From NCBI GenBank assembly GCA_965203055.1, contig OZ241863.1, positions 2,016,001-2,080,000 of the forward strand: a stretch of 64,000 nt of DNA. Direction: 5' to 3'. This stretch comes from Spirochaetia bacterium (GTDB lineage: Bacteria > Spirochaetota > Spirochaetia > SZUA-6 > Bin103). Every line of letters begins with the position of its first letter. The stretch's first letter is position 1. The notes under the pieces are model-generated. The model searched no databases. It had not been told where the DNA came from and worked only from the letters and a program-made list of their open reading frames with translations. This document shows positions 1 to 64,000 of this stretch, piece after piece. The position numbers and the translations under genes were made by a program.

Positions 1-179
1 CACCAGCCGTTCGCAAGCGCCATCACGCCCTCCCGACCGGCGCCGATCTGACCGCTCTAGCGGACCCCGACGGCGCCTCCTGCGCCGCCGCTTCTCGTGC
101 TTGCCAACCCACGCCCGCTTGTGCCATCGTCCCGGCCGTTGCGACACCGATTTTTCTCATCTTGATTGTCGCTCGGTTC

Positions 180-502
180 TCATCCTGATTGTCGCGCTAC
201 AGGCCGGCCCGGGAAATGGCGGGACCAGCGCTGCCACGTTCTACCCAGGTAGTGCTCCGTCACCTCGGTCTGCGGAATCGGCTGCCCGTCCAGCCGTAGT
301 ATCGGCGGATCGAACCACCACATCTCGGGCGCGACGTCCGGATAGCCCGGCGCCAACCTGAGCAGGAGATCGGACCGGGCGGGACGCAACCCGTCCGGCA
401 GCGGAAATCATGCAGCACGAGACAGAGCATACCGTCTTCAATTGCTTCGCTGTATCTCACTTGCCGTGCTTCGAGGCACCCCCGGTCGTCACTTGGCAAC
501 AT
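180..502 (-). pseudogene. Prokaryotic E2/UBC-family protein (Prok-E2_E-like), frameshifted and probably 3'-truncated
   Basis: ATG at 502 with GGGAGG upstream gives MLPSDDRGCLEARQVRYSEAIEDGMLCLVLHDF. Adding one C at ~403-404 continues as PLPDGLRPARSDLLLRLAPGYPDVAPEMWWFDPP...YLGRTWQRWSRHF, matching the E2-family LPxGYPxxxP and WSRH motifs. Stops about 10 codons after WSRH. Confidence 0.7.
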
Positions 503-3473
503 GGCCGCTCCCTCCCGGCGCCGCGACGCTACGCTTGTCGTCGCGACCGGGATTGATCTGCCGCGGCGTCGTACCCTGGTCTGCCGGCGCCCCGTGGCCT
601 TCCTTGGGATCGGCGGATACGGCCATGGCGACCTTGGAAGCTCGCCGGCGCTCGATCTCCTTGATGATGTCCTCGGCAACCTCCATCACTTCCGCCGGCG
701 CTCGAACCTGCTCCCCCAGCTCCTTACGCAAGGCGACTACGAGAGGCCTCAACTTGGTGCACTTATCGTTGTCCATCAACAGAATATCAAGCACGTCACG
801 TTGCTGCGCTTCAGTGGCCAATCCAATCACGACTTCCTGTATGTGAAGCATGATCATTTCACCGACAACTGAGGACCCAGTATACCCGGCGTGAAATGAG
901 ATTATGGCAGCACGGAAGTCTCCCTGTTTGGTCAGCACCCTAGCCTTATTGAACAGAGCCACTGCTACAGGTTCCTGAATATCACACAGCTCACTCTCTC
1001 CATATCTATCGACCAGTTCGTCGTAAACGTCTATCGCATCCCTGTCCGCTCCCTGCCGCGATAGTTCAACTCCCTTGTTGAACAACGCTTTCGCGATCTG
1101 CTCACAGACTACAGATTCCTCACTTTCTCCATATCGGTCGAATAGTTCGTCGTAGACTTTAATCCCGGCCTCATGCGCACCCTGTCGCCATAGTGCAAGT
1201 CCCTTGTTCATCATTGCCATCGCCACCGACTTCTGAACTTTGGGTATGTCACTTGCTCCATATCGGTCGACCAGCTCGTCGTAGACTCTAGTCTCGGCCT
1301 TGTGGTCACCCAGCCACGATAGTTCAGATCCCTTATTTACCATCGCTTTCGCGACCACCTCCTGAACTTCAGGTCTATCACTTACTCCATATCGGTCGAC
1401 CAGCTCGTCGTAAACATTAATCCCGGCCTCACGCCCACCTTGTCTCGATAGCCCAACGCCCTTGTTGAACAACGCATTCGCGACCACCTCCTGAACCTCC
1501 GGTCTATCACTTACTCTATATCGTTCGACTAGTTCATCGTAAACCCTCATCGCAGCCTCGTGGTTACCCTGTCGCCATAGTTCAACTCCCTTGTTGAACA
1601 ACGCATTCGCGACCACCTCCTGAACCTCTGGTCTATCACTTACTCTATATCGTTCGACTAGTTCATCGTAAACCCTCATCGCAGCCTCGTGGTTACCCTG
1701 TCGCCATAGTTCAACTCCCTTGTTGAACGTCCCCTTCGCCACCACCTCCTGAACCTCTGGTATGTCACTTGCTCCATATCGTTCGACTAGTTCATCGTAA
1801 ATCCTAATCCCATCCTCGTGCTTGCCCTGCTGCCGTGATAGCTCAGCTCCCTTGTTGACCATCGCCTTCGCGATCTGTACATGAACTACAGATTCCTTAC
1901 TATCTCCATATCGTATAGCTAGCTCTTCGTAAACCTTAATCGCGGCCTCTCGCGCGCCCTGTTGCTCTAGTGTAGCTCCTTTATTGAACAGCGCCTTCGC
2001 CACCTGCTCTTGTATTTCATGCACATCACTGTCTCCATATCGTTCCACCAGTTCATCGTAGAGCTCAAGGGCGGCCGTGTTTTCCCTCCGGTTGGAATGT
2101 ATCAACGCTCTATCAAAAAGTGTCCGAACGGTGATCATGTGAGCCGATTTCGATTCTTCATCGATGCTTGGCTGTGAGAAACTGGAGAACAGTTCTGCTA
2201 TACGAGGATCTTCGGCGCCGGCACGTTCGATTCCTTCTCGAATGGATGGTTCTTGAGTTGCCTCTATGCTGACCTTATCGATCGTATCTTCCAATTCAGC
2301 TCCGCTGTAGAATGCGGTCATGAAGCGAATCAGATTTTGTATGACCGCGGCCTCGTCGCGCTGCCGGCGCAGTTTGTAGTAGATGCTGTAAAGGCGCTCC
2401 GCGGCGGCGTACCACCGCTTTCTGCCGCTTCCTTCGACGCTGATCGCTCCCCGGTTGGCGAGCCTGCCGAGCATAGCGGATACGGTTCGGACGTCCAGGC
2501 GGGATCGTGCCGTGATTTCGGCGGTGCTCGACGGCTGCCAGAGATCGATTACCGCGAGATAGACGCGGCGTTCGGTCTTGGCGATGCCCTGCAGGTGGCT
2601 GCGGAAATATTCGGTATGATCGTCGATCAACGTCACCAGCTCCTCCATCAACTGGCGCAGCGACCGGTGACGCGCGAACTCGGCCACGATGACCAGAAGG
2701 CGCGGGTTGCCGCCGGTGAGTATCTGCAGCGGCCTGATCTGGCGCTCGATCACGTCGTCGCCGCTGACCACCTGCCACAGACGCCGGCACTCTCCGGTAT
2801 CCAGCGGCTCAAGGCGGAGGGTGCGGAACAGTTCGAAGAACGGCTGCTCCGGATCGTCAAGCGCCTCGAACCGACTGGTGGCGGTGGCGAGAAGCATGAT
2901 CTGCGGTTCCGTCTGCAGCACCGCCCGCAGCTTCCATCCGAAGTCGTCATCCACGTCCCCGCAGAGGTCCTGCAGGTTCTCGACCATGAGCACGAGCTGT
3001 CGCCCCAGCCGGTCCGCCGTGTCCAGCACCGTGGATCGGGCGCGCAGATCGAGATCATCGCCTCGCCACCGAGCAGCCAGATCTTCGTGCGCCGCGCGCA
3101 ATTCCTGAGCCATGGCCGAATCGCTCTTGGAAATCTCCGCTGCAAGATGAAACAAGGCTTCGAGCCAAAAGTCGCCCGAATCCAATATCTCCTGGCTCTC
3201 TTCCATGAACCGCACCGGCAACAGCCGCTCGGCGAGCGCGCTGCGGGCGCGCAGCTCGGCGGCGACGCGCGCCAACAGCATCGTCTTGCCGCGTCCGCGC
3301 GGCGCGACGAGCAACGTGTGCTGACACGACGGCGCATCGAGATTGTCGTTCAGAACTTCGAGTACGATAGCCAGTTCGCGTTCCCGGACCACGAACTGGC
3401 TGATCACTTCCGCATCGGATTGGAACGTTCCGGGATTGAACTTGCGAATCGTCCGCTCGGATGGCTTGGTCAT
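489..3473 (-). CDS. STAND-like P-loop ATPase with winged helix and C-terminal TPR-like repeat array
   Basis: 994 aa. Walker A APRGRGKT, Walker B-like LVLMVENL, GGNPR motif, wHTH-like STAEITARSRLDVRTVSAMLGRL, then nine ~43-aa repeats (ALFNKG...VYDELVERY). Confidence 0.85.
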   Translation of the reverse strand: MTKPSERTIRKFNPGTFQSDAEVISQFVVRERELAIVLEVLNDNLDAPSCQHTLLVAPRGRGKTMLLARVAAELRARSALAERLLPVRFMEESQEILDSGDFWLEALFHLAAEISKSDSAMAQELRAAHEDLAARWRGDDLDLRARSTVLDTADRLGRQLVLMVENLQDLCGDVDDDFGWKLRAVLQTEPQIMLLATATSRFEALDDPEQPFFELFRTLRLEPLDTGECRRLWQVVSGDDVIERQIRPLQILTGGNPRLLVIVAEFARHRSLRQLMEELVTLIDDHTEYFRSHLQGIAKTERRVYLAVIDLWQPSSTAEITARSRLDVRTVSAMLGRLANRGAISVEGSGRKRWYAAAERLYSIYYKLRRQRDEAAVIQNLIRFMTAFYSGAELEDTIDKVSIEATQEPSIREGIERAGAEDPRIAELFSSFSQPSIDEESKSAHMITVRTLFDRALIHSNRRENTAALELYDELVERYGDSDVHEIQEQVAKALFNKGATLEQQGAREAAIKVYEELAIRYGDSKESVVHVQIAKAMVNKGAELSRQQGKHEDGIRIYDELVERYGASDIPEVQEVVAKGTFNKGVELWRQGNHEAAMRVYDELVERYRVSDRPEVQEVVANALFNKGVELWRQGNHEAAMRVYDELVERYRVSDRPEVQEVVANALFNKGVGLSRQGGREAGINVYDELVDRYGVSDRPEVQEVVAKAMVNKGSELSWLGDHKAETRVYDELVDRYGASDIPKVQKSVAMAMMNKGLALWRQGAHEAGIKVYDELFDRYGESEESVVCEQIAKALFNKGVELSRQGADRDAIDVYDELVDRYGESELCDIQEPVAVALFNKARVLTKQGDFRAAIISFHAGYTGSSVVGEMIMLHIQEVVIGLATEAQQRDVLDILLMDNDKCTKLRPLVVALRKELGEQVRAPAEVMEVAEDIIKEIERRRASKVAMAVSADPKEGHGAPADQGTTPRQINPGRDDKRSVAAPGGSGHVAK
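930..2130 (-). repeat. Coding tandem array of ~129-bp (43-aa) TPR-like units
   Basis: CTTGTTGAAC recurs at 1461, 1590 and 1719 (period 129). The two units in 1461-1718 are almost identical. Nine Y(D/E)EL units in the protein. Confidence 0.9.
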
Positions 3474-4711
3474 GAGCTACCCACCCCCGGCGCCAGCAGA
3501 CGTCTTTCGACCGGTACGTGGTGATCCCGGAAGCGGGCTGCCCACCAGTCCTTCAGCAACCGGGACGGGAAGCGGTAGCCGTCGGCGGAGGATTCTAGGT
3601 AACCGTCGTGAACCAGCACATCGAATGCCTCGGTCACGCAGCCCGGCGCATCGTCGACCACCTGGGCGTATATCCGTTCCAGGCAGCGTCGAGCGTCCTC
3701 CGTGAACACCCCCTGCGTGGCGGCTTCGGCGAGTATCTCCATCGCTACGCGGAAGCTGTCTTCATCCAGCCCATCCTTAAGGCGCGTCTGGTAATGCATG
3801 AGGTCGTTCTGCCCCGACGGTCCGAGCATATCGGTATGATAGACCTTATCGACATCGTCCGCCGTCACTCGGTCCTTGCCCTGCATGACAGTGAACTCGT
3901 GCAGCCTTACGAAGAACGACTGGACATGGTGAGGGATGCCAATACCGAGGGCGTCGTACACCGCATTCGCCACGCCGTCATCCACTCGGAGTCCGTAGCT
4001 CTCGGCGAGGCGCTCAAAGCACTCGATGCTGACGTTGCGATTCCACGGTCCCAGGCGAAACGGATAGAGATAGTTGATACGGTCGGACATACCGAGCCGC
4101 TGCATGAGCGGCTCGAGACCGATGCTGCCGGAGACGATCAGGACCGGCGAGCCCTGGAATCCCTGCATCACGGCACGCAGCCAGCTTAGAAACTCGTCGA
4201 CTCGACGTGCATGGCGGTCGTCGCGGAGCATCCGCTTGAGGAGTATCGGCAGCTCGTCGATGACCAGGAGCACCCGCTTGTCGTGTTTGGCACAATCGTC
4301 GATGAGCCGCTTCCCTTGGCGCCGCCACGTTCCAGGATTCAGCCCCGCTCGAAGCTTCACCCGAAAACCTCGTGCACTGAGCTCTTCCACCTGCTCGCCG
4401 AACCAGCGCTTCATGGTGGCACCCAGGCGTGAGAAGATCGGACGGATCGGATACGCCGCCGTAGCGATAGCCGCAATCGCGTCCTCCGCCGTACAGGCAG
4501 TGCCCTCGATGTCGGCAAAAAGGAACACCCAACCCTGGATCTCAAGCCGTCGGCCCAGTTCCTGGGTCACGCTGGTCTTGCCCATGCGCCGTTGGCCGGT
4601 CAGCAGCACGTGGTTGCCGTCACGGACCAGCGTTTCCAGTATCTGTAACTCCTTATCCCGGTTGAAGAAAAAGTCGTCGCCGCTGACCGGGCGGCCGGTC
4701 GATGCTTTCAT
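3470..4711 (-). CDS. AAA/STAND-like ATP-binding protein
   Basis: 413 aa. FFNRDKEL start motif, Walker A GQRRMGKT, Walker B LLVIDE, SGS sensor. Its stop overlaps the ATG of the next gene (ATGA). Confidence 0.85.
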   Translation of the reverse strand: MKASTGRPVSGDDFFFNRDKELQILETLVRDGNHVLLTGQRRMGKTSVTQELGRRLEIQGWVFLFADIEGTACTAEDAIAAIATAAYPIRPIFSRLGATMKRWFGEQVEELSARGFRVKLRAGLNPGTWRRQGKRLIDDCAKHDKRVLLVIDELPILLKRMLRDDRHARRVDEFLSWLRAVMQGFQGSPVLIVSGSIGLEPLMQRLGMSDRINYLYPFRLGPWNRNVSIECFERLAESYGLRVDDGVANAVYDALGIGIPHHVQSFFVRLHEFTVMQGKDRVTADDVDKVYHTDMLGPSGQNDLMHYQTRLKDGLDEDSFRVAMEILAEAATQGVFTEDARRCLERIYAQVVDDAPGCVTEAFDVLVHDGYLESSADGYRFPSRLLKDWWAARFRDHHVPVERRLLAPGVGSS

Positions 4712-4858
4712 CGGAGTCTCCTTGAGTCAACAATATAGCTGTCAATGAAAACGTTGTCAACCATTTCGCTGACTGACTATTCGCGCCTGTACCGACAACG
4801 TAGGCGGGGATAGGACGAAGGTGCCGCAGGCGGTGGTTTGGGACGCTACCGCGGCGAA

Positions 4859-5500
4859 TCAGACATTGAACGGGGATTCCCAGATGGGGGTGAGTTGCAG
4901 GACGAAGCCGGGCAGCACCGGGTCACCGGCGACTGCCGACGGATGGTCGAGGTGCTCCACGGCGCCGTCTGCGTGGTAGACGAGAAGCTGCCTGCGGTCA
5001 GGCAGAATCAGCCAGCCCAGCCGGGCGCCGTTGTTGCGGTACTCCTCCATCTTGCGTTGGAGGGCCGGCACGGAATCGGACGGCGAGGCGATCTCGACCA
5101 CGAAGTCGGGACACAGCGGCAGGAACTTCCTGCCCCACTCCGCCACGATCGGCGCGAGGCGGGAATGCGCGGCCCAGGCCGCATCCGGCGACCGTACGGC
5201 GCCGTTGGGAAGCTCGAAGCCGGCGGATGAATCGAACGCCGCACCGGAGCGATCCTGGTCCGCCCAGCGCAGCAGCTCGGCAATCAGGCGGGCGTTGCGG
5301 GCGCTCGTCTCGCCGCCGGTGGGGGCCATTATCTCAATGTCTCCTGCGTCATTACGCTCGATCGCTACATCCCGGTTCAATTGGCAGAGTTGATAGAACT
5401 GATCGCGCGTGAGGTCGATCGCCGGGCGCAAGCGCAGCACCAACCGCGCCCCGGCCGGCCGCGCAACGTCGAGCTGCTGACTGGCCATTGCCACCGCCAT
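4859..5500 (-). CDS. Uma2 (DUF820) family PD-(D/E)xK endonuclease
   Basis: MAPTGG...DSSAGFELPNGAVRSPDAAW...PLCPDFVVEIASPSD...KMEEYRNNGARLGWLI are the characteristic family motifs. Confidence 0.92.
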   Translation of the reverse strand: MAVAMASQQLDVARPAGARLVLRLRPAIDLTRDQFYQLCQLNRDVAIERNDAGDIEIMAPTGGETSARNARLIAELLRWADQDRSGAAFDSSAGFELPNGAVRSPDAAWAAHSRLAPIVAEWGRKFLPLCPDFVVEIASPSDSVPALQRKMEEYRNNGARLGWLILPDRRQLLVYHADGAVEHLDHPSAVAGDPVLPGFVLQLTPIWESPFNV

Positions 5501-5622
5501 ACGCTACCTCCGGCGCCGCGCGCGGTCAAACGCGCCGAACCGACGCGCGAGTTTGACGTTGCCGCGGGCGGCGGCCACATTGACGACGGCATGAGTATCG
5601 TTGGCCGGCGAGATCGTTGGCG

Positions 5623-7206
5623 ATGACCGCGGACCGCTTCTTCTGCACCGAAGGCCCGATCAAGCCGGAGCGCCATTACCACGTCCCGCCGCTGGGACGC
5701 ATCGACCTCGACGGGGTTCTGCGCCTGATCGGCCAGTGGCGCTACTTCGTCCTGCATGCGCCGCGCCAGACCGGCAAGACCACCGCGCTGCTGGCGTTGC
5801 GCGACGCGTTGAACGACGGCGGCGAATGTCACTGCGTCTACGTGAACGTGGAGATCGGGCAGGCGGCCCGCGACGACGTGACCGCGGCGATGCGGGCGAT
5901 TCTGGACCGGCTGTCGGTGGAGGCCGAGCGCACGCTGGGAGACGGCTCGCTGGCCGGCATCTGGCCGGCGGCCCTGGCAACGGCGGGCGGCCTGGGCGCG
6001 CTGCTGAAGGCGCTCACCCTCTGGGCGGAGACCGCTCCCAAGCCTCTGGTGCTGCTGATCGACGAGGTCGACTCGCTGGTGGGAGACACGCTGATCGCGG
6101 TGCTCCGGCAACTCCGCAACGGCTACCCCGACCGGCCGCGGCGGTATCCCCAGAGTGTGATTCTGTGCGGCGTGCGCGACGTGCGCGACTATCGGATTCA
6201 ATCGACCCGGGAGCAGGCGGTCGTGACCGGCGGCAGCGCCTTCAACGTCAAGGCGGCGTCGCTGCGGCTAGGCGACTTCTCGTACGACGAAGTCCGGCTG
6301 CTGCTGGCGCAACATACCGCGGCGACCGGGCAGCCGTGGGCGGAGGAAGCGGAGCGCCGCATCTGGTCGCTTACCAACGGGCAGCCCTGGCTGGTCAACG
6401 CGCTCGCGCAGGAGGCGGTCGAGCGCCTGCCCGACTGCGCCCGCGGGCGGCCGGTGCCGGTGGCGGCGGTCGAGGAGGCGCGCGAACGGATCATCCTGCG
6501 CCGCGACACGCACCTGGACCAGCTCGCCGACAAGCTCGCCGAACCGCGCGTGCGCGGCGTCATCGAGTTGCTCCTCAGCGGCGGCCAATCCGCCGCCGAC
6601 CTGCCGCGCGACGACCTGGAATACGTCCGCGACCTGGGGCTCATCCGGATCGAAGGGGGCGTAGCGATCGCCAATCCGCTCTACCAGGAGGTGATCCCGC
6701 GCGAGCTCACCTACACCACCGAAGCGACGCTGGCCGCCGACGCGGCGTGGTACGTCGAGCGCGGCGGACGCCTGCAGGCGGACAGGCTGCTGGCGGCGTT
6801 CCAGGAGTTCTTTCGCGAGCACTCCGAGCACTGGGTCGAGCGGTTCCAGTACCGGGAGGCCGGGCCGCAGTTGCTGCTGCAGGCGTTTCTGCACCGCATC
6901 GTCAACAGCGGCGGCCGGATCGAACGCGAGTACGGCCTGGGCCGCATGCGGACCGATCTGCTGATCGTCTGGCCGGCCGGCGCCGCCGTGCAGAAGATCG
7001 TGATCGAGTGCAAGCTGCTGCACGGCAGCCTGGAACGGACGCTGGCGAGCGGGCTGACGCAGACCCGCGCCTATCTCGACCGCTGCGCCGCCGGCGAGGC
7101 CCACCTGGTCATCTTCGACCGCACCGCCGGCAAGCCCTGGTCCGCCAAGCTGTTCCGGCGCCGCGAAACCGCCGGCGGCCCGCCCGTCACCGTATGGGGA
7201 ATGTAG
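5623..7206 (+). CDS. AAA-like ATPase with C-terminal PD-(D/E)xK-like domain (paralog 1)
   Basis: Walker A HAPRQTGKT, Walker B LLIDEVD, GQPWLVN motif, C-terminal EREYGLGRMRTDLL...VIECK. Start at ATG 5623 (or TTG 5617). Confidence 0.85.
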   Translation: MTADRFFCTEGPIKPERHYHVPPLGRIDLDGVLRLIGQWRYFVLHAPRQTGKTTALLALRDALNDGGECHCVYVNVEIGQAARDDVTAAMRAILDRLSVEAERTLGDGSLAGIWPAALATAGGLGALLKALTLWAETAPKPLVLLIDEVDSLVGDTLIAVLRQLRNGYPDRPRRYPQSVILCGVRDVRDYRIQSTREQAVVTGGSAFNVKAASLRLGDFSYDEVRLLLAQHTAATGQPWAEEAERRIWSLTNGQPWLVNALAQEAVERLPDCARGRPVPVAAVEEARERIILRRDTHLDQLADKLAEPRVRGVIELLLSGGQSAADLPRDDLEYVRDLGLIRIEGGVAIANPLYQEVIPRELTYTTEATLAADAAWYVERGGRLQADRLLAAFQEFFREHSEHWVERFQYREAGPQLLLQAFLHRIVNSGGRIEREYGLGRMRTDLLIVWPAGAAVQKIVIECKLLHGSLERTLASGLTQTRAYLDRCAAGEAHLVIFDRTAGKPWSAKLFRRRETAGGPPVTVWGM

Positions 7207-7295
7207 CGCCCGCGCACCGGAGACCGGATAATGGCGCGTATCATCTCGGCGCGGCCGGCCACCAGGCACGAGCGGCGCCAGTTTGAATCAGGCAG

Positions 7296-8114
7296 ATGAA
7301 ACGAGAGTACGACTTTTCCAAGGGCGAGCGCGGCAAGTTCTACCATGAGGGCGCCACGCTGAACCTGCCGAGTTCCACCCGACAGCCTCCCTGGGCCCAC
7401 GACGAGAGACCGATCGTCCGCTTCATCACGGACGAAACCGGGAAGACCCTCCGGGCCTATCGCGAGCAACCGAGTCTGGTGACCGAGCACGCCAACCTCG
7501 AGCACGATACGGCTCATGGCGCCTACGCCCATCGGCAGATATTCGAGCTGGTCCAGAACGGAGCGGATGCGCTGACTCACTCGGACGGCGCGAGCATCCT
7601 GGTGCGCCTGACCGGGGAGTACCTCTACTGCGCCGACGACGGAAAGCCGATCGACGAAGCCGGCGTTCGAGCGCTCATGTTCTCCCACGTGTCGCGCAAG
7701 CGGGACACGAGCGAGATCGGACGGTTCGGACTTGGCTTCAAGTCGGTGCTGGGCGTCACGGACGCGCCCGAGTTCTACAGTCGTTCCGGTTCCTTCCGGT
7801 TCGACCGACACGATGCGGCGCGGCGCATAGCGGAAGTCGCGCCCGCGGAGCGCTATCCGGTGCTCCGATTACCCGTTGCCGTTTACGCTCACAAGGCATC
7901 GCAGGACGACGAAGACCTGCGCGAGATGATGACGTGGGCCACGAACATCATCCGCCTGCCACTCAAACCAGGCGCCCGGGAAGACTTGTCCGAGCAACTC
8001 ATGGCGTTTCCACCGGAGTTCCTGCTGTTCGTCGATCACGTCCGCCATCTGACCCTCGAAGACGGGGAGCGTTCCCGTGATTTGTCTCATGACTCGGTAG
8101 CCGCGTGCCGCTGA
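7296..8114 (+). CDS. Sacsin-like GHKL/HATPase N-terminal domain with an antitoxin-like N-terminal peptide; probably truncated
   Basis: GHKL motifs ELVQNGAD, ADDG and IGRFGLGFKSV. First 25 aa MKREYDFSKGERGKFY resemble BrnA/CopG-type antitoxin N-termini. Ends at 272 aa, overlapping the helicase start. Confidence 0.7.
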   Translation: MKREYDFSKGERGKFYHEGATLNLPSSTRQPPWAHDERPIVRFITDETGKTLRAYREQPSLVTEHANLEHDTAHGAYAHRQIFELVQNGADALTHSDGASILVRLTGEYLYCADDGKPIDEAGVRALMFSHVSRKRDTSEIGRFGLGFKSVLGVTDAPEFYSRSGSFRFDRHDAARRIAEVAPAERYPVLRLPVAVYAHKASQDDEDLREMMTWATNIIRLPLKPGAREDLSEQLMAFPPEFLLFVDHVRHLTLEDGERSRDLSHDSVAACR

Positions 8115-11100
8115 ATCCGATCGCCTATACCGAGAACGTCGTGCGCAGCTTCCTGCGCTACCAGCTTACGGCGTACCCGTTCGCCGATCCGGGGCTGCAC
8201 CGGCAGATGCGGGAGCTGCTGTCGCTCGACCGGACGCGCCGCTCGCCGCTGCTCAAGGGGCCGTACGTCAGCCTGTCCCGTCCGTTCCGCGACGGCTGCG
8301 CGGTCGAGTCGCTGGTCGCCGAAGGGGTGCTCCATCCGCACCTGAGCGAGCGGATTCCGGCCGCGATCACCCATCTCCGCAGTCACCAGGAACAGGCGAT
8401 ACGCGCCATCGCCGCGGACCGGACCACGCTGATCTCCACCGGCACCGGTTCCGGCAAGACCGAGTGCTTCCTCTATCCCATCGTCAGCCAGTGTCTGAAG
8501 CTGCGCGATCAGGGGGCGCCGCCCGGCATCAGCGCCGTCATCGTCTATCCGATGAACGCGCTGGCCGAAGACCAGCTCATGCGCCTGCGCGGCCTGCTGG
8601 CCGGCACCGGCATTCCGTTCGGCATCTACGTCGGCAAGACGCCGGAAGGCGAAGCCGACGTGGCCGGCGTCCGGCTGCGGCCCGGCGCCTCGCGGGCCGA
8701 CTACGAGGCGCGGCTGCGGCGGGCGCAGCGCGAGGGCAGCGGCGAGACCGTGTATCCGGCCGAGGAAGTCTGTTCGCGGCAGATGATGCGCGCGCCGGGC
8801 CGGCAGCCGCGGGTGCTGCTCACCAACGTGAAGCAGCTCGAGTTGCTGCTCACGCGCCAGCAGGACATCCAGCTCTTCGCCGCCGCTCGCCTGGACTTCC
8901 TGGTGTTCGACGAAGCGCATACCTTCACCGGCGCCCTGGGCGCGGAGGCCGCCTGCCTGATCCGGCGGCTGCGCGCGTTCTGCGCGGCCGAGCCGGATCA
9001 CACCACCTGCGTCGCCACTTCGGCGACCATCGTCGACGACCGGGAACCGGAGGCCGCGCGCTCGTTCGCGGCGCGCTTCTTCGGCGTTCCCGCCGCCGCG
9101 GTGCGGACGGTCGGCGAGGACTACGAGGCGGAAGTATGGGCAGCGCCTCGGGTTACGCCTCCAGCGCCGCGGCAGGACGCCGCGGCCGTCCTGGACCGTT
9201 GCGTGCAAGCGGTCGACGAGGCTGACGATCGACCGGCCGCCGTGCGCGCCGCATACGCCGAACTGGCCGGTGAGGACCTGCCGCCGGGAGATTGGCCGGA
9301 CGCGCTCCACGCCGCTCTGTCGCGCAACGAAATCGTGTTCCGGTTGAACGAGGAACTCGGCGTGCCCAGAGCGCTCGCCGAGCTGCCCCCCGCCCTTGCG
9401 AGACACCTCGGGCGGCCGGTCGCCGAGGCCGAGGTTCTCGCCTGGTTGACGTTGGGCGCGGCGGCGCGCGCGAACGGCCGCCCGCTGCTGCGGCCCATCG
9501 TGCACGGCTTCGTGCGCGGCATCGGCGGCGCCGTGGCGACCTTCCCGGACGACTGCGCCGGGCCGCGCTTGTGGCTGGCCGCCGAAGACCAGCTCGCCGG
9601 CCGCGAGGGCCGCGAGCCCGGCGCCGGCCACGCGCACTTTGCCGTAACGACCTGCACGACCTGCGGGCAGCACTACTACCTCGCGTTCCTGGAAGACTTC
9701 AGCTACACCGGGGCCAAGCCCGGCGGCGGGAGAGTCGGCGCGGCCGGCTCCTGGTGGCCGGCGCTGGAGGAGGCGCAGGGCGGCAAGCGGGTCGTGCTGA
9801 TCGACCGCCTGATCGGCGCAACGGACGAGGATGCGGAAGAGCCGGCCCGCCACCCGCGGACGGCGCCGCTCCACTTCTGCCGCCGCTGCGGCGCCGCGCA
9901 CCCGGAGCCGGCGCCGCGCTGCCGGGCGTGCGGCGCCGCCGGCGGCCCGGTGACGCTGCAGGCCGTGCGCCAGCACGCCAAGAACCCCGGCCACCTGACG
10001 AGCTGTCTCTCATGCGGCGCCAGCGGCCGCCGCATGAGCGGCCGCTACCGCGAGCCGGCCCGGTCGGTGCGCGCGATCAACGTGGCCGACGTGCACGTCC
10101 TGACGCAGGACATGGTGCACCACGCCCAGCGGCAACGCCTGTTGGTGTTCTGCGACAACCGGCAGGACGCGGCGTTTCAGGCCGGATGGATGAAGGACCA
10201 TGCGCGGCGCTTCCGGCTGCGGGCGCTGATGGCCGCCGGCATCAAGGCCAGTCCGCGTTCGGTGGGCGATCTGGCCGGCTACCTGGACGATCGGCTGGAA
10301 GCCGACGAGACCTTGTCGCGGGCGCTGGTGCCGGAGGTGTGGCAGGTCGCGCGCCGCGAAAGCGGCGGCGGCCGGCATCAGCAGGAACGCCGCAAATTCC
10401 TGCGGTTTCAGGTGTTGCGCGAGGTGGCGCTGTCCTCCCGGCAGGCGCTCGGCCTGGAACCGTGGGGCCGCGTGAAGGTGGAGTACGTCGGGCTCGACGC
10501 TTCCCTGCCGTGGCTCCAGGAGCACGCTCACTCCCTCGGCATAGCGCCCGACGAGCTGCGCGAAGGCGTGGCCAGCGTCCTCGACTACCTGCGGCGCCGG
10601 CGCGCGCTGCACGACCCGGAGTACGAGATCTTCACGAAGTACTGGATGGAGGGCGACCGGGAGATTCAGCAGGGATACCTGCCCGGATTCCTGGGTCCCG
10701 CCGCCACCAAGCTGCGCCGGGAGGGAGCGGACAAGCCGGAGCTGGTCATGCAATGGCTGAGCGACCGCGGCGCTACCACGATCCGGCAGATCGCCGCGAC
10801 CTGGGGGGTTGCCGCAGGCGCGGTCGAGCCGGTGCTGGAGAGCCTGTTCGACCTGCTGGTCGAGCGGGAGCTGCTGGTGTCGGTGCGGCTCAAGGGCGCC
10901 CGCGGGCGTCCGTTGCCCAACGTGCAGGGCGTCTATCAGGTCAACGCCGACCGGTTGCGTCTGACCCCGAACCGGGGCGTGCGGCGCTGCCGGCGCTGCC
11001 GCCGCACCACCACGCGCAACCTGCCCCATCGGCGCTGCGCGGCCTGGCGCTGCGGCGGCGCGCTGGAGTGGGTGCGGGAAGACGATGACGACTACGACCT

Positions 11101-14074
11101 GCAGTTGCTCGACGGCGCCTACCTGATGCTGCGCCCGGAGGAGCATACGGCCATGGTCCCGCCCGACGAGCGCGAGCGGTTGGAGAACCTGTTCAAGGGG
11201 AGGTCGGAAGCCGTGAATTGCCTGGTCTGTACGCCGACCCTGGAGCTGGGGATCGACATCGGCCAGCTCGACTCCGTGCTGATGCGCAACGTGCCGCCGC
11301 TGCCGGCCAACTACTGGCAGCGCGCCGGCCGCGCTGGCCGCCGCCACCGCATGGCGGTCGACCTCACCTACTGCCGTCCGACGTCGCACGACCGTTCCTA
11401 CTTCCGGGAACCGCGCAAGCTGCTGGACGGCAGGATCGACCCGCCGGCGTTCAACCTGCGCAACGACGTGATGGTCGCCAAGCACGTGCGCGCAACCGTG
11501 ATCGCCGGCCTGCATCGCTGCTGCCGCGACGGTTCCCGGCCGCAGGAGGAACGGGACGCGATGCGCGCAATCCTCCAGGCCTGTCTGCCGCGGCACGTGG
11601 CGCCGTATCTGTTCGCCGGCGCCGAGGTGCGTACGGCGCCGGTCGACTTCTCCCCCTTGCGCGCGCTGGTTGCCGATCACGCCGCGGCGCTGACCGGCGA
11701 GGTGCGGCGCGTGTTCGCGCAGGGTTGGCCGGAGGCGGACGCCGAGGTGACCGCCCCGGACGAACTGCGCGCCCGGGTCGACGCGTTCGCCGATGACCTG
11801 GAGCAGGTGGTCGCCCGCCTGCGGCGCCGCTTGCGCTGGGCGCTGGATCAGATCCGCCGGCTGGACGTACGCCGCGAACGGCAGGGGACGCTCGACGCGG
11901 CCGACGAGGCGTTGTTCCGGCGTTGCGATAATCTGGTGAAGCGCCTGAAGGGCACCCGCCGGCGGCGCAGCCAGGCGGAGGGGCACGACGACTTCAACAC
12001 CTTCAACGTGCTGGCAGCCGAGGGGTTTCTGCCGGGCTACGGCCTGGAAGCGGGATCGGTGGTCGGCTGGGCGGAGATTCCGTTCTGGCGCACCGGCGCC
12101 ATGGACTTCTCCCTGCCCCGGCCGTCGGCGGCGGCGCTGCGGGAGTACGTTCCCGGCAACCTCATCTACGCCAACGGTCACCGCTTCGTGGCGCGGCGCT
12201 TCCATCGCGATATCGATGAAGAGCGGGCCGAGCTGCCCTGCTACGAGGTGGCGGTCGACCGCAAGGCGGTCCGGGAAGCCGCTCCGGGCGGCGGGTCGGC
12301 GCTCGGCGGGCGCGTGCTGCAGACGATGGCGGTCTGCGACGTCGACCTCATCCACACCGCGCACATCTCCGATGAGGAGGAGTTGCGCTTTCAGTTGGGC
12401 GTCGCCATCCACGGCCTGGAGACCGGCCAGCATAACGGCGGGACCGCGTACCGCTGGGGCCCGCAGCCGGCGCAGCTCCGGCGCGGGGTGCGCATGCGGC
12501 TGGTAAACGTGGGCGCGTCGGCCGCCATCGCCGGCGGCGAGCGGATCGGCTATCCGGTGTGCACGACATGCGGCCAGAGCATCTCTCCCCTTTCGTCCGA
12601 CCAGCAACGGCAACGGTTCGATCAGGACCACCGGCAGCGCTGCGGTCGCGCGCCGCGGTCGATCGGCTTCTACGCCGACGTGGTTGCCGACGCGCTGTCG
12701 CTGCCCGCCTGTGACAGCGCCGTAACCGCGTACAGCGTGCTGGAGGCGTTGCGGATCGGCGCCGCCAGCGTGCTGGACATGCACGGCGAAGACCTGCAGG
12801 TACTGGTCATCGGCCACGTCGACCGCGAGCAGGTCGACGGGCTGCTGTGGGACCCGATGCCGGGCGGTTCCGGACTGCTGGAACGCCTCTGCGAACGATT
12901 CTCCGAAGTCGTTGCGGCCGCCCGCGCGGTCGCCGCCGATTGCCCGGCGGCGTGCAAGTCGTCGTGCATCGACTGCCTGCAGACGTTTCGCAACGCCTAC
13001 TATCACCGCGACCTGAATCGCGCGGCGGCCTGCGACCGATTCGACGAGTGGGGCGCGCGGCTTGCGTTCGAGCATGCCATTCCGCCCCGGCAGCCGGTCG
13101 AGACACCGGGCGGGGACGCGCTGCCGGCCAACGAGGCGGAGCTCAGGCTGCGTCATCTGTTGCGCGCCGCGGGATTCGGGGAGGGCATTCGCGGCGAACA
13201 GCTTCGCTTGAGCCGCGCCTTGGGTACGACCACGCCGGACGTGATCTACCGCGCCGACGACGATGAGCCGGACGAAGGCGTCTGCATCTATCTGGACGGG
13301 CTGAGCGCGCATCTCCACGGCAATCCCGAGACTGCGGCGCGCGACCGCGAAATCCGCGATTGGCTGCGCAACGGCGGGTTCGACGTGATCGAGATCGCCG
13401 CCCACGATCTGCACGACCGGGAGGCGATGACGCGCCATTTTCGCCGGCTGGCGCAGTACCTGGGCATGCGCGCCGCCCGGCGCCGGCTGCGCGAAGACCC
13501 GTCGTGGTTCCACGGGCCGGAGCAGACGCCGGCGGCCGGCCGGCCGCCGTTGCGCCTGGTGTCGCCGGCGCCGGCCAGCCGCTACGTGACCTGCGTGCCG
13601 CTGGTCCCGCTGCAAGCCGCGGCCGGCGCGTTCGGCGGCGCCGATACGATCGCGGACGAATCGGAAGGCAAGTGGGAGTGGGTCGAGATCGACACCGGCC
13701 GTTCGCTGCGCCGCGGCATGTTCGTGGCGCGCGTCGACGGCAAGTCGATGGAGCCGCGCATACCGGACGGCTCCTATTGCCTGTTCGCCGGTCCGGTGAC
13801 CGGCACCCGCCAGGGACGCATCGTCCTCGCGCGACTGCTGAACGCCGTCGACCCGGACACCGGCCAGCGGTTCACCGTGAAGCGCTATCGGAGCGACAAG
13901 GCCGTCGACGAAGACGGCTGGCGCCACCTTTCCATCGTCCTGGAGCCGTTCAATCCCGATTACGAGCCGCTCGAACTGGCCGCCGAGGACGAGAGCCCGG
14001 TCGCCGTGATCGCCGAACTGATCGAGGTGATCGGCACCGAGGCGCCGTCCGACCGGCCCGCCGGCGAGCCCTAG
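8105..14074 (+). CDS. Large DEAH-box helicase with Zn ribbons, DUF1998, Vsr/DUF559-like nuclease and C-terminal S24 peptidase
   Basis: 1989 aa. TGTGSGKT, YPMNAL, DEAH, SAT, TPTLELGIDIG, QRAGRAGR; DUF1998-type DPMPGGSG...CPAACKSSCIDC; PDVIY...YLDG...H...RD; AAG...GKSM...TVKR. Confidence 0.9.
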   Translation: MPLNPIAYTENVVRSFLRYQLTAYPFADPGLHRQMRELLSLDRTRRSPLLKGPYVSLSRPFRDGCAVESLVAEGVLHPHLSERIPAAITHLRSHQEQAIRAIAADRTTLISTGTGSGKTECFLYPIVSQCLKLRDQGAPPGISAVIVYPMNALAEDQLMRLRGLLAGTGIPFGIYVGKTPEGEADVAGVRLRPGASRADYEARLRRAQREGSGETVYPAEEVCSRQMMRAPGRQPRVLLTNVKQLELLLTRQQDIQLFAAARLDFLVFDEAHTFTGALGAEAACLIRRLRAFCAAEPDHTTCVATSATIVDDREPEAARSFAARFFGVPAAAVRTVGEDYEAEVWAAPRVTPPAPRQDAAAVLDRCVQAVDEADDRPAAVRAAYAELAGEDLPPGDWPDALHAALSRNEIVFRLNEELGVPRALAELPPALARHLGRPVAEAEVLAWLTLGAAARANGRPLLRPIVHGFVRGIGGAVATFPDDCAGPRLWLAAEDQLAGREGREPGAGHAHFAVTTCTTCGQHYYLAFLEDFSYTGAKPGGGRVGAAGSWWPALEEAQGGKRVVLIDRLIGATDEDAEEPARHPRTAPLHFCRRCGAAHPEPAPRCRACGAAGGPVTLQAVRQHAKNPGHLTSCLSCGASGRRMSGRYREPARSVRAINVADVHVLTQDMVHHAQRQRLLVFCDNRQDAAFQAGWMKDHARRFRLRALMAAGIKASPRSVGDLAGYLDDRLEADETLSRALVPEVWQVARRESGGGRHQQERRKFLRFQVLREVALSSRQALGLEPWGRVKVEYVGLDASLPWLQEHAHSLGIAPDELREGVASVLDYLRRRRALHDPEYEIFTKYWMEGDREIQQGYLPGFLGPAATKLRREGADKPELVMQWLSDRGATTIRQIAATWGVAAGAVEPVLESLFDLLVERELLVSVRLKGARGRPLPNVQGVYQVNADRLRLTPNRGVRRCRRCRRTTTRNLPHRRCAAWRCGGALEWVREDDDDYDLQLLDGAYLMLRPEEHTAMVPPDERERLENLFKGRSEAVNCLVCTPTLELGIDIGQLDSVLMRNVPPLPANYWQRAGRAGRRHRMAVDLTYCRPTSHDRSYFREPRKLLDGRIDPPAFNLRNDVMVAKHVRATVIAGLHRCCRDGSRPQEERDAMRAILQACLPRHVAPYLFAGAEVRTAPVDFSPLRALVADHAAALTGEVRRVFAQGWPEADAEVTAPDELRARVDAFADDLEQVVARLRRRLRWALDQIRRLDVRRERQGTLDAADEALFRRCDNLVKRLKGTRRRRSQAEGHDDFNTFNVLAAEGFLPGYGLEAGSVVGWAEIPFWRTGAMDFSLPRPSAAALREYVPGNLIYANGHRFVARRFHRDIDEERAELPCYEVAVDRKAVREAAPGGGSALGGRVLQTMAVCDVDLIHTAHISDEEELRFQLGVAIHGLETGQHNGGTAYRWGPQPAQLRRGVRMRLVNVGASAAIAGGERIGYPVCTTCGQSISPLSSDQQRQRFDQDHRQRCGRAPRSIGFYADVVADALSLPACDSAVTAYSVLEALRIGAASVLDMHGEDLQVLVIGHVDREQVDGLLWDPMPGGSGLLERLCERFSEVVAAARAVAADCPAACKSSCIDCLQTFRNAYYHRDLNRAAACDRFDEWGARLAFEHAIPPRQPVETPGGDALPANEAELRLRHLLRAAGFGEGIRGEQLRLSRALGTTTPDVIYRADDDEPDEGVCIYLDGLSAHLHGNPETAARDREIRDWLRNGGFDVIEIAAHDLHDREAMTRHFRRLAQYLGMRAARRRLREDPSWFHGPEQTPAAGRPPLRLVSPAPASRYVTCVPLVPLQAAAGAFGGADTIADESEGKWEWVEIDTGRSLRRGMFVARVDGKSMEPRIPDGSYCLFAGPVTGTRQGRIVLARLLNAVDPDTGQRFTVKRYRSDKAVDEDGWRHLSIVLEPFNPDYEPLELAAEDESPVAVIAELIEVIGTEAPSDRPAGEP

Positions 14075-14093
14075 CTGGATCGGATCGGCGCCG

Positions 14094-17000
14094 TCAATCG
14101 CCGGCGGCGATGATGACCCGGTCGCCGGCGGTGCGGGCGAAGGTCTCCGGGGCGTACATCTCCTCCGCGGTGGCCGGCGGGACCACGAACGCGCCGGGAA
14201 TGGTAGCGCGCGTCGTGTACTGGAACTGGTAGACGCCGGCGCTCAGCAAGGACGCGAACGCCTCCGCGCGCTCGTCGCGCAGATTGTGGTGGTCGTACCA
14301 GGTCGTCCGCCACCACCGCCACTCCGGGGCATCGGCCAGGCCGATGCTCTCCAGGCCGGCCGGCAGCGGGTCGACCAGCGCCACGTGCACCCGCCGCGAC
14401 GGCACCGCCAGCGTCAACTCCACCCGCACGCGGCTGCCGGCGCGGATGCGCCACGCGCCGTCCGCGTCCCGGCGCACGTCCGCCGGATCGTCCACCGCGG
14501 CGTAGCGCCGCTCCACGCCGAAGCCGTGGGCGGCCGCTTCGTGCCGCAGGTCGGCGGGCGCGTAGCGCAGCCCCAGGCGGTAGTAGAGCCGCCCCGCGCC
14601 TTCCGCGCCGACGATCAGCGGCGCCGCCCCGCCCTCCTCCGCGCCGGCGCGGACCACCGCCAGCGGCAGGTCCAGACTGACCTGCTCCACCGAGCGGCCG
14701 CGGAACTCGCGCCCGCCGGCGTAGCGCCCGCCCAGCCATACCCCGGCCGTGAAGTCGGGCGGCCGTGACTCGAAGGTTCGGAAGTAGCGCTCCAGCGCCA
14801 GCAGCACCCACACGTTCTCCTGCGTGTTGGCCCAGCGCCCCTTGACGCGGTGGCCCAGCAGCCCGCGCACCAGCTTGGCGATCAGCCCGTCGTCGGGCCG
14901 GCCGCCGTCCGGCTGCGCGGCGATCAGCGCCTCCAGCAGGACCGCGTCCGAGCGGCGGCTGGAATGGAGCAGCAGGTAGGCGCCCTCCTCGTAGCCGGTG
15001 GCGATGGTGGCGGCGCCGGCGGTCTCCGTGACCCGGTCGTTCAGGAAGCCGGCGATCTCCCGCACCGCCGCCGCCGAGTCGGGATCGCCGGCCAGCGCCG
15101 ACAGCAGCCAGCCGATGCTCTCCGCGGAGAGGTTCTCAAGCCCGGCGCCGGCCACTAGCCGGCGCGCCGCGGCCGGGTCGCCGTCGCCGAGCAGCGCCCG
15201 CACGTACAGCGCGTAGGAGCGCAGCGCGAGGCGTTCCGAGCGGTCGTAGTCGCCGGGGATGTGGTCCTCGACGTTCCGCAGATACGCGCGCGAACGGTCG
15301 AGCGCCTCCTCCCGCACCGCGTAGCCCCGCTGCCGGGCGCGCGCCAGGGCGTGCGCGGCGTGGATGCTGTGGTACGGCCACGACCGCTCGTGCCGGTGCC
15401 AGATCGGGAAGCCGCCGTCCGCCCTCTGCAGATCCTGCAGGTTCTCCAGGTAGCGAGCCATCGCCCGCCTGATGGCGGCCGGTTCCGGCAGCCCGGTGGC
15501 GGTGAAGGCGGCCAGCACGTCGCGCAACGCGGCCACGGCGATGATGGCGGAGGCGATCTGCTCCGAGCATCCGTACGGGTAGCCCACCAGATAGAGGAAG
15601 GCATCACTGAGGCTCTGCAACAGGGTGGAAGAGAGCGTCACCTGCAGGCCGCCGTAGCCGGGGAGCACGGCCTCCGGCACGCTGATCCGGTGCCGGGCGG
15701 CAGCGCTGCGGGCGGCGGCGCTGCGGGTGGCGGCGCTGCCGGCGGCCGGTACGTCGATGTGGCCGTAGGCGGCGAATGCCTCGGCGACCGCCGGGGTGAA
15801 CACCGGCAGGTCGACGGCCGCGGCGTCGGCGAGGGCCGGCTCCGCAACCGCCGCGGCGGCGAAGCGGAAGCGGGCGGTGCCGGCGCGGGCCGCCGCCGCC
15901 GGGAAGCGCACCTCCACCCGATCGCCGGCCGGCACGGTCACCGCGTAGCCGGCGGCCTTACCGGCGCCATCCTCCGTACCGGCCACGGCGGGCGGCGAGC
16001 CGGCCGGCAAGTCGGGCGCCAGGTTGGCGTTGCGGGCGCGGGCGGCGACGTGGACCGGCAACGCCGCCTCGGTGCGGTTGTGGACCACGACCGGCAACTC
16101 GAAACGGTCGCCGAAGTTCAGGAAGCGGGGCGCCGACGGCCGCACCATCAGCGGCAGGCGGGCGGTCAGCGCGGCCTCGCCGGTGCCGAACTGCCGGGCG
16201 CCCGCCGCGGCCACGGCGATGATCCGGTAGCGGGTCAGGTTGTCCGGCAGCGTGACCGGTATCTGGGCGCCGCCTGCGGCGCCGGTGCGCACCTCCGGCT
16301 CAAACAGGGCGAGCGGGGCAAAGTCCTGCCGTACCGCGAGCGGCGGCGGCGCGCCGCGTTCCACCGCGGCGTCGGGCGCCCGCGAGAAACGGACGTCGGC
16401 TTCTTCAAGGGCGAACCCCTCCGGCCGCCCCCGGGCCGACCGGCCGGAATCCTCCCCCGCAGGCAGCGCCAGCGAAGCGCGGGTGTCATGGTCGCTGACG
16501 CCGGGCTCGCGCGGCGGGTAGAAGTCGGCGATCGGGTCCGGCGGCCGATAGCCGGCCAGCGACAGCACCGCCTCGTCGACCACCAGCACCGCAACCTCGG
16601 CGTCCGCCACCGGCGCGCCGGCGGCGTCCCGCACCGTCACGTCGATGGTGGTCCGGCCGCCGGGTTCGAGCTGCGCCGCGCGCGGCGCCACCTCTACCTG
16701 CAGGGTGCGGCTCACCGGCGGCACCGGCAGGTCGATGCTGCCGGCGGCGTAGGCGGGGCGGCCGCCGGCCGCGCCGAGCAGGTCGACCTGCACGTGCAGG
16801 TTGGGAATGAACCGCTCCGTGACCGGCACTTCCAGGGTGTGGGTCGGCCCGGCCAGCGTGAAGCGTTCGGCCGCGGCCAGTCCGTCCCGGCGCAGGGTGA
16901 GCATCCCCTCGGCCGGGAAGAAGGGCGCCTGCACCAGGATGCGCGCGCGGTCGCCGGGCAGGTAGCGGTCGCGGTCCGGTATCAGCCGCACCTCCTGCCG

Positions 17001-20000
17001 CGTCACGCCGCCGTCGTCGGGCCGGTAGCCGCCGCCGGTCGCCCAGCGCGTCAGCTCGGTCCGATTGCGCCGGCCGGCGGCGTCAATGACCTCGGCGGTG
17101 ACGCGGTAGGCGCCGCCGCGCGGCGTGGCGAAGGCGCAGGAAGCGAACGCGCCGGCGGGCGTGCGCGGGTCGGCGGCGACCTCGGCGTCAGCGGCGGTGG
17201 TGCGCAGCGCGCATTCCTGCACGTCCTGCTCGACCTCCTGCCACTCCCCGCCGCGCTGCTGCCAGTCGATCCGCGCCGCCCGCAGGGCGACCTCGTGCCC
17301 GGCGACCGCGGCGCCGTCGACGTCGGTCACGACCGCTTCCACCGCCAGCGGCTCGCCCTGCTCAACGAAGTAGCTGCCGGTACGCAGGCCCACGTAGCGG
17401 TCGGCCGGATGCACCAGCAGGTCGGCGCTGCCGCTCCAGGCCTGGCGGTTCACGTCGGCTACCGTGGCGGTCGCGTCGATGAGGACCGGAGTAGCCGCCG
17501 CGCCCGGCACGAAGTCGACGCGCAAGTGATGCGCGCCGCCGGCGCCGGTGGTGGAGCGCAACACGGCGCTTCCCAGCTCGTCGTCGTCCTGGTCCGTGCC
17601 GCCGGGGAAGCGCTGCCACCACGGCACCCAGGTGCCGAAGGCGAAGTCCGGCCAGTCCGGCGGCGCGTAGGAGGCGCGTTCGGCGTTCACCTGCCACTCC
17701 ACCCCGGCGCCCGGCAGCGGCCCGCCGGCGAAGTAGCGCGCCGTCGCCGTCAGCACCGCGTGGCCGCCGGCCACGTGCAAGCCGCCATCCGCCCCGCCGC
17801 TGACGGTCGCTTTCACCTCGAACTCGGGCCGGCGGAACTCCTGGACCTCGATGAAGTGAAGGTCGCGGTCGTTCCTCGCTTCGAGGGTGCCGCCGCCGGG
17901 CGACAGATAGATCCAGGCCGTTCCCAGGTCGATCCGTTCCGGCAGGTCGAGTTGGAAGTGAAATCCGCCCAGGCGGCTCAATGGCGCTTGCCCGGCGGCG
18001 ATGTCGTTGCGTCTCGCGTCGGTGACCCGATAGGCGACGTGGTCGGCCGCCCGCGGGCCGAACAGCTCCAGGTCGCCGGTCGGACCGCGCCGGGCGCGCC
18101 GCAGCCAGCCCTTGATGGCGGCGGTCTCACCCGGACGGTAGAGCCGGCGGTCGTCGAACACGGACATCCTCGTATCGGCACCCGGCTCGCGCCGATGCCA
18201 GACCGGCAGGAACACCGAATCGCCGCCGGCGCGGGCGATGATCACGTGGTCCTGGCCGCGGGAACGAAGCGGCAGCCGCGCCGTGCCGGCGTCGTCGGTT
18301 ACGGCGTGGCTGCCGCCGCGACTCGGCTCCACCCGGACCCCGCCGCGCGGCGCGCCGTCAGCCAGCCCGCTGACCCACACCAGCAGCTTACCGGCGTCGG
18401 CGAACGCGGTCAGCCCCAGACCGGTCACCTGCACCCAGCGTGTCTCGATATATTCGTCCTCCCAGAGCTGGTCGTCCTCCCAGAGGTCGTCTTCCTGGAG
18501 CCGGTCATGGTCCGCCGCGGCGGGTTGCAGGTGCAGGATCAGGTGACCGTAGGCGCCGTTCAGCGCCTCGGCCAAGTCGATGCCGGTATCGGTCACGGCG
18601 TCCTCCGCGCCGCGGATGCGGATCGTCCGGTCCAGCACCGGTTCGCCGAAACGGTCCGGCGGTGCGCCGGTGCGCCGTCCCTCCCAACGCAGATATTCCC
18701 CGTACCGCTCCGGCGCGACGCGAACGGCGCGCACGCGCACGCGGTCGACGTTGACCGTGCGCAGGGGAAAGACCGGTTCGCCGGACAGGAGGGTCGCCGG
18801 ATCGGCGCGCGGGATGGTCAGGTACGGTTCTGCCGGCTCTACGTCGAATCGGACCGACACGTCGTGCCGGAGCGGCTGGCCGAACGCGTCAGTCAGCCCG
18901 GCGTCGACGGTGACCGTATAAGTGGTGCGGGCGCGGGACGCGCCGTAGATCCGCATGTCATAGCCGGAGGCGGATAACTGCACGTCGGCGCCGTCCAGCT
19001 CGGGCCGGATGGCGATCAGGTCGGGATCGAACCGCTCGTCATCGAGCGAATTGTTGAAGGACAGCGTCCAGGGCATCCCGGCCCGGCAAGCGTCCCCCCG
19101 CCGCCCGCAATGGTGACCGCTAAGCTGCAGCGGCGCCGACGTATGGAAGCCAAAGCTGCGCCGGCGTTCGGTGGCGCGCGGCCCTTCGGCGGACGGCGTT
19201 CCGGCGGCGAAGGTCACGGTCACCGCGGCATCGGCCGGCAATGTCTCGACCGGGACGAACGCCAGCCAGCGGCCGGCGGGCGCCTCGTCGACCAGCCGCC
19301 GCACGGCTTCATCCGCCTCGATTTCGGCCGCCGCCGCCAGGCGCACCGGCCGGCGCTGCCCCTCGGCGGTCACGCGGACGTGCTCCAGCACCGCCGCCGG
19401 GTCGACGCGCTGGTCGAAGGCGGCGAACAGGACCGGCTGCGGGCCGGTCACGCTGTCGTCCGGATGCACGGTCCGCACGGTCGGCGCGGGCGTGCGGAAG
19501 GTCCACTCCACCGCCTCCGGCAGGAGGCCGCCGGCCGCGGAGGTGGTTCCGGCGGCGATCCGGACGCGGAACTCGGTGGCCATCGGCAGCCGGCCGGCGG
19601 CCGCCTCGAACAGGAGCGTGTCGGTCCCCACCCACCGCCAGCGGCCCGGCACCGCCGGCGACAGCGTGACCGGGTTGTCCTCCGGCGCCGGCTCGCGGGG
19701 ACTCCCAGCGCCACCAGCGGCTGGTTGAAGGTCACCCCCACGTGCGGCGCCAGGGCGACGTCGCCCCGCGGATAGGCGCGCAGCACCGCCAGCGGGCCGC
19801 CCGCGCCGGGCGCCGGCGCTGCCGGTGGTGGGTCGTCGGCCGGCGGCGGGAACGGCAGCGCGACCGCCCGACCGGGCGGGGGCGGCGGCCGGCTCCGCTC
19901 CGGCAGCCGGTACTCGACCGCGTCCCCGCCTCCCTCCGCGGCCGGCGCCAGCCGCGCCAGCCGCGCCAGCCGCGCCAGCAGCGGGCGCAGTTGCGCGTCC

Positions 20001-20173
20001 GCCAGCGGCGTCGCGGCGACGGCTGCCGGCGCCGCGGCGGCCGGCGGCTGCGCCTCGCTGAGGCGGAACGGCGGCTCTCCGGAACCCTCCAACGGCTGCC
20101 CGGCGGCGCCGGCCGCGCTACCGAGCGCCGCCGCCATGCCCATCACCCGTAATGCGCACCGAAAGGAGACCAT
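14094..20173 (-). CDS. Bacterial alpha-2-macroglobulin family protein, split by one frameshift near 19700
   Basis: Thioester motif YPYGCSEQ, DRRLYRPGE, VQEFRRPEF, PDNLTRYR, PRFLNFGD, EEMYAPE. The N-terminal signal and YPRG...VTFNQPLVALG segment lies in another frame and joins by adding one base at 19697-19706. Confidence 0.88.
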
Positions 20174-20264
20174 GCCATCGCATCGGACGCGGCAGCCTAT
20201 CACAGCGGGTCTGTTTGTGGACCAGACCAGACGGAACGGTTATGGTAGAGTCGAGGTCAGCGGT

Positions 20265-20813
20265 ATGAGTGCGGAGGCGGTCGTCGCCCTGGTCAGCGTA
20301 GTGGTGGTGTTGCAGGTAGCGGTTGCGGGCTTCATGTGGCGCAACTTGAGCAACCAGATTAGCGCCCTCAAGTCCGATCTGGAGAAGCAGATCGGCGCCG
20401 TCAAGTCCGACCTCGGCACCGTCAAGACCAGCCTGGAGGACCAGGCCGGCACTCTCAAGGCCGACCTGGAGAAGCAAATCGGCGCCGTCAGGACCGACCT
20501 CGGCACCGTCAAGACCAGCCTGGAGGACCAGGCCGGCACTCTCAAGACCGACCTGGAGAAGCAGATCGCCGCCGTCAAGACGGACCTGGAGAAGCAGATC
20601 GCCGACTCCGCGGCGCGCGCGGAGCAGGCGCATGCCCGGATCGAGAGCAACATCAGGGATACCGAGAATCGCTTGACGGCCCGCATCGACGGGCAGACCG
20701 AGCGCATTGACGCCTTGCACCGAGACCTGCGCGGGCTGGGCGAGCGGATCGCCAGAGTCGAGGCCGGCCAAGACGCCGAACAAGCGGTAGCTACCGGAAG
20801 CTACCCGCCGTAG
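20265..20813 (+). CDS. Membrane-anchored coiled-coil repeat protein (DUF1640/apolipoprotein-like)
   Basis: N-terminal hydrophobic helix VVALVSVVVVLQVAVAGF followed by KSDLEKQIGAVKSDLGTVKTSLEDQAGTL repeats and an ERIARVE end. Confidence 0.7.
   Translation: MSAEAVVALVSVVVVLQVAVAGFMWRNLSNQISALKSDLEKQIGAVKSDLGTVKTSLEDQAGTLKADLEKQIGAVRTDLGTVKTSLEDQAGTLKTDLEKQIAAVKTDLEKQIADSAARAEQAHARIESNIRDTENRLTARIDGQTERIDALHRDLRGLGERIARVEAGQDAEQAVATGSYPP
20367..20603 (+). repeat. 87-bp (29-aa) coding tandem repeat, two full copies plus partial units
   Basis: CCGA(T/C)CTGGAGAAG recurs at 20374, 20461 and 20548, followed by a shorter 33-bp unit. Confidence 0.9.
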
Positions 20814-20894
20814 CGCGCGCCGGGACAGACAGACGCCGCCGCGGTTGGCCGGCCGGCGGCGGCGTGCTATTCTCCGCGCCGCGGAGGCGGGGCC

Positions 20895-21782
20895 CTGAAC
20901 ACCTATCATCAGAAGCGCATGCTGGCCGGCTACCTGTTCATCTCGCCGTGGGTGATCGGCTTCCTGGTGTTCGTGGTGGGCTCGCTGCTGGCCTCCCTGT
21001 TCCTCAGCTTCACCAACTGGAACGCCCTCTCCCGGCCGCAGTTCATCGGCCTGCGCAACTACGCCAAGCTGTTCCTGGACGACCCGCTGTTCTGGAAGTC
21101 GGTCAAGGTCACCGCGCTCTATTCGCTCAGCATCCCTCTCAACCTCGTGTTCGGGCTGCTGATCGCGGTGCTGCTCAACCAGAAGATCAAGGGACTCGGC
21201 CTGTTTCGCACCATCTACTACCTGCCGAGCGTGATCGTCGGCGTGGCGGTGTCGTTGCTGTGGGTGTGGATCTTCAACCCCCGCTTCGGCGTGTTCAACC
21301 TGTTTCTGGCGCAGGTATTCGGCATCGAAGGGCCGGCCTGGCTGGCCGACGAGACGTGGGTGATTCCGGCGCTGATAATCATGAGCCTGTGGGGCGTCGG
21401 CGGGCCGATGCTGATCTACCTGGCGGCGCTGCAGAACGTTCCCACCTCCTACTACGAGGCGGCGATCGTCGACGGCGCCAACGCCTGGCAGCGCTTTCTG
21501 CGCATCACCGTGCCGATGATCTCGCCGGTAATCCTGTTCAACCTGATCATGGGCATCATCCAGTCGTTCCAGGTGTTCACGCCGGCCTACGTGATGACCG
21601 AGGGCGGCCCCAACCACGCCAGCCTGGTGTACGTGCTGTACCTGTACCGGCACGCGTTCCAGTGGTACCGCATGGGCTACGCCGCGGCGCAGGCCTGGAT
21701 TCTGTTCGTCATCATTCTCGCCATGACCCTGATCGTGCTGCGCTCGTCGGCCGCCTGGGTGTACTACGAGTCGCGGAAGTAG
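20895..21782 (+). CDS. Carbohydrate ABC transporter permease 1
   Basis: GYLFISPW, FIGLRNY, EAA loop YYEAAIVDGAN, ITVPMISP. Start is either CTG 20895 (GGAGG 7 nt upstream) or ATG 20919. Confidence 0.93.
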   Translation: MNTYHQKRMLAGYLFISPWVIGFLVFVVGSLLASLFLSFTNWNALSRPQFIGLRNYAKLFLDDPLFWKSVKVTALYSLSIPLNLVFGLLIAVLLNQKIKGLGLFRTIYYLPSVIVGVAVSLLWVWIFNPRFGVFNLFLAQVFGIEGPAWLADETWVIPALIIMSLWGVGGPMLIYLAALQNVPTSYYEAAIVDGANAWQRFLRITVPMISPVILFNLIMGIIQSFQVFTPAYVMTEGGPNHASLVYVLYLYRHAFQWYRMGYAAAQAWILFVIILAMTLIVLRSSAAWVYYESRK

Positions 21783-21787
21783 CCGGC

Positions 21788-22657
21788 ATGTCGAGCGTAA
21801 CGCTGGTCCGCTACCATGAACGACAGTCGGTGCGGCGGCGCATCACCCTGGCGTTCGTCTACTTGGCGCTGGGCGCGGGCGCCGTCGTGATCCTGGCGCC
21901 GTTCGTGTGGATGCTGTCCACCGCCCTCAAGGTGCCGGGCACCGAGTTCGTCTATCCGCCGCAGCTCTTCACCAGGCCGCTGCACTGGGCCAACTTCAGC
22001 AACGGCTGGACCGCGCTGCCGTTCACGCGCTGGTTCTTCAACACCGCGTTCATCACCCTGCTGTCGGTAGCCGGCGCCACCCTCTCGTCATCGCTGGTGG
22101 CGTACGGCTTCGCCCGCCTGGAGTTTCCGGGCCGCACCGTGCTGTTCGTGATCCTCCTGAGCACGATGATGCTGCCGTTCCACGTGCGCCTGATCCCGAT
22201 GTTCATCACCTTCCGCTACCTCGGCTGGATCGACACCTACCTGCCGCTGGTGGTGCCCTTCTTCTTCGGCGGCGTGCCGTTCTTCATCTTCCTGGTGCGG
22301 CAGTTCTTCCTGACCATTCCGCTGGAGATGGAGGACGCCGCGGCCATCGACGGCGCCGGCGTGTTCACCACCTTCCGGCGCATCATCCTGCCGCTGTCGC
22401 GGCCGGTGCTGGGGGTGGTGGGCGTCTTCGCCTTCATTCGGGTGTGGAACGACTTTCTGGAGCCGCTGATCTATCTCCACTCGATGGAGAAGATGACCCT
22501 GTCGCTCGGCCTGCGCTTCTTTCAGGATCAGGACTTCACCGACTGGACGCTGCTGATGGCGGTCTCCATCGTGGTGCTGATACCGAGTCTGGCGCTGTTC
22601 TTCGTGGCGCAGAAGTACTACATCCACGGCGTGGTCACCACCGGCATCAAGGGGTGA
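21788..22657 (+). CDS. Carbohydrate ABC transporter permease 2
   Basis: PFVWMLSTALK, AYGFARLEFPGR, EMEDAAAIDGA, WNDFLEPLIYL, GIKG terminus. Confidence 0.93.
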   Translation: MSSVTLVRYHERQSVRRRITLAFVYLALGAGAVVILAPFVWMLSTALKVPGTEFVYPPQLFTRPLHWANFSNGWTALPFTRWFFNTAFITLLSVAGATLSSSLVAYGFARLEFPGRTVLFVILLSTMMLPFHVRLIPMFITFRYLGWIDTYLPLVVPFFFGGVPFFIFLVRQFFLTIPLEMEDAAAIDGAGVFTTFRRIILPLSRPVLGVVGVFAFIRVWNDFLEPLIYLHSMEKMTLSLGLRFFQDQDFTDWTLLMAVSIVVLIPSLALFFVAQKYYIHGVVTTGIKG

Positions 22658-22744
22658 CGCGCGCACCGGCGCAGGCGGCCGCATCTCTGCGCAGGCCGCC
22701 CCGCGCCGGCGCGCTGTACCTTGCCTTAGCCTACCTGAAAAGCC

Positions 22745-24079
22745 CTAAAAGCCTTCCAGGATGTCGTTGGCCTGCTTCACGGTGTCGGCGATGGCCTGGT
22801 CCACGCTCTTGGCGCCGCGCACCGCGTTCTCCACCTCGGTGTCCATCACGTCATACGCGATGCGGTATGCGTTCGCTTGGCGCGGCACCAGCGGCGTGAT
22901 CGCCTTTTCGCCGAGCATCACGTCCAGGATCATGTCCACGTCGACGTAGCTCCACAGCTCGCGGAAGGTCGGCGAGTTGATCACGTCGATGTTGGGCGGC
23001 AGGCGGAACGGCAGGCCCAGATCGAAGCGCACCTGCCACGACTCCTCATCCACCAGGGAGGTGACGAAATCCCACGCCAGCAGTCGGTCGGGAGCGGTGA
23101 CCGAGATTCCGAGGCTGTTGCCGTCGGCCCACGCGGCGTGGCCGGCGGGACCGGCGGGAAACGGTACGATGCCCCACTCCCAACCTTCTTCCCAACGGAT
23201 GTGCCGCAGCATGATGGTGGCGGCGCTCTGGCGGCCGATCGCCACCTTGCCGGTATTGAACGAGATGCCGATGTCGCCCGCCTGCATCTCCGGCGGCGGC
23301 GCCACGTGGTGGACGCGCACCAGGTCGACCAGCAACTGCAGCGCCTCACGGGTTTCGGGGCTGTCCAAGGTGATTTCGGTGAAGTCCTCGTTGAACAGGC
23401 GCCCGCCGTGCGCCCACACGGTGGTCAATATCGGCACCGGGTTGTCGCCCATGTCCACCATGCCGTATTGATCGGGCGTGCCGTCGCCGTCTTCGTCGAC
23501 GGTCAGCGCCTTGGCTACCTCGATGGCGTTGGACCAGGTCCAGGCGCCGCGGTTGTACATCTCGATCGGCGTTTCCATTCCCGCTTCGTCGAACATCGTC
23601 TTGTTGTAGACGAGGATGTGGGCCGTGGCGTTGTAGGGAACGCCGGTGAGTTGGCCGTCGAAAATGAACTGCTTGTGCTGCGGGTAGTCGTCGATGTTGA
23701 AGTCGACGTCGCCCTGCACCAGTTCGTTCAGGGCGATGATGCGCTCGTTGGCCCACAGATTGGCGAACGGCGTCGGCCAACCGAAGATGATGTCGGGCGA
23801 CTGGCCGCCCGCTACCATGGTGTCCAGCTTCTCCTTGAACTGCGGAAACGGCACGATCAGCGGCTCGATGGTGTCGCCGGGATTGCGATCCTCCCAGCGC
23901 GCGATCAACGCTTCTTCCTGGGTGATGTCGTCAGCGCCGCCGAAGCGCAGGTAGGTCATGGTGATCGGTCCGCGCGCGTCAGCGGCGCCCTCCTCGGTAC
24001 CGGTGGCGTAGGCGGTGCCGGCGAGCAACCCGAACAGCAGCGCCGCGCCCAGCGCGGTCCGCATACTTGGTCGAAACAT
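22745..24079 (-). CDS. Carbohydrate ABC transporter substrate-binding protein
   Basis: AAGGAGG before ATG 24079. Signal peptide ending AYATGTEE; AGGQSPDI, LVYNKTMFDEAG, WTW, WGIVPFPAGP. Confidence 0.9.
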   Translation of the reverse strand: MFRPSMRTALGAALLFGLLAGTAYATGTEEGAADARGPITMTYLRFGGADDITQEEALIARWEDRNPGDTIEPLIVPFPQFKEKLDTMVAGGQSPDIIFGWPTPFANLWANERIIALNELVQGDVDFNIDDYPQHKQFIFDGQLTGVPYNATAHILVYNKTMFDEAGMETPIEMYNRGAWTWSNAIEVAKALTVDEDGDGTPDQYGMVDMGDNPVPILTTVWAHGGRLFNEDFTEITLDSPETREALQLLVDLVRVHHVAPPPEMQAGDIGISFNTGKVAIGRQSAATIMLRHIRWEEGWEWGIVPFPAGPAGHAAWADGNSLGISVTAPDRLLAWDFVTSLVDEESWQVRFDLGLPFRLPPNIDVINSPTFRELWSYVDVDMILDVMLGEKAITPLVPRQANAYRIAYDVMDTEVENAVRGAKSVDQAIADTVKQANDILEGF

Positions 24080-24210
24080 AGGTGATCCTCCTTGGGACGT
24101 AGCAATCGGGATTCTTGCGAACGCGAGCCAGTATTGGCGCGCCGGCGCGCCGGCGTCAACGAAGCGCGGCGGAGGATGGCGCCGGGCGGCGGGCGCGGCC
24201 GGCAGCGCTT

Positions 24211-24219
24211 TGCTATACT
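24211..24219 (+). promoter_or_regulatory. Extended -10 element, possible leaderless promoter of the sulfatase
   Basis: TGC-TATACT lies 8 nt before ATG 24228 with no Shine-Dalgarno in between. Confidence 0.5.
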
Positions 24220-24227
24220 CGACGCCG

Positions 24228-26156
24228 ATGAGCGAATCACGCACCGCCGGACGACCCAACATCCTCTGGATTTCGGTCGAAGACATCAATCCGCTGCTCG
24301 GCTGCTACGGCGACCGCTACGCCAAGACGCCCAACCTCGACGCCCTGGCCGCGGCCGGGATTCGCTACGCAAACGCCCATTCGATGGCGCCGGTCTGTTC
24401 CGCCTCCCGCTCCGCGATCATCACCGGGGTCGCCGCCGCGGCGCTCGGCACGCACCATCACCGCTCCACCGTCGCCGCCCCGCCGCACCTGCGGCTGCTG
24501 CCCGCCTACCTGCGCGAGGCCGGCTACTTTACCTCCAACTGCGTCAAGACCGACTACAACCTGGCCGGCACCGGGTCGCCGCGCACCGACGCGGCGGCGC
24601 CGCTCAGCGCCGCCGCCTGGGACGCCTGGAGCGGCGCCGCGCATTGGCGGCAGCGACGGCCCGGGCAGCCGTTCTTCGCGGTGTTCAACTACACCGAGTG
24701 CCATTCGTTCGTGACCAAGGATCCAGACGAGACGGTCGTCGCCGAACGCCTGACGCTGCTGCAGCCGAACGACTTTCACGACCCGAAGAAGGCGCCGCTG
24801 CCGCCCTATCACCCCGACCTGCCCGAGTTCCGCAAAGCCTGGTCGCGCTACTACGACGCGGTGACCCAGATCGACTACCACGTGGGGCGTCACGTCGCCG
24901 AGCTGCAGGCCGACGGGCTATGGGACGACACCATCGTCGTGTTCTGGGCCGACCACGGCACCGGCATGCTGCGCGCCAAGCACTGGCTGTGGGAGCAGGG
25001 CGATCACGTGCCGCTGATCGTCCGCTTTCCGCAGCGCTGGCAACACCTGGCCCCGGCGGCGCCCGGCGCGGTGGTGGAGGAGCCGGTCACCACGCTCGAT
25101 CTCACCGCCTCCACCCTGGCGCTGGCCGGCCTGCCGGTGCCGGATCACCTGCACAGCCGGCCGGTGCTGCGCGCCGGCGCCCGCCACCGCCCGTACGTGG
25201 TGACCGGCCGCGACCGCCTCGACACCCGCTTCGAGCTGGTGCGCGCGGTGCGCGCCCGCCGCTTCCGCTACCAGCGCAACTTCTTCCCGCACCTGCCCTA
25301 CTTTCCGTATGAGAACTCGATCTACTGGTCGGGCTATATCCGGGCCTGGGACCGTCTGGCGCGGCGCGGCGGGTTGCGCGGCCCGCAGCGCCAGATCGCC
25401 GCCCGCCGCAAGCCGTTCGAGGAACTCTACGACGGCGCCGCCGATACCTGGTTCGTGCGCGATCTGGTGCCCGCCGGCGAACACGACGAAGTGGTGGCGC
25501 GCATGCGCCGGCAGCTCTACGACTGGATGATCGAACACCGCGACCTGGGGTTGATCGACGAGCCGGAACTGCATGAACGCGCGGCCGGCGCGCCGCTGTG
25601 GCTGGTCGGCCAGCGCTGCGACGACTACGAACGGATTCTCGACACCGCCGATCTGAGCCGGCGCGGGCCGGAGCAGCGCGGCGAGTTGCTGCGCCGGAGG
25701 GCGGATCCCGACTCCGCGGCGCGCTTCTGGGCAATCACCGGACTGGTGATTCTGGAGTGCGCCGATCAGGCCGCGGTGGATGCGTTCGACGCGGCGCTGC
25801 AGGACCCCGCGGTGAGCGTGCGGATTGCTGCGGCTGACGGGCTGCTCCGGCTGCGCCGCTACGGCGCGGCCCTGCCGGCGCTGATCGCCGCGCTCGAACA
25901 CCCGCTGCCGGTGGCGCGCGGGCGCGCCGCCAACGTGCTCGACTCGCAGCCGCCCTCCGCCGCGGTCCACCTGCGCCCGGCGCTGGAACCGTTGCGCCGC
26001 GCCGCCGCTGCATTGGGCGGCGGCCTGCATGACGTGCAGTACCGGTTCCCGATGGAGCGCGCGGTGGCCGCCATCGAGGGCTCGACCGCCTACTACCGGT
26101 GGCCGGAGGCCGGCGCCGGCGGCGCGGAAGGAGGCCTGGCGGGCGCGGCGCGATGA
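24228..26156 (+). CDS. Sulfatase with C-terminal HEAT-like repeats
   Basis: PNILWISVED, TPNLDALA, formylglycine motif CSASR, KTDYN, ADHG, EELYD; C-terminal LQDPAVSVRIAAA HEAT-like segments. Confidence 0.92.
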   Translation: MSESRTAGRPNILWISVEDINPLLGCYGDRYAKTPNLDALAAAGIRYANAHSMAPVCSASRSAIITGVAAAALGTHHHRSTVAAPPHLRLLPAYLREAGYFTSNCVKTDYNLAGTGSPRTDAAAPLSAAAWDAWSGAAHWRQRRPGQPFFAVFNYTECHSFVTKDPDETVVAERLTLLQPNDFHDPKKAPLPPYHPDLPEFRKAWSRYYDAVTQIDYHVGRHVAELQADGLWDDTIVVFWADHGTGMLRAKHWLWEQGDHVPLIVRFPQRWQHLAPAAPGAVVEEPVTTLDLTASTLALAGLPVPDHLHSRPVLRAGARHRPYVVTGRDRLDTRFELVRAVRARRFRYQRNFFPHLPYFPYENSIYWSGYIRAWDRLARRGGLRGPQRQIAARRKPFEELYDGAADTWFVRDLVPAGEHDEVVARMRRQLYDWMIEHRDLGLIDEPELHERAAGAPLWLVGQRCDDYERILDTADLSRRGPEQRGELLRRRADPDSAARFWAITGLVILECADQAAVDAFDAALQDPAVSVRIAAADGLLRLRRYGAALPALIAALEHPLPVARGRAANVLDSQPPSAAVHLRPALEPLRRAAAALGGGLHDVQYRFPMERAVAAIEGSTAYYRWPEAGAGGAEGGLAGAAR

Positions 26157-26983
26157 AGCTGGCCCTGGTAGCCGACATTCACGCCAACCTGCCGGCCCTG
26201 CAGGCGGTGCTCGCCGACGTCGACCGCTGGCGTCCGGAGCAGGTGGTGGTGCTGGGCGACACGATCAACCGCGGGCCGCATCCCCGCCAGTGCTACGAGC
26301 TGATCCGCGCCCGCGCGGCCTCACCGGCGTGGCACGTGCTGGCCGGCAACCACGAGGATTACGTACTGCACGTGCACCGCCGGCCGCTGGCCGGGAACGA
26401 GCTGGCGGTACACCAGCATACCCACTGGACCGCGGCCCAACTCGCCGGCGCGGTGGCGCAGCTCGCGGCCCTGCCGGACCACCTCCACCTGGACCTGCCG
26501 CTCCCCGCCGGGCGGGCGGCGTTTACCCACGGCTCGCTACTCGGCAACCGCAACGGCATCTACCCCGACACCGAACCCGCCGAGCTGGCCGACAAGGTCG
26601 ACTCCCGCGCGGCGCTGTTCGGCGTCGGTCACACCCACCGCCCGTTGATCCGCAGCCACGGCGCCACCCTGGTGGTGAACGCCGGCTCGGTAGGGCTGCC
26701 GTTCGACGGCGACCGCCGCGCCGGCTACGCCCAGGCCACCGCGCGGCGCTCCGGGTGGCAGGTGGAGATCATTCGCCTCACCTACGACTGGAGCGCGGCG
26801 CGGCGCGCCTACGTGGCCGAGGGGTTCGTTACCGGCAGCGGCCCGCTGGCGCGGGTGATCGGCCGGGAACTGGAGACCGCGCGGCCGCTGCTGGCCGAAT
26901 GGACCAGGCGCTACCAGCGCCGGGTGCTGGAGGGCGAGCTGGCCATGGATCAGGCGGTCAACCAGTTTCTCGAAGCGTCATGA
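26153..26983 (+). CDS. Calcineurin-like metallophosphoesterase
   Basis: DIHAN, LGD, GNHE, THG, GHTH and NAGSVG motifs; ATGA overlap with the sulfatase stop. Confidence 0.92.
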   Translation: MKLALVADIHANLPALQAVLADVDRWRPEQVVVLGDTINRGPHPRQCYELIRARAASPAWHVLAGNHEDYVLHVHRRPLAGNELAVHQHTHWTAAQLAGAVAQLAALPDHLHLDLPLPAGRAAFTHGSLLGNRNGIYPDTEPAELADKVDSRAALFGVGHTHRPLIRSHGATLVVNAGSVGLPFDGDRRAGYAQATARRSGWQVEIIRLTYDWSAARRAYVAEGFVTGSGPLARVIGRELETARPLLAEWTRRYQRRVLEGELAMDQAVNQFLEAS

Positions 26984-27901
26984 GGCGGTCGGACGCGGGC
27001 GCCCGACCACGGCGACCGCGGCCGCCGGCAACCAGGCCCGGCGGCCGTCGGCCAACGCCACGTGGAACCAGTCATTGCGCTCCTCGATCACCAGCAACTC
27101 GGTGCCGGCGTGGAGCGGGCCGGCGAAGCTCGGTTCGTAACCCGCGCCGTCGCCGCGCCGCGCCGTGACCTCGGCGGCGACGATAACCGCCGCCTCGGGG
27201 GCGGGGCGCAACAACTCCACGGCGGTCGAAGCGCCGGCCGCGGCCGCCGCCAGGCCGGCGCCGGCCAGCACCGCCGCCGCGGCCCCGCGTCTGAGCCGCG
27301 CTCCCGGCCGCGCACCGGGCGCACTGGATTTCGCGGCCTGCTCGGAGCGGCCCAGCAGGCCGCGCAACGCCGGCGCCAGCGCCAGCAGCCAGAGGACGTT
27401 GACCGCTACCAGAAACAACGTGACCCGGACCCGCAGCGGCCACGCGTAGTGCCAGAAGAACACCAGCCGCAGCACGCTTCCTGAGGCCGCCGGGCTGATC
27501 CGGTCGCGGCGCAGGGCGCGCGCGTGGCGCAGGCTCTGCTGCAGATTGGGGTCGGCCGGAATGAGGCGCTGCGCCTCGCGGTAGTGGAGCACGGCGCGCC
27601 CCAGGTCGCCGAGGCGCAGGTAGGTGTTGCCGATGTTGTACAGCAGGAAGCCGTTGCCGCGGCCGAGCGCTGCCGCGGCGCGCTCGTAGCGCAGCAGCGC
27701 GGCGCGAAACCGCTCCTCGGCCGCCGCGGCGCGGCCCGCGCCGGCCAGCCCGATGGCGGCCGCGAAGTGCTGCTCCGCTTCGGCCAGCCACGCCGCCGGC
27801 GCCGATTCCGGCGCCGGCGCGGCGGCTGATTGCGCCGCGGCGGGCGCCGCCAGCCAGGCTCCCAGCAGCACCACCGGAAGCAGGCGTACGGCGCGGGTCA
27901 T
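26978..27901 (-). CDS. batE: BatE-like TPR + membrane + SH3 protein
   Basis: LLYNIGNTYLRLGDLGRAVLHY TPR, transmembrane segments, LHAGTE...W...AWLP SH3-like end; last gene of the Bat operon. Confidence 0.8.
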   Translation of the reverse strand: MTRAVRLLPVVLLGAWLAAPAAAQSAAAPAPESAPAAWLAEAEQHFAAAIGLAGAGRAAAAEERFRAALLRYERAAAALGRGNGFLLYNIGNTYLRLGDLGRAVLHYREAQRLIPADPNLQQSLRHARALRRDRISPAASGSVLRLVFFWHYAWPLRVRVTLFLVAVNVLWLLALAPALRGLLGRSEQAAKSSAPGARPGARLRRGAAAAVLAGAGLAAAAAGASTAVELLRPAPEAAVIVAAEVTARRGDGAGYEPSFAGPLHAGTELLVIEERNDWFHVALADGRRAWLPAAAVAVVGRPRPTAS

Positions 27902-29730
27902 CGGCGCGCGCTCCGTTCCGCCCGCTCCGCCCAGGCAGCCAGCCGTGCGCCGAGGCGGTCGGTCTCGGCGGCTGCCGCCGCGCCGTAACGGGCGGCCTCC
28001 AGCGCGGCGAACAGGGCGCGCAACTCCTCCAGCGCCGCCTCCTCCACGCCCCGCGCGCGCAGCAGGCGCGCGGCGCCGGCGAAGTCGTGGACCGCGCGCG
28101 CCGGCTGCAGGGAGTCGTTGAGGTAGGCGCGCAGCGCGGCGAGCAGGGCCGGCGGCGGCGCCTCGCTTCCCGCCGCGGCCAGGCTGCGGCGCAGCGCCGC
28201 CAGGGCCGCGCCGGGCCGGCGCGGGCGGGAGCGGCGCAGGAGCAGCGCCAGCCGCGCCGCGGCCAGCGCCAGCGGCGCGGCGAACAGCGCCAGCAGCCCG
28301 CCGGGGGAGGCGGCGAACGAGCGCACCGCGAAGCGCTGGTCGACCAGCAGCATCGGGCCGGCGTAGTTGTGCGCGATGCCCTCCCGGCGGCTCGCTACCG
28401 GCGCGCTCGGAGCCTGATCCGCGGCCGCCCCCTCCACGTCGCGCAGAGTGACCTCCCGGGTGGGGTGCACGGTGATCGGAATCGGCGCGCTGGCCAGCTC
28501 GGCGTAGCGCCCGAGCTCGGCGTCGAATACGTTGATGCGCACCGGCGGGATCGCCGTCACCTCCGGGTGCAGCGCGCGCAAAGTATGGCGCAGCGCGGCC
28601 CGCTGCGCGGTCAGGGCGGGCAGCGCGTCGGCGCTGACGCGAAACTCGCCAAAGCCGTCCATGGCGGTCAGGTCGGGCGCCCGCAGGCGGCGCAGGTCGC
28701 CGCGCCCGGCGATGGTCACCGTGAACTCCAACGGGTCGCCCACCTTCACCTCCAGCGGCGCCGCCTCGGCGGTCAGCTCGAAGCTCCCCACCAGGCCGCT
28801 GAACTCCGCCGGGCGCCCCGCCTCCGGCAGCGCCTTGACGGTGAGCGTCAGCTCGTTGGACGGCACGACGAAGCGCTGCCGCACCGGCTGGCGCACCGTG
28901 CGCCCGAAGAAGTCGCGTACGCGGCGGTAGCCGGAGACGCCGTCGAACACGACCGTGGCCGGCGCCACGCGGAGCGGTCCGGGGCGCTCGGGGAGCAGCG
29001 CCGCGGCAAAGCTCAACGTAGTGAACGGCTGCCCGTCGATGCGCGTCCGGCCCCAGTGCCAGCGCACGTCGCGCCCCGCTACCGGCAGCGACACCGGATC
29101 CTCCCGGCCGGCGGCGGGCGCCTGCGGCTCGTAGTCGAGGCCGTGCGCCGCGGCGTCATCCAGCAGCGGATGGCTGAGGCCGTGCACCCGCTCCGGCTCC
29201 AGCTCCGAGTTCCACATCCAGGTGGTGGTCAGCAGCACCGGCTCGCCGACCCACACCTGCTGGCGCTCCAGGCTGAGGCGCAGTCGATAGTCCGCGGTCT
29301 CCTGCGGCGCCCGCACTCGAATCGGTAGCGCCCTGGTGCGCTGCGGCTGCCCCGCAACCTGCAGGGTGAGCGCGGGAATGGTCAGGTCGCCGGCTTCGGT
29401 CGGGGTAAACTGGTAGTTGAGCACGTACCCCCTGGTCACCTCGCGCGTGGTGCGGCCGTTGATGGTGGTGATGATCTCGCTGTTGTTCGGGCCGCTGCCC
29501 AACGCGCGCACCGAGAAGCCGGCGATGACGCCGGGGTCCGGCGCGCTGACCTGATCGCTGCCCGCGACCACGATCCGCACGTGAAGCGGCTCGCCCACGT
29601 ACCCTTCGCTGCGCTCCACCTCGGCCTGCACGGTGACCTCCTGGGCACCGGCGGCCGCCGCCGCGGCGCAGGCCAACAGCACCCCCAGGAGGAGGCGCGG
29701 CGGAGCGGGCGCCGGGCGCCGGGCAAGCAT
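27898..29730 (-). CDS. batD: BatD family protein
   Basis: Signal peptide, repeated VGEP beta domains, VKALPEAGRPAEFSGLVGSF, C-terminal TM and ARY motif. Confidence 0.85.
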   Translation of the reverse strand: MLARRPAPAPPRLLLGVLLACAAAAAAGAQEVTVQAEVERSEGYVGEPLHVRIVVAGSDQVSAPDPGVIAGFSVRALGSGPNNSEIITTINGRTTREVTRGYVLNYQFTPTEAGDLTIPALTLQVAGQPQRTRALPIRVRAPQETADYRLRLSLERQQVWVGEPVLLTTTWMWNSELEPERVHGLSHPLLDDAAAHGLDYEPQAPAAGREDPVSLPVAGRDVRWHWGRTRIDGQPFTTLSFAAALLPERPGPLRVAPATVVFDGVSGYRRVRDFFGRTVRQPVRQRFVVPSNELTLTVKALPEAGRPAEFSGLVGSFELTAEAAPLEVKVGDPLEFTVTIAGRGDLRRLRAPDLTAMDGFGEFRVSADALPALTAQRAALRHTLRALHPEVTAIPPVRINVFDAELGRYAELASAPIPITVHPTREVTLRDVEGAAADQAPSAPVASRREGIAHNYAGPMLLVDQRFAVRSFAASPGGLLALFAAPLALAAARLALLLRRSRPRRPGAALAALRRSLAAAGSEAPPPALLAALRAYLNDSLQPARAVHDFAGAARLLRARGVEEAALEELRALFAALEAARYGAAAAAETDRLGARLAAWAERAERSARR

Positions 29731-29734
29731 GCGC

Positions 29735-30625
29735 CTACCAGTCCCGCGGCACCGGCTGCAGCCGGCTCTGCCGCTCCCGGCGCCGCGCGGCGTTGGCCTC
29801 TTCGGCGGCGATGATCTGCCGGGCGAGCTGCTCGGGCGACTGCTCGGGCGGCGCGGCGCCGCCCTCCTGCCCGGCCCCGGACGGCGGCGCCGGCTGCTCT
29901 TCCGCGGCGCCGGGCGCCGGCGGCGGCGCGCCCGCGCCCTCCCCGGTGTCGTCGTCATCCGCGCTGTTCGCGGCGGCCGGCGCGTCCTCCGGCTGCCCCG
30001 GCGGCGGCTGCTCCTGCCCGCCGGACTCCTGCTGCTGTTGTTGTTGCTGTTGCTGCTGCTGGGGCGGCGGCTGGCGGCGCAGCAGGTCGAGCTGCATGCG
30101 CGCCAGTTCCAGGTTGCGGGCCGCCGCCGGGTGGCCGGGAACCACCCGCAGGGCGCGTTCGAAGCTGGCGCTGGCGCCTTCCAGGGTCTGCAGCGCGGCG
30201 CCGGTGTCGGCGGGCTGCTGTTGCAGCAGGCGCTCGGCTTCCATCATCTCGGTGTTGCCCAACGCCAGATGGCCGGCCGCGGCCAGCTCCGGCCGGGCGG
30301 CGTAGTTGACGGCCTGCTGCAAGCTGGCGCGCGCGGCCTCATAGTCACCGTCCTGATAGGCCGAGATGCCGGCGTTGTAGAGCAGCGCCGGCTCCTCGGG
30401 ACGCTGCTCCGCGGCGGCGCCGAACACCTCCGCCGCGGCCGCGAAATCGCCGGCCCGATATGCCGTCAGCCCGTCACCCACGCCGGCCGCCCCCAGCGGT
30501 CCGGCGCCGAGCCAACACAGCGCGGCCAGCAACAACCCGCGGCGGCTCCTGCGCGGCGTGCGGCCGCGCCCCGCGTACCGGAAGGCGCACCCCGCGCGCC
30601 GGAGGGCGCGCCGGCGGCGCGTCAC
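29735..30625 (-). CDS. batC: BatC-like TPR protein with Gln-rich linker
   Basis: LLYNAG, LALGN, AARNLELA, poly-Q tract and PVPRDW terminus. Confidence 0.8.
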   Translation of the reverse strand: MTRRRRALRRAGCAFRYAGRGRTPRRSRRGLLLAALCWLGAGPLGAAGVGDGLTAYRAGDFAAAAEVFGAAAEQRPEEPALLYNAGISAYQDGDYEAARASLQQAVNYAARPELAAAGHLALGNTEMMEAERLLQQQPADTGAALQTLEGASASFERALRVVPGHPAAARNLELARMQLDLLRRQPPPQQQQQQQQQQQESGGQEQPPPGQPEDAPAAANSADDDDTGEGAGAPPPAPGAAEEQPAPPSGAGQEGGAAPPEQSPEQLARQIIAAEEANAARRRERQSRLQPVPRDW

Positions 30626-31821
30626 GGCGCGCCCTCCCGATCTCCGTCCCGGAGCGCCGGCGCTTGCGCGGGGCGAGCACCCTCCCGGGCGCCTTCCCGA
30701 AGCGCCGGCGCGGGCTCGGGGCGAGTACTCGGCCGCGCGGCGGCCGCGCGGGAGCCGCCGCCGCGCAACCGCAATCGCGGCAGCGCCAGCCGCGGCAGGG
30801 CCAGCCGCTCCGGCAGCACCAGGGCGGCGGCCAGGAACAGCAGCGCGAGCGCGACGAAGGTCTGGAACCGTTCCCGTACCAGCTCCACCGCCGCGGTATC
30901 CAGGAGCCGGCCCGGGGCGGAGGCGACCAGCTCCAGGTAGAGCCGCCCGAGATCGACGTTGCCGGTCGCGACGTGAATGTAGCGCCCGCCGGGAGTGGCG
31001 CCGGCCATGGCGCGCAGCAGGTCCGCATCCAGCTTGCTGAGGACCAGCTCCCCGTCATGTTCGACGAACGCCGGCTCCGCGCCCGGCGCGGCCGGCGCCA
31101 GGGGAATCGGCTGGCCGATGCCGTCGTCTCCCAACCCGACGGCCAGCAGGCGCACGCCGCGCTGGCCGAGGTCCTCCGCCGCGGCCACCGGGAGGCTGTC
31201 GTGATCACCGCCGTCGGTAATCAGCAACAGGTCCTTGAAGTCGGCGGTCCGGTCGTCGAATACCTGATCGCGGACCGCCCGCAGGGCATCCCCGATCAGC
31301 GAGCCGCCGCGCGCCACGCTGGTGACGGACAGTTGCTGCACCGCGAGGCGGAAGAACCCGTAGTCGAAGGTAAGCGGGCACTTGACCACCGCGCTGCCGG
31401 CGAACGCCACCAGCGCCACGCGGTCGCCGGACAGTTGCTCGAGCGTATCGAGAATCGCGAACTTGGCGCGTTCCAGGCGATTGGGGGCCAGATCCTCTGC
31501 CAACATGCTGCGCGACACGTCGACCACGAACACCACGTCGCGCCCGCGGCGCTGCACCGCGGTGGTCTGCGACTCCCACCCCGGGCGCGCGGCGGCCACC
31601 ACCGCGGCCGCGAACCCCAGCAGCGTGAGCGCCGCCAGCAGCGGCCGCAGGTTGGCGGCGGAGTCGGCCGCGGCCGGGGTGGCGCAAAAGCGCCGCGCGG
31701 CGCGGCGGCGCGCGCGCCCGGCCAGCAGCCACGCCGCCGCCGCCGGCAGCAGCAGCCACAGCAACAGGAACGCCTCCGGATGGACGAAGCGGAGGCCGAT
31801 CTCTCCCGGAACCGCCGGCAT
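30622..31821 (-). CDS. batB: BatB-like von Willebrand factor A protein
   Basis: ARPGW, MIDAS DVSRSMLAEDLAPNRLERAK, VAFAG, CPLTFD, LITDG. Confidence 0.88.
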   Translation of the reverse strand: MPAVPGEIGLRFVHPEAFLLLWLLLPAAAAWLLAGRARRRAARRFCATPAAADSAANLRPLLAALTLLGFAAAVVAAARPGWESQTTAVQRRGRDVVFVVDVSRSMLAEDLAPNRLERAKFAILDTLEQLSGDRVALVAFAGSAVVKCPLTFDYGFFRLAVQQLSVTSVARGGSLIGDALRAVRDQVFDDRTADFKDLLLITDGGDHDSLPVAAAEDLGQRGVRLLAVGLGDDGIGQPIPLAPAAPGAEPAFVEHDGELVLSKLDADLLRAMAGATPGGRYIHVATGNVDLGRLYLELVASAPGRLLDTAAVELVRERFQTFVALALLFLAAALVLPERLALPRLALPRLRLRGGGSRAAAARPSTRPEPAPALREGAREGARPAQAPALRDGDREGAP

Positions 31822-32864
31822 CACGGACTGCGCCGCAACAGGGTGGCGTTGAGCAGCGCGGCGCCCGCAATCGCCAGCGCCGCGGCCAACGCCAGCGGGA
31901 CGAATCGCTCGCGATAGCTCAGGTAGCGCACCGCCCCGATCTCGCTGCGTTCCAGTTGATCTATTTCTCGGTAGACGGCGCGCAACGCCGCGGCGTCGCC
32001 GGCAATGCGGAACAGGCCGCCGGTGGCGCCCGCAATGGCGCGCAGCTCGCGCTCGTCGATCTGCCCGCCGGGGCGGCCCGGCAGCCCCGCCGCGGCGCCG
32101 CCGGCCGGCCCCGCGGCCAGTCCGATGGCGTGGATCGTGATGCCCCAATCACGCGCCAGCTCAGCCGCCTCGAGCGGCGTCCGGGTACCGGTGTTGTTGA
32201 GCCCGTCGGTGAGCAGCACGATCACCTTGCTCTTGATCTCGTACTCGCGGCCGCCGGAGTCCGCGGCGAGCTGCTCGCCGGCGGTGCGCAGCCGCGCCGC
32301 GGCCAGGGCCAGGGCGTCGCCGATTGCGGTGCCGTCCTCGGACCGCTCGGTGGCTACCTCCACGCTGCGCAGAAAGCCGTCGGCCGCGCCGTGGGCAAGG
32401 GTGAGCGGCAGCACCGTCTCCGCGTAGCGGGCAAAGGTGATGAGGCCAATCAGATCGTCGCCGCGGCCGGCGAGGCCGGCGCCGTCGCCGTCGATGAAGC
32501 GGCTCAGCACCTCCTTCGCCGCCGCCAGGCGGCTGCCGCTGTCCGGCCGCGCCGTCAGCGGAATGCCCATGCTCCCGGAGCGGTCCAGCACCAGCTCGAT
32601 CGCCACCCCGCGGCTGACGTCCACCACCCGTTCCTGGCCTTGGCGCGGCCGCGCCAAGGCGGTCACCAACAGCAGCAGGGCCGCCACCTGCAGCGCCGCC
32701 GGCAACCAGACGAGGCGCTGGCGCAGCGACGGCCGCACCGCCGCGGCCAGCGCCGCGGCGGAGAAGTCCAGGCCTACCCGCCGCCGGCCCAGCCGGCGGC
32801 GCAGCAGCGGCAGCAGGCCCACCGCCGGCAGGAGCAGCAGTGCCCACGGGTGCTCAAACTGCAC
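31821..32864 (-). CDS. batA: BatA-like von Willebrand factor A protein
   Basis: FEHPWALLLL, ALARP, DRSGSM, GTAIGDAL, LLTDG, ATGG, IDQLE. Confidence 0.9.
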   Translation of the reverse strand: MQFEHPWALLLLPAVGLLPLLRRRLGRRRVGLDFSAAALAAAVRPSLRQRLVWLPAALQVAALLLLVTALARPRQGQERVVDVSRGVAIELVLDRSGSMGIPLTARPDSGSRLAAAKEVLSRFIDGDGAGLAGRGDDLIGLITFARYAETVLPLTLAHGAADGFLRSVEVATERSEDGTAIGDALALAAARLRTAGEQLAADSGGREYEIKSKVIVLLTDGLNNTGTRTPLEAAELARDWGITIHAIGLAAGPAGGAAAGLPGRPGGQIDERELRAIAGATGGLFRIAGDAAALRAVYREIDQLERSEIGAVRYLSYRERFVPLALAAALAIAGAALLNATLLRRSP

Positions 32865-33879
32865 GCGCGGCCTCCGCTTCCGGCACCGCCGGCCGGGTCG
32901 CCGTCACCAGGGTGACGGCGGTTTCGATCAGCCCTTGACTCGCGCCCGCGGAGGGGCGGGCGCGGGCGAACTTCACTTGGTCGCACTGGGCGAGGAAGGC
33001 GTGCAACGCGCGGCGCTGAAAGTCGTCCAGCCAGCTTCCCGCGGCCAGGATGAACAGCAACTCCTCGGTGGTTCGCTGCGGCGCGCGGACGCCGAAGCGC
33101 TGCTCCAGATAGCGCCGTACGATCGCCGCTACCGCGGTGTGGAACGCGTGCAGGTCACGCTGCAGCAGGCCGTCGGCGGCGAGCTCGCGCAGCGCCTGCA
33201 GGGCCGCTTCGTGCGGCGGGACGGCCGCCGCCCGGACTGCGGCGCGGGCGGCGCGGCGGCGCAGCAGGAGGATGCCCGCCGCGGCCGCGCCGGCCAGCGC
33301 CAACCCGAGCGCCGCGAACAGCAGCACGCGGCCGGCGGGCGGCGGCACCGGCACCGGCCCCTCCACGTCGTGCAACGCCGGCGGCTCCTCCCCCGCGGCG
33401 AACACCGACGTCACCGTCAGGGCAATCGGTTCGGTGCGGACTGCGACGGCCGCGGCCCCGTCCGCCGCGGCCGCGGTCACCTCCAGAGCGGGCACCTCGT
33501 ACTCGCCGGCGAGGAACGGCTGCAGCTCGAAGCGGCGCCCCCAGCGCACCAGCCCGCCCTCCTGCAAGGCGGGCGCGGCGGTGCGGGTGCGCACCGCCCG
33601 CAAGCCGCCCGCCGCGGCCTGCTGCGCGGTCGGAAGGCGCACCGTCAGGCCCTCGGGCGCGGCAACCACCACCTCCAACTGCGCCCACTCCGCCGTCGTA
33701 ATCTCGCTGCGGTCCAGCCGCAGCAGCACCTCCACGCCGCCGCCGGCAAAGGAGCGCTCGACCGCCCATTCCTCGCCCGCGCCCGCCTCAGCCGGCGAAC
33801 CGCTCGCGCCGCCGCAGCCCGCGAGTACCGCCAGTACCGCGAGTACCGCCGGCGCGCCGCCCAGTCCCCTACCAGCCAC
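32854..33879 (-). CDS. Bat-operon lipoprotein/membrane protein
   Basis: GTG 33879, lipobox LAGC, TM helix, RRYLEQRFG...RTTEE...DQVKFA motif typical of the gene between DUF58 and batA. Confidence 0.75.
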   Translation of the reverse strand: MAGRGLGGAPAVLAVLAVLAGCGGASGSPAEAGAGEEWAVERSFAGGGVEVLLRLDRSEITTAEWAQLEVVVAAPEGLTVRLPTAQQAAAGGLRAVRTRTAAPALQEGGLVRWGRRFELQPFLAGEYEVPALEVTAAAADGAAAVAVRTEPIALTVTSVFAAGEEPPALHDVEGPVPVPPPAGRVLLFAALGLALAGAAAAGILLLRRRAARAAVRAAAVPPHEAALQALRELAADGLLQRDLHAFHTAVAAIVRRYLEQRFGVRAPQRTTEELLFILAAGSWLDDFQRRALHAFLAQCDQVKFARARPSAGASQGLIETAVTLVTATRPAVPEAEAARAV

Positions 33880-34756
33880 GCGCCGCGCGCCGCTCCCGCG
33901 CCTTGAAGAAGCGCACCAGGTCCCGGGTCCAGCCTTGTTCGGTATGGATCGGCACCTGGTCGATGCCGAGTCCGCGCAGTTGCGCCGCCAGCGTCTGCTG
34001 CCGCTCGCGCCCGCGCCGCGCATACTCCTCCCGCACCCGCCGGCTGGAGGTATCCACCAGCACCCGCGCGCCGGTCTCGGCGTCCTGCAGCTCCAGCAAC
34101 CCGGCCCGCGGCAGCGCCAGCTCGTGGGGATCGACGATCGAGGCGGCAATCAGGTCGTGGCGCTTCACGGTCAGGCGCAGCTCACGCTCGTAGCCGGCCG
34201 CGAGAAAATCGGAAATCAGGAACACCGTGGCGCGGCGGCGCTGCACCCGGCTGACGAAGCCGAGCGCGGCGCCGATGTCGGTACCGCGCCGGCGCGGGGT
34301 GAAGTACAGCAGCTCGCGCACCAGGCGCAGGGCGTGGGTGGCCCCCTTCTTCGGCGGGATGAACCGCTCGATGACGTCGGTGAACACCACGAGGCCCACC
34401 CGGTCGTGGTGGCGAATGGCCGAGAACGCGAGCAGCGCGGTGAGTTCCGCGGCCACTTCGGTCTTGCTCCGCGCCCCGGAGCCGAACGTTCCCGAAGCCG
34501 ACAGATCGACCACGAACAGGACCGTGAGTTCGCGTTCCTCCACGTAGCGCTTCACGTAGGGTTGGCCCATGCGCGCGGTGACGTTCCAGTCGATGCTGCG
34601 AATCTCGTCGCCCGGCTGATAGTCGCGCACCTCCTGAAACTCGATGCCCTGGCCGCGGAACACGCTGGCGTACTCGCCGCCGAATACCGTATCCACGGCG
34701 CGCCGCGCGCGAATCTGGATGTAGCGTATCTGCCGCGCCAGCTCCGGGGAGATCAC
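33869..34756 (-). CDS. DUF58 family protein
   Basis: GEYASVFRGQGIEFQEVRDYQPGDEIRSIDWNVTAR, DLSAS, ISDF. Confidence 0.93.
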   Translation of the reverse strand: MISPELARQIRYIQIRARRAVDTVFGGEYASVFRGQGIEFQEVRDYQPGDEIRSIDWNVTARMGQPYVKRYVEERELTVLFVVDLSASGTFGSGARSKTEVAAELTALLAFSAIRHHDRVGLVVFTDVIERFIPPKKGATHALRLVRELLYFTPRRRGTDIGAALGFVSRVQRRRATVFLISDFLAAGYERELRLTVKRHDLIAASIVDPHELALPRAGLLELQDAETGARVLVDTSSRRVREEYARRGRERQQTLAAQLRGLGIDQVPIHTEQGWTRDLVRFFKARERRAARGW

Positions 34757-35745
34757 GGCACCGGAACAGCGTCGAGAATTGCGTTGACCAGGTCGTCGGC
34801 GGTGCGTTCCTCCGCCTCCGCTTCGTAGCTCACGATGACCCGATGGCGGAGCACGTCAGGCGCCATGGTCTTGACGTCCTGGGGCGTTACGTAGCCGCGC
34901 CCGTGCAGCAGCGCATAGGCGCGGGCCGCCAGGGCGAGGTAGATGGTGGCGCGCGGCGAGGCGCCGTACTCGATCAGCCCGGCCAGCCCGGCCAGTTCCG
35001 GACCGAACTGCGCCGGCTCGCGGGTGGCGCACACCAAGTCCACGAGGTACTCCTCCACCTGCTCATCGACGTAGATGCGCTCGACCAGGCCGCGCAGGCG
35101 GCGAAAGTCGTCCGGCTGCAGGACCGCGGCGACCGGCGCCAGCGCGGCCGTGCGCGCCATCTGCCGCAGGATGCGCAGTTCTTCTTCGCGGCTGGGGTAG
35201 GTCACCCGCAGCTTGAGCATGAAGCGGTCGACCTGCGCTTCCGGCAGCGGGTAGGTGCCCTCCTGTTCGATCGGGTTCTGGGTAGCGAGCACCATGAACG
35301 GATCGTCCAGCGGGTGGCTGGCGTCGCCGATGGTCACCTGCCGTTCCTGCATCGCCTCCAGCAAGGCGCTCTGGACCTTGGCCGGCGCGCGGTTGATCTC
35401 GTCGGCGAGGATGATGTTGGCGAAGATCGGGCCGCGCCTAGTGGTGAACTCACCGCTGCCCGGGTGGTACACCAGGGTGCCGATCAAGTCGGCGGGAAGC
35501 AGGTCCGGGGTAAACTGGATGCGGCGGAAGCGGGCGTCGACGGCCTGCGCCAGGGTGGTGATCGACAGGGTCTTGGCCAACCCCGGCACCCCTTCCACCA
35601 GCAGGTGCGCATTGCACAGCAGCCCGATCTGCAACCGTTCGATCAGGTAGCTCTGTCCGATGATCACCTGTTCGAGTTGCCGGCGCACCTCCTGCAACAA
35701 GCGGCTCTCGCGTTGCACCTCGCTGCCGATCTGTCCGACGTCCAC
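34753..35745 (-). CDS. moxR: MoxR family AAA+ ATPase
   Basis: EGVPGLAKT, RIQFTPDLLPAD, DEINRAPAKVQSALLEAM, ATQNPIEQEGTYPLPEAQVDRF, GASPR. Start GTG 35745 inferred. Confidence 0.95.
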   Translation of the reverse strand: MDVGQIGSEVQRESRLLQEVRRQLEQVIIGQSYLIERLQIGLLCNAHLLVEGVPGLAKTLSITTLAQAVDARFRRIQFTPDLLPADLIGTLVYHPGSGEFTTRRGPIFANIILADEINRAPAKVQSALLEAMQERQVTIGDASHPLDDPFMVLATQNPIEQEGTYPLPEAQVDRFMLKLRVTYPSREEELRILRQMARTAALAPVAAVLQPDDFRRLRGLVERIYVDEQVEEYLVDLVCATREPAQFGPELAGLAGLIEYGASPRATIYLALAARAYALLHGRGYVTPQDVKTMAPDVLRHRVIVSYEAEAEERTADDLVNAILDAVPVP

Positions 35746-35867
35746 TGGTCGATTTCGAATGTAGCGAACCGCGGCCGCCAACGGCAACACCGGCCGTGTA
35801 GCGGTTGCCGTCATCGGCAAGCTTCAGTAGCCGGGCGGCGGTCATCGGCTCGTTCTCGACCGCCGCG

Positions 35868-36686
35868 TCACGGCCCGGGCCGGTGGTCGCAGTCGCCGCC
35901 ATCGCCTTGGAGCGCCTCGCCGGGCGGGCGCATCCAGAACTGCTCCAGATGATAGGCGGGGCGCCACCCCAGCACGCGGCTGATCTTGTCGCTGCGGAAC
36001 TTGCCGTGCGGCAACGGCGGAAACACGAAGTAGGTCTCGCAGCGCGACGGCAGCCGCGCCGGTTCCACCTCCAGCGCGGCGCGTATCGCGCTGCCGGTGT
36101 CAGGCCAGGCAATGACGAACGGACGGTCCAGATCACGGCCCAGCGGCGGAGCGGCGCCGGGATCGGCCGGCCCCAGCCGCCAGCTCCCCGGCACTCGCAT
36201 CCCCATGAACAGCAGGGTCTGTACGTACAGGTCGTGATCTGCGCTGAACACCCGCAGCACCTCCTGGCCGAGCGCCTTGGTCAAGGCGTACAGCCGGCTG
36301 CCCGGCGCCGGCGGCAGGTCCGGGTGCAGCCCGAAGTCCCAATCCTCGTACTGCGGCCCGGCAAGCTGGTAATGAGGACCGGTATTGATGATGCGGCGAA
36401 TGCCGTGGCGCACCGCGGCCAGCGCCACGTGGTAGTTGCCGCGCAGGTTCACCGCGAACGCCTGGCGATTGTCGTCGCGCAGCACCGACAGGTTGATGAT
36501 GGCGTCCATCCCCTCGGCCGCGGCGGCCACCGCGCCGCAGTCGGCGACGTCCAGGCGCCGGTACTCGTGCGCGAACGCCGGCGGCGGATCGTTCACGTCG
36601 GTGACGCGTAGCGTGTGGCGCCCGGCCAGGGCCGCCGCCACCCACGGTCCCATCCGGCCGTTGCCGCCCAGGATCAGCACCTTCAT
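35868..36686 (-). CDS. NAD-dependent epimerase/dehydratase (uronate dehydrogenase-like)
   Basis: MKVLILGGNGRMG Rossmann motif and YALTK catalytic YxxxK. Confidence 0.85.
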   Translation of the reverse strand: MKVLILGGNGRMGPWVAAALAGRHTLRVTDVNDPPPAFAHEYRRLDVADCGAVAAAAEGMDAIINLSVLRDDNRQAFAVNLRGNYHVALAAVRHGIRRIINTGPHYQLAGPQYEDWDFGLHPDLPPAPGSRLYALTKALGQEVLRVFSADHDLYVQTLLFMGMRVPGSWRLGPADPGAAPPLGRDLDRPFVIAWPDTGSAIRAALEVEPARLPSRCETYFVFPPLPHGKFRSDKISRVLGWRPAYHLEQFWMRPPGEALQGDGGDCDHRPGP

Positions 36687-37357
36687 TGCCCGCCTCCGGG
36701 CGCCGCCGCGCCGGGGAAGCCCAGCGCCCGCTCCGCCTCGCGCAGCAGGAAGCGGGCGCCGGGCACCGGCGACTGCAGGTGAATCTCCTGCCACTGCGGC
36801 CACTCGGCGGCCAGCGCCGCCGCCGCCGCGGCGGTGACGTCCGCGGCGGCAACGGCGGCCGGGCCATGCTCCGGCCGTAGCGCGCGCCGGTCGCCGATCA
36901 CTTCCGGGAACCCTACCCGCAGCGTGAGGACCGGCAGCAGCCGGTCGCGGGCGCACTCCTTGGCCACCACCTCGCCCAGATGGCAGGCGAGCAGCGCGGC
37001 ATCCCCGCTCGGCGGGCGCGAGCGCCACTGCTCGGTGACCGCCAAGTGAGCCGGCAGCGCGGCCAGCAGGCGCAACGTGCTCACGTAGATGCAGCGCTCG
37101 ACGCCGGCCGCGGCGGCCGCCAGCAGCAGGTTGTAGGTGCGCCGCGCGGCGTGGTCGAGCAGCTCGCCGGCGTCCCCGGCCGGGCGCGGATAGCCGAAGT
37201 GGATCACCGCCCGCACGCCGGCCACCAGCGCGGCGGTGGCGGCGCCCGGCTCCAGCGGCTCATCCCAGCGGCTGCGCCGCACCTCGTGCTCCGACTCCAG
37301 GCCGGCGGCAACCGCGCCGGCCAGCGGGCTGTCGCTGTTGGTAACCAGCACCCTCAT
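36683..37357 (-). CDS. Degenerate NAD-dependent epimerase-like protein
   Basis: GGAGG then MRVLVTNSDSPLAG; TYNLLLAAAAAGVERCIYVST; YxxxK and glycine-rich loop not conserved; ATGA overlap with the next gene. Confidence 0.7.
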   Translation of the reverse strand: MRVLVTNSDSPLAGAVAAGLESEHEVRRSRWDEPLEPGAATAALVAGVRAVIHFGYPRPAGDAGELLDHAARRTYNLLLAAAAAGVERCIYVSTLRLLAALPAHLAVTEQWRSRPPSGDAALLACHLGEVVAKECARDRLLPVLTLRVGFPEVIGDRRALRPEHGPAAVAAADVTAAAAAALAAEWPQWQEIHLQSPVPGARFLLREAERALGFPGAAAPGGGQ

Positions 37358-37506
37358 CGCTCCAACCTCCCCAGGCTTCCCATGATCGGTAGCCTGCGCC
37401 AGTAACACCGGCGCGTCAATACGACCCCAGCGCCCTTCGATAAGCATCGCGGCTGATGCAAGTCCTGACAGGGCCGCGCGGCAGGCCCTGAGAGAGCGAT
37501 TAAAGC

Positions 37507-37535
37507 TTGACACTCCAATCATGTTCAACTACCGT
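37507..37535 (+). promoter_or_regulatory. Sigma70-type promoter
   Basis: TTGACA (37507-37512), 17-nt spacer, TACCGT (37530-37535), upstream of the 37642-40265 operon. Confidence 0.6.
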
Positions 37536-37641
37536 GTTGCGGTAGCGCAGGCCCCTGATGTCTAAACGATCATGAACAGGGTACATATCACGGCTATCCT
37601 ATGCTAGGTGCGGATCCATTTCGAGACATTGTGATCTCTCT

Positions 37642-38418
37642 ATGGGGCCGTTCTTGAGTTCAACATTCCGTATTCAATACGAACGGTTACCCTGTAATTA
37701 CGGGAGTAACGAGGAGCGCATGACACTTGCCGATGTCGAGCTTTACGTCCGCAATTATTGTGCGACTGAGTTGCACGAAAACCGCGCTAAGACCGTCCGT
37801 CGATCCGCTCGTTTGTCCGCTCTTCATCTGGCTGAGTGGTTCGCCTCCAATTGGTGGCGGCTGATTTGGGAACTCTGGGCAAACGACGCCTGGATGAGAG
37901 CAAAGCAGGCCGCTCGTATGGTACGGCAAGCGTGGCACTTGGACGGCCCGGCGACAACTTCCATGATCGCCAACATATTCGCAATCAGAGAGTCGGACCT
38001 GTCCGATTGCATGGCGAGTCCGATTCGTCCGGTGTCAGCCGGATTTCGTATTGGCGAAGAACCGGACCGGATGCGCATTGCGTGGCACATACGGTCGCCG
38101 GCCGGTCGCCGGTTCTCGCTGGCTCGCATGGTGGCTGATCATCTGGTATCTCCTTCAGAGGAGAGGCTTCTGCCGGTCACCAGGACGGTGACCGGCAGAC
38201 AGCAATTTCAGCGAGCATTTGCCCAGGAATTCCTGTGCCCTTATGACGCACTTCGGGAGGTAATCGGCGGCTCACCGAGCGTGGATGACATAGAGTATGC
38301 GGCTGATTACTTTGCGGTCTCGACCTGGGTAGTCGTATGCGCCTTCGTCAATAACGGCGCGTTGCCGCAAGAGACACTCGCTGACTGGGGCGTGAGCTTG
38401 GCTACGCAGAACTGGTAG
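37642..38418 (+). CDS. Protein with C-terminal ImmA/IrrE-like domain lacking HExxH
   Basis: LAEWFASNWWRL N-terminal motif; RRFSLARMVADHL and QRAFAQEFLCP align by eye with the ImmA/IrrE RFTLAHELGH and ANxFAxxxLxP helices. Confidence 0.6.
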   Translation: MGPFLSSTFRIQYERLPCNYGSNEERMTLADVELYVRNYCATELHENRAKTVRRSARLSALHLAEWFASNWWRLIWELWANDAWMRAKQAARMVRQAWHLDGPATTSMIANIFAIRESDLSDCMASPIRPVSAGFRIGEEPDRMRIAWHIRSPAGRRFSLARMVADHLVSPSEERLLPVTRTVTGRQQFQRAFAQEFLCPYDALREVIGGSPSVDDIEYAADYFAVSTWVVVCAFVNNGALPQETLADWGVSLATQNW

Positions 38419-38423
38419 CTGGC

Positions 38424-39647
38424 ATGCTCGTCGAATTTTCCGTTGCCAACTTCAGATCGATCAAAGAGGAGGTACGCCTCAGTCTCGTGGCTGGTCCAGG
38501 CAAGGAGCACGCCAACTCGATCCTTACGGCCGAGAGTCGCGCCGAAACCGCCGCGCGGCCGCTCCGACTTCTGCCGTCCGCCGCGATCTACGGCGCGAAC
38601 GCGGCCGGCAAGACCAACGTGATTCGCGGCCTCAAGACGATGCATGACATCGTACTCGGCTCCGCCGCCCGCGGTCCTGCTGAACTCCCGGTGACCCCGT
38701 TCCGATTCGACCCGGCGTGCAGCGACCAACCGACGGCCTTCGAAGTGATGTGCATCGCCGACGGCGTTCGCTACCAGTACGGCTTCCGCGCGACCCGCAG
38801 CGAAGTAACTGAGGAGTGGCTCTATGCATGGCCGAGCGGACGGCTGCAAGTCTGGTTCGAGAGACGCAACGGGAAAGCGACCGGGGAGCCCTCATGGAAG
38901 CTTGGCGGAAAGCTCACGGGCGACCGGCAGGTCTGGAAGAGAGCAACTCGCCCGCAAGCCCTGTTCCTGGCAACGGCGGTCTCCCTCAACAGCACGCAAC
39001 TACGGCCGATCTTCGACTGGTTTCACAAGCGGCTCCATGTCGCCCGAGTCGAGAGATGGAGTCCCGTCTTCTCAGTGAACTACGCTAAGAACGGCGGAGC
39101 CGAAGTACTCGGCTTTCTCGCCGCGGCCGATCTTGCGGTAACAGGTCTGAGGATCGTAGAAAAGGAAATATCACCGGACCAATTTCCCGAAGAAATAGAG
39201 ATATTCTTGCAACATCAACCGAAAGAGGGACAGCAGGCGGAACTGGAAATGGCCGAGGAGTCGCACGGAACCCAGAAGATGTTTGCGCTTGCCGGTCCAT
39301 GGCTCGACACCCTGGCCAAAGGCAACGTCATCGTGTTCGATGAGCTGCACGATAACCTGCATCCCGCACTTGTCCGCTTTCTGGTCAGCCGGTTCCACAA
39401 TCCGACAACGAATCCGCACGGAGCGCAGCTCGTTTTCACGACGCACGATACGTCCATGCTCAATCGCGATTTGTTTCGGCCTGATCAGATCTGGCTCTGC
39501 GAGCGCAACGAACGCCTCGAAACCAGTCTCTTCCCGCTCAGCGACTTTCGGCCACGACGGGGTATCGAGAACCTGGAACGAGCATATCTGGCCGGCCGCT
39601 TCGGAGCGCTCCCTTACATCCGGTCAAGCGACCGGTCATCAGACTGA
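38424..39647 (+). CDS. AAA_21 / ABC-type ATPase (RloA-like)
   Basis: MLVEFSVANFRSI, YGANAAGKTN, ESHGT signature, FDELHDNLHP, QLVFTTHD, YLAGRFGALP. Confidence 0.92.
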   Translation: MLVEFSVANFRSIKEEVRLSLVAGPGKEHANSILTAESRAETAARPLRLLPSAAIYGANAAGKTNVIRGLKTMHDIVLGSAARGPAELPVTPFRFDPACSDQPTAFEVMCIADGVRYQYGFRATRSEVTEEWLYAWPSGRLQVWFERRNGKATGEPSWKLGGKLTGDRQVWKRATRPQALFLATAVSLNSTQLRPIFDWFHKRLHVARVERWSPVFSVNYAKNGGAEVLGFLAAADLAVTGLRIVEKEISPDQFPEEIEIFLQHQPKEGQQAELEMAEESHGTQKMFALAGPWLDTLAKGNVIVFDELHDNLHPALVRFLVSRFHNPTTNPHGAQLVFTTHDTSMLNRDLFRPDQIWLCERNERLETSLFPLSDFRPRRGIENLERAYLAGRFGALPYIRSSDRSSD

Positions 39648-39650
39648 CCG

Positions 39651-40265
39651 ATGGCGGGAAAACCACGCGGACGCCGTGAGATTAGACAGAGGAAGAAAAC
39701 CGCACGGGAGATATACAAGCGAGTGCTCATCGTCTGTGAGGGCAAGAAAACAGAGCCTAACTATTTCCGGGATTTGGTAGATCGGCGTCGGCTGATCACC
39801 GCCGAAGTTGTGATCGATGGATTCGGATATGATCCCAGTAAGCTGGTCGCAACCGCGAAGTGTTTGAAGAAGAAAGAGATACAACGAGGAGATTCATATG
39901 ATGAAGTCTATTGCGTCTTCGACCGTGACCAACATGCACACTTCCAAAAGGCGTCTCGAGATGCCCAGAGCGCCAAGTTGAAGCTGGCCCGCTCCTGGCC
40001 GTGCTTCGAATACTGGCTGGTTTTGCATTTCGTCTATCATCGCGAGCCTTACTACCAATCGCGGTATTGCGTAAGGCACCTCAAGAAGTATCTGTACCGC
40101 TACACGAAGCGCATGGCCGGCGTGTACAAGAACCTGGAAGACCGACTGGAAACGGCGAAGTCGAATGCGAAGTGTGCCCTATCACACGCGGAGACAACAG
40201 GAGTACACGACCCGTCGACAGAAGTGCATCTCCTCGTCGCGTACCTGCAAGACCTCAAACCCTGA
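39651..40265 (+). CDS. rloB: RloB family protein
   Basis: LIVCEGKKTEPNYF, VYCVFDRD, SWPCFEYWLVLHF, DPSTEVHLLV. Confidence 0.92.
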   Translation: MAGKPRGRREIRQRKKTAREIYKRVLIVCEGKKTEPNYFRDLVDRRRLITAEVVIDGFGYDPSKLVATAKCLKKKEIQRGDSYDEVYCVFDRDQHAHFQKASRDAQSAKLKLARSWPCFEYWLVLHFVYHREPYYQSRYCVRHLKKYLYRYTKRMAGVYKNLEDRLETAKSNAKCALSHAETTGVHDPSTEVHLLVAYLQDLKP

Positions 40266-40274
40266 GCGGGCGCG

Positions 40275-41843
40275 TCAGCGGCCGGCCCGCTCTGTGGCGG
40301 CGCGTTGCCGGAGGGCGCGTTGCGCCGCCTGTTCCTCGACCAAGCCGCGGCGCAGGCGGCGGTACCGCTCCAGGTGCGGTTGATACTCGGCGTGCGCGGC
40401 CGGGTCGGGCAGCACCGCGGCGCCGCGCGTGCAGCACACCGCCACCGCCTGGTCCAGGCTGCCCCACCAGCCGGCCGCTATTCCCGCCAGCAGGGCCACT
40501 CCCAGCGCGCCCGGCTCGGCGTTGGCCGCCACCGCAAAGGCGCGGCCGGTCACGTCGGCAACAATCCGGCGCCATGCCGCGTCGTGCGCCCCGCCCCCCA
40601 ACAGGGTTATCGGCTCCGCAAACGCCGGCAGCAGATCAAGGCAATCCGCCACCGCGAACGCCAGCCCCTCATAGATACTGCGCAGTATCTCCCAGCGCGT
40701 GTGCTCCAGCCCCAATCCCGACAGCCGGCCGCGCGCGCGCGGCTCGTACACCGGCGCCAACACTCCGGTGCCGTTCAGGTAGGGGTGGAACGTCACGCCG
40801 CGGGCGCCGCGCGGCACCTCGGCGACCGCCGCCTGCAGCGCCGCTGCGTCCATCCCCGCGGCGCCGAACTCACGCCGGAACCAGTCCAGGGCGAGAGTCC
40901 CGGTCTGGTTCGGCATGGTGCGCGTCCAGCCGCCGGGGGGAATCAGAAAGCTCAACCCCACCCCGGCCGGCTCCCACACCGGCCGCTCGGTCACCACGCT
41001 GTTGAGGCACGACGAGCCGAGGATGGTGCCGGCCTGCCGCGCCCGCACCACGCCGCCGCCCACCAGCGCCGCTGATACGTCGGCCAACCCGGTGACCACG
41101 GGCGTGCCGGCCGGCATGCCGGTAGCCGCGGCCGCCGCCGCAGTCACGCGACCGGCCACGTCGCCGGACGGCAGCACCGGCGGCAGCAGGCCGCTCAACC
41201 CGCCAAGCCCCCAGGCCGCCATCAAAGGCAGCGAGAAGCCGCGCTGCAAGGCGTCGCCGGGCGCGTGGCTGGCGTCGCTGGCGTCGGTGGCCAGCTCGCC
41301 GGTAAGCCGGAAGCGGAGCCAATCCTTGGCGAACAGCAGGGTACGCGCCCGGGCCAGGACCTCCGGTTCATGGTCGCGCAGCCAGCGCAGCACCACCAGC
41401 GCGAAGCCCGGCGTAAGCGCGTTGCAGGAAATGGTGAAGCTGCGTTCGAGCAGGCCGGCCGCCCGCAGTTCGTCCAGCACCGCCACCGCCCGGGCGTCGT
41501 GCCACGCAACGGCGTTCCGTACCGGGCGCCCGTTCCGATCGACCAGCCACGCCCCGCCCATGAACGCGCTGATGCCCATGGCCTGGACCTGATGGCCGCC
41601 GCCAAGCCGTCCGGCGAGCGCGCGCAGGGTGGCCGCCGCCTGCCGCCACAGCCCCTCCATCGCCAGTTCCGCCCAACCCGGCCGGGGGGACTCGCAGATA
41701 GTCGCCGCCTGCGCCCGCGCCACTACCCGGCCGCGCTGATCGAACGCCGCGGCCTTGATCAGCGTGGTGCCGACGTCCACCCCGACCACCACCTCTGCCC
41801 GGCTGCGGGGCGCGCCCGGCCTGCTGGCAGGAGTCGGCGGCAT
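40275..41843 (-). CDS. FGGY family carbohydrate kinase
   Basis: GVDVGTTLIKA, WHDAR, KDWLRFRLTG, ILRSIYEG, GGGA, GALGVA. Confidence 0.92.
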   Translation of the reverse strand: MPPTPASRPGAPRSRAEVVVGVDVGTTLIKAAAFDQRGRVVARAQAATICESPRPGWAELAMEGLWRQAAATLRALAGRLGGGHQVQAMGISAFMGGAWLVDRNGRPVRNAVAWHDARAVAVLDELRAAGLLERSFTISCNALTPGFALVVLRWLRDHEPEVLARARTLLFAKDWLRFRLTGELATDASDASHAPGDALQRGFSLPLMAAWGLGGLSGLLPPVLPSGDVAGRVTAAAAAATGMPAGTPVVTGLADVSAALVGGGVVRARQAGTILGSSCLNSVVTERPVWEPAGVGLSFLIPPGGWTRTMPNQTGTLALDWFRREFGAAGMDAAALQAAVAEVPRGARGVTFHPYLNGTGVLAPVYEPRARGRLSGLGLEHTRWEILRSIYEGLAFAVADCLDLLPAFAEPITLLGGGAHDAAWRRIVADVTGRAFAVAANAEPGALGVALLAGIAAGWWGSLDQAVAVCCTRGAAVLPDPAAHAEYQPHLERYRRLRRGLVEEQAAQRALRQRAATERAGR

Positions 41844-41952
41844 CACGCAACCTCCCCGCTCACGAACGCCCGGCCAGGCGGCGGAACCGCCGGCCGCGGC
41901 ACCCCGTGCCGGCGGCGGCAAGCACGGCGAGCGCGGGCAGCATCGACCGGGA

Positions 41953-42498
41953 TCAGCTTTTCATGAGGCGCTTGACGTACTCGCGGACGTCGCCCTCTAC
42001 CACACCCAGATCGTTGCGCATTTCCTGCAGAACGGAGCGAAAGGATCCGCGGTCGTCCTCGCTGGTGATGCTGCCGCTCTGTTCCACCGACTCCACGAAC
42101 TCAGCGAGTGAGCGCACCAACTCCCGGTTGCCGACGAGGGCGGTCATCCGCGCGTAGTTGCGCATCTCCTCGATCTCATGCTCGTCGATCACGCCGTCAT
42201 CGTCGGCCCGCGTGACACACGCCAGGGTATCCTTGTACAGCTCGAGCTTCTGCCGAAACAACTCGACGCGGTACTCCCGCTCGGTCTCGGAACGAACCTG
42301 AAAGTGAATCGTCACGCCCACCGAAGCGACCACGAGCACGACGGCGATGATCGCGGCGAGCAGCTCGACCGTCAGATCATTGACGTCACTGGAAAACAGA
42401 ACATGAACCAGAATGGACGCGGTAATGACCAACGCTACCGCAAGAACCACGACGGTGAACGTTGCGGTCTGATCTCTGCCTAACGATCCCAAAGACAC
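41953..42498 (-). CDS. Hypothetical two-TM membrane protein
   Basis: 181 aa, AGGAGG upstream, two hydrophobic helices then a soluble helical domain. Confidence 0.7.
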   Translation of the reverse strand: MSLGSLGRDQTATFTVVVLAVALVITASILVHVLFSSDVNDLTVELLAAIIAVVLVVASVGVTIHFQVRSETEREYRVELFRQKLELYKDTLACVTRADDDGVIDEHEIEEMRNYARMTALVGNRELVRSLAEFVESVEQSGSITSEDDRGSFRSVLQEMRNDLGVVEGDVREYVKRLMKS

Positions 42499-42745
42499 TC
42501 TTGACGAAGCCTCCTGACTCAGCGGCTACCGGCTTCCAACCCCGGGGCGTCGAATACCGCGGCCACGTCGGCCGCGAAGCCGGCAAGCAGCGGCGATGCC
42601 GGCGCGGCGCCGCGCCGGCAATGGTTCCGAGGCCGCCGGCAATTGGTCAAGGTTCCGGCGCCGGTGCGCGCCGCCAGTAGCCGCTGGCGCCGGCAACCAG
42701 GACCGCCGCGCGCCGGCTTACCCAAGGCGCCGCGCTGCCGCGTCA

Positions 42746-43735
42746 TCATCGCTCGAAGCCGCACTTGGCGGCGATCGCCTTCGCAAGCCGCTCGAAGTCC
42801 TCGTAGCAATCCTGCACCGCGTAGATGTGGCCGCCCAGGGCGCCGTCGGCCGCCCGCAGGTGGAACATCGGCTTGCGCGCCTCCCGAGCCATCGGCATCA
42901 GGCTGGGGTAATGCTTCAGCGTAGCCAGGCAGTGCGGGTCGTCGTCGATCGAGGAGACGCCCGGTCCGGTCCCATCGAGCGCTTCCTTGCGATACACGGC
43001 GGGAATGCGCCGGCTCCACCGCTGATACGCCAGCACGGGCCGGCCGGCCCTGACCGCGTTCCGGATCACGACGTACCCGGCCGGCGTGATCTCCGCCGAG
43101 GGCAGCGGCAGGCCCGGATCGCCGGGCGTCCGGTCGAGCCGATCCTGCCACTCCGTACGCCAGGCGCGCAGGGTGGGACCGAGGTTGCGGAGCCCCTGCA
43201 ACGAGAACAGGTCCGGGGCGAGCGGCACGACGACGAAGTCGGCGGCGATGATCGCCGCCCGGTTGATTGCCCCCAGATTGGGGCCGACGTCGACCAGCAC
43301 CACGTCCGCATCCTGCTTCCTGGCAGCCTGGAGAATCGTTCGGTAGAGCGCTGACTCGGCCCGAAAGGCGGATTCGTCGCCGTCCAGGCAGGCCGGCCAC
43401 GCCGCGGAGAGCTTCGCCTCGAAACGGGACAGACCCAGGTCGCCGACCACCAGGCCGCAGTTCGACGCGATTTCCTCCACGTGCGGTTCGCGGATGTCAC
43501 CAAGGCCCCTCAGAATCGGAGAGATCGCCCCGAGAATGGTCTGATGATGATCGCCGTCGGGCCACAGTTCTTCGAGCCGCTCCTCTTCGAGGAACATGGC
43601 GCTCAGGTTCGCTTGCGGGTCCAGGTCCGCGGCGACCACCGAAACGCCCCGTTCGGCGTACATCGAGGCGAGGTGGTAGACCAGCGACGTCTTTCCGACG
43701 CCCCCCTTGTTATTGAAGAACGCGATCGTCTTCAC
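42746..43735 (-). CDS. ParA family ATPase (AAA_31)
   Basis: FNNKGGVGKT, DLDPQANLS, VDVGPNLGAINR, PDLFSLQGL; GTGA overlap with the upstream gene. Confidence 0.92.
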   Translation of the reverse strand: MKTIAFFNNKGGVGKTSLVYHLASMYAERGVSVVAADLDPQANLSAMFLEEERLEELWPDGDHHQTILGAISPILRGLGDIREPHVEEIASNCGLVVGDLGLSRFEAKLSAAWPACLDGDESAFRAESALYRTILQAARKQDADVVLVDVGPNLGAINRAAIIAADFVVVPLAPDLFSLQGLRNLGPTLRAWRTEWQDRLDRTPGDPGLPLPSAEITPAGYVVIRNAVRAGRPVLAYQRWSRRIPAVYRKEALDGTGPGVSSIDDDPHCLATLKHYPSLMPMAREARKPMFHLRAADGALGGHIYAVQDCYEDFERLAKAIAAKCGFER

Positions 43736-44916
43736 GTCTTGCTCCGAATGGTCACCAGCACGTGCGACGGCTCGAACCTGAACTCCGCCGTCGGGTTGCC
43801 GTTGCGGCGCAGCGCCTCCTGCGCGCGGATCACGCCGCGGCCGAACGCGTTGACGTACCCTAACGTCGCCATCGCCTCCGCGATCACCGGATTGCGGTAG
43901 TCCGTCTGCGCCGGAAAGTTCTCCGGGGAGGCCATTCCATACAGCCCGCCGGGGCTCTGAATCTCGATCCGATCATCGAACCAATTGAAGCGCACCGGCG
44001 CGTTCGATTCGTACGAGCGGTGCATGATAGCGTTGAGCAACAATTCGCGGACCGCCACCGCCGGGTAGTCGACGTGGGTCCGCTCCCGCAACATCGATTC
44101 GGCGACCGGACGCGCTTGCGTCTGAAGCGAAACATACGCCCGAATCTCGCGCAGCACCGAGAGCAAATCGCCGCTGAACCTTGCTTCGTCGAGCACCTCG
44201 TCCGCCATCGTCGTTCCCGCCCAGCGCACGAACTGGAGCCACGCTCCCGGAATCCACCGTAGAGGCTGCCTGGCGAACAGCAGGACGCCGGCGTGCGTAG
44301 GGCAGTCCGCCGCCAAGTCGTAGCAGCGAAGCGACGCCATCTGTTCCCTGAGATCGCGTTCGTTCTCCTCGATCACGTCTCGGCTGACCGCGGCGGGCAG
44401 GTAGCCCACCAGGAACAGGTCCGGGACCAGATCATCTAACGTGCAGCCGCGGCAGGGCCGCGCATCGAAGGTCCTCTGCAGAGCGGTCCGCCGCTCGGCC
44501 AGCAGCCGCTCCTCTTGCTGGTTCGCGCCGCGCCGGGACGGACCGACCCGAATCCACACCCGGCCCTTGTAGCGGACGGGCGGAAGGTCGGACGGCATGA
44601 CTTCCACGACCGCCACCTCACCCCCGGGCAGCACCTGCTTCTGCACCGTCAACGCGGGAGGCGGTTCCAGGTTGACGTTCGCGCGCAGATCCGCGAGTCT
44701 CCGCAACAGCCGGTCGCCAACGGTCAGGCCGCTTGCCTTGCCGGCGTCGTCGACCCCCACCAGGAGATAGCCGGGCTCCCGGTGATTCGGGAAGTCGTTG
44801 GCGAAGGCGCAGATCGCCTCACCGAACTTGTCCGTATCGTTCACGGCGACGGTCATCTCGACGCGGTCGGATTCGTGATCCGCCATCAGCGCGCGCAACT
44901 GGCCGGTGGTCAGCAT
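43732..44916 (-). CDS. Schlafen/AlbA_2 domain + HATPase_c_4 (RecG C-terminal-like) protein
   Basis: ESDRVE...ICAFAN...LLVGVDD N-terminal domain; RELLLNAIMHRSY, DDRIEIQSPGG, YRNPVIA, FGRGV. Confidence 0.88.
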   Translation of the reverse strand: MLTTGQLRALMADHESDRVEMTVAVNDTDKFGEAICAFANDFPNHREPGYLLVGVDDAGKASGLTVGDRLLRRLADLRANVNLEPPPALTVQKQVLPGGEVAVVEVMPSDLPPVRYKGRVWIRVGPSRRGANQQEERLLAERRTALQRTFDARPCRGCTLDDLVPDLFLVGYLPAAVSRDVIEENERDLREQMASLRCYDLAADCPTHAGVLLFARQPLRWIPGAWLQFVRWAGTTMADEVLDEARFSGDLLSVLREIRAYVSLQTQARPVAESMLRERTHVDYPAVAVRELLLNAIMHRSYESNAPVRFNWFDDRIEIQSPGGLYGMASPENFPAQTDYRNPVIAEAMATLGYVNAFGRGVIRAQEALRRNGNPTAEFRFEPSHVLVTIRSKT

Positions 44917-45112
44917 CGGGTCCGATTATGGCGGGCGACCGCTCGCCCAACAACTCCAGGCCCAGGCGCCGCCCCACGGCTTCGATCATGCCTCGCTAGG
45001 GCCGCCGCCCTCAGGTGGCGCTCGCGCGGATTGGGTTGGCTGGCTGGGCTGCTGCCTGCTGTTCGGCGGTTGACGCCGGCCGCTCCGTCTGCTACTACGC
45101 TGCCAGCCGCAC

Positions 45113-45538
45113 ATGAGCCGCCTGCAGAAGAGCAACGGTGACGACTTCCCCGAGGCCGCCGAGAAGCACCTCGAGGACGCAGTGGTTCTTATCGCCGGTG
45201 CTCGCTATGACGGCACTGCTTACCTGGTCGGATACGTGGTAGAGTGCACCTTGAAGACTCTCATTCAAATGCAAACAGGGCGGTTCCATCATTCGCACGA
45301 CCTTCAGGGCCTCGATAGCACGCTAGGGACTATCGCCGCTCAAGCGGATCGCAGGACGAAGCAGATGTACGCATCCGCCAGGAAGATTCTGAAGGGCGCT
45401 GATATACTTGCATGGAAACCGGGAATGCGTTACCAAGCTGCCTACGTCACTGGTTCCACCGCCGGAAAGTGGCTTCGAGAGGCTACGGCGATCTACTCCC
45501 GAATCATTGGCGAGCTGAAAAAGGACGGAAAGATCTGA
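45113..45538 (+). CDS. HEPN-like domain protein
   Basis: 141 aa. KHLEDA..L...RYDGTAYLVGYVVECTLK...HSHDL...W...MRY pattern of HEPN-fold proteins. Confidence 0.75.
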   Translation: MSRLQKSNGDDFPEAAEKHLEDAVVLIAGARYDGTAYLVGYVVECTLKTLIQMQTGRFHHSHDLQGLDSTLGTIAAQADRRTKQMYASARKILKGADILAWKPGMRYQAAYVTGSTAGKWLREATAIYSRIIGELKKDGKI

Positions 45539-46839
45539 TGATCCATGCCGACCAGGCTCACCGCCAGGCACGGGATTCTCTGACCGAATTTCTCCGGGAC
45601 AAGACGAGTACATGGCGCATCCTGTTGATCTTCGATTTGTTCTACCAACTCCGAATCATCCTGTGGTGCCCGAAGCAGAACTGGGAATCGTCCCGAACGG
45701 AGATCGACGAGACACTTAAGCAAGCATCCTCGGCCTATTGGTCCGGCGCGGTGCTCAAGGGCTGCGGACCGAAGGAATATCCCGACGGGCCGTGGCAGAA
45801 CGATGCATGGCAACAGGCCGCTGCCGTTCCGGAGACGAACAAACTGCGGATCGTGGAACGGCAGCGCACCAAGGAGGGCTGGTTCGAGGCCCCCGCCGAA
45901 CCTCCGTGGGCGGTTCTGAACGACAATCCGGCAATCGTCTCGTTCTATTCATTCAAGGGCGGCGTTGGCCGATCGACCGCGCTCGCGGCGGCGGCGCTGC
46001 ACCTGGCTGCCGCCGGCGAGCGCGTAGCGGTGGTCGACTTCGATCTCGATGCCCCGGGCGTCGGTTTTCTGTTGGCAGGACACGACGGCGCCACCGCGCA
46101 GTGGGGCGTCGCCGACTACCTGTTGGAGCAGCCGATCGTCGCCGAATACGGAGCCGGCTCCGGACCGGACCTCGCGGATTACTTCCACCGGTGTCCGACT
46201 TCGCTCTTCGCCGGGACGGGCGAGATCTCGGTGTTTCCAGCCGGGTCCGCCGATCGGCGCTACGTGGAAAAGCTGGCGCGACTGGACTACGGTGTTTCGC
46301 GCGGTCAGACGCATCCCTTCGTGCAACTCCTCCTGGAAATCCGCCAGCATCTCCATCCGCACTGGATACTCATCGACGCCCGCGCCGGACTCGGCAACGC
46401 ATCCGGCTTCGTGATGGGGGGCCTGTGCCACCTCCACGTGCTGGCAGCGACCTTGGCGGACGCGAGCTGGCGCGGTCTGGAGATGATTCTGGACCGGCTC
46501 GGAGCAGACCGGGTGCAGGCAGGGCAACCTCAAGCCGAATGCGTAATGGCGGCGGCGATGGTGCCTCGATCCCAGGAACGTCAATATCAGGAGTTGGTCG
46601 CGGCGTTCACCGACCGCGCCCGCGACGTGTTCAGCAACCACTACTACGCCGAGCGGGAACAGGAGGACAAGTTCTGGTCGTTGGATGACGTGGAGAGCAT
46701 CGACGCCCCCCACGTTCCGGTCGTCCTGCCATACGACGAGCGCCTCGCGCTGTTTCGCGAATTGAGCGAAGTGAGCAACGTTCTGCTCGATGGCGAGCCC
46801 TACAGGCAGCTCGCGGAACGGGTGCGATCGCGACGATGA
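45538..46839 (+). CDS. ParA/MinD-like ATPase, KGGVGR variant, with N-terminal extension
   Basis: TGATG overlap with the HEPN stop; SFYSFKGGVGRST, VDFDLDAPG, ILIDARAG. Confidence 0.85.
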   Translation: MIHADQAHRQARDSLTEFLRDKTSTWRILLIFDLFYQLRIILWCPKQNWESSRTEIDETLKQASSAYWSGAVLKGCGPKEYPDGPWQNDAWQQAAAVPETNKLRIVERQRTKEGWFEAPAEPPWAVLNDNPAIVSFYSFKGGVGRSTALAAAALHLAAAGERVAVVDFDLDAPGVGFLLAGHDGATAQWGVADYLLEQPIVAEYGAGSGPDLADYFHRCPTSLFAGTGEISVFPAGSADRRYVEKLARLDYGVSRGQTHPFVQLLLEIRQHLHPHWILIDARAGLGNASGFVMGGLCHLHVLAATLADASWRGLEMILDRLGADRVQAGQPQAECVMAAAMVPRSQERQYQELVAAFTDRARDVFSNHYYAEREQEDKFWSLDDVESIDAPHVPVVLPYDERLALFRELSEVSNVLLDGEPYRQLAERVRSRR

Positions 46840-48416
46840 GCCGGAGACTCACCAAGCAGGCCTGCGCGGAGTTGCGTACCGAGCTCCGTGATCTTGGCCG
46901 CGGCCAAGCCGAAGCGGTAACTCCTGAGCCCGTTAGCCGCCGCCTGTATCCGGTACCGGAACATCTCAGGGCCCTCGACCCGAACGTAGTGCTGGTCGTC
47001 GGTCCGCGCGGCTCGGGAAAGAGCGAGCTGTTCAACACGTTCTTCAAGCACAGCGAACTCCGCGACACCATCTTGCGGTACGCCGCGACGCCCGTCCGGC
47101 TGATGATTCAGTCCTCGTCCGTAGCGTGGAAGCCGGCGTACCCGGCCGGAACGGAGTTTCCGGATAGTGCGGAATTGGAGCGGCGCATCGATTCGGACGC
47201 GCAAGCGAAGACGCTCTGGCACGTCATGCTGACACGAAGCCTCAACAACGAGTTCTCCACTTCGGTGAAGAAGCAGCTCAGACCTTTGACGGTGCCGACG
47301 GCGGCAGCCCTTGGCCCGATTTTAAACGCGATGCAGGATCTGCAGGTGAATCCCACGGCTGCGCTGGACTTGCTGGAAAAACGCTTGCATCGGGAGGACG
47401 GCTGGATCTTCGTCGGATACGACGAGCTGGACACACTGGGCGGTTCCAATTGGGACCTGATGGCCAGGCTGGTTCGCGGACTCGTTGCCTTCTGGTCCGA
47501 ATACGGCCGGCGGTGGCAGCGAATCCGGGCCAAGATCTTCCTGCGGTCCGACCTGTTTCGCCGTCACTCCGGCATGGGCACCGCTGACTTCGCCAAGCTG
47601 GCAGCCAACCGGTCCGAGTTGGCCTGGTCCGACGCCAACCTGCTCGGCATGCTAGTGAAGCGCATCGCCAACACCTCCGCGCCTCTGGCCGATTACTGCC
47701 GCGGAGCCAGAATCGCATTCGCTCAGGACCCGGCGCTTGGACTGCTGCCGAAGATCGGGCGGCCCGAGCACGCATATCCGCTGCTGGAGCGCATAGCCGG
47801 AGAGTACATGGGAGCCGGCCGAAAGAAGGGCTACGTGCGCAACTGGGTTCTCGATCATCTGCGCGACGGGAACGCGCAGGTCTCGCCCCGGACGCTGGTA
47901 CGCCTGTTCGAGCAGGCAGCTACGAAAGACGCCTCACATCGAACGCTGCGCGCGCCGAAGCTGCTGCATCCGACTGCCTTGCGGCTGGCGCTCGATGACG
48001 TATCCCGCGATCACGTGACGCAAGCGATCAGCAGCGAGTGGCCATGGCTCGAAGGCGTGCGGGACCGTCTCCGCGGACAGCCGCTCGTCCCATGGTCCCG
48101 CGAGGAAATCGTGAGCTTGTTGGAACGCGAATGGGACGGCGCGTGGGGTTCAGGCGAAAACCCCGACTTCCGGCCGCCGGAGGAACGGCCCGAACGTCTC
48201 GTAGATTACTTGGTCGAGCTCGGCATCTTCCGCCGGCGTTCGGATGACCGGATCGACGTGCCAGACCTCTATCTGCTTGGCCTCGACCTCCGCCGAAAGG
48301 GCGGCGTGCGACGGCGTATCGCGCCGCGGCGCCGCCAACCCGGCGGCGTAAGGTCGTCCGCTCGTCAGTCCGGGCCGGGGCTGCCGCGGCCGTCGGTCAG
48401 TTCCGGGAACTCGTAG
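46836..48416 (+). CDS. P-loop ATPase (Sll1717-like)
   Basis: ATGA overlap; Walker A VGPRGSGKS, Walker B VGYDELD, KIFLRSDL, SPR, C-terminal wHTH-like LVELGIF...VPDLY...RKGG. Confidence 0.82.
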   Translation: MSRRLTKQACAELRTELRDLGRGQAEAVTPEPVSRRLYPVPEHLRALDPNVVLVVGPRGSGKSELFNTFFKHSELRDTILRYAATPVRLMIQSSSVAWKPAYPAGTEFPDSAELERRIDSDAQAKTLWHVMLTRSLNNEFSTSVKKQLRPLTVPTAAALGPILNAMQDLQVNPTAALDLLEKRLHREDGWIFVGYDELDTLGGSNWDLMARLVRGLVAFWSEYGRRWQRIRAKIFLRSDLFRRHSGMGTADFAKLAANRSELAWSDANLLGMLVKRIANTSAPLADYCRGARIAFAQDPALGLLPKIGRPEHAYPLLERIAGEYMGAGRKKGYVRNWVLDHLRDGNAQVSPRTLVRLFEQAATKDASHRTLRAPKLLHPTALRLALDDVSRDHVTQAISSEWPWLEGVRDRLRGQPLVPWSREEIVSLLEREWDGAWGSGENPDFRPPEERPERLVDYLVELGIFRRRSDDRIDVPDLYLLGLDLRRKGGVRRRIAPRRRQPGGVRSSARQSGPGLPRPSVSSGNS

Positions 48417-48826
48417 GTGACCCGCCCGTTGTCGGAGACCTCCATGCGCACCCGCACGCCGTCGCAGAGCTGATCCATGTACGCCTCGGCCTGCTCCAGC
48501 GACATACCGGTCTCCATCACCACCTGGGAAACCGTGACCCGCCCCCCGTTCTGGTACGCCAGCCGGAACACCCGGCTGTCGAACGAGCGCCGGCCGAACG
48601 GACTCGGCACGCCGAACGGCGCGCGCGGTTCGGCGGCCACGCTGTCGTCCGCCGGGTAGCGGTAGACCCCGCCGCGCCCGCGCAGATGAGGCCGATCGTC
48701 CTCCGGTTCGTCCTGGATGCGGCGAAACAGCGCCGTGCCTACGCGCAGGGCAGCGAACATCAGCAGGAAAGGCGCCAGCAGCGCAAGAAAGCCGAACGGT
48801 CCCCAGCCGAAGAACAACATGACCAT
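48365..48826 (-). CDS. Hypothetical membrane protein with C-terminal winged-helix-like domain
   Basis: N-terminal hydrophobic segment; VFRLAYQNGGRVTVSQVVMETGMSLEQAEAYM...YEFPEL. Confidence 0.7.
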   Translation of the reverse strand: MVMLFFGWGPFGFLALLAPFLLMFAALRVGTALFRRIQDEPEDDRPHLRGRGGVYRYPADDSVAAEPRAPFGVPSPFGRRSFDSRVFRLAYQNGGRVTVSQVVMETGMSLEQAEAYMDQLCDGVRVRMEVSDNGRVTYEFPELTDGRGSPGPD

Positions 48827-48988
48827 GACGAACGTACCACACGGCCGCCCCGCAATCAACCCGCCCGGCCGCCCGCCCGCCCGCCCCGCCCGGCGGGCAC
48901 GGCACGGCGGCGGCCGCGGACCGCCGACCGATCGGGCTCCAGGCCAATGGCGGCGGCGGGCGCCAATTCGCTGCGCCGCTTACCTCAG

Positions 48989-50581
48989 TTACATCCCCCA
49001 CACCGTGATGGACGCGCCGGCGCCCGCCTCCCGGCGGCGGAACAGCTTCTCCCGCCACTCCTTGCCGGGCGTGCGGTCGAAGATCACCAAGTGGCCTTCG
49101 GCGGCCCCGCATCGGTCCAGGTAGCCGCGGGTCTGCGCCACCCCCTCGCGGATGGCGCGATCCAGGCCGCCGCGCAGCAGCTTGCACTCGATCACCATGC
49201 GCCGGGTCCGCTCCGGCGGCGCGCCGGCCGGCCATACGATCAGCAGGTCGGTGCGCATCCGCCCCAGCCCATACTCGCGCTCCACCCGGCCACCGGAGTT
49301 GACGATGCGCTGCAGGAACGCCTGCAGCAGCAACTGCGGCCCCGCCTCCCGGTACTGGAAGCGCTCGAGCCAGTGCTCGGAGTGCTCGCGGAAGAACTCC
49401 TGAAACGCCGCCAGCAGCTTGCTCAGGTTCAGTCCGGCGTCCGGTTCCACGTACCAGGCGGGGTCGTGCGGCAGGAACTCCTGGGTGGTCCACGTGATGG
49501 CGCGCGGAATGACCTCCCGGTAGATCGGATTTGCGACGCGCACCGGCGGATCGACCGCCACCAGCCCCAGGTCGCGCACGTACTGCAGATCGTCGGCGCG
49601 GATGGTCCCGGGCGCCGGGCTGCCGCTCAGCAGCGGGCCGATCACCCGCCGCACGCGCTCCTCCTGCAGCTTGTCGGCGAGCTGGTCCAGATGGGTCTCG
49701 CGGCGCAGGATGAGGCGCTCGCGGGCGGCGTGGACCGCTTCGGCGCTGATGGTGCGGGTGCGGTCGCGCCCCGCTTCGCCGCCGGAGCACGCCTCCCGGG
49801 CCAGCGCGTTGACCAGCCACGGCTGCCCGGCGGTCAACTCCCACACCGCCTGCAGGGCCGCGTCGGCGAACCTTTGTCCGGTTTCGGCGGTGTGCTGAGC
49901 GAGCAGCTCCCCTGTTTCGGTCTGCGCAAAGTCGCCCAGGCGCAACGACGCGGCCTTGACGTTGAACGCGCTGCCGCCGGTGATGACGTCGTTCTGCGCC
50001 GCGGAACGGATGCGGTAATCGCGCACGTCGCGCACGCCGCACAGGATCACGCTCTGCGGGAAGCCGTCCGGCCGCTCGTCGTAGCCGGCGCGCAACTGGC
50101 GCAGCACCGCGATCAGCGTGTCGCCGACCAGCGCGTCGATCTCATCGATCAGCAGCACCAGCGGCGTCGGGTCGGCCTCCGCCCAGCGCACCAGCACTTC
50201 CTGAAGCGCCCCTTCCGGGCCGAAGGTCGTCAGAATGCCGGGCCAGAGGCTCGCCAGCGACTCGTCGCCCAGGGTCCGGCGCGCCCGCGTCCCCAACGCC
50301 CCCAGAATGGCGCGCATCCCCCGCCCCACGTGCTCGCGGGCCGCCTGGCCGATCTCGACGTTCACGTAGACGCAGCGGTAGGCGCCCGCGGTCCCGCTGT
50401 TCAGCAGGTCGCGCAACGCCAGCAGGGCGGAGGTCTTGCCGGTCTGCCGGGGCGCGTGCAGCACGAAGTAGCGCTTGTCGCGGATCAGCGCCAGCACCTC
50501 GTCCAGATTCACCCGCTGCAGCGGCGGAATGCAGTAATGATCGGCGGCCACCACCGGCCCCGAAGTGTTGAAGAAACGCAT
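48989..50581 (-). CDS. AAA-like ATPase with C-terminal PD-(D/E)xK-like domain (paralog 2)
   Basis: MRFFNTSGP, HAPRQTGKT, LLIDEID, EREYGLGRMRTDLL...VIECK, ITVWGM; shares long identical peptides with 5623-7206. Confidence 0.88.
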   Translation of the reverse strand: MRFFNTSGPVVAADHYCIPPLQRVNLDEVLALIRDKRYFVLHAPRQTGKTSALLALRDLLNSGTAGAYRCVYVNVEIGQAAREHVGRGMRAILGALGTRARRTLGDESLASLWPGILTTFGPEGALQEVLVRWAEADPTPLVLLIDEIDALVGDTLIAVLRQLRAGYDERPDGFPQSVILCGVRDVRDYRIRSAAQNDVITGGSAFNVKAASLRLGDFAQTETGELLAQHTAETGQRFADAALQAVWELTAGQPWLVNALAREACSGGEAGRDRTRTISAEAVHAARERLILRRETHLDQLADKLQEERVRRVIGPLLSGSPAPGTIRADDLQYVRDLGLVAVDPPVRVANPIYREVIPRAITWTTQEFLPHDPAWYVEPDAGLNLSKLLAAFQEFFREHSEHWLERFQYREAGPQLLLQAFLQRIVNSGGRVEREYGLGRMRTDLLIVWPAGAPPERTRRMVIECKLLRGGLDRAIREGVAQTRGYLDRCGAAEGHLVIFDRTPGKEWREKLFRRREAGAGASITVWGM

Positions 50582-50781
50582 CGCTCCCAATCGGCGTCTG
50601 ACTGATCTCAGCGCCGGAATCCCGCCGCCGCTGCCCACGGAAATACCTGACAACTCATTTTCTCGGTGCAAGGTCTCGACATTTGGCCAACGGTATCCTA
50701 TATCTGATCTGACAAAGTGAGTAGCGCGCGCGCCGCGGCATGCCGTGATCGATGCTGCGCGAGCTGCCGGAGGAGAGGAAT

Positions 50782-51093
50782 ATGGGCGAAAAGACGACGA
50801 CGGTCAGCGCTCTGCGCCAGCAACTGATCGAAAAGGCGACCGCGGACCGCGAGTTTCGCAACCAATTGATGGCGGACCCCAGGACCGCGATCGAGGCGGA
50901 AACCGGCCTGACCGTGCCCTCCGAGTTCAACGTCGAGGTGCACCAGGACACGGCGACTACCGGTCACTTGATCCTGCCGCCCTCCGCCGAGCTCGGGGAA
51001 GCCGACCTGGCGCAGGCCGCCGGCGGCATCGACTGGTCCGGAGTGGGGCAATGGGAATATGGCAGGACCTACGACGAGGTGATGAACTCGTAG
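50782..51093 (+). CDS. NHLP (nitrile hydratase-like leader peptide) RiPP precursor
   Basis: Strong RBS GGAGGAGAGG. LIEKATADREFRNQLMADPRTAIE...VEVHQDT...HLILPP...ELGEADLAQAAGG leader with double-Gly site, then core IDWSGVGQWEYGRTYDEVMNS. Confidence 0.9.
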   Translation: MGEKTTTVSALRQQLIEKATADREFRNQLMADPRTAIEAETGLTVPSEFNVEVHQDTATTGHLILPPSAELGEADLAQAAGGIDWSGVGQWEYGRTYDEVMNS

Positions 51094-54000
51094 CCGGCAC
51101 GGCCGCGGCGCGGGCTTCGGCGGCGGCGCGGCCGGCGTTGAGCGCGAGCAGGCGGGCGAGCGCTTCGTCGCGGACCGCGTCGGGCCAGCGGTAGCGGCAG
51201 GGTTTCTTCTTGCGGCCCCAGGCGGCCTCGTCGATCGCATAGTCGAGGAGGAAGTCGCAGGCGGTGGGAAGGTCGCTCCAGCCGTAGGCGTCGAGCACGG
51301 CGCGGTCCATGGCGGCATGCAGTTCGCGGAGCTTGGCGATGCGCGGGTCGGTCTCGTAGAGGTCGTGGAAGCGGTTGTAGGTCCGCGTCATGCCTTCGCC
51401 GTTGTCCACCATGAGCGCCGCGCGGTAGTCGTAGTACGCTTTGCCGGCGGCTTCGAGGGCGGGATGAGTGTCCCGGCCTTCCGGGAACGGGAAGGTCTCG
51501 AAGCAGTCGGAGGGAGTATACGTGAGTCGGTCTTCCAGTGAAGACCCGAGAAATCGGGACCATATCTCATGAATTCGAGATTGGAGCACACAGAATAATT
51601 GGCAGCTCTCGCTGGGAAAGATGACGAGTCGATCACTGTACACCGCCGCTGACCGAAGGAACGCGAACCCCGTGTGCTCACTGACTCGAGAGATTGCCAG
51701 CACTCGGTCCAGGCCGGCGATGGCGCCGCCATAGAGTTCCTTGGCGGTCGATCCGTAGCGCCACCAGAACTTGGCGCGTTTCCTGCCGATGGCGTTCCTG
51801 CTGAGCTTGGCGCGTTCCGGCTTGACCCGCTCCTCGACAATCGCCATCAAGTCCGGCCAGCGCCGACGGCACTCAGCCTCGCTTCGCTCGCCGAAGTTGA
51901 TGACGTAACGATGGTGCGCGTGAGTCGGGCTGGTGTTCACCTCCTCGCCGCCGACGTAGGGGAAGATCACCTCGCGGTTGCGCGGGTCCTGATCGATCAG
52001 CCGCCGCATCTCGGCGAGCGGTGATGCCACTCCCTTCCGGTCGGTGTCGTCGAAGGTGAATCCCATGCCGAGCACGATGCTGCCCTGAAAGCTCTTGCCG
52101 GCGTTGGCCGCCAGCCGCACCGGATCGGCATGCCCGCCCCGATGAAACAGAAACGCCGTGACGCGCTCCACCGGGGCGCCGTCGAGCGTCCTCCTGCCCG
52201 ACGACTTGCCCTTCTCTATGTGTACCACGCTGACGACGACCGCGGCATCGCCAGGCCATTTGACCCGCTTGGTGGCGCGGTAGATATGACCGCCATGCTC
52301 GCAGATCCAGCGCAGGCCGCTGGAACGGGTGTCACCCTGGGCGATGGTGTTGGTGGCGATCAGGCCGAACGCGCCGCCGCCGCGCAGCAGGTCGAACGCG
52401 CGCCGGTAGAAGTGCGCCACCAGGTCGGCGTTGCCGTGGCTCTGCGCGTGCAGTTCCTTGAGCCAGCTCGGATAGCCGGCGACGTTGCCGGCGGCAACGT
52501 TGTTCTTACCCGCGAACGGCGGGTTGCCGACGAAGCCGTCGAAGCCCGGGTTCGCGCGCTCGAACACCTCGGGAAACTCGATTTCCCAGTGGAACGGCGC
52601 GAACGGCTTTTCTTGAGTGTTACGGCGCGTCTTCAACTCCGCGGCGTGGCGCCACCCCTGCCGCGTGAGAATCGCTTCCTGGTACGCCTCCAGACGCGCC
52701 GCGCGCTCCTTCGGCTTCGAGCCCTCGAAGAACGCCGCCAGCGTCAGATCGCCGAACCGCCGCACCTCCGCCAGCGCGTCCTGCGCGCGGCGCCACAGCG
52801 TCTGCAACTGCCGGTCGGTCACGGTGTCGTCCGCTTCCCGAATCCGGCGCCGCAACTCAGATGCCTCCGCCAACTTCTCGCGCACCCCGAAGCCGGCCAG
52901 GATCGGCTGTCCGCCCTGCCAGTGCAGCGCTTCGATCTGCCGCCGCGTCAGCCCCACGAGCGAATCGCCGCGGCGGAAGGCGTGGTCCACGAAGGTGAAC
53001 GGATGGTCGCGCGCCAGCGTGCTCAGCCACAGCGACACCTTGGCCAAGTCTACCGCCATCGGGTTGCGGTCGATGCCGTACAGACACTTCTGGGCCACCA
53101 GCCGGCGCGCGAAGGTCACCTCGTCCTCATCCGCCGGGATGTCAGGCAGCGCTCCGTGCGCGCCCCACGCCTCGATCAGCGCGTCGGCAAGCTGGCGGCA
53201 GGTCTCCACCAGAAACGCCCCCGATCCCATCGCCGGATCGCAGATCTTGAGATCGAGGACCTGCTCCGGGCGCGGCGGGCCGCCGTCCTCGCCGCGCAGC
53301 CGCTCCAGCAGCGGCGCCAGCGTATGGCGCACGATCGGCTCGGTCAGCTCCCGCGGCGTGTAGTGCGAGCCGGAACGGCGCCGCTCCTCGTTGGGCTGCA
53401 GCACCAGCCCGCCGCGGGGCACCAGGTCCGGCGTCGCGGCGTGATCCAGCACCCGGTCCAGCACCGCGTGCAGGTCGTTCACCGTGTGCGCCGCGCGCAG
53501 CCCCTTCGCGACCGCGGCGCTGACTGGGCGGTCCGCCCGCTCCTGCAGCCAGCGTCCGCGGCGCGCGGGGGGCTGCGCCAGCAGCGCGTCCAGGTCGATG
53601 GTGGTGGGCGCCCCCAACTTCTTCGCCGGCTTGATCGCCAGCGAGCGCCCGGTCGCGGTCTCCAGGCGAAACCCCATGATCGTCTCGTACACCGAGCCGA
53701 TCTGCTCCACGTCCAGCGTCCGGTAGGAGAGTCGCTCCCCGTCCAGCACCAGCAGCTTTTCCAGCACCCGGTAGACCACCCCGTCCGACACCCGCGGCGG
53801 CTCCAGCCGCGCGTTCCGCTGCCGCGACCCGCTGCCGCGGCGGCCCTCCAGGAACCGGTAGCGGTCCGGGTCGAACAGCGCGCCGCGGCGCTCCGGCAGA
53901 CTCACCGCGCCGCCGGTGCGGTCGGCCGGCACCCCGTCGTGGAGCAGGCGAAACAGCACCACCAACTGCGCCCAGGCGCCGTAGCGCTGATCCATCGTGT

Positions 54001-55018
54001 CCGGGTAGGCCGCGGCGTCCTTGCGCAGCCGCCGGTAGAGGCCGCCCAGCAAGTAGTGGCGCGCGAAGGTCTCGTCCTTTGGCAGCAGGCCGCGCTCCTC
54101 CGCGTACAGCAGGAACACCAGCCGCAGGATCACGGTGAGCAGCCCGCGGTAGATGGCGTTGCGGTCCCCGCCGGCCGCCAGCGGCTCGCTCAGCAGCGCG
54201 CCGTCGGTGGCGGCATGGGCGTTCTGGAAGCCGCGCACCAGTTCGTACAGCGCATGCAGCACCTGCTCGGCGAGGCGCTCGGAAACTTCGTTCTGATACA
54301 GCCGGCTGTCGGCCAGCACCGCGGTGAGGCGTTCATGACGCGGCAGCGCCAGCAGGCGCTGCTCGGAGAGGAGCAGGTGCAGGGCGGAGCAGAGCGGGCG
54401 CCCGGCGGTGGTGAGCAGGTCGGCGAAGCGGAAATCGATCCAGCCGGAACTCTCGCCGTGCGGGGCGGAGATCAGGCGCAGCGCAACGCCGTTGACCAGC
54501 ACGCCGGCGCGCACCCCGGTGGCGCGCAGCAGGCGTTCCGCGCGCCCCTGGGCGGATGCGTCCAGCCCGCCGGCGCCGGGCGCCGGGCGGTCGAACTCCT
54601 GGCCGGCGGCCAGCACCTGCACCAGCAGTTGCCACGCCGAGTCGCCGTTGCCGGGGTCGCGTTCGCGCACCGCGAAGTCGGGGCGCAGGGTCTCGCCGTA
54701 ATCGGGCAACGGCAGCGTGAGCTCTTCAGGGATCGGAGTTTCTGCAGTGAAGCCGGCGTAGCCCCGGGGCGAGAAGCCCCAGCCGAGCACCGCGGCGGCG
54801 AACTCGCGGAAGTCGCGGATGCACGGCTGCGGGTTGCCGCCCGGCGTGAGCGCCCGTTCCTCGGCGCAGCCGGCGAGCAGCGCCTGCCGGTGGGTATCCT
54901 GGCGGTTGACGAACGCCCCCGCCTTGAGCAGCGCCGGCGGCGACACCACCAGACCGTGCGGCTGGATGAACCCCAGCCATTCCAGGTGCGCGCGCGTGTT
55001 CGGATCGGCAGCAGGCAT
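50957..55018 (-). CDS. Type IIG/Eco57I-MmeI-like N6-adenine DNA methyltransferase (DISARM DrmMI-like)
   Basis: LDVEQIGSVYE, SGSHYTP, motif I DPAMGSG, FHWEIEFPEVF, motif IV GNPPF, YTPSDCFETFPFP, LARLLALN. The last ~45 codons run antisense through the NHLP gene. Confidence 0.88.
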   Translation of the reverse strand: MPAADPNTRAHLEWLGFIQPHGLVVSPPALLKAGAFVNRQDTHRQALLAGCAEERALTPGGNPQPCIRDFREFAAAVLGWGFSPRGYAGFTAETPIPEELTLPLPDYGETLRPDFAVRERDPGNGDSAWQLLVQVLAAGQEFDRPAPGAGGLDASAQGRAERLLRATGVRAGVLVNGVALRLISAPHGESSGWIDFRFADLLTTAGRPLCSALHLLLSEQRLLALPRHERLTAVLADSRLYQNEVSERLAEQVLHALYELVRGFQNAHAATDGALLSEPLAAGGDRNAIYRGLLTVILRLVFLLYAEERGLLPKDETFARHYLLGGLYRRLRKDAAAYPDTMDQRYGAWAQLVVLFRLLHDGVPADRTGGAVSLPERRGALFDPDRYRFLEGRRGSGSRQRNARLEPPRVSDGVVYRVLEKLLVLDGERLSYRTLDVEQIGSVYETIMGFRLETATGRSLAIKPAKKLGAPTTIDLDALLAQPPARRGRWLQERADRPVSAAVAKGLRAAHTVNDLHAVLDRVLDHAATPDLVPRGGLVLQPNEERRRSGSHYTPRELTEPIVRHTLAPLLERLRGEDGGPPRPEQVLDLKICDPAMGSGAFLVETCRQLADALIEAWGAHGALPDIPADEDEVTFARRLVAQKCLYGIDRNPMAVDLAKVSLWLSTLARDHPFTFVDHAFRRGDSLVGLTRRQIEALHWQGGQPILAGFGVREKLAEASELRRRIREADDTVTDRQLQTLWRRAQDALAEVRRFGDLTLAAFFEGSKPKERAARLEAYQEAILTRQGWRHAAELKTRRNTQEKPFAPFHWEIEFPEVFERANPGFDGFVGNPPFAGKNNVAAGNVAGYPSWLKELHAQSHGNADLVAHFYRRAFDLLRGGGAFGLIATNTIAQGDTRSSGLRWICEHGGHIYRATKRVKWPGDAAVVVSVVHIEKGKSSGRRTLDGAPVERVTAFLFHRGGHADPVRLAANAGKSFQGSIVLGMGFTFDDTDRKGVASPLAEMRRLIDQDPRNREVIFPYVGGEEVNTSPTHAHHRYVINFGERSEAECRRRWPDLMAIVEERVKPERAKLSRNAIGRKRAKFWWRYGSTAKELYGGAIAGLDRVLAISRVSEHTGFAFLRSAAVYSDRLVIFPSESCQLFCVLQSRIHEIWSRFLGSSLEDRLTYTPSDCFETFPFPEGRDTHPALEAAGKAYYDYRAALMVDNGEGMTRTYNRFHDLYETDPRIAKLRELHAAMDRAVLDAYGWSDLPTACDFLLDYAIDEAAWGRKKKPCRYRWPDAVRDEALARLLALNAGRAAAEARAAAVPATSSSPRRRSCHIPIAPLRTSRCRRRPAPGRLPRARRRAAGSSDR

Positions 55019-55140
55019 CGTTCAGCAGCCTTCGATAATAGACTACCCCGGCGACCCAGGCCCTTGAGGCTCAGCCCCCCGGCCTCGGCAGGGGCTCCAA
55101 CGGTCGATTGTGGTAGGCTGAAATCGGCCAGGGCTCCAAG

Positions 55141-55773
55141 TTGTCATCGAATCCATTCATCACCTACCAGTACGGAAACCGATTCGTGTCATTGGTCTTC
55201 GTTGGCCTGATGGCGCTTGCGCAGCCGGCCCGCGCCCGGTCGGAAGCGGCGGCGCCCGCGGACCGCGAGCTGCGGCTGCTCACGCTCGAACAGCTACGCG
55301 ACGCCGAATACCATCTGCCGCTGCTCGGCGATGAGGAGACGCCGATTCGATTCCACCAGGGGCGCGGATCGCTCACGTTCGGCCCCGGCGCCACCGAGCA
55401 GGTCCACGCCGGACTGGCAGGCGGCCTGGCCGCGTTCGGAGACCTCGACGGTGACCGCGTAGCCGATGCGGCGGTAGTCGTCTTCATCGATCCCGGCGGC
55501 AGCGGCACCTTCATCCACTTGCTGGCGATGCATGACCGCGCCGGCGCGCCGGTGCAGGCGGCGCGCGCGTTCCTGGGTGATCGGGTGCGCGTGGAACGCC
55601 TCGCCATCCGGGGCGGTCGGATCTTCGTTACGATGGTGGCGCACGGTCCCGACGAACCGATGTGTTGCCCCGCGACCCGGGTCCGCCGCGCGTTCACGTT
55701 GCGCGGGCGCCGGCTGGTGCCTTCGAGCGCCGCACGACAACCGCAAGGAGATCAACCGATATGGGACGCTTGA
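55141..55773 (+). CDS. Hypothetical secreted protein
   Basis: Signal-like LVFVGLMALAQPARA; GDLDGD, GGSGTF, LGDRV and MCCP motifs. Start uncertain. Confidence 0.65.
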   Translation: MSSNPFITYQYGNRFVSLVFVGLMALAQPARARSEAAAPADRELRLLTLEQLRDAEYHLPLLGDEETPIRFHQGRGSLTFGPGATEQVHAGLAGGLAAFGDLDGDRVADAAVVVFIDPGGSGTFIHLLAMHDRAGAPVQAARAFLGDRVRVERLAIRGGRIFVTMVAHGPDEPMCCPATRVRRAFTLRGRRLVPSSAARQPQGDQPIWDA

Positions 55774-56597
55774 AAGACAAGGTAGCGCTGATTACCGGCG
55801 CCGCGCGCGGCCACGCGCAGGCGATGGCGCGGCGCTTCGCAGCCGAAGGGGCGCGGCTGGCGATCTGCGACCTGACTTCGCCCGAGGAGCTGGACGCCAC
55901 CACCGGCGCGCAGGTCCGGGAAGCGGGCGGCCGCGCGCTCTGCTTTCGCACCGACGTGTCGGACGAGCGGCAGGTGAACGAGATGGTGGAGCGGACCCTG
56001 GCCGAGTACGGCGCCATCGACATCCTGGCGCCGGTGGTCGGCATCGCCGGCCCCACCAAGGACCTGTGGAACCTCTCGCTGGCCGAGTGGAAGCAGGTGC
56101 TGGCGGTCAATCTCGACTCGATCTTCCTGTGCTGCAAGGCGGCGCTGCCGTCGATGATCGAACGCCGGCGGGGCCGCATCATCATGTTCAGTTCGCCGAC
56201 CGGCAAGCAGCCGCTGGCGCACCGCTCCTCCTACGCCACCAGCAAGATGGCGGTGATCGGCCTCACCCGCACGCTGGCGGCCGAGGTGGGCCCCTACAAC
56301 ATCACCGTCAACGCCATCTGCCCCGGCGGCCACGCCGCGCGCGACCGCGAGCTCGCCAAGGCGTTCGCCGAGTACGTCGGCAAGCCGGTCGACGGCGACC
56401 TCTACACCAACTACGCGCCCGGCCCCAAGCCGGCCAACAAGGTGCTGTGCGGCCACTGGCTGCAGGCCGAGGGCTACGTGCAGGACCACGGCACCTCCGA
56501 CGACGCCGCCGCGGTGGCGGTGTTCATCGCATCCGACGAGGCCGGCAGCTTTACCGGCCAGGACGTCAACACCCCCGGCGGCTACGTGATGTGGTGA
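55761..56597 (+). CDS. SDR family oxidoreductase
   Basis: AAGGAG RBS; VALITGAARG, YATSK, VNAICPG. Confidence 0.93.
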   Translation: MGRLKDKVALITGAARGHAQAMARRFAAEGARLAICDLTSPEELDATTGAQVREAGGRALCFRTDVSDERQVNEMVERTLAEYGAIDILAPVVGIAGPTKDLWNLSLAEWKQVLAVNLDSIFLCCKAALPSMIERRRGRIIMFSSPTGKQPLAHRSSYATSKMAVIGLTRTLAAEVGPYNITVNAICPGGHAARDRELAKAFAEYVGKPVDGDLYTNYAPGPKPANKVLCGHWLQAEGYVQDHGTSDDAAAVAVFIASDEAGSFTGQDVNTPGGYVMW

Positions 56598-56678
56598 TGA
56601 TTGACAGTCATCGAGGAATACCTTAGCCTGCGTTCTTGGGCAAAGATACGCCCGACGACACCATCTAAGGAGGAGCGC

Positions 56679-58496
56679 ATGACGTTTCTTTCCACAATAA
56701 GGGGGGCAGCGGCTGTCGGCTTGGCGCTCACGCTGGCAGCGACCGCCGTGTGGGCTGCGGGCGAAGAAGAAGCCGCCGCCGAGGCAGAGTTCGTCACCGT
56801 AGAGCTCACCAAGCTCGACGGCACGACCATGACCCGGGAATACGAGAAACCCCGCTACGGCGGCACGATCACCATGAACCGGGAGATCCTGCTGGTTTCG
56901 TTCACGAACTGGGATCCGAGGGGCGGCGGCGGACCGCACGAGCTGGCCAACGTCCAGATCACCAACCAGCGCCTCTCGCAGTTGGACTGGGCGCGCGGCG
57001 CCTCGGGCACGAATGACTACCCGAACTTCGTGGCGGCGACACCGCCCCTGTACGTGGCGCCCCTGCTGGCGGAGAGCTGGTCGATGCCCAACAGCACCTC
57101 GATGGTGTTCAAGATGCGCGAAGGCGTCCACTTCTGGGAAAAGGAGGACGTGGCGCAAGCGAACCCGGGCCTCGAGGCTGACTACGGGCGCGAGTTGACT
57201 GCGCACGACGCGGCCTGGTCGTACGCCACGATGAACTTCTTCCAGTCGGGCCAAGCCGGGACTATCACCTGGACCGCCCTCGACGACCACACCCTGGAGT
57301 TGTCGTGGCCCGAGCCGGACGCGACCCAGGCGGGCTTCAACATGTCGCAGTACGCCTTCATCTTCAACTCGGGGATGCAGAACATCCCCCAGGACGATTG
57401 GGGGGACTGGCGAAACGCACTCGGTACCGGCGCATACATCCCCACTGACTTCGTGCCTGGCAGTACCGTCACCTACAAGCGCAATCCCAACTACTGGGAG
57501 AACGACCCGATCCACACCGACATGCGGCTGCCCTACGCCGACACCTTTCGCATCGTCGACTTCGACGACGAGGCGGCGATCATCGCAGCGCTGCGGGCCG
57601 GCCAGATCGACCTGACCAATGGCCTCGGCTCATCGGGCAAGTGGGGGCTGCAGCTCAAGGAGACGAACCCCGAGATTGGCCAGTTCCCCGCCGCCGCGAC
57701 CCCTTCGGTGTGGGTACCGCGCGTGGATCTGCCGGACAGCCCATTCAGTGACATCAAGGTGCGGCAGGCGCTCATGATGTCCATTCCGCGCGACGAGATC
57801 GTCGAGGACTTCTACGGCGGATTCGCCAGTGCGTATGCCTATCCGACCTTCCCGAACTTCGCGGATTGGTTTGTCGAGTACGAGGATCTGCCGACCGAGC
57901 CGACGCTGCCCGGTTCCTGCGCCAGTGCTCGCGACGTGGTGACGTACCTTCCCGACAAGGCGCGCGAGTGTCTCGCCGCGGCCGGGTACCCCGACGGTTT
58001 CGAGTTCGATCTGTGGAGTCCGCCGGGTGAGGCCGAGTTCAACGAGCTGTACCAGGGCTACTGGAACGAGGTGGGCATCCGCGCCAACCTCAAGGTGGTC
58101 GAGCTCGCGGTGTGGCAGTCGGTCAAGGACCGGGAGCCCCACCTCGGACTGACGAGCTGGACCCCTGGTAATTGGCAGGATCCGTTCAACGTAGTCATCT
58201 ATCAGCTGTCCAGAAATGGCACGGTCAACAGCGCGCGGGTGAACAACCCGATGTACGACGAGATTCTCAAGGTCGTCGAGACCGAGCTCGACGAAGAGAA
58301 GAGGCAGGCGGCGTGGCTGGAGTTCTTTCCCAAGGCGCTGGAGGAGGCCATTTACCCCGGCGGCGTCGCGTTCGACAAGCTGACGTTCTGGAACCCATGG
58401 GTAAAGGGATACAGTGGAGAGATCAGCAACGTCGGCATCCAGGGATGGCACTCGCTGGCCAAGATCATCTGGATCGACCAGAACATGCAGCCGTAG
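56679..58496 (+). CDS. Peptide/nickel ABC substrate-binding protein (family 5)
   Basis: AGGAGGAG RBS; signal ending VWAAGEEE; PRYGG, LAESW, GTGAY, RNPNYW, PFSDIKVRQAL, AAGYPDGF. Confidence 0.92.
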   Translation: MTFLSTIRGAAAVGLALTLAATAVWAAGEEEAAAEAEFVTVELTKLDGTTMTREYEKPRYGGTITMNREILLVSFTNWDPRGGGGPHELANVQITNQRLSQLDWARGASGTNDYPNFVAATPPLYVAPLLAESWSMPNSTSMVFKMREGVHFWEKEDVAQANPGLEADYGRELTAHDAAWSYATMNFFQSGQAGTITWTALDDHTLELSWPEPDATQAGFNMSQYAFIFNSGMQNIPQDDWGDWRNALGTGAYIPTDFVPGSTVTYKRNPNYWENDPIHTDMRLPYADTFRIVDFDDEAAIIAALRAGQIDLTNGLGSSGKWGLQLKETNPEIGQFPAAATPSVWVPRVDLPDSPFSDIKVRQALMMSIPRDEIVEDFYGGFASAYAYPTFPNFADWFVEYEDLPTEPTLPGSCASARDVVTYLPDKARECLAAAGYPDGFEFDLWSPPGEAEFNELYQGYWNEVGIRANLKVVELAVWQSVKDREPHLGLTSWTPGNWQDPFNVVIYQLSRNGTVNSARVNNPMYDEILKVVETELDEEKRQAAWLEFFPKALEEAIYPGGVAFDKLTFWNPWVKGYSGEISNVGIQGWHSLAKIIWIDQNMQP

Positions 58497-58527
58497 CGGG
58501 CCTCCTGGCACCGCGATGAGCCTGGCA

Positions 58528-58571
58528 GGGGTTGGCGGAGTTTCCTTCGGGGAGCGCCGCCAGCCCCTTTT
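58528..58571 (+). terminator. Intergenic hairpin with T tract (terminator/attenuator)
   Basis: GGGGTTGGCGG...TTCG...CCGCCAGCCCC followed by TTTT, between the binding-protein and permease genes. Confidence 0.7.
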
Positions 58572-58594
58572 CTGAAGCAGCAACCCATAGCTTG

Positions 58595-59590
58595 ATGACT
58601 GCCTACATCATCAGACGGCTCACTCTGATCATCCCCACCCTGTTCATCGTCTCGCTGCTGGCGTTCTTCTTGATTCGCTGGATTCCCGGCGACGTCATCG
58701 ACCTGATGGTCGCAATCATGCAGCAGTACGTGTACACCGGCAGCACCTCGGTGCTCGCCACCGGCGACGAGGTTGTGTCGGAACTGGCGCAGACACTGCG
58801 CGAACAGCTTGGACTGGATGTCCCGGCGCACGTTCAGTACGTGCGCTGGCTCGGGGAGTTGTTCCAGGGCAAGTTCGGACAGTCGCTGTGGACCAGGCAG
58901 CCGGTCGGAACGGACCTCCTGTTCCGCCTGCCGGTATCTCTCCAGCTCGGCCTGATGGCGATCATCTTCTCGCTGGTAATTGCGCTGCCGGTGGGCATCG
59001 TTTCCGGGATCCGGCCTGACTCGGGCGTCGACCAGGTTCTCCGTAGCTTTGCCATTCTACTAGTGACCGTTCCCGCCTTCTGGCTGGGCACCATGGTCGT
59101 AGTCTACCCGGCGCTGTGGTGGGGGTGGGCGCCGCCGTTGTTCTTCGTCCGATTCAGTGACGATCCGCTCGGCAACCTGACCCAGATGTTCGTGCCGTCA
59201 CTGATCCAGGGGATGCTGCTGTCGGGAATAACGATGCGCTTCACCCGTACCATGATGCTGGAGGTGCTGCGCCAGGACTTCGTCCGCACCGCGTGGGCGA
59301 AGGGGCTGCGGGAGCGGGTGCTGGTGGTCCGCCACGTCCTCAAGAACGCGACGATTCCGGTGATCACGATGATCGGACTGCAGCTGCCGGTGCTGATTGG
59401 CGGGGCCGTGATCGTGGAGAAGATCTTCAACGTACCGGGCCTCGGGACGCTCATAATCGAGGCGCTCGAGAAACGTGACTACCCCGTCGTCACCGCCGTA
59501 AATCTGCTCATGGCCGGGTTCGTGCTGGTCGTCAACGTCTTGATCGACATCAGCTACGCCTATCTCGACCCGCGGATTCGCTACGACTGA
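58595..59590 (+). CDS. Peptide ABC permease (DppB/OppB-like)
   Basis: YIIRRL, LGLD...QYVRWL, VRTAWAKGL, RHVLKNA, EKIFNVPGLG, LDPRIRY. Confidence 0.94.
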   Translation: MTAYIIRRLTLIIPTLFIVSLLAFFLIRWIPGDVIDLMVAIMQQYVYTGSTSVLATGDEVVSELAQTLREQLGLDVPAHVQYVRWLGELFQGKFGQSLWTRQPVGTDLLFRLPVSLQLGLMAIIFSLVIALPVGIVSGIRPDSGVDQVLRSFAILLVTVPAFWLGTMVVVYPALWWGWAPPLFFVRFSDDPLGNLTQMFVPSLIQGMLLSGITMRFTRTMMLEVLRQDFVRTAWAKGLRERVLVVRHVLKNATIPVITMIGLQLPVLIGGAVIVEKIFNVPGLGTLIIEALEKRDYPVVTAVNLLMAGFVLVVNVLIDISYAYLDPRIRYD

Positions 59591-60537
59591 TGGCTGACCC
59601 CGCGACGACCAGGAAGGCGCCGGCCGCCGCGCAGCCCGGGCGCAAGTCCCTCCTGCGCGACACCCTCTCGCGGCTGTTCAAGGAGAAGAAGCTGGGCGCC
59701 GCCGGCCTGATCATCATGGTGCTGTTCCTGCTGGTCGGCATCTTCGCCGACGTGCTCGCCACCCACGACATGTTCGAGCAGAACGTCCCGCGGCGTCTGG
59801 AGGGGCCATCGTCCGACTATCCCCTGGGCACCGATCAGTTTGGGCGCGACGTGTACAGCCGGGTGGTGCAGGGCGCCCGCATCTCGATGCTGGTCGGCAT
59901 CGCCGCCAGCCTCGTTGCGGTGGCGGTCGCCTCGGTGTGCGGCCTCTTGCTGGGATACTTCGGCGGCGCGGTGGACCTGGTTGCGCAGCGGGTGGTGGAT
60001 GCCGTGCAGGCGTTCCCGTGGCTGTTCCTGATCATCACGGTCATGTCGCTGCTGGGACCGGGCATCCCGCAGGTGATCATCGTCCTCGGCGTACCCTGGG
60101 GCATCGTCAACATCAGGACCGTGCGCAGCGTCGTGCTGAGCGTGAAGGAGACCCCCTACGTGGAGGCGGCGCGGGCGACCGGCGCGAGCACCCTGCGCAT
60201 CCTCGCCCGCCACGTCGCGCCGCAGATCGTGGCGCCGATGATCGTGCTGTTCACCGTTTCGGTCGGCGGCAACATACTCGCCGAGGCGTCGGTGAGCTTC
60301 CTCGGCTTCGGCATACCGCCGCCGCAGCCGAGCTGGGGCAGCATGCTGAGCATAGAGGGCCGCGCCTACATGCTGGAGGCGCCGTTGCTGGCGTTCTGGC
60401 CCGGCCTGTGCCTGGCGATAGTCGTATTCGGCATCAACATGTTCGGCGACGCGTTGCGCGACCTGCTCGACCCCCGGCTGCGCGGCGGCATCGGCCGCTT
60501 CGGAGCGGGCGCCCCGCGGGCGAACCGGCAACGCTGA
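59590..60537 (+). CDS. Peptide ABC permease (DppC/OppC-like)
   Basis: LGTDQFGRD, GARISM, YVEAARATGAS, SFLGFG, WGSML, GDALRDLLDPR. Confidence 0.94.
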   Translation: MADPATTRKAPAAAQPGRKSLLRDTLSRLFKEKKLGAAGLIIMVLFLLVGIFADVLATHDMFEQNVPRRLEGPSSDYPLGTDQFGRDVYSRVVQGARISMLVGIAASLVAVAVASVCGLLLGYFGGAVDLVAQRVVDAVQAFPWLFLIITVMSLLGPGIPQVIIVLGVPWGIVNIRTVRSVVLSVKETPYVEAARATGASTLRILARHVAPQIVAPMIVLFTVSVGGNILAEASVSFLGFGIPPPQPSWGSMLSIEGRAYMLEAPLLAFWPGLCLAIVVFGINMFGDALRDLLDPRLRGGIGRFGAGAPRANRQR

Positions 60538-60608
60538 CGGCGGCCGGCCAGGCCGGGCGCGCTTGACGGAACCGGGCGGTTGGCGCTTAGGTAGGGACGA
60601 GTCAGCCG

Positions 60609-61667
60609 ATGCCAATGACCACCCGCGCCGCCATCCAGATAACCAGCGGCCAGCCGCTCATCATCGATGAGCTGCAGCTTGCCGACCCGCGCCCCGAGCA
60701 GGCGGTCGTCAAGCTGCTCGCCAGCGGGATCTGTCACTCGCAGGTCCACGAACTGCACGACGACCGGGCGCGGCCGACCACCTTCGGCCACGAGGCCACC
60801 GGCGTGGTGATCCGCGCCGGGAGCGAGGTGACGCGGGTACGGGAAGGCGACCAGGTAATCGTCACCTGGGTGCGGCGCCACGCGCTGCCGCGGGGACAGC
60901 AGGAGGACCGCTGGTGCGGCGCCAGCTACCGGGGAAGCCCGATCCCGTGGCCGGTGTTTACCTGGGGCGAACACACCCTGGTGGCGGAGGAATACCTGGT
61001 GCCGATCGCCGCCGGCGAGCCCGCCGACCTGTGCTCCATCATCGGCTGCGCGGTGTTGACCGGCGCCGGCGCGGTGATCCACACCGCGCGGGTGCAGCCG
61101 GGCGAGTCGGTGGCGGTGTTCGGCGCCGGCGGCGTGGGGCTGTCGGCGGTGCGCGCGGCCGCCCTGCGCGGCGCCGACCCGATCATCGCGGTGGACCTGC
61201 GCCCTGCCAAGCTGGCCCTGGCCCGCGAGTTCGGCGCCACCCACACGGTGGACGCCGGCGCCGGCGACCCGGTGGCGGCGATTCTGGAGCTGAGCGGCGG
61301 CGGCGTCGACTACGCGTTCGACGCGATCGGCGTGCGGCAGACCACCGAAACGATCAACGAGGTCACCCGGCCCGGGTCCCCCGGCGCCGCCAACACCGGC
61401 GGCACCGCGATCCTGATCGGGGTGCCCGGCCGGGAGATGACGTTGAACCCGCGCGCCATGCTGTCGGGCCAGCGGAGCTACCGCACCAGTCTCGGCGCGG
61501 CGTATCCCGACCGCGACTTCCCGATCTACCTGCGCTGGTTCCGCGACGGCCTGTTCCCGCTGGAAAAGCTGGTGACCGACCGCTACCGCCTGGAACAGAT
61601 CAACGAGGCGTGCGCGGCGCTGCAGGCGGGCAAGATCATGGGCCGCGCCATCCTGGAGTACGAGTGA
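60609..61667 (+). CDS. Zinc-binding alcohol dehydrogenase (MDR family)
   Basis: GICHS, GHE, GCAVLTG, VFGAGGVG. Confidence 0.92.
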   Translation: MPMTTRAAIQITSGQPLIIDELQLADPRPEQAVVKLLASGICHSQVHELHDDRARPTTFGHEATGVVIRAGSEVTRVREGDQVIVTWVRRHALPRGQQEDRWCGASYRGSPIPWPVFTWGEHTLVAEEYLVPIAAGEPADLCSIIGCAVLTGAGAVIHTARVQPGESVAVFGAGGVGLSAVRAAALRGADPIIAVDLRPAKLALAREFGATHTVDAGAGDPVAAILELSGGGVDYAFDAIGVRQTTETINEVTRPGSPGAANTGGTAILIGVPGREMTLNPRAMLSGQRSYRTSLGAAYPDRDFPIYLRWFRDGLFPLEKLVTDRYRLEQINEACAALQAGKIMGRAILEYE

Positions 61668-61669
61668 CC

Positions 61670-62521
61670 ATGAGCGCCGCGGGCACGCGCCGTCGGCAAC
61701 TGCTGGATGAGGGATTCTGCGTGTTCCCGGGCCTGCTGGACGGCGGCCTGCTGGCGCGCCTGCGGCGGGTGACCGACCGGCTGCTCGACGCCTGCCCGGC
61801 GGAGGAGCGGCAGCGGCGCGGCAACCAGGGCAGCGTGGTCGGCCTCGCCTACCAGGATCGGGCGTTCGCCGAGCTGATCGCCTGGCCGGCCACCTGGGCG
61901 GCGCTGCGCGAGCTGGGCTTCGCGCGGGCGCGCTACTGGAGCGGATCGATCATCGCCAAGGAGCCCCGGTCCACCTCCCTCTACTGGCATCAGGATTGGA
62001 CCTGGTGGGAAGATCCGGTAAGCGCCGAGCCGGCGCCGCACCAGTTGTTTCTGATGTGGTATCTCACCGATACGCGGCCGGAGAACGGCTGCCTGCGGGT
62101 GCTGCCGCAATCGCACCGCCGCCGGATGGCCGCCCATGACCTGATCGGCACCCACGACGACGGCATCCGCCACCTCGACCCGGCCACCGCGCCCGGCTAC
62201 CGGACGCTGCCCGGAGAAATCGACGTGGCGGTGACCGCGGGCGACTTGGTGATCGGCGATTCGCGGGTATTGCACGCCGCGCATGCCAACGCCACCGGGC
62301 GCCGGCGAACCGTGATCACGATGTGGTACCTGCCGCGCTACGACGAGCTGAGCGAACCGTTGCGCGCCTCCTATCAGGAACGGATGGCTCCGCCGCCGGC
62401 CTCGCTGCCGGCCGCGGAGCTGGCGCTGGTGCAGCCGCTGCTGCCCGACTACCGCGGCAGCGCCGCGCCGGCGCGGCACACCTACGTACCGACCGACTAC
62501 CTGCGGCGCGGCGCCTCTTGA
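61670..62521 (+). CDS. Phytanoyl-CoA dioxygenase (PhyH) family protein
   Basis: WHQD, ENGCLRVLPQSH, AGD...LHAAHAN...RR Fe(II)/2-oxoglutarate motifs. Confidence 0.92.
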   Translation: MSAAGTRRRQLLDEGFCVFPGLLDGGLLARLRRVTDRLLDACPAEERQRRGNQGSVVGLAYQDRAFAELIAWPATWAALRELGFARARYWSGSIIAKEPRSTSLYWHQDWTWWEDPVSAEPAPHQLFLMWYLTDTRPENGCLRVLPQSHRRRMAAHDLIGTHDDGIRHLDPATAPGYRTLPGEIDVAVTAGDLVIGDSRVLHAAHANATGRRRTVITMWYLPRYDELSEPLRASYQERMAPPPASLPAAELALVQPLLPDYRGSAAPARHTYVPTDYLRRGAS

Positions 62522-62666
62522 CGTCCCCGTGACCGCGCCGAGGCAGAGTTGCCGGCCAGCCGACGGGCGGTTGACGGCGGTTGACACGGCCGGGGCGCCG
62601 TGTTGTCCTGTGGAGCATCAGTCGTGGCAGTCCGTATCGGAACTGCCCATTTGGAGGGTAGGTAGC

Positions 62667-64000
62667 GTGACTATCTGCAATGTAAAGATAAAGACAGTAC
62701 TCGCCGCGGCCGCGGCCGCGTTGCTGGCAGCAACCGGCGCCTGGGCCACCGGAGAGGAGGAAGGGTCCTCCGGGGCGGCCATGATGTCGCCCTCGGACAT
62801 CGACACCGTTCCCGTCTACGGCGGCAACCTCACCACCGCCGACAACACCTGGTCGAGCGTCTGGGACCCGACGGTGCTCCAACACGGCATCCAGGTGGTG
62901 CCGGCGATCTACGATCAGTTGTTCGAGTACGACATCACCCAGGGGCCTCGGGGCACCGGCGAGTGGGGGTTGAACGACTTCAACTGGCAGAATCCAAACG
63001 TGATCAGGTTCCAGGTGATCGAGTCCAACACGGTACTGAGCCCGACCCGGTTGCGGTGGAAGATTCGCCGGGGCATCCACTACCACGACCGGCCGCCGGC
63101 CAACGGCAGAGAGATGACCGTGGAAGACGTTCTCGTCACCTGGGACGAGGTCACCGCGGAGCCAAGATCCGGCCTGATGTTCAAGGGCGACGAGATCATC
63201 AAGATGACCGCCGATCCGAACGACCCCTGGGCGATCAACGTCGAACTGGCGGCGCCCGACAGCCTGGGTCAGTGGGTCTATCTCACCAGCGCCCTGAACG
63301 GCGTTCTGCCGGCCGAGTGGTGGAGGGATGACTCCATCAACCGGGAAGACTGGCGCAACCACATGGGATCGGGGCCATTCTGGCCCATCGAAGTCGTCGA
63401 GGGCAGCCACATCACCTACACCAGGAACCCCAACTACTGGATGGACGATCCTCTGAATCCGGGTAACCGGCTGCCGTATCTGGACACCATGCAGATCATC
63501 TCCTTCGCCGACGGCGCAGCGCGGATCGCGGCGCTGCGCAGCGGCAAGCTCGACCGCATGGTGCAAAACGGCCTTACGCCCACGCAGGTAGACGATCTGA
63601 GGCGGAGCAACCCGGAGATACGAACCAACGAGACGTGGGCGCACGGACAGTACGCCGCGGTGCGCGCCGACCTGGCGCCGTGGAACGACATCCGCGTGCG
63701 GCAGGCAGCGATGCTGGCCGTCGACCACGCCGGCCTCGAGGAGTTCTTCACGCCGGAGCACTACCACTACCCCGGGTTCCCCACCAAGCGGTCAGCCGGG
63801 AAGCCCCAGTACCATACCAAGGCGGAGCTGGACCGGGTGCGTCCTGACATCGCCCGGTTGTACGAATACGATCCCGCCGAGGCCGAGCGGCTTCTCGACG
63901 AGGCCGGATACCCGCGCGGCGACGACGGCATCCGTTTCGAGACGAGCTTCATTACGGACCCCGTCTACGAGAATTACGAAGTGTACTTCGGGTACCTCGA
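62667..64000 (+). CDS. Peptide ABC substrate-binding protein (family 5), runs off the window end
   Basis: Absent from the ORF track (no stop). GGAGG at 62653, GTG start, signal ...AATGAWATGEEE, PVYGG, GSGPF, RNPNYW, PWNDIRVRQA, EAGYP. Confidence 0.88.
   Translation, partial: MTICNVKIKTVLAAAAAALLAATGAWATGEEEGSSGAAMMSPSDIDTVPVYGGNLTTADNTWSSVWDPTVLQHGIQVVPAIYDQLFEYDITQGPRGTGEWGLNDFNWQNPNVIRFQVIESNTVLSPTRLRWKIRRGIHYHDRPPANGREMTVEDVLVTWDEVTAEPRSGLMFKGDEIIKMTADPNDPWAINVELAAPDSLGQWVYLTSALNGVLPAEWWRDDSINREDWRNHMGSGPFWPIEVVEGSHITYTRNPNYWMDDPLNPGNRLPYLDTMQIISFADGAARIAALRSGKLDRMVQNGLTPTQVDDLRRSNPEIRTNETWAHGQYAAVRADLAPWNDIRVRQAAMLAVDHAGLEEFFTPEHYHYPGFPTKRSAGKPQYHTKAELDRVRPDIARLYEYDPAEAERLLDEAGYPRGDDGIRFETSFITDPVYENYEVYFGYL

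Follow-up and report, generated by a model that had tools for sequence, protein, structure and literature searches.

Gene and domain layout

The window, by which we mean the whole stretch of 64,000 nucleotides that was analysed, carries on its forward strand a long helicase gene preceded by a short gene for an ATPase-head protein, and the features of both are collected in Table 1. The helicase frame begins with GTG and runs uninterrupted for 1989 amino acids, with a coding-like composition at the three codon positions (GC1/2/3 = 0.74/0.51/0.90). In a Pfam search of the whole protein, DEAD was matched at residues 93-179 (74.5 bits) and ResIII at residues 90-276, and a QRAGRAGR motif can be read in the translation downstream of Helicase_C. 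Since the DEAD/DEAH core, Helicase_C and MZB (the current Pfam name of DUF1998) all exceed the Pfam cut-offs, the protein has the features of a YprA/MrfA-family SF2 helicase; an earlier sequence-only reading had described a DEAH-DUF1998 helicase here, and DEAD, ResIII, Helicase_C and MZB were indeed all found.

Table 1. Features of the helicase gene and its upstream neighbour (coordinates are those of the window)
Feature	Coordinates	Strand	Residues	Evidence
Upstream neighbour, sacsin-like GHKL ATPase-head protein	7296..8114	+	272 aa	PADLOC, NCBIfam
Whole gene, YprA-family (DruE/ArmC-like) helicase-nuclease with S24 tail	8105..14074	+		single ORF, Pfam, PADLOC
SF2 helicase RecA1 lobe	8372..9112	+	~90-336	Pfam DEAD/ResIII; GTGSGKT and FDEAH in translation
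Helicase_C, RecA2 lobe core	11153..11344	+	1017-1080	PF00271, 46.5 bits
MZB / DUF1998 zinc-binding domain	12743..12979	+	1547-1625	PF09369, 34.9 bits, cut-off 24.2
Vsr-like PD-(D/E)xK nuclease fold	13124..13468	+	1674-1788	structural match of model
Linker between nuclease and S24	13469..13567	+	1789-1821	low model confidence, weak conservation
S24 (LexA/UmuD-type) module	13568..14041	+	1822-1979	PF00717, subfamily HMM, fold
Cleavage-site region VPLVPLQAAAGAFG, predicted scissile bond Ala1840-Gly1841	13595..13636	+	1831-1844

Behind the helicase lies a segment that had been called Vsr/DUF559-like. The Vsr-type fold holds (Z 8.8-10.9): in VIA-align, the nuclease (residues 74-188 of the C-terminal model) superimposes on I-Bth0305I (3r3p; Z 10.9, rmsd 2.5, 98 aligned), on Vsr itself (1cw0; Z 8.8, rmsd 3.6, 103 aligned) and on NGO0050 (3hrl; Z 8.8, rmsd 2.5, 90 aligned), and its pLDDT is mostly above 85, the mean of the whole C-terminal model being 80.2. 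At the level of sequence, no Vsr or DUF559 match was found by Pfam at E <= 0.05 in 36 tails; one relative (P0224) matched REase_MTES_1575 with 28.8 bits, under the cut-off of 38.2. Conservation of the nuclease residues ranges from 119 to 121 of 121 relatives, with D1712, D1731 and H1738, which we take to be the counterparts of the Vsr catalytic residues, invariant (121/121) and E1763 near-invariant. The flexible linker that follows is poorly conserved in both tail alignments (A1 and A2); its model residues 207-213 fall below a pLDDT of 50, and over the ten residues from model residue 201 the mean is 62.

The S24 tail

The SOS repressor LexA senses DNA damage through a self-cutting S24 module, and the C-domains of LexA, CI and UmuD are dimerisation domains. 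The sequence-only reading had assigned an autoprotease tail of this type to the end of the helicase, and its LexA-like S24 type is borne out by the family match, the Ala-Gly site, the Ser/Lys dyad and the LexA fold. The motifs it quoted are all present, namely VPLVPLQAAAG at residues 1831-1841, with the Ala-Gly bond at its end, GKSM at 1879-1882 (Ser1881, codon at nt 13745-13747) and TVKR at 1924-1927 (Lys1926, codon at nt 13880-13882). Peptidase_S24 was matched by Pfam at residues 1854-1969 of the whole protein (32.7 bits, E 6.8e-8, cut-off 23.3), and a domain search of the isolated last 389 amino acids gave the same family at 36.2 bits (E 5.5e-9). Searched against PDB sequences with phmmer, the tail returned only a chance kinase match (E 0.46), and a profile search was needed; built from 31 tails, the profile matched LexA/UmuD chains only (15/15 matches), the AAG of the tails aligning with the VAAGEP region at the start of LexA chain 8gms_A and their GkSM with the SGMSM of the LexA chain. 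In Foldseek, every top-ranked match of the tail model is a LexA, lambda CI or UmuD structure (35 at E <= 0.001, with 1jhh_A at E 2.2e-6), and structural alignment with VIA gave Z 12.1 for the LexA fold of 3k2z_B (rmsd 2.9, 122 aligned) and Z 11.7 for 1jhc_A. The S24 identity of the tail is thus far beyond chance, and the evidence supports a DEAH/DUF1998 helicase of the defence type that bears both a Vsr-like nuclease and a LexA-type S24 tail. A homodimer prediction with two copies of the module (residues 1822-1982) scored 0.00 in both runs, which were made without controls and so count neither for nor against a dimer.

Among 121 close relatives, Ser1881 is kept in 121/121, Lys1926 and Ala1840 in 120/121 each and Gly1841 in 117/121, counts that are partly inherited since these relatives are at least 59% identical over the tail. 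Across the 31 tails, which are 35-69% identical to the window tail, neither Ser nor Lys ever varies, and conservation of AAG is 90% or more. From these alignments, the cleavage site, the serine and the lysine are apparently under purifying selection.

The tail itself comes and goes. It is present in three of eight complete helicase relatives, while the other five stop 39-48 residues past the nuclease, and tailed and tail-less helicases interleave on a tree of the core with SH-like support of 0.97-1.0. The tail is, on this phylogeny, evidently an optional module that was gained or lost repeatedly within the helicase clade and not a part of the core. A search of genome contigs with a single tail as query found three loci only; the tail had one weak match among plasmids (37% identity) and none among phages.

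A tail subfamily on restriction and defence enzymes

The 62 tail-bearing proteins of at least 300 amino acids among the 150 matches listed were scanned for other domains. In 37 of the 62 an N-terminal domain can be recognised, without exception of a restriction or defence type: Type ISP (9), YprA (7), HsdR (4), HNH (4), Res (3), Schlafen (3), IIG/MTase (2), PLD (2), LlaJI (1), McrBC (1) and UvrD (1). None of the 62 carries a helix-turn-helix domain at E <= 1e-5. A type I HsdR of the same genome ends in an S24 tail that is 55% identical to that of the helicase. A subfamily HMM gave 143-230 bits among the tails and 215 on the window tail; of the two LexA proteins of the genome, it gave 17 bits on one and nothing on the other, and in a tree a long branch splits the tails from canonical LexA. 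The tails form a distinct S24 subfamily, whose members nearly always make up the very C-terminal end of ATP-dependent restriction or defence enzymes.

The genome encodes RecA, two canonical LexA proteins (at other loci) and ClpX. In 98 of 119 representative matches that cover the cleavage site, the glycine is preceded by x-Ala-Ala; this is not a specific degron signature, because Ala-Ala before Gly is also found in an ordinary LexA, the LexA2 of this genome. No relevant paper on restriction or defence enzymes with S24 or LexA-like tails came up in a literature search. In the main text and four searched supplements of Bell et al. 2025 (PMC12458937) the S24 tail is absent, further supplements of that paper possibly mentioning the domain, and in a preprint on Druantia III and Zorya II, LexA appears only as an SOS tool.

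Helicase body and neighbourhood

The best PADLOC matches of the body are DruE3 (2.7e-101) and DruE1 (4.5e-96), which should be read with the fact that PADLOC 2.0.0 has no ARMADA models, so that ArmC-like proteins would also land on DruE. The DruE models cease to match at about residue 1650, leaving the last ~340 residues unmatched. The earlier mention of DISARM and Druantia can be narrowed, by the DruE matches and the relatives' neighbours, to what is probably the ARMADA/Druantia branch of YprA helicases, and DISARM drops out. PADLOC found no Dru match (DruH, DruA-D, DruM-F-G) in eight ORFs on both sides of the gene, a set that included the shadow frame 5601-7286. That frame was rejected as the upstream gene (GC3 0.49, no family found); the real gene is 5617-7206 (GC3 0.92), annotated via the Pfam families of its relatives as an AAA_22/AAA_35/AAA_16 ATPase.

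In the relatives, a BrxHII-like and PglX-like operon is present at loci L016, L019 and L020 and partly at L003 and L013, and the tail-less nearest relatives sit in ARMADA-like neighbourhoods. A scan of the neighbouring ORFs from 489 to 26156 turned up no BrxHII-like or PglX-like partner for the window copy; matches to the BrxHII model in the window fall only inside the helicase itself, and the nearest Eco57I-type methyltransferase in a genome-wide family search lies 37 kb downstream (window 50957-55018). Likened by its domain layout and by its relatives' neighbourhoods, the window copy would be an orphan ArmC-like enzyme, because no such partner is nearby. A methyltransferase is near 3/3 tail-less loci with enough flank and near 1/3 tailed loci (L013, and not L011 or the window); these are too few loci to claim a link between presence of the tail and absence of the methyltransferase.

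The stop codon of the GHKL gene overlaps the start of the helicase by 10 nt. Its product matches the head of TmtA in PADLOC (1.6e-41) and P_loop_sacsin in NCBIfam. The notion of a truncated Tiamat TmtA is weakened by 545 relatives of 149-476 amino acids, many of them of ~270-290 amino acids with 97-100% coverage. Neither this gene nor the ATPase gene qualifies as a conserved partner of the helicase, since both are absent upstream in L001, L002, L011 and L013; the ORFs upstream of the helicase in L001 are unrelated.

Discussion

Restriction enzymes and helicase-nuclease defences must spare the chromosome of their own host. To our knowledge, the safeguard of type I enzymes, restriction alleviation by ClpXP, acts in trans and is known in few systems only. 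The reading that we favour, with belief and doubt about evenly balanced, is that the S24 tail is a self-cleaving regulatory switch whose signal is most likely RecA on single-stranded DNA and whose outcome, more speculatively, is shut-off; we infer the switch from conservation, as we do everything that goes past the identity of the domains. Such a signal, produced when DNA is broken or resected, would, in the manner of LexA and lambda CI, place the Ala-Gly bond in the Ser/Lys site, and the self-cut would yield a helicase-nuclease body of 1840 residues and a tail of 149 residues. The new C-terminus of the body would read ...Ala-Ala-Ala, an end that presumably resembles the ssrA tag, and might behave as does the N-fragment of LexA, in which cleavage uncovers a latent ClpX signal (PMC10584840, in the excerpt available). 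Removal of the nuclease when the host's own DNA is damaged would then amount to a built-in restriction alleviation, and shut-off would be useful here because the enzyme has no adjoining methyltransferase.

The same cut might instead switch the enzyme on, which we consider unlikely: the tail would autoinhibit the enzyme or hold it in a tail-to-tail dimer until RecA filaments, formed on intermediates of phage replication or recombination, trigger self-cleavage, and where the infection takes place the helicase-nuclease would be set free in an active, tail-less form. The conserved cleavage site, serine and lysine suit this as well as they suit shut-off, and the predicted body of 1840 amino acids is close in length to the natural tail-less relatives of 1811-1818 amino acids in ARMADA-like operons; the cleaved body (1-1840) would closely resemble these relatives, themselves presumably active, which fits activation as well as shut-off. 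Parts of recent preprints, moreover, have DruE-type enzymes acting on replication intermediates that contain single-stranded DNA. However, an orphan nuclease unleashed, without a methyltransferase, upon damage to the host's DNA looks self-destructive, and the conserved Ala-Ala before the cut (98/119) fits a degron better, though weakly. That the tail cuts itself without RecA, be it as a timer, as a slow step of maturation or on some other cue such as pH, a phage protein or stalling of the enzyme's own translocation, seems to us improbable, even with a precedent in IrvR, whose S24 self-cleavage proceeds without RecA according to the accessible part of PMC7101444 and which to that extent counts against a RecA trigger. 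The tails stand well apart from canonical LexA (a long branch, and an HMM score of 17 bits or none), and surfaces that contact RecA need therefore not be kept; against this, every tail-bearing enzyme generates or encounters broken or single-stranded DNA, the natural substrate of RecA, RecA is encoded in the genome, and no neighbour gene points to another trigger.

A tail that never cleaves and serves only for dimerisation or for docking on RecA filaments, so as to pair the enzymes or bring them to RecA-coated single-stranded DNA, is likewise improbable in our view. The C-domains of LexA, CI and UmuD do dimerise, and many translocating restriction enzymes cut as pairs, upon the meeting of two molecules; nevertheless, the Ala-Gly bond, the serine and the lysine are invariant or nearly so across the tails of unrelated enzymes, and we prefer cleavage to pure dimerisation because a dimerisation domain needs neither the site nor the dyad. 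Decay is the least credible account, and we give it very little weight: the window copy would be a functionless leftover of an ARMADA-like system that has lost its partners, as the want of a BrxHII-like or PglX-like neighbour might suggest, and a 97%-identical copy in a sister MAG is indeed frameshifted by an internal deletion of 1856 nt and lies between entirely different flanks. Against decay stand the 1989 uninterrupted codons, with intact helicase, nuclease and S24 motifs and a coding-like GC content by codon position, and other tailed relatives also lack adjacent partners (L011).

The S24 caps shared among restriction enzymes suggest that defence enzymes which cut DNA have a proteolytic switch that has yet to be described. 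A broader proposal, which we put forward tentatively and hold to be somewhat short of probable, is that the subfamily is a portable, self-cleaving sensor of activated RecA and DNA damage carried by many unrelated ATP-dependent nucleases of restriction and defence, and so a general and undescribed layer of control in prokaryotic immunity that might work by switching enzymes either off or on. The enzymes under such control would include ArmC/DruE-like, Type I HsdR, Type ISP, Type IIG, Type III Res, McrBC, PLD, Schlafen-like and HNH proteins; the SOS signal would act on the proteins directly, so that nucleases threatening a damaged or under-methylated chromosome would be switched off or destroyed, or else switched on. 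If this is true, the fused tail would be a direct link at the protein level from the RecA/SOS damage signal to immune nucleases, portable between enzyme classes, and restriction alleviation would take an autonomous form that acts in cis. Confirmation would explain why orphan nucleases that lack a methyltransferase are tolerated, would add a regulatory principle for ARMADA/Druantia-type systems, and would give engineers a compact tag for degradation or activation in response to damage.

Comparison with known systems

The tail shares with LexA, UmuD and lambda CI (MEROPS S24, PF00717) the fold, the Ala-Gly site and the Ser-Lys dyad, and the protein repeats the order of LexA and CI, in which a functional body is followed by a linker, the cleavage site and the catalytic core; it differs from both in its body, which is a helicase-nuclease of 1800 residues instead of a helix-turn-helix repressor. 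With Druantia it shares a helicase body that matches the PADLOC DruE models (the DruE1-4 set), whereas DruE of Druantia type III, as given in part of PMC12458937, has PLD-like domains in place of the Vsr-like nuclease found here. Its layout is also close to that of ArmC of ARMADA type I, a large YprA-like helicase that has MZB/DUF1998 and, at its C-terminal end, a Vsr nuclease (Bell et al. 2025, PMC12458937, in the text searched), and relatives that are 55-58% identical in the core adjoin DrmD/BrxHII-like SNF2 helicases and PglX/DrmMI-like methyltransferases. The differences from ARMADA are that the window copy has no adjoining BrxHII-like or PglX-like gene and that it bears an S24 tail of ~170 residues, unmentioned in the searched text of the same paper. 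As for the proposed function, the nearest likeness is the restriction alleviation of EcoKI, which proceeds via ClpXP proteolysis of HsdR and in which a translocating restriction enzyme is shut off proteolytically and the host chromosome spared (PMC11109961, in the portion available); the S24 tail also sits on HsdR proteins. The difference lies in the first step: stalled EcoKI complexes are attacked by a protease in trans, whereas the first cut proposed here would fall to the enzyme's own fused S24 module.

Gene, domains and the LexA-type tail

The helicase gene (8105-14074, +) is a single uninterrupted open reading frame, 1989 codons long and opening with GTG, and its codon-position GC (0.74/0.51/0.90) resembles that of the neighbouring alpha-2-macroglobulin gene (0.77/0.55/0.92). 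The motifs GTGSGKT, FDEAH and QRAGRAGR are all intact in the translation and Pfam recovers the expected domains (table), so the DEAH/DUF1998 helicase of the sequence-only reading stands. Its S24 tail is equally borne out: Peptidase_S24 rises to 36.2 bits when the last 389 residues are scanned alone, and the proposed site and dyad lie in VPLVPLQAAAG (Ala1840-Gly1841), GKSM (Ser1881) and TVKR (Lys1926). The S24-tailed helicase-nuclease is real.

Features of the helicase, its neighbours, a second tailed enzyme and related loci
Feature	Location	Details
DEAD	residues 93-179	Pfam, whole protein
ResIII		Pfam, whole protein
Helicase_C	residues 1017-1080	Pfam, whole protein
MZB/DUF1998	residues 1547-1625	Pfam, whole protein
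Peptidase_S24	residues 1854-1969	Pfam, whole protein; 32.7 bits, E 6.8e-8, cut-off 23.3
Two AAA_16/STAND-type ATPases	489-3473 and 3470-4711 (-)	window neighbours
Uma2	4859-5500 (-)	window neighbour
AAA_22/AAA_35 ATPase	5617-7206 (+)	window neighbour
Sacsin-like GHKL protein	7296-8114 (+)	window neighbour
Alpha-2-macroglobulin gene	14094-19652	convergent, other side of helicase
S24-tailed HsdR	G000:C1:886132-889878 (L010:8133-11879)	HSDR_N, SWI2_SNF2, T1R_D3-like
Related locus	L016	DrmD-like fragment, 1847-aa type IIG/DrmMI/PglX-like methyltransferase, then helicase
Related loci	L019, L020	type IIG/DrmMI/PglX-like methyltransferase upstream of helicase
Related locus	L013	methyltransferase fragment 4 kb upstream of helicase
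Related locus	L003	DrmD-like SNF2 helicase (E 5.9e-279) downstream of helicase

The segment preceding the tail had been called Vsr/DUF559-like. No Pfam model matches it at E 0.05 or better, but the predicted model of residues 1674-1788 supports a Vsr-type fold in VIA-align (I-Bth0305I, Z 10.9; Vsr, Z 8.8; NGO0050, Z 8.8). Across the helicase and its 120 best relatives, D1712, D1731 and H1738 are kept in 121/121 and E1763 in 119/121.

The LexA likeness of the tail is carried by profile and fold. A PDB search with the single tail sequence gave no LexA-type match; with a profile of 31 tails it returned 15 chains, all LexA or UmuD, and in one LexA chain the tail AAG aligns with the VAAGEP region and GkSM with SGMSM. 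The last 389 residues were modelled with AlphaFold2 at a mean pLDDT of 80.2 (218 residues at 90 or above), and for this model Foldseek ranks only LexA, lambda CI or UmuD at the top (35 at E <= 0.001; best 1jhh_A, E 2.2e-6). In VIA-align, model residues 228-379 match LexA at Z 12.1 (rmsd 2.9, 122 aligned) and Z 11.7.

Site and dyad are conserved in the helicase and its 120 best full-length or near-full-length relatives (Ser1881 121/121, Lys1926 120/121, Ala1840 120/121, Gly1841 117/121), part of this being inherited because the relatives are close (59-96% tail identity). The dyad is also kept without exception in the 31 tails at 35-69% identity to that of the helicase, where conservation of AAG is 90% or higher; many of these come from short predicted proteins of uncertain N-terminal make-up.

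An optional, portable module

The tail is optional among these helicases and portable between enzyme classes. How often DUF1998 helicases carry S24, a question raised by the sequence-only reading, has a divided answer: among eight metagenomic relatives with a complete C-terminus, retrieved with the core region (residues 1101-1765), three are tailed (L011, L013, L017) but five end 39-48 residues past the nuclease (L014, L016, L018, L019, L020). In a midpoint-rooted helicase-core tree of 10 sequences, tailed and tail-less sequences are intermixed, at SH-like support values of 0.97-1.0. A IIG/PglX-like methyltransferase lies just upstream in all three tail-less loci with enough flank (L016, L019, L020); of the three tailed loci with flanking sequence, one has such a gene (L013, 4 kb away) and two do not (the window copy, L011). 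A link between tail carriage and a missing cognate methylase is possible, the loci being far too few to claim it.

Searched with phmmer against 1.84 billion representative proteins, the last 239 residues gave 1869 matches at E <= 1e-3 and 1068 at E <= 1e-10. Of the 150 matches listed, the 62 of at least 300 aa were scanned with Pfam: PF00717 occurs at E <= 1e-5 in 52, HTH in none, S24 alone in 22 and nothing in 3, many of these last two groups being gene fragments. An N-terminal domain is recognisable in 37, and in all 37 it is of restriction or defence type: Type ISP 9, YprA/MZB 7, HsdR 4, HNH 4, ResIII helicases 3, Schlafen-type 3, IIG/methyltransferase 2, PLD 2, LlaJI 1, McrBC 1 and UvrD 1. 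The S24 domain ends about 10 residues or less from the protein end in nearly all, the exceptions being three matching proteins (P0140, P0146, P0168). A subfamily HMM gives these tails 143-230 bits, partly by construction, the query having been used to find them, and scores the genome's own LexAs at 17 bits (one) and nothing (other). In a FastTree of S24 domains, given without support values, the tails group together as a single clade set off by a long branch; within it, the tails of YprA helicases are interspersed with those from the other classes of enzyme.

The source genome (4.56 Mb, one contig) has RecA and ClpX. Its two canonical LexA paralogues both have winged-helix heads: L023:510-1409, near 2457 kb, has the cleavage site VQAG and L024:445-1056, near 113 kb, has VAAG. 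A type I HsdR of 1248 aa is the second tailed enzyme encoded here, and its tail shares 55% identity with the helicase tail; the HsdR gene adjoins HsdS, a YhgA-like transposase gene and a Gabija GajA/GajB pair. At E <= 1e-20 the tail has matches in 5 of 401 genomes sampled from the phylum; one is the source genome, and in the other four the match is confined to the S24 part of the query (residue 205 on). In the phylum of the related locus L003, tail-type S24 occurs in 13 of 401 genomes, with 12 of 15 matches inside open frames of 800-2092 aa. A sister MAG holds the helicase gene at 97% nucleotide identity (L001:7056-11160), but an internal deletion of 1856 nt, at about 10990-12838 of the window, shifts its frame; homology begins at the start codon and stops just short of the stop codon. 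Given this deletion and the different flanks, the gene moves and decays like a defence gene. Window segment 3560-8104 is absent from the sister MAG.

A possible switch

A putative switch function for the tail is well motivated. The tail would self-cleave at Ala1840-Gly1841, most likely stimulated by RecA-ssDNA filaments, and we favour shut-off of the enzyme as the consequence because x-Ala-Ala precedes the Gly in 98 of 119 representative matches covering the site and the window copy has no adjoining methyltransferase. Ends in Ala-Ala presumably resemble latent ClpX signals. Shut-off is favoured further because LexA cleavage exposes such signals, as outlined in PMC10584840, and ClpXP serves type I restriction alleviation, as outlined in PMC11109961. 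Activation by cleavage fits equally well: the cleaved body would approximate the natural tail-less enzyme, which counts against shut-off and agrees with activation just as readily.

Neighbourhood and comparison with known systems

For the 272-aa GHKL protein, the match to Tiamat TmtA models (E 1.6e-41) is limited to their first ~235 positions; among its 545 matches, stand-alone forms of ~270-290 aa and ~420-440 aa are common. The GHKL gene runs 10 nt into the start of the helicase frame but is not conserved beside helicase relatives. Upstream of it, the longest frame (5601-7286) proved a non-coding shadow (GC3 0.49 versus 0.92 for 5617-7206); the real gene encodes a 529-aa AAA_22/AAA_35/AAA_16 ATPase of a very large family (at least 8000 relatives at E <= 0.001, many ~65% identical). 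Beyond lies a defence-island-like run (489-5500, -) of an AAA_16 plus TPR protein (994 aa), an AAA_16/STAND-like ATPase (413 aa) and a Uma2-family nuclease. A 1353-aa DrmMI-like/type IIG methyltransferase (50957-55018, -) belongs to a multi-copy family, with at least five further near-full-length copies (87-93% identity) and fragments elsewhere in the genome, which has 26 Eco57I-domain matches in all.

PADLOC 2.0.0, which is older than ARMADA, assigns the helicase to DruE3 (2.7e-101) and DruE1 (4.5e-96), models that cease matching near residue ~1650. As described by Bell et al. 2025 (PMC12458937), ArmC of ARMADA combines a YprA-like helicase with an active Vsr nuclease at its C-terminus, and Vsr also occurs on some Druantia-III-like helicases. 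S24, LexA and peptidase go unmentioned in that paper's main text and four supplement files; in a Druantia/Zorya preprint LexA appears only as an SOS tool, and a full-text literature search brought up no description of S24 tails on restriction or defence enzymes. The DrmD-like and methyltransferase neighbours of its relatives group the helicase with ARMADA-type enzymes. Such partners adjoin the relatives' helicase, whereas neither lies beside the window copy; since the nearest Eco57I/DrmMI-type methyltransferase is 37 kb off and the window has no BrxHII-like helicase, this copy is an orphan ArmC-like gene, part of neither an ARMADA nor a Druantia system. The protein itself is a helicase-nuclease of ARMADA/Druantia type whose LexA-type tail is so far undescribed.

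Follow-up and report, generated by a model that had tools for sequence, protein, structure and literature searches.

The window, a 64,000-nucleotide stretch of Spirochaetia bacterium DNA, contains three co-directional genes, here called A, B, and C, which encode a HEPN protein and two P-loop ATPases. We note that the functions assigned to these genes are predictions from profile and structure matches. The genes, their junctions and motifs, and two neighbors are as follows.

43732..44916, minus strand: divergent gene with Schlafen AlbA_2 and HATPase_c_4 domains (Pfam), possibly an associated neighbor, not core
45113..45538, plus strand: gene A, HEPN protein of 141 aa (PDC-M28A), putatively of the AF0298-like "HEPN-T" type
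45536..45540, plus strand: TGATG, stop/start overlap of A and B, read from the sequence
45538..46839, plus strand: gene B, ParA/MinD-fold ATPase of 433 aa (PDC-M28B; NCBIfam KGGVGR-motif variant AAA ATPase)
45955..45975, plus strand: KGGVGRS codons, a variant deviant Walker A motif (B residues 140-146), read from the sequence
46836..46839, plus strand: ATGA, start/stop overlap of B and C, read from the sequence
46836..48416, plus strand: gene C, ORC/Cdc6-STAND-like AAA+ ATPase of 526 aa (PDC-M28C; NCBIfam Sll1717 family)
47001..47024, plus strand: Walker A motif of C, GPRGSGKS, with G56, G59, G61, and K62 invariant in 29 sequences
C residues 195-199, plus strand: Walker B-like YDELD, with D196, L198, and D199 invariant in 29 sequences
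50957-55018: DrmMI-like or type IIG methyltransferase (1289 bits)

Reading of the open reading frames bore out the earlier description of three plus-strand genes joined by TGATG and ATGA. The stop codon of A (TGA, 45536-45538) has one base in common with the start codon of B (ATG, 45538-45540), and the start codon of C (ATG, 46836-46838) overlaps the stop codon of B (TGA, 46837-46839). We place the start of B at the ATG at 45538 because its homologues start at the same methionine. These overlaps are not peculiar to the window copy. Among 59 complete related triads, A and B overlapped by 1 or 4 nt in 47 (1 nt in 25 and 4 nt in 22), while for B and C, 35 triads had a 4-nt overlap, 2 had a 1-nt overlap, and 10 had no intervening stop codon. 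Scans of positions 44700-48900 detected no sigma-70-like promoter and two terminator-like sites, both within genes.

The three proteins matched the PADLOC profiles PDC-M28A (3.6e-11), PDC-M28B (4.4e-54), and PDC-M28C (1.2e-69), in order and on one strand. The matches covered profile positions 3-127 of 138 in A, 4-407 of 438 in B, and 4-478 of 480 in C. From these matches, the operon very probably represents PDC-M28, a phage-defence candidate in PADLOC, in intact form. The main outcome of our analysis is thus a correction, since the sequence-only reading knew of no named system with a layout that is in fact already catalogued, and NCBIfam names both ATPases. Its description of the operon as a candidate uncharacterised system stands, as PDC systems are phage-defence candidates awaiting tests (Payne, Hughes, Fineran, and Jackson, bioRxiv 10.1101/2024.01.29.577857). 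A literature search found no relevant paper on PDC-M28, KGGVGR, Sll1717, or HEPN plus ParA-like ATPase defence, and none testing PDC-M28. Of eight PADLOC candidates tested by others, four protected E. coli, and PDC-M28 is outside the tested set as far as the accessible text of that study goes (PMC12881386). New details here are the locus conservation counts, the B-C fusions, the invariant KGGxGR[ST]T motif, the HEPN-T-type site, the fold of C, the embedding of the cassette in other operons, and the presence of two copies in this genome.

The three-gene order, whose conservation had been proposed as a check, was conserved across many phyla. A, B, and C were adjacent, in the same order and on the same strand, in 68 out of 80 related loci, and C was adjacent in 75. 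A-B-C loci occurred in Spirochaetia, Acidobacteriota, Gemmatimonadota, Myxococcota, Chloroflexota, Bacillota, Bacteroidota, Pseudomonadota, and Cyanobacteria. At the loci without A, no other effector recurred. Among loci lacking a full A, one retained only an A remnant (L011), one had an AlbA_2/HATPase_c_4 gene directly upstream (L024), and one had a large DUF3883-like protein upstream (L045). Of the 80 loci, 11 have a homologue of the window's AlbA_2 and HATPase_c_4 gene on the upstream side of the triad. Plasmid-borne cassettes were found in 14 out of 72,556 records, including a conjugative IncF plasmid on which the cassette lies beside other toxin-antitoxin (TA) genes, an integrase, and a transposase. 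Third-position GC content was 0.66 for A, 0.77 for B, and 0.78 for C, compared with a median of 0.87 for 33 other genes. A second, divergent triad copy in the same genome, 24-28% identical to the window copy, matched PDC-M28A, B, and C better (153, 457, and 585 bits). Along with the patchy occurrence of the B family in the phylum, these features mark the triad as a horizontally mobile three-protein cassette.

Gene A was confirmed as HEPN-like. Its product passed the Pfam gathering threshold for HEPN (PF05168; 27.3 bits against 22), and its fold is a four-helix, up-and-down HEPN. Pfam HEPN matches at E ≤ 0.001 were found for only 17 out of 29 A relatives, and the PDB sequence-profile search gave a single weak HEPN match (1wol, E 0.016). 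The HDL, RY, and R-X4-H strings that had been read from the letters are all present in the window copy (H62-D63-L64, R106-Y107, and R57-F-H-H-S-H62), but the last is not a family feature: arginine stands at the R-x4-H spacing in only 4 out of 29 relatives, the R57 column is arginine in 2 out of 29, and only H62 is conserved there. The conserved set consists of E44 (29/29), C45, K48, H62 (28/29), R106 (29/29), and Y107, an invariant tyrosine adjoining Arg106. The canonical Rx4-6H motif is not conserved, and 27 of the 29 relatives lack a histidine 5-7 residues past the invariant R106. Because this motif is not conserved, A could be non-catalytic, and HEPN domains without catalysis are among those described in PMC3710099. 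The same source describes an alternative active site in AF0298-like HEPN-T and AbiV proteins, formed by a helix-2 glutamate, a loop histidine, and the motif arginine (Anantharaman et al. 2013, PMC3710099). The E44, H62, and R106 pattern of A fits this alternative site, and the invariance of these residues suggests that they form a catalytic site in A.

Gene B encodes an ATPase with an altered P-loop. The earlier observation that its Walker A motif reads KGGVGRS in place of KGGVGKT proved accurate. B scored 149.5 bits against the NCBIfam model for KGGVGR-motif variant AAA ATPases (NF047398, cut-off 90), which was matched by 29 out of 29 B relatives. In these diverse relatives KGGxGR[ST]T was invariant (29/29), and the motif was likewise invariant in 25 out of 25 relatives in another comparison. 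The signature lysine is retained, and the P-loop lysine is arginine in every member. Invariant residues are K140, G141, G142, G144, R145, T147, D167, D169, D280, R282, and G284. At 50% identity and E ≤ 1e-30, the family comprises 3,883 clusters; no match to B was found in the phage collection. Ahead of the ParA/MinD part, residues ~1-130 form an extra N-terminal domain, and residues 1-128 had no usable match in the Protein Atlas.

The ParA/MinD fold signature of B, seen in Pfam matches (ParA and CbiA) and in PDB profile matches to Mrp/NBP35, ArsA, ParA, and MinD, would also suit a ParA-type housekeeping system for positioning or partition, equipped with accessory proteins. We consider this very improbable. 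B reached only ~20-25 bits with the NCBIfam equivalog models for partition and MinD proteins, whose cut-offs are 180-510 (minD_bact, 24.3 versus 212.9; ParA_partition, 21.9 versus 180), and ParB or another centromere-binding partner is absent. The family is also patchy, with NF047398 above its cut-off in only 5 out of 401 genomes of the phylum, and this genome carries two divergent copies with atypical third-position GC content in the window copy. Finally, B is linked to a HEPN protein and an ORC/STAND-like ATPase.

Gene C scored 90.7 bits against the NCBIfam model for Sll1717-family P-loop ATPases (NF047389, cut-off 75), and 29 out of 29 relatives matched. Its predicted structure comprises an AAA+ core, a lid, and a winged-helix-like C-terminus, with a low-confidence tail in the final 30 residues. 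The top Foldseek match was the BREX ATPase BrxC (E 1.3e-7). In the PDB sequence-profile search, matches were confined to the P-loop, and scores against Pfam AAA_16 and ATPase_2 were under the cut-offs. B and C occurred as a single open reading frame in 12 out of 80 related loci, one of them in a Chryseobacterium isolate, and such fusions also exist as database proteins of ~890 aa under the NCBI name "P-loop ATPase, Sll1717 family". Because natural B-C fusions occur, we argue that B and C may act as a complex.

The cassette is found inside or beside other defence systems at several loci. One BREX-1 operon (L015) carries it between PglX and PglZ, another locus (L056) has it between HmaB and HmaC, and a BREX-2 operon annotated by RefSeq on a Thiodictyon plasmid also contains it. 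On cyanobacterial plasmids, it adjoins restriction genes of type I or type III. The window copy has AbiL on one side and the DrmMI-like methyltransferase on the other. Genes past this methyltransferase are housekeeping genes, and a DruE/DrmA-like helicase is 37 kb off. A class 1 DISARM system was considered for this locus and rejected, as the DrmMI-like or type IIG methyltransferase stands alone, without DrmA, DrmB, DrmC, or DrmD in the same locus.

This embedding, together with the BrxC match of C, raises the possibility that the cassette serves methyltransferase-based systems (BREX, DISARM-like, Hma, or restriction-modification) as an accessory or regulatory module and is not autonomous. B and C would then act on DNA or on proteins of the host system, and the HEPN protein would serve as an adaptor that binds nucleotides or RNA without catalysis, as the missing canonical motif and the known non-catalytic HEPN domains (PMC3710099) would allow. 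Both copies in this genome and a further triad (L009) are near DrmMI-like genes, and the two DrmMI-like genes in this genome are 90% identical even though the triads are just 24-28% identical. However, 16 out of 30 scanned loci had no flanking PADLOC match, so the cassette often occurs alone, and the partners vary (BREX-1, BREX-2, Hma, and type I and III restriction-modification), which argues against a specific partnership. The invariant E44, H62, and R106 also point to catalysis and away from an adaptor. We therefore consider an accessory role unlikely.

The enrichment in defence islands that the sequence-only reading had suggested checking was not seen. With at least one flanking open reading frame matching PADLOC at E ≤ 1e-10 as the measure, matches were found at 14 out of 30 triad loci and in 9 out of 19 random windows, although the latter came from the window's own, defence-rich genome and are a crude, single-genome, and inadequate control. 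The second batch of 14 loci, to which the most distant ones belonged, gave such flanking matches at only 4, mostly generic ones.

Taken together, we think it probable that the cassette has an anti-phage function, and we lean slightly toward the overall reading as a PDC-M28 defence system. The sequence-only proposal of an RNase effector controlled by two NTPases is partly supported, and in our working model a HEPN RNase, switched by C and restrained by B and C, would cause growth arrest or abortive infection. In this model, C, with its intact Walker A and B motifs, would be the sensor or switch. B keeps the signature lysine and the Mg/ATP-binding aspartates, with arginine for the P-loop lysine. 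A lysine-to-arginine change in the P-loop would, on general grounds, be expected to affect ATP turnover. B may be a dimerisation switch that binds ATP, hydrolyses it slowly or not at all, and forms one unit with C, and the two would keep A inactive until infection. Once released, A would act as a metal-independent RNase through a non-canonical HEPN-T site made up of Glu44 in helix 2, His62 in the loop between helices 2 and 3, and Arg106, and its RNase action would lead to growth arrest or abortive infection. We hold the specific part of this model, in which B and C gate A as the RNase effector, to be less likely than not. More speculative still, PDC-M28 would be without precedent among defence systems in placing a HEPN-T RNase, with its non-canonical Glu/His/Arg site, under the control of a composite NTPase. 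An ORC/STAND-like C sensor would be welded to a ParA-fold B switch, either physically or by fusion, and the universal lysine-to-arginine change in the P-loop would turn B into an ATP-locked clamp or into a BY-kinase-like enzyme that modifies the invariant Tyr107 beside the catalytic arginine.

The cassette could also be a TA or addiction module that stabilises the island or plasmid carrying it, with the HEPN protein as toxin and the ParA-like ATPase, together with C, as an antitoxin acting by nucleotide-dependent binding or modification. Plasmid occurrence, including the IncF plasmid with its TA genes, integrase, and transposase, is consistent with this, and the invariant Tyr107 next to Arg106 recalls the tyrosine of HepT. 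MntA modifies this HepT tyrosine, which lies beside the catalytic motif. A precedent is the dyad of a MAE_18760-family HEPN and a ParA/Soj-like ATPase, where the ATPase is predicted to be an antitoxin acting via conformational change or phosphorylation (Anantharaman et al. 2013, PMC3710099). However, that dyad is listed there as keeping Rx4-6H, which is not conserved in A, and a plain TA pair needs no third gene, whereas C is nearly always present (adjacent in 75/80 loci). Embedding in BREX and Hma operons is moreover a pattern of defence discovery, one that has yielded working defence systems (Payne et al., bioRxiv 10.1101/2024.01.29.577857). We consider a TA module rather improbable, and note that TA and abortive-infection roles can coexist.

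If PDC-M28 proves to work, an NTPase-gated HEPN system would be added to bacterial immune mechanisms, and the B family would provide a natural example of P-loop ATPases with arginine fixed in place of the Walker A lysine. Candidate key residues are E44, H62, R106, and Y107 in A; K140, R145, D167/D169, and D280 in B; and K62 and D196/D199 in C.

Compared with known systems, the triad combines shared and distinct features. B shares the KGG P-loop start, signature lysine, DxD switch, and Walker B aspartate with MinD, ParA, and Mrp deviant-Walker-A ATPases, but differs in its P-loop arginine, its N-terminal extra of ~130 residues, and equivalog scores far under cut-offs. C has a fold in common with ORC/Cdc6, archaeal ATPase_2 (PF01637), and STAND/BrxC-type AAA+ ATPases, but its sequence resembles solved structures at the P-loop only. 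HEPN-MNT (HepT-MntA) type II/VII TA systems need an adjacent minimal nucleotidyltransferase; as had been noted from the sequence, none is present here, with no such domain found by Pfam in the ten proteins around the operon. AMPylation of the HepT tyrosine by MntA is a parallel to the proposed modification of Tyr107, but in the triad the modifier would be a P-loop enzyme. Lactococcal AbiV is an RNase by experiment (bioRxiv 10.1101/2024.05.05.592566); it is curbed by the RNA abiV2, not by ATPases, and its sequence similarity to A is undetectable. In the MAE_18760 dyad, too, a small HEPN gene adjoins a SIMIBI-type ParA/Soj-like ATPase, which is proposed to control the HEPN RNase. By its published description (PMC3710099), it is set apart as a two-gene system that keeps Rx4-6H, whereas the triad has a PF05168/HEPN-T-like protein in which this motif is not conserved and almost always includes C. 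From PDC-M28 itself, the window copy shows no essential difference. It is a divergent member, with A scoring only 41.7 bits, and while some relatives are embedded in BREX or Hma operons, in keeping with the approach of the preprint, the window copy is not embedded and lies two genes from the DrmMI-like gene.

The operon on the forward strand at 45113-48416 is a real, intact, and well-conserved cassette. Its three proteins matched PADLOC-DB v2.0.0 models PDC-M28A (3.6e-11), PDC-M28B (4.4e-54), and PDC-M28C (1.2e-69), so it is a further member of the catalogued candidate defence system PDC-M28 and its layout is not novel, although the sequence-only reading had known no named system of this kind. 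The text available from Payne et al. (bioRxiv 10.1101/2024.01.29.577857) describes PDC systems as candidates that were deduced from their position inside BREX, DISARM, and type I R-M systems and then entered in PADLOC. In the available part of a Nature Communications study (PMC12881386), four of eight PADLOC candidates protected E. coli, with M28 not among them. Full-text literature searches for "PDC-M28", "KGGVGR", or "Sll1717" returned no relevant paper. The cassette consists of three co-directional genes, joined by the two overlaps originally reported:

45113-45538, + strand: gene A, HEPN protein, 141 aa
45536-45540, + strand: TGATG overlap of A and B
45538-46839, + strand: gene B, ParA-like ATPase, 433 aa, from the ATG within TGATG
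46836-46839, + strand: ATGA overlap of B and C
46836-48416, + strand: gene C, ORC/STAND-like ATPase, 526 aa

The start Met of B matches that of its homologues. Residues 497-526 of C (48327-48416) have pLDDT below 50, are missing from aligned homologues, and overlap a convergent ORF (48365-48859) by 52 nt. Given this overlap and absence, the tail may have been added locally by read-through.

Protein B carries KGGVGRS at residues 140-146, as first described, and scored 149.5 bits (cut-off 90) against NCBIfam NF047398, "KGGVGR-motif variant AAA ATPase". A partition system is an unlikely reading of the cassette; scores against MinD, ParA, and Mrp models were only about 20-25 bits. The KGGxGR[ST]T motif was invariant in 25/25 close and 29/29 diverse relatives, as were the signature Lys140, D167/D169, and D280. 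Protein C matched NF047389, "P-loop ATPase, Sll1717 family" (90.7 bits, cut-off 75), and Foldseek likens its model (pLDDT 88.4, final 30 residues disordered) to BrxC, to Cdc6/ORC, and to AAA+ ATPases of archaea; by this likeness, C is an AAA+ ATPase of ORC/Cdc6-STAND-like type whose C-terminus is winged-helix-like. B and C formed a single ORF in 12 of 80 loci, including a stop-free ORF of 893 residues in a Chryseobacterium aquaticum isolate. Among longer proteins, 51 matched at E<=1e-10, the majority of about 890 aa with ParA-type and ORC-CDC6-like domains, some of them named "P-loop ATPase, Sll1717 family" by NCBI. On comparative grounds, these fusions are good evidence for B and C functioning as one unit.

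The B family is large, with 1118 proteins at E<=1e-5 in a word-index search (8000 candidates scored) and 3,883 clusters (50% identity) reaching E<=1e-30 in an exhaustive profile search. GTDB representative genomes yielded 207 relatives, and HMMs for A, B, and C were made from the 80 loci kept. Conservation of the gene order, which had been proposed as a check, was borne out: A was present in 73 loci, C in 77, and the strict same-strand A-B-C order in 68. Loci departing from it were chiefly fragments, contig ends, or insertions. At two Vicinamibacterales loci (L026 and L041), A and C are shifted or broken up by some 1.2-1.5 kb with respect to B, which suggests insertions within the cassette.

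Source taxa included Spirochaetia, Vicinamibacterales, Longimicrobiales, Myxococcota, KSB1, Elusimicrobia, Chloroflexota, Lachnospiraceae, Paenibacillus, Chryseobacterium, Comamonas, and others, and the cassette occurred on plasmids of Enterobacter, Thiodictyon, Calothrix, and Nostoc. Within the window's phylum, NF047398 exceeded its cut-off in only 5 of 401 genomes (its own included), and operon GC3 was 0.66, 0.77, and 0.78, where 33 other window genes have a median of 0.87. This wide spread, the plasmid copies, rarity in the phylum, and atypical GC3 fit a horizontally moving accessory cassette. No match to B was found in the phage collection searched.

Elsewhere, the cassette lies inside defence operons: it separates PglX from PglZ in a BREX-1 operon (locus L015) and HmaB from HmaC (locus L056), and it also sits within a RefSeq-annotated BREX-2 operon on the Thiodictyon plasmid. 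On cyanobacterial plasmids its neighbours are restriction genes of type I or type III. We took 30 diverse triad loci and compared their flanking ORFs with PADLOC (E<=1e-10); 14 loci had at least one flanking match (10/16 in a first batch and 4/14 in a second that took in the most distant loci), versus 9 of 19 random windows of the own genome under the same procedure. The anticipated enrichment in defence islands was thus not seen in this crude test, which used an own-genome control only. The window's genome is unusually defence-rich, and serves other phyla poorly as a control. Its random windows L092, L093, L094, L099, L102, and L107 held matches to Shango SngA/SngB, HmaB, HmaC, and PDC-S01, as well as a PDC-M38A/AbiLi-like ATPase and several type I specificity (S) subunits. 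The defence case rests on the embedded instances and the logic of Payne et al., not on flank statistics.

Near the cassette, the window holds:

38424-40265, + strand: AbiL pair, AbiLi (307 bits, AAA_21 ATPase) and AbiLii (99 bits, RloB)
42746-43735, - strand: canonical KGGVGKT ParA gene, overlapping the next by 4 nt
43732-44916, - strand: Schlafen AlbA_2 and HATPase_c_4 gene, divergent to the cassette
50957-55018, - strand: DrmMI-like type IIG methyltransferase, MmeI-like (1289 bits), two genes from the cassette

An unassigned 258-aa gene precedes AbiL (whole stretch 37642-40265, +), and all three genes have low GC3 (0.63-0.71). The AlbA_2/HATPase_c_4 and ParA pair may serve in regulation or stand as a two-gene module of its own; it recurs upstream of the Hma-embedded triad (L056:2-1962; E 1.9e-75 and 3.2e-123), and in 11/80 loci the triad has an AlbA_2-type gene upstream. 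Proteins at 5617-7206 (+) and 48989-50671 (-), the latter between the triad and the DrmMI-like gene, have a common Pfam pattern (AAA_22, AAA_35, AAA_16). Within 7296-14074 (+), a 272-aa sacsin/HATPase-like protein matching the Tiamat TmtA N-terminus precedes a 1989-aa DruE-like helicase (DEAD, Helicase_C, MrfA Zn-binding [DUF1998-like], and C-terminal Peptidase S24 domains), which may form a Druantia-like or DISARM-like helicase module. Two overlapping AAA_16 genes at 489-4711 (-), the larger of 994 aa with TPR repeats, have low GC3 (0.65-0.76) and look like a STAND-like conflict module. The window also holds a bacterial alpha-2-macroglobulin gene (14094-19652, -; 1852 aa) and a MoxR (AAA_3)-DUF58-VWA/BatA-BatD cluster (27898-35820, -) that looks like a Bat aerotolerance-type operon.

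A second triad occurs in the same genome (C1:4387900-4391080; PADLOC scores 153, 457, and 585 bits), directly convergent to another DrmMI-like gene (C1:4383968-4387885; L108:2969-6886). The genome's two DrmMI-like, MmeI-like type IIG methyltransferases are 90% identical over 1294 residues, and each is near a different triad, whereas the triad proteins are only 24-28% identical. Alternatively, the cassette could be an accessory to methyltransferase-based systems, its HEPN being non-catalytic. Neither DrmMI-like gene adjoins DrmA/B/C, which means that the one in the window is not part of a DISARM locus.

The small protein A is a HEPN protein, as the sequence-only reading held: it exceeded the Pfam threshold (PF05168, 27.3 bits, threshold 22), and the seven best PDB matches of its AlphaFold2 model (pLDDT 91.2, built on 29 diverse homologues) in Foldseek were all HEPN domains. 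Lower-scoring structures were Csm6 HEPN (10.3), HepT toxins (about 8-9), and AbiV (8.4). The absence of a nucleotidyltransferase also held, with no such domain in the operon or ten surrounding proteins scanned with Pfam. The reported strings HDL (62-64), RY (106-107), and RFHHSH (57-62) are present, but R57 is not conserved; Arg stands at x4-5 spacing ahead of His62 in 4 of 29 sequences. Across these sequences, E44, C45, R106, and Y107 are invariant, K48 and H62 each occur in 28, and 27 have no His 5-7 residues downstream of R106.

Folds, family memberships, conserved residues, gene coupling, B-C fusions, and defence-operon embedding are directly backed. As a possible mechanism, C would sense an infection cue or serve as a nucleotide switch, and B, bound or fused to C, would be an ATP-binding clamp with low turnover. 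Walker A Lys-to-Arg changes usually spare nucleotide binding and cripple hydrolysis. A might then be released or activated as an RNase via E44, H62, and R106, leading to abortive infection. The value of the PDC-M28 locus lies in its mechanistic handles.

The conserved-residue pattern of A is the situation printed, in the available text of Anantharaman et al. 2013 (PMC3710099), for AF0298-like HEPN-T and AbiV, for which an alternative RNase site was suggested; rRNA cleavage by the lactococcal AbiV was demonstrated later, according to the accessible part of bioRxiv 10.1101/2024.05.05.592566. The triad could instead be a TA or addiction module. The same portion of PMC3710099 predicts a TA from a dyad of a MAE_18760-family HEPN and a ParA/Soj ATPase, with the ATPase as antitoxin, and this is the closest printed precedent for a HEPN-ParA pairing. 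However, the MAE_18760 family is listed there as retaining Rx4-6H, whereas A of the triad is without a conserved R57.
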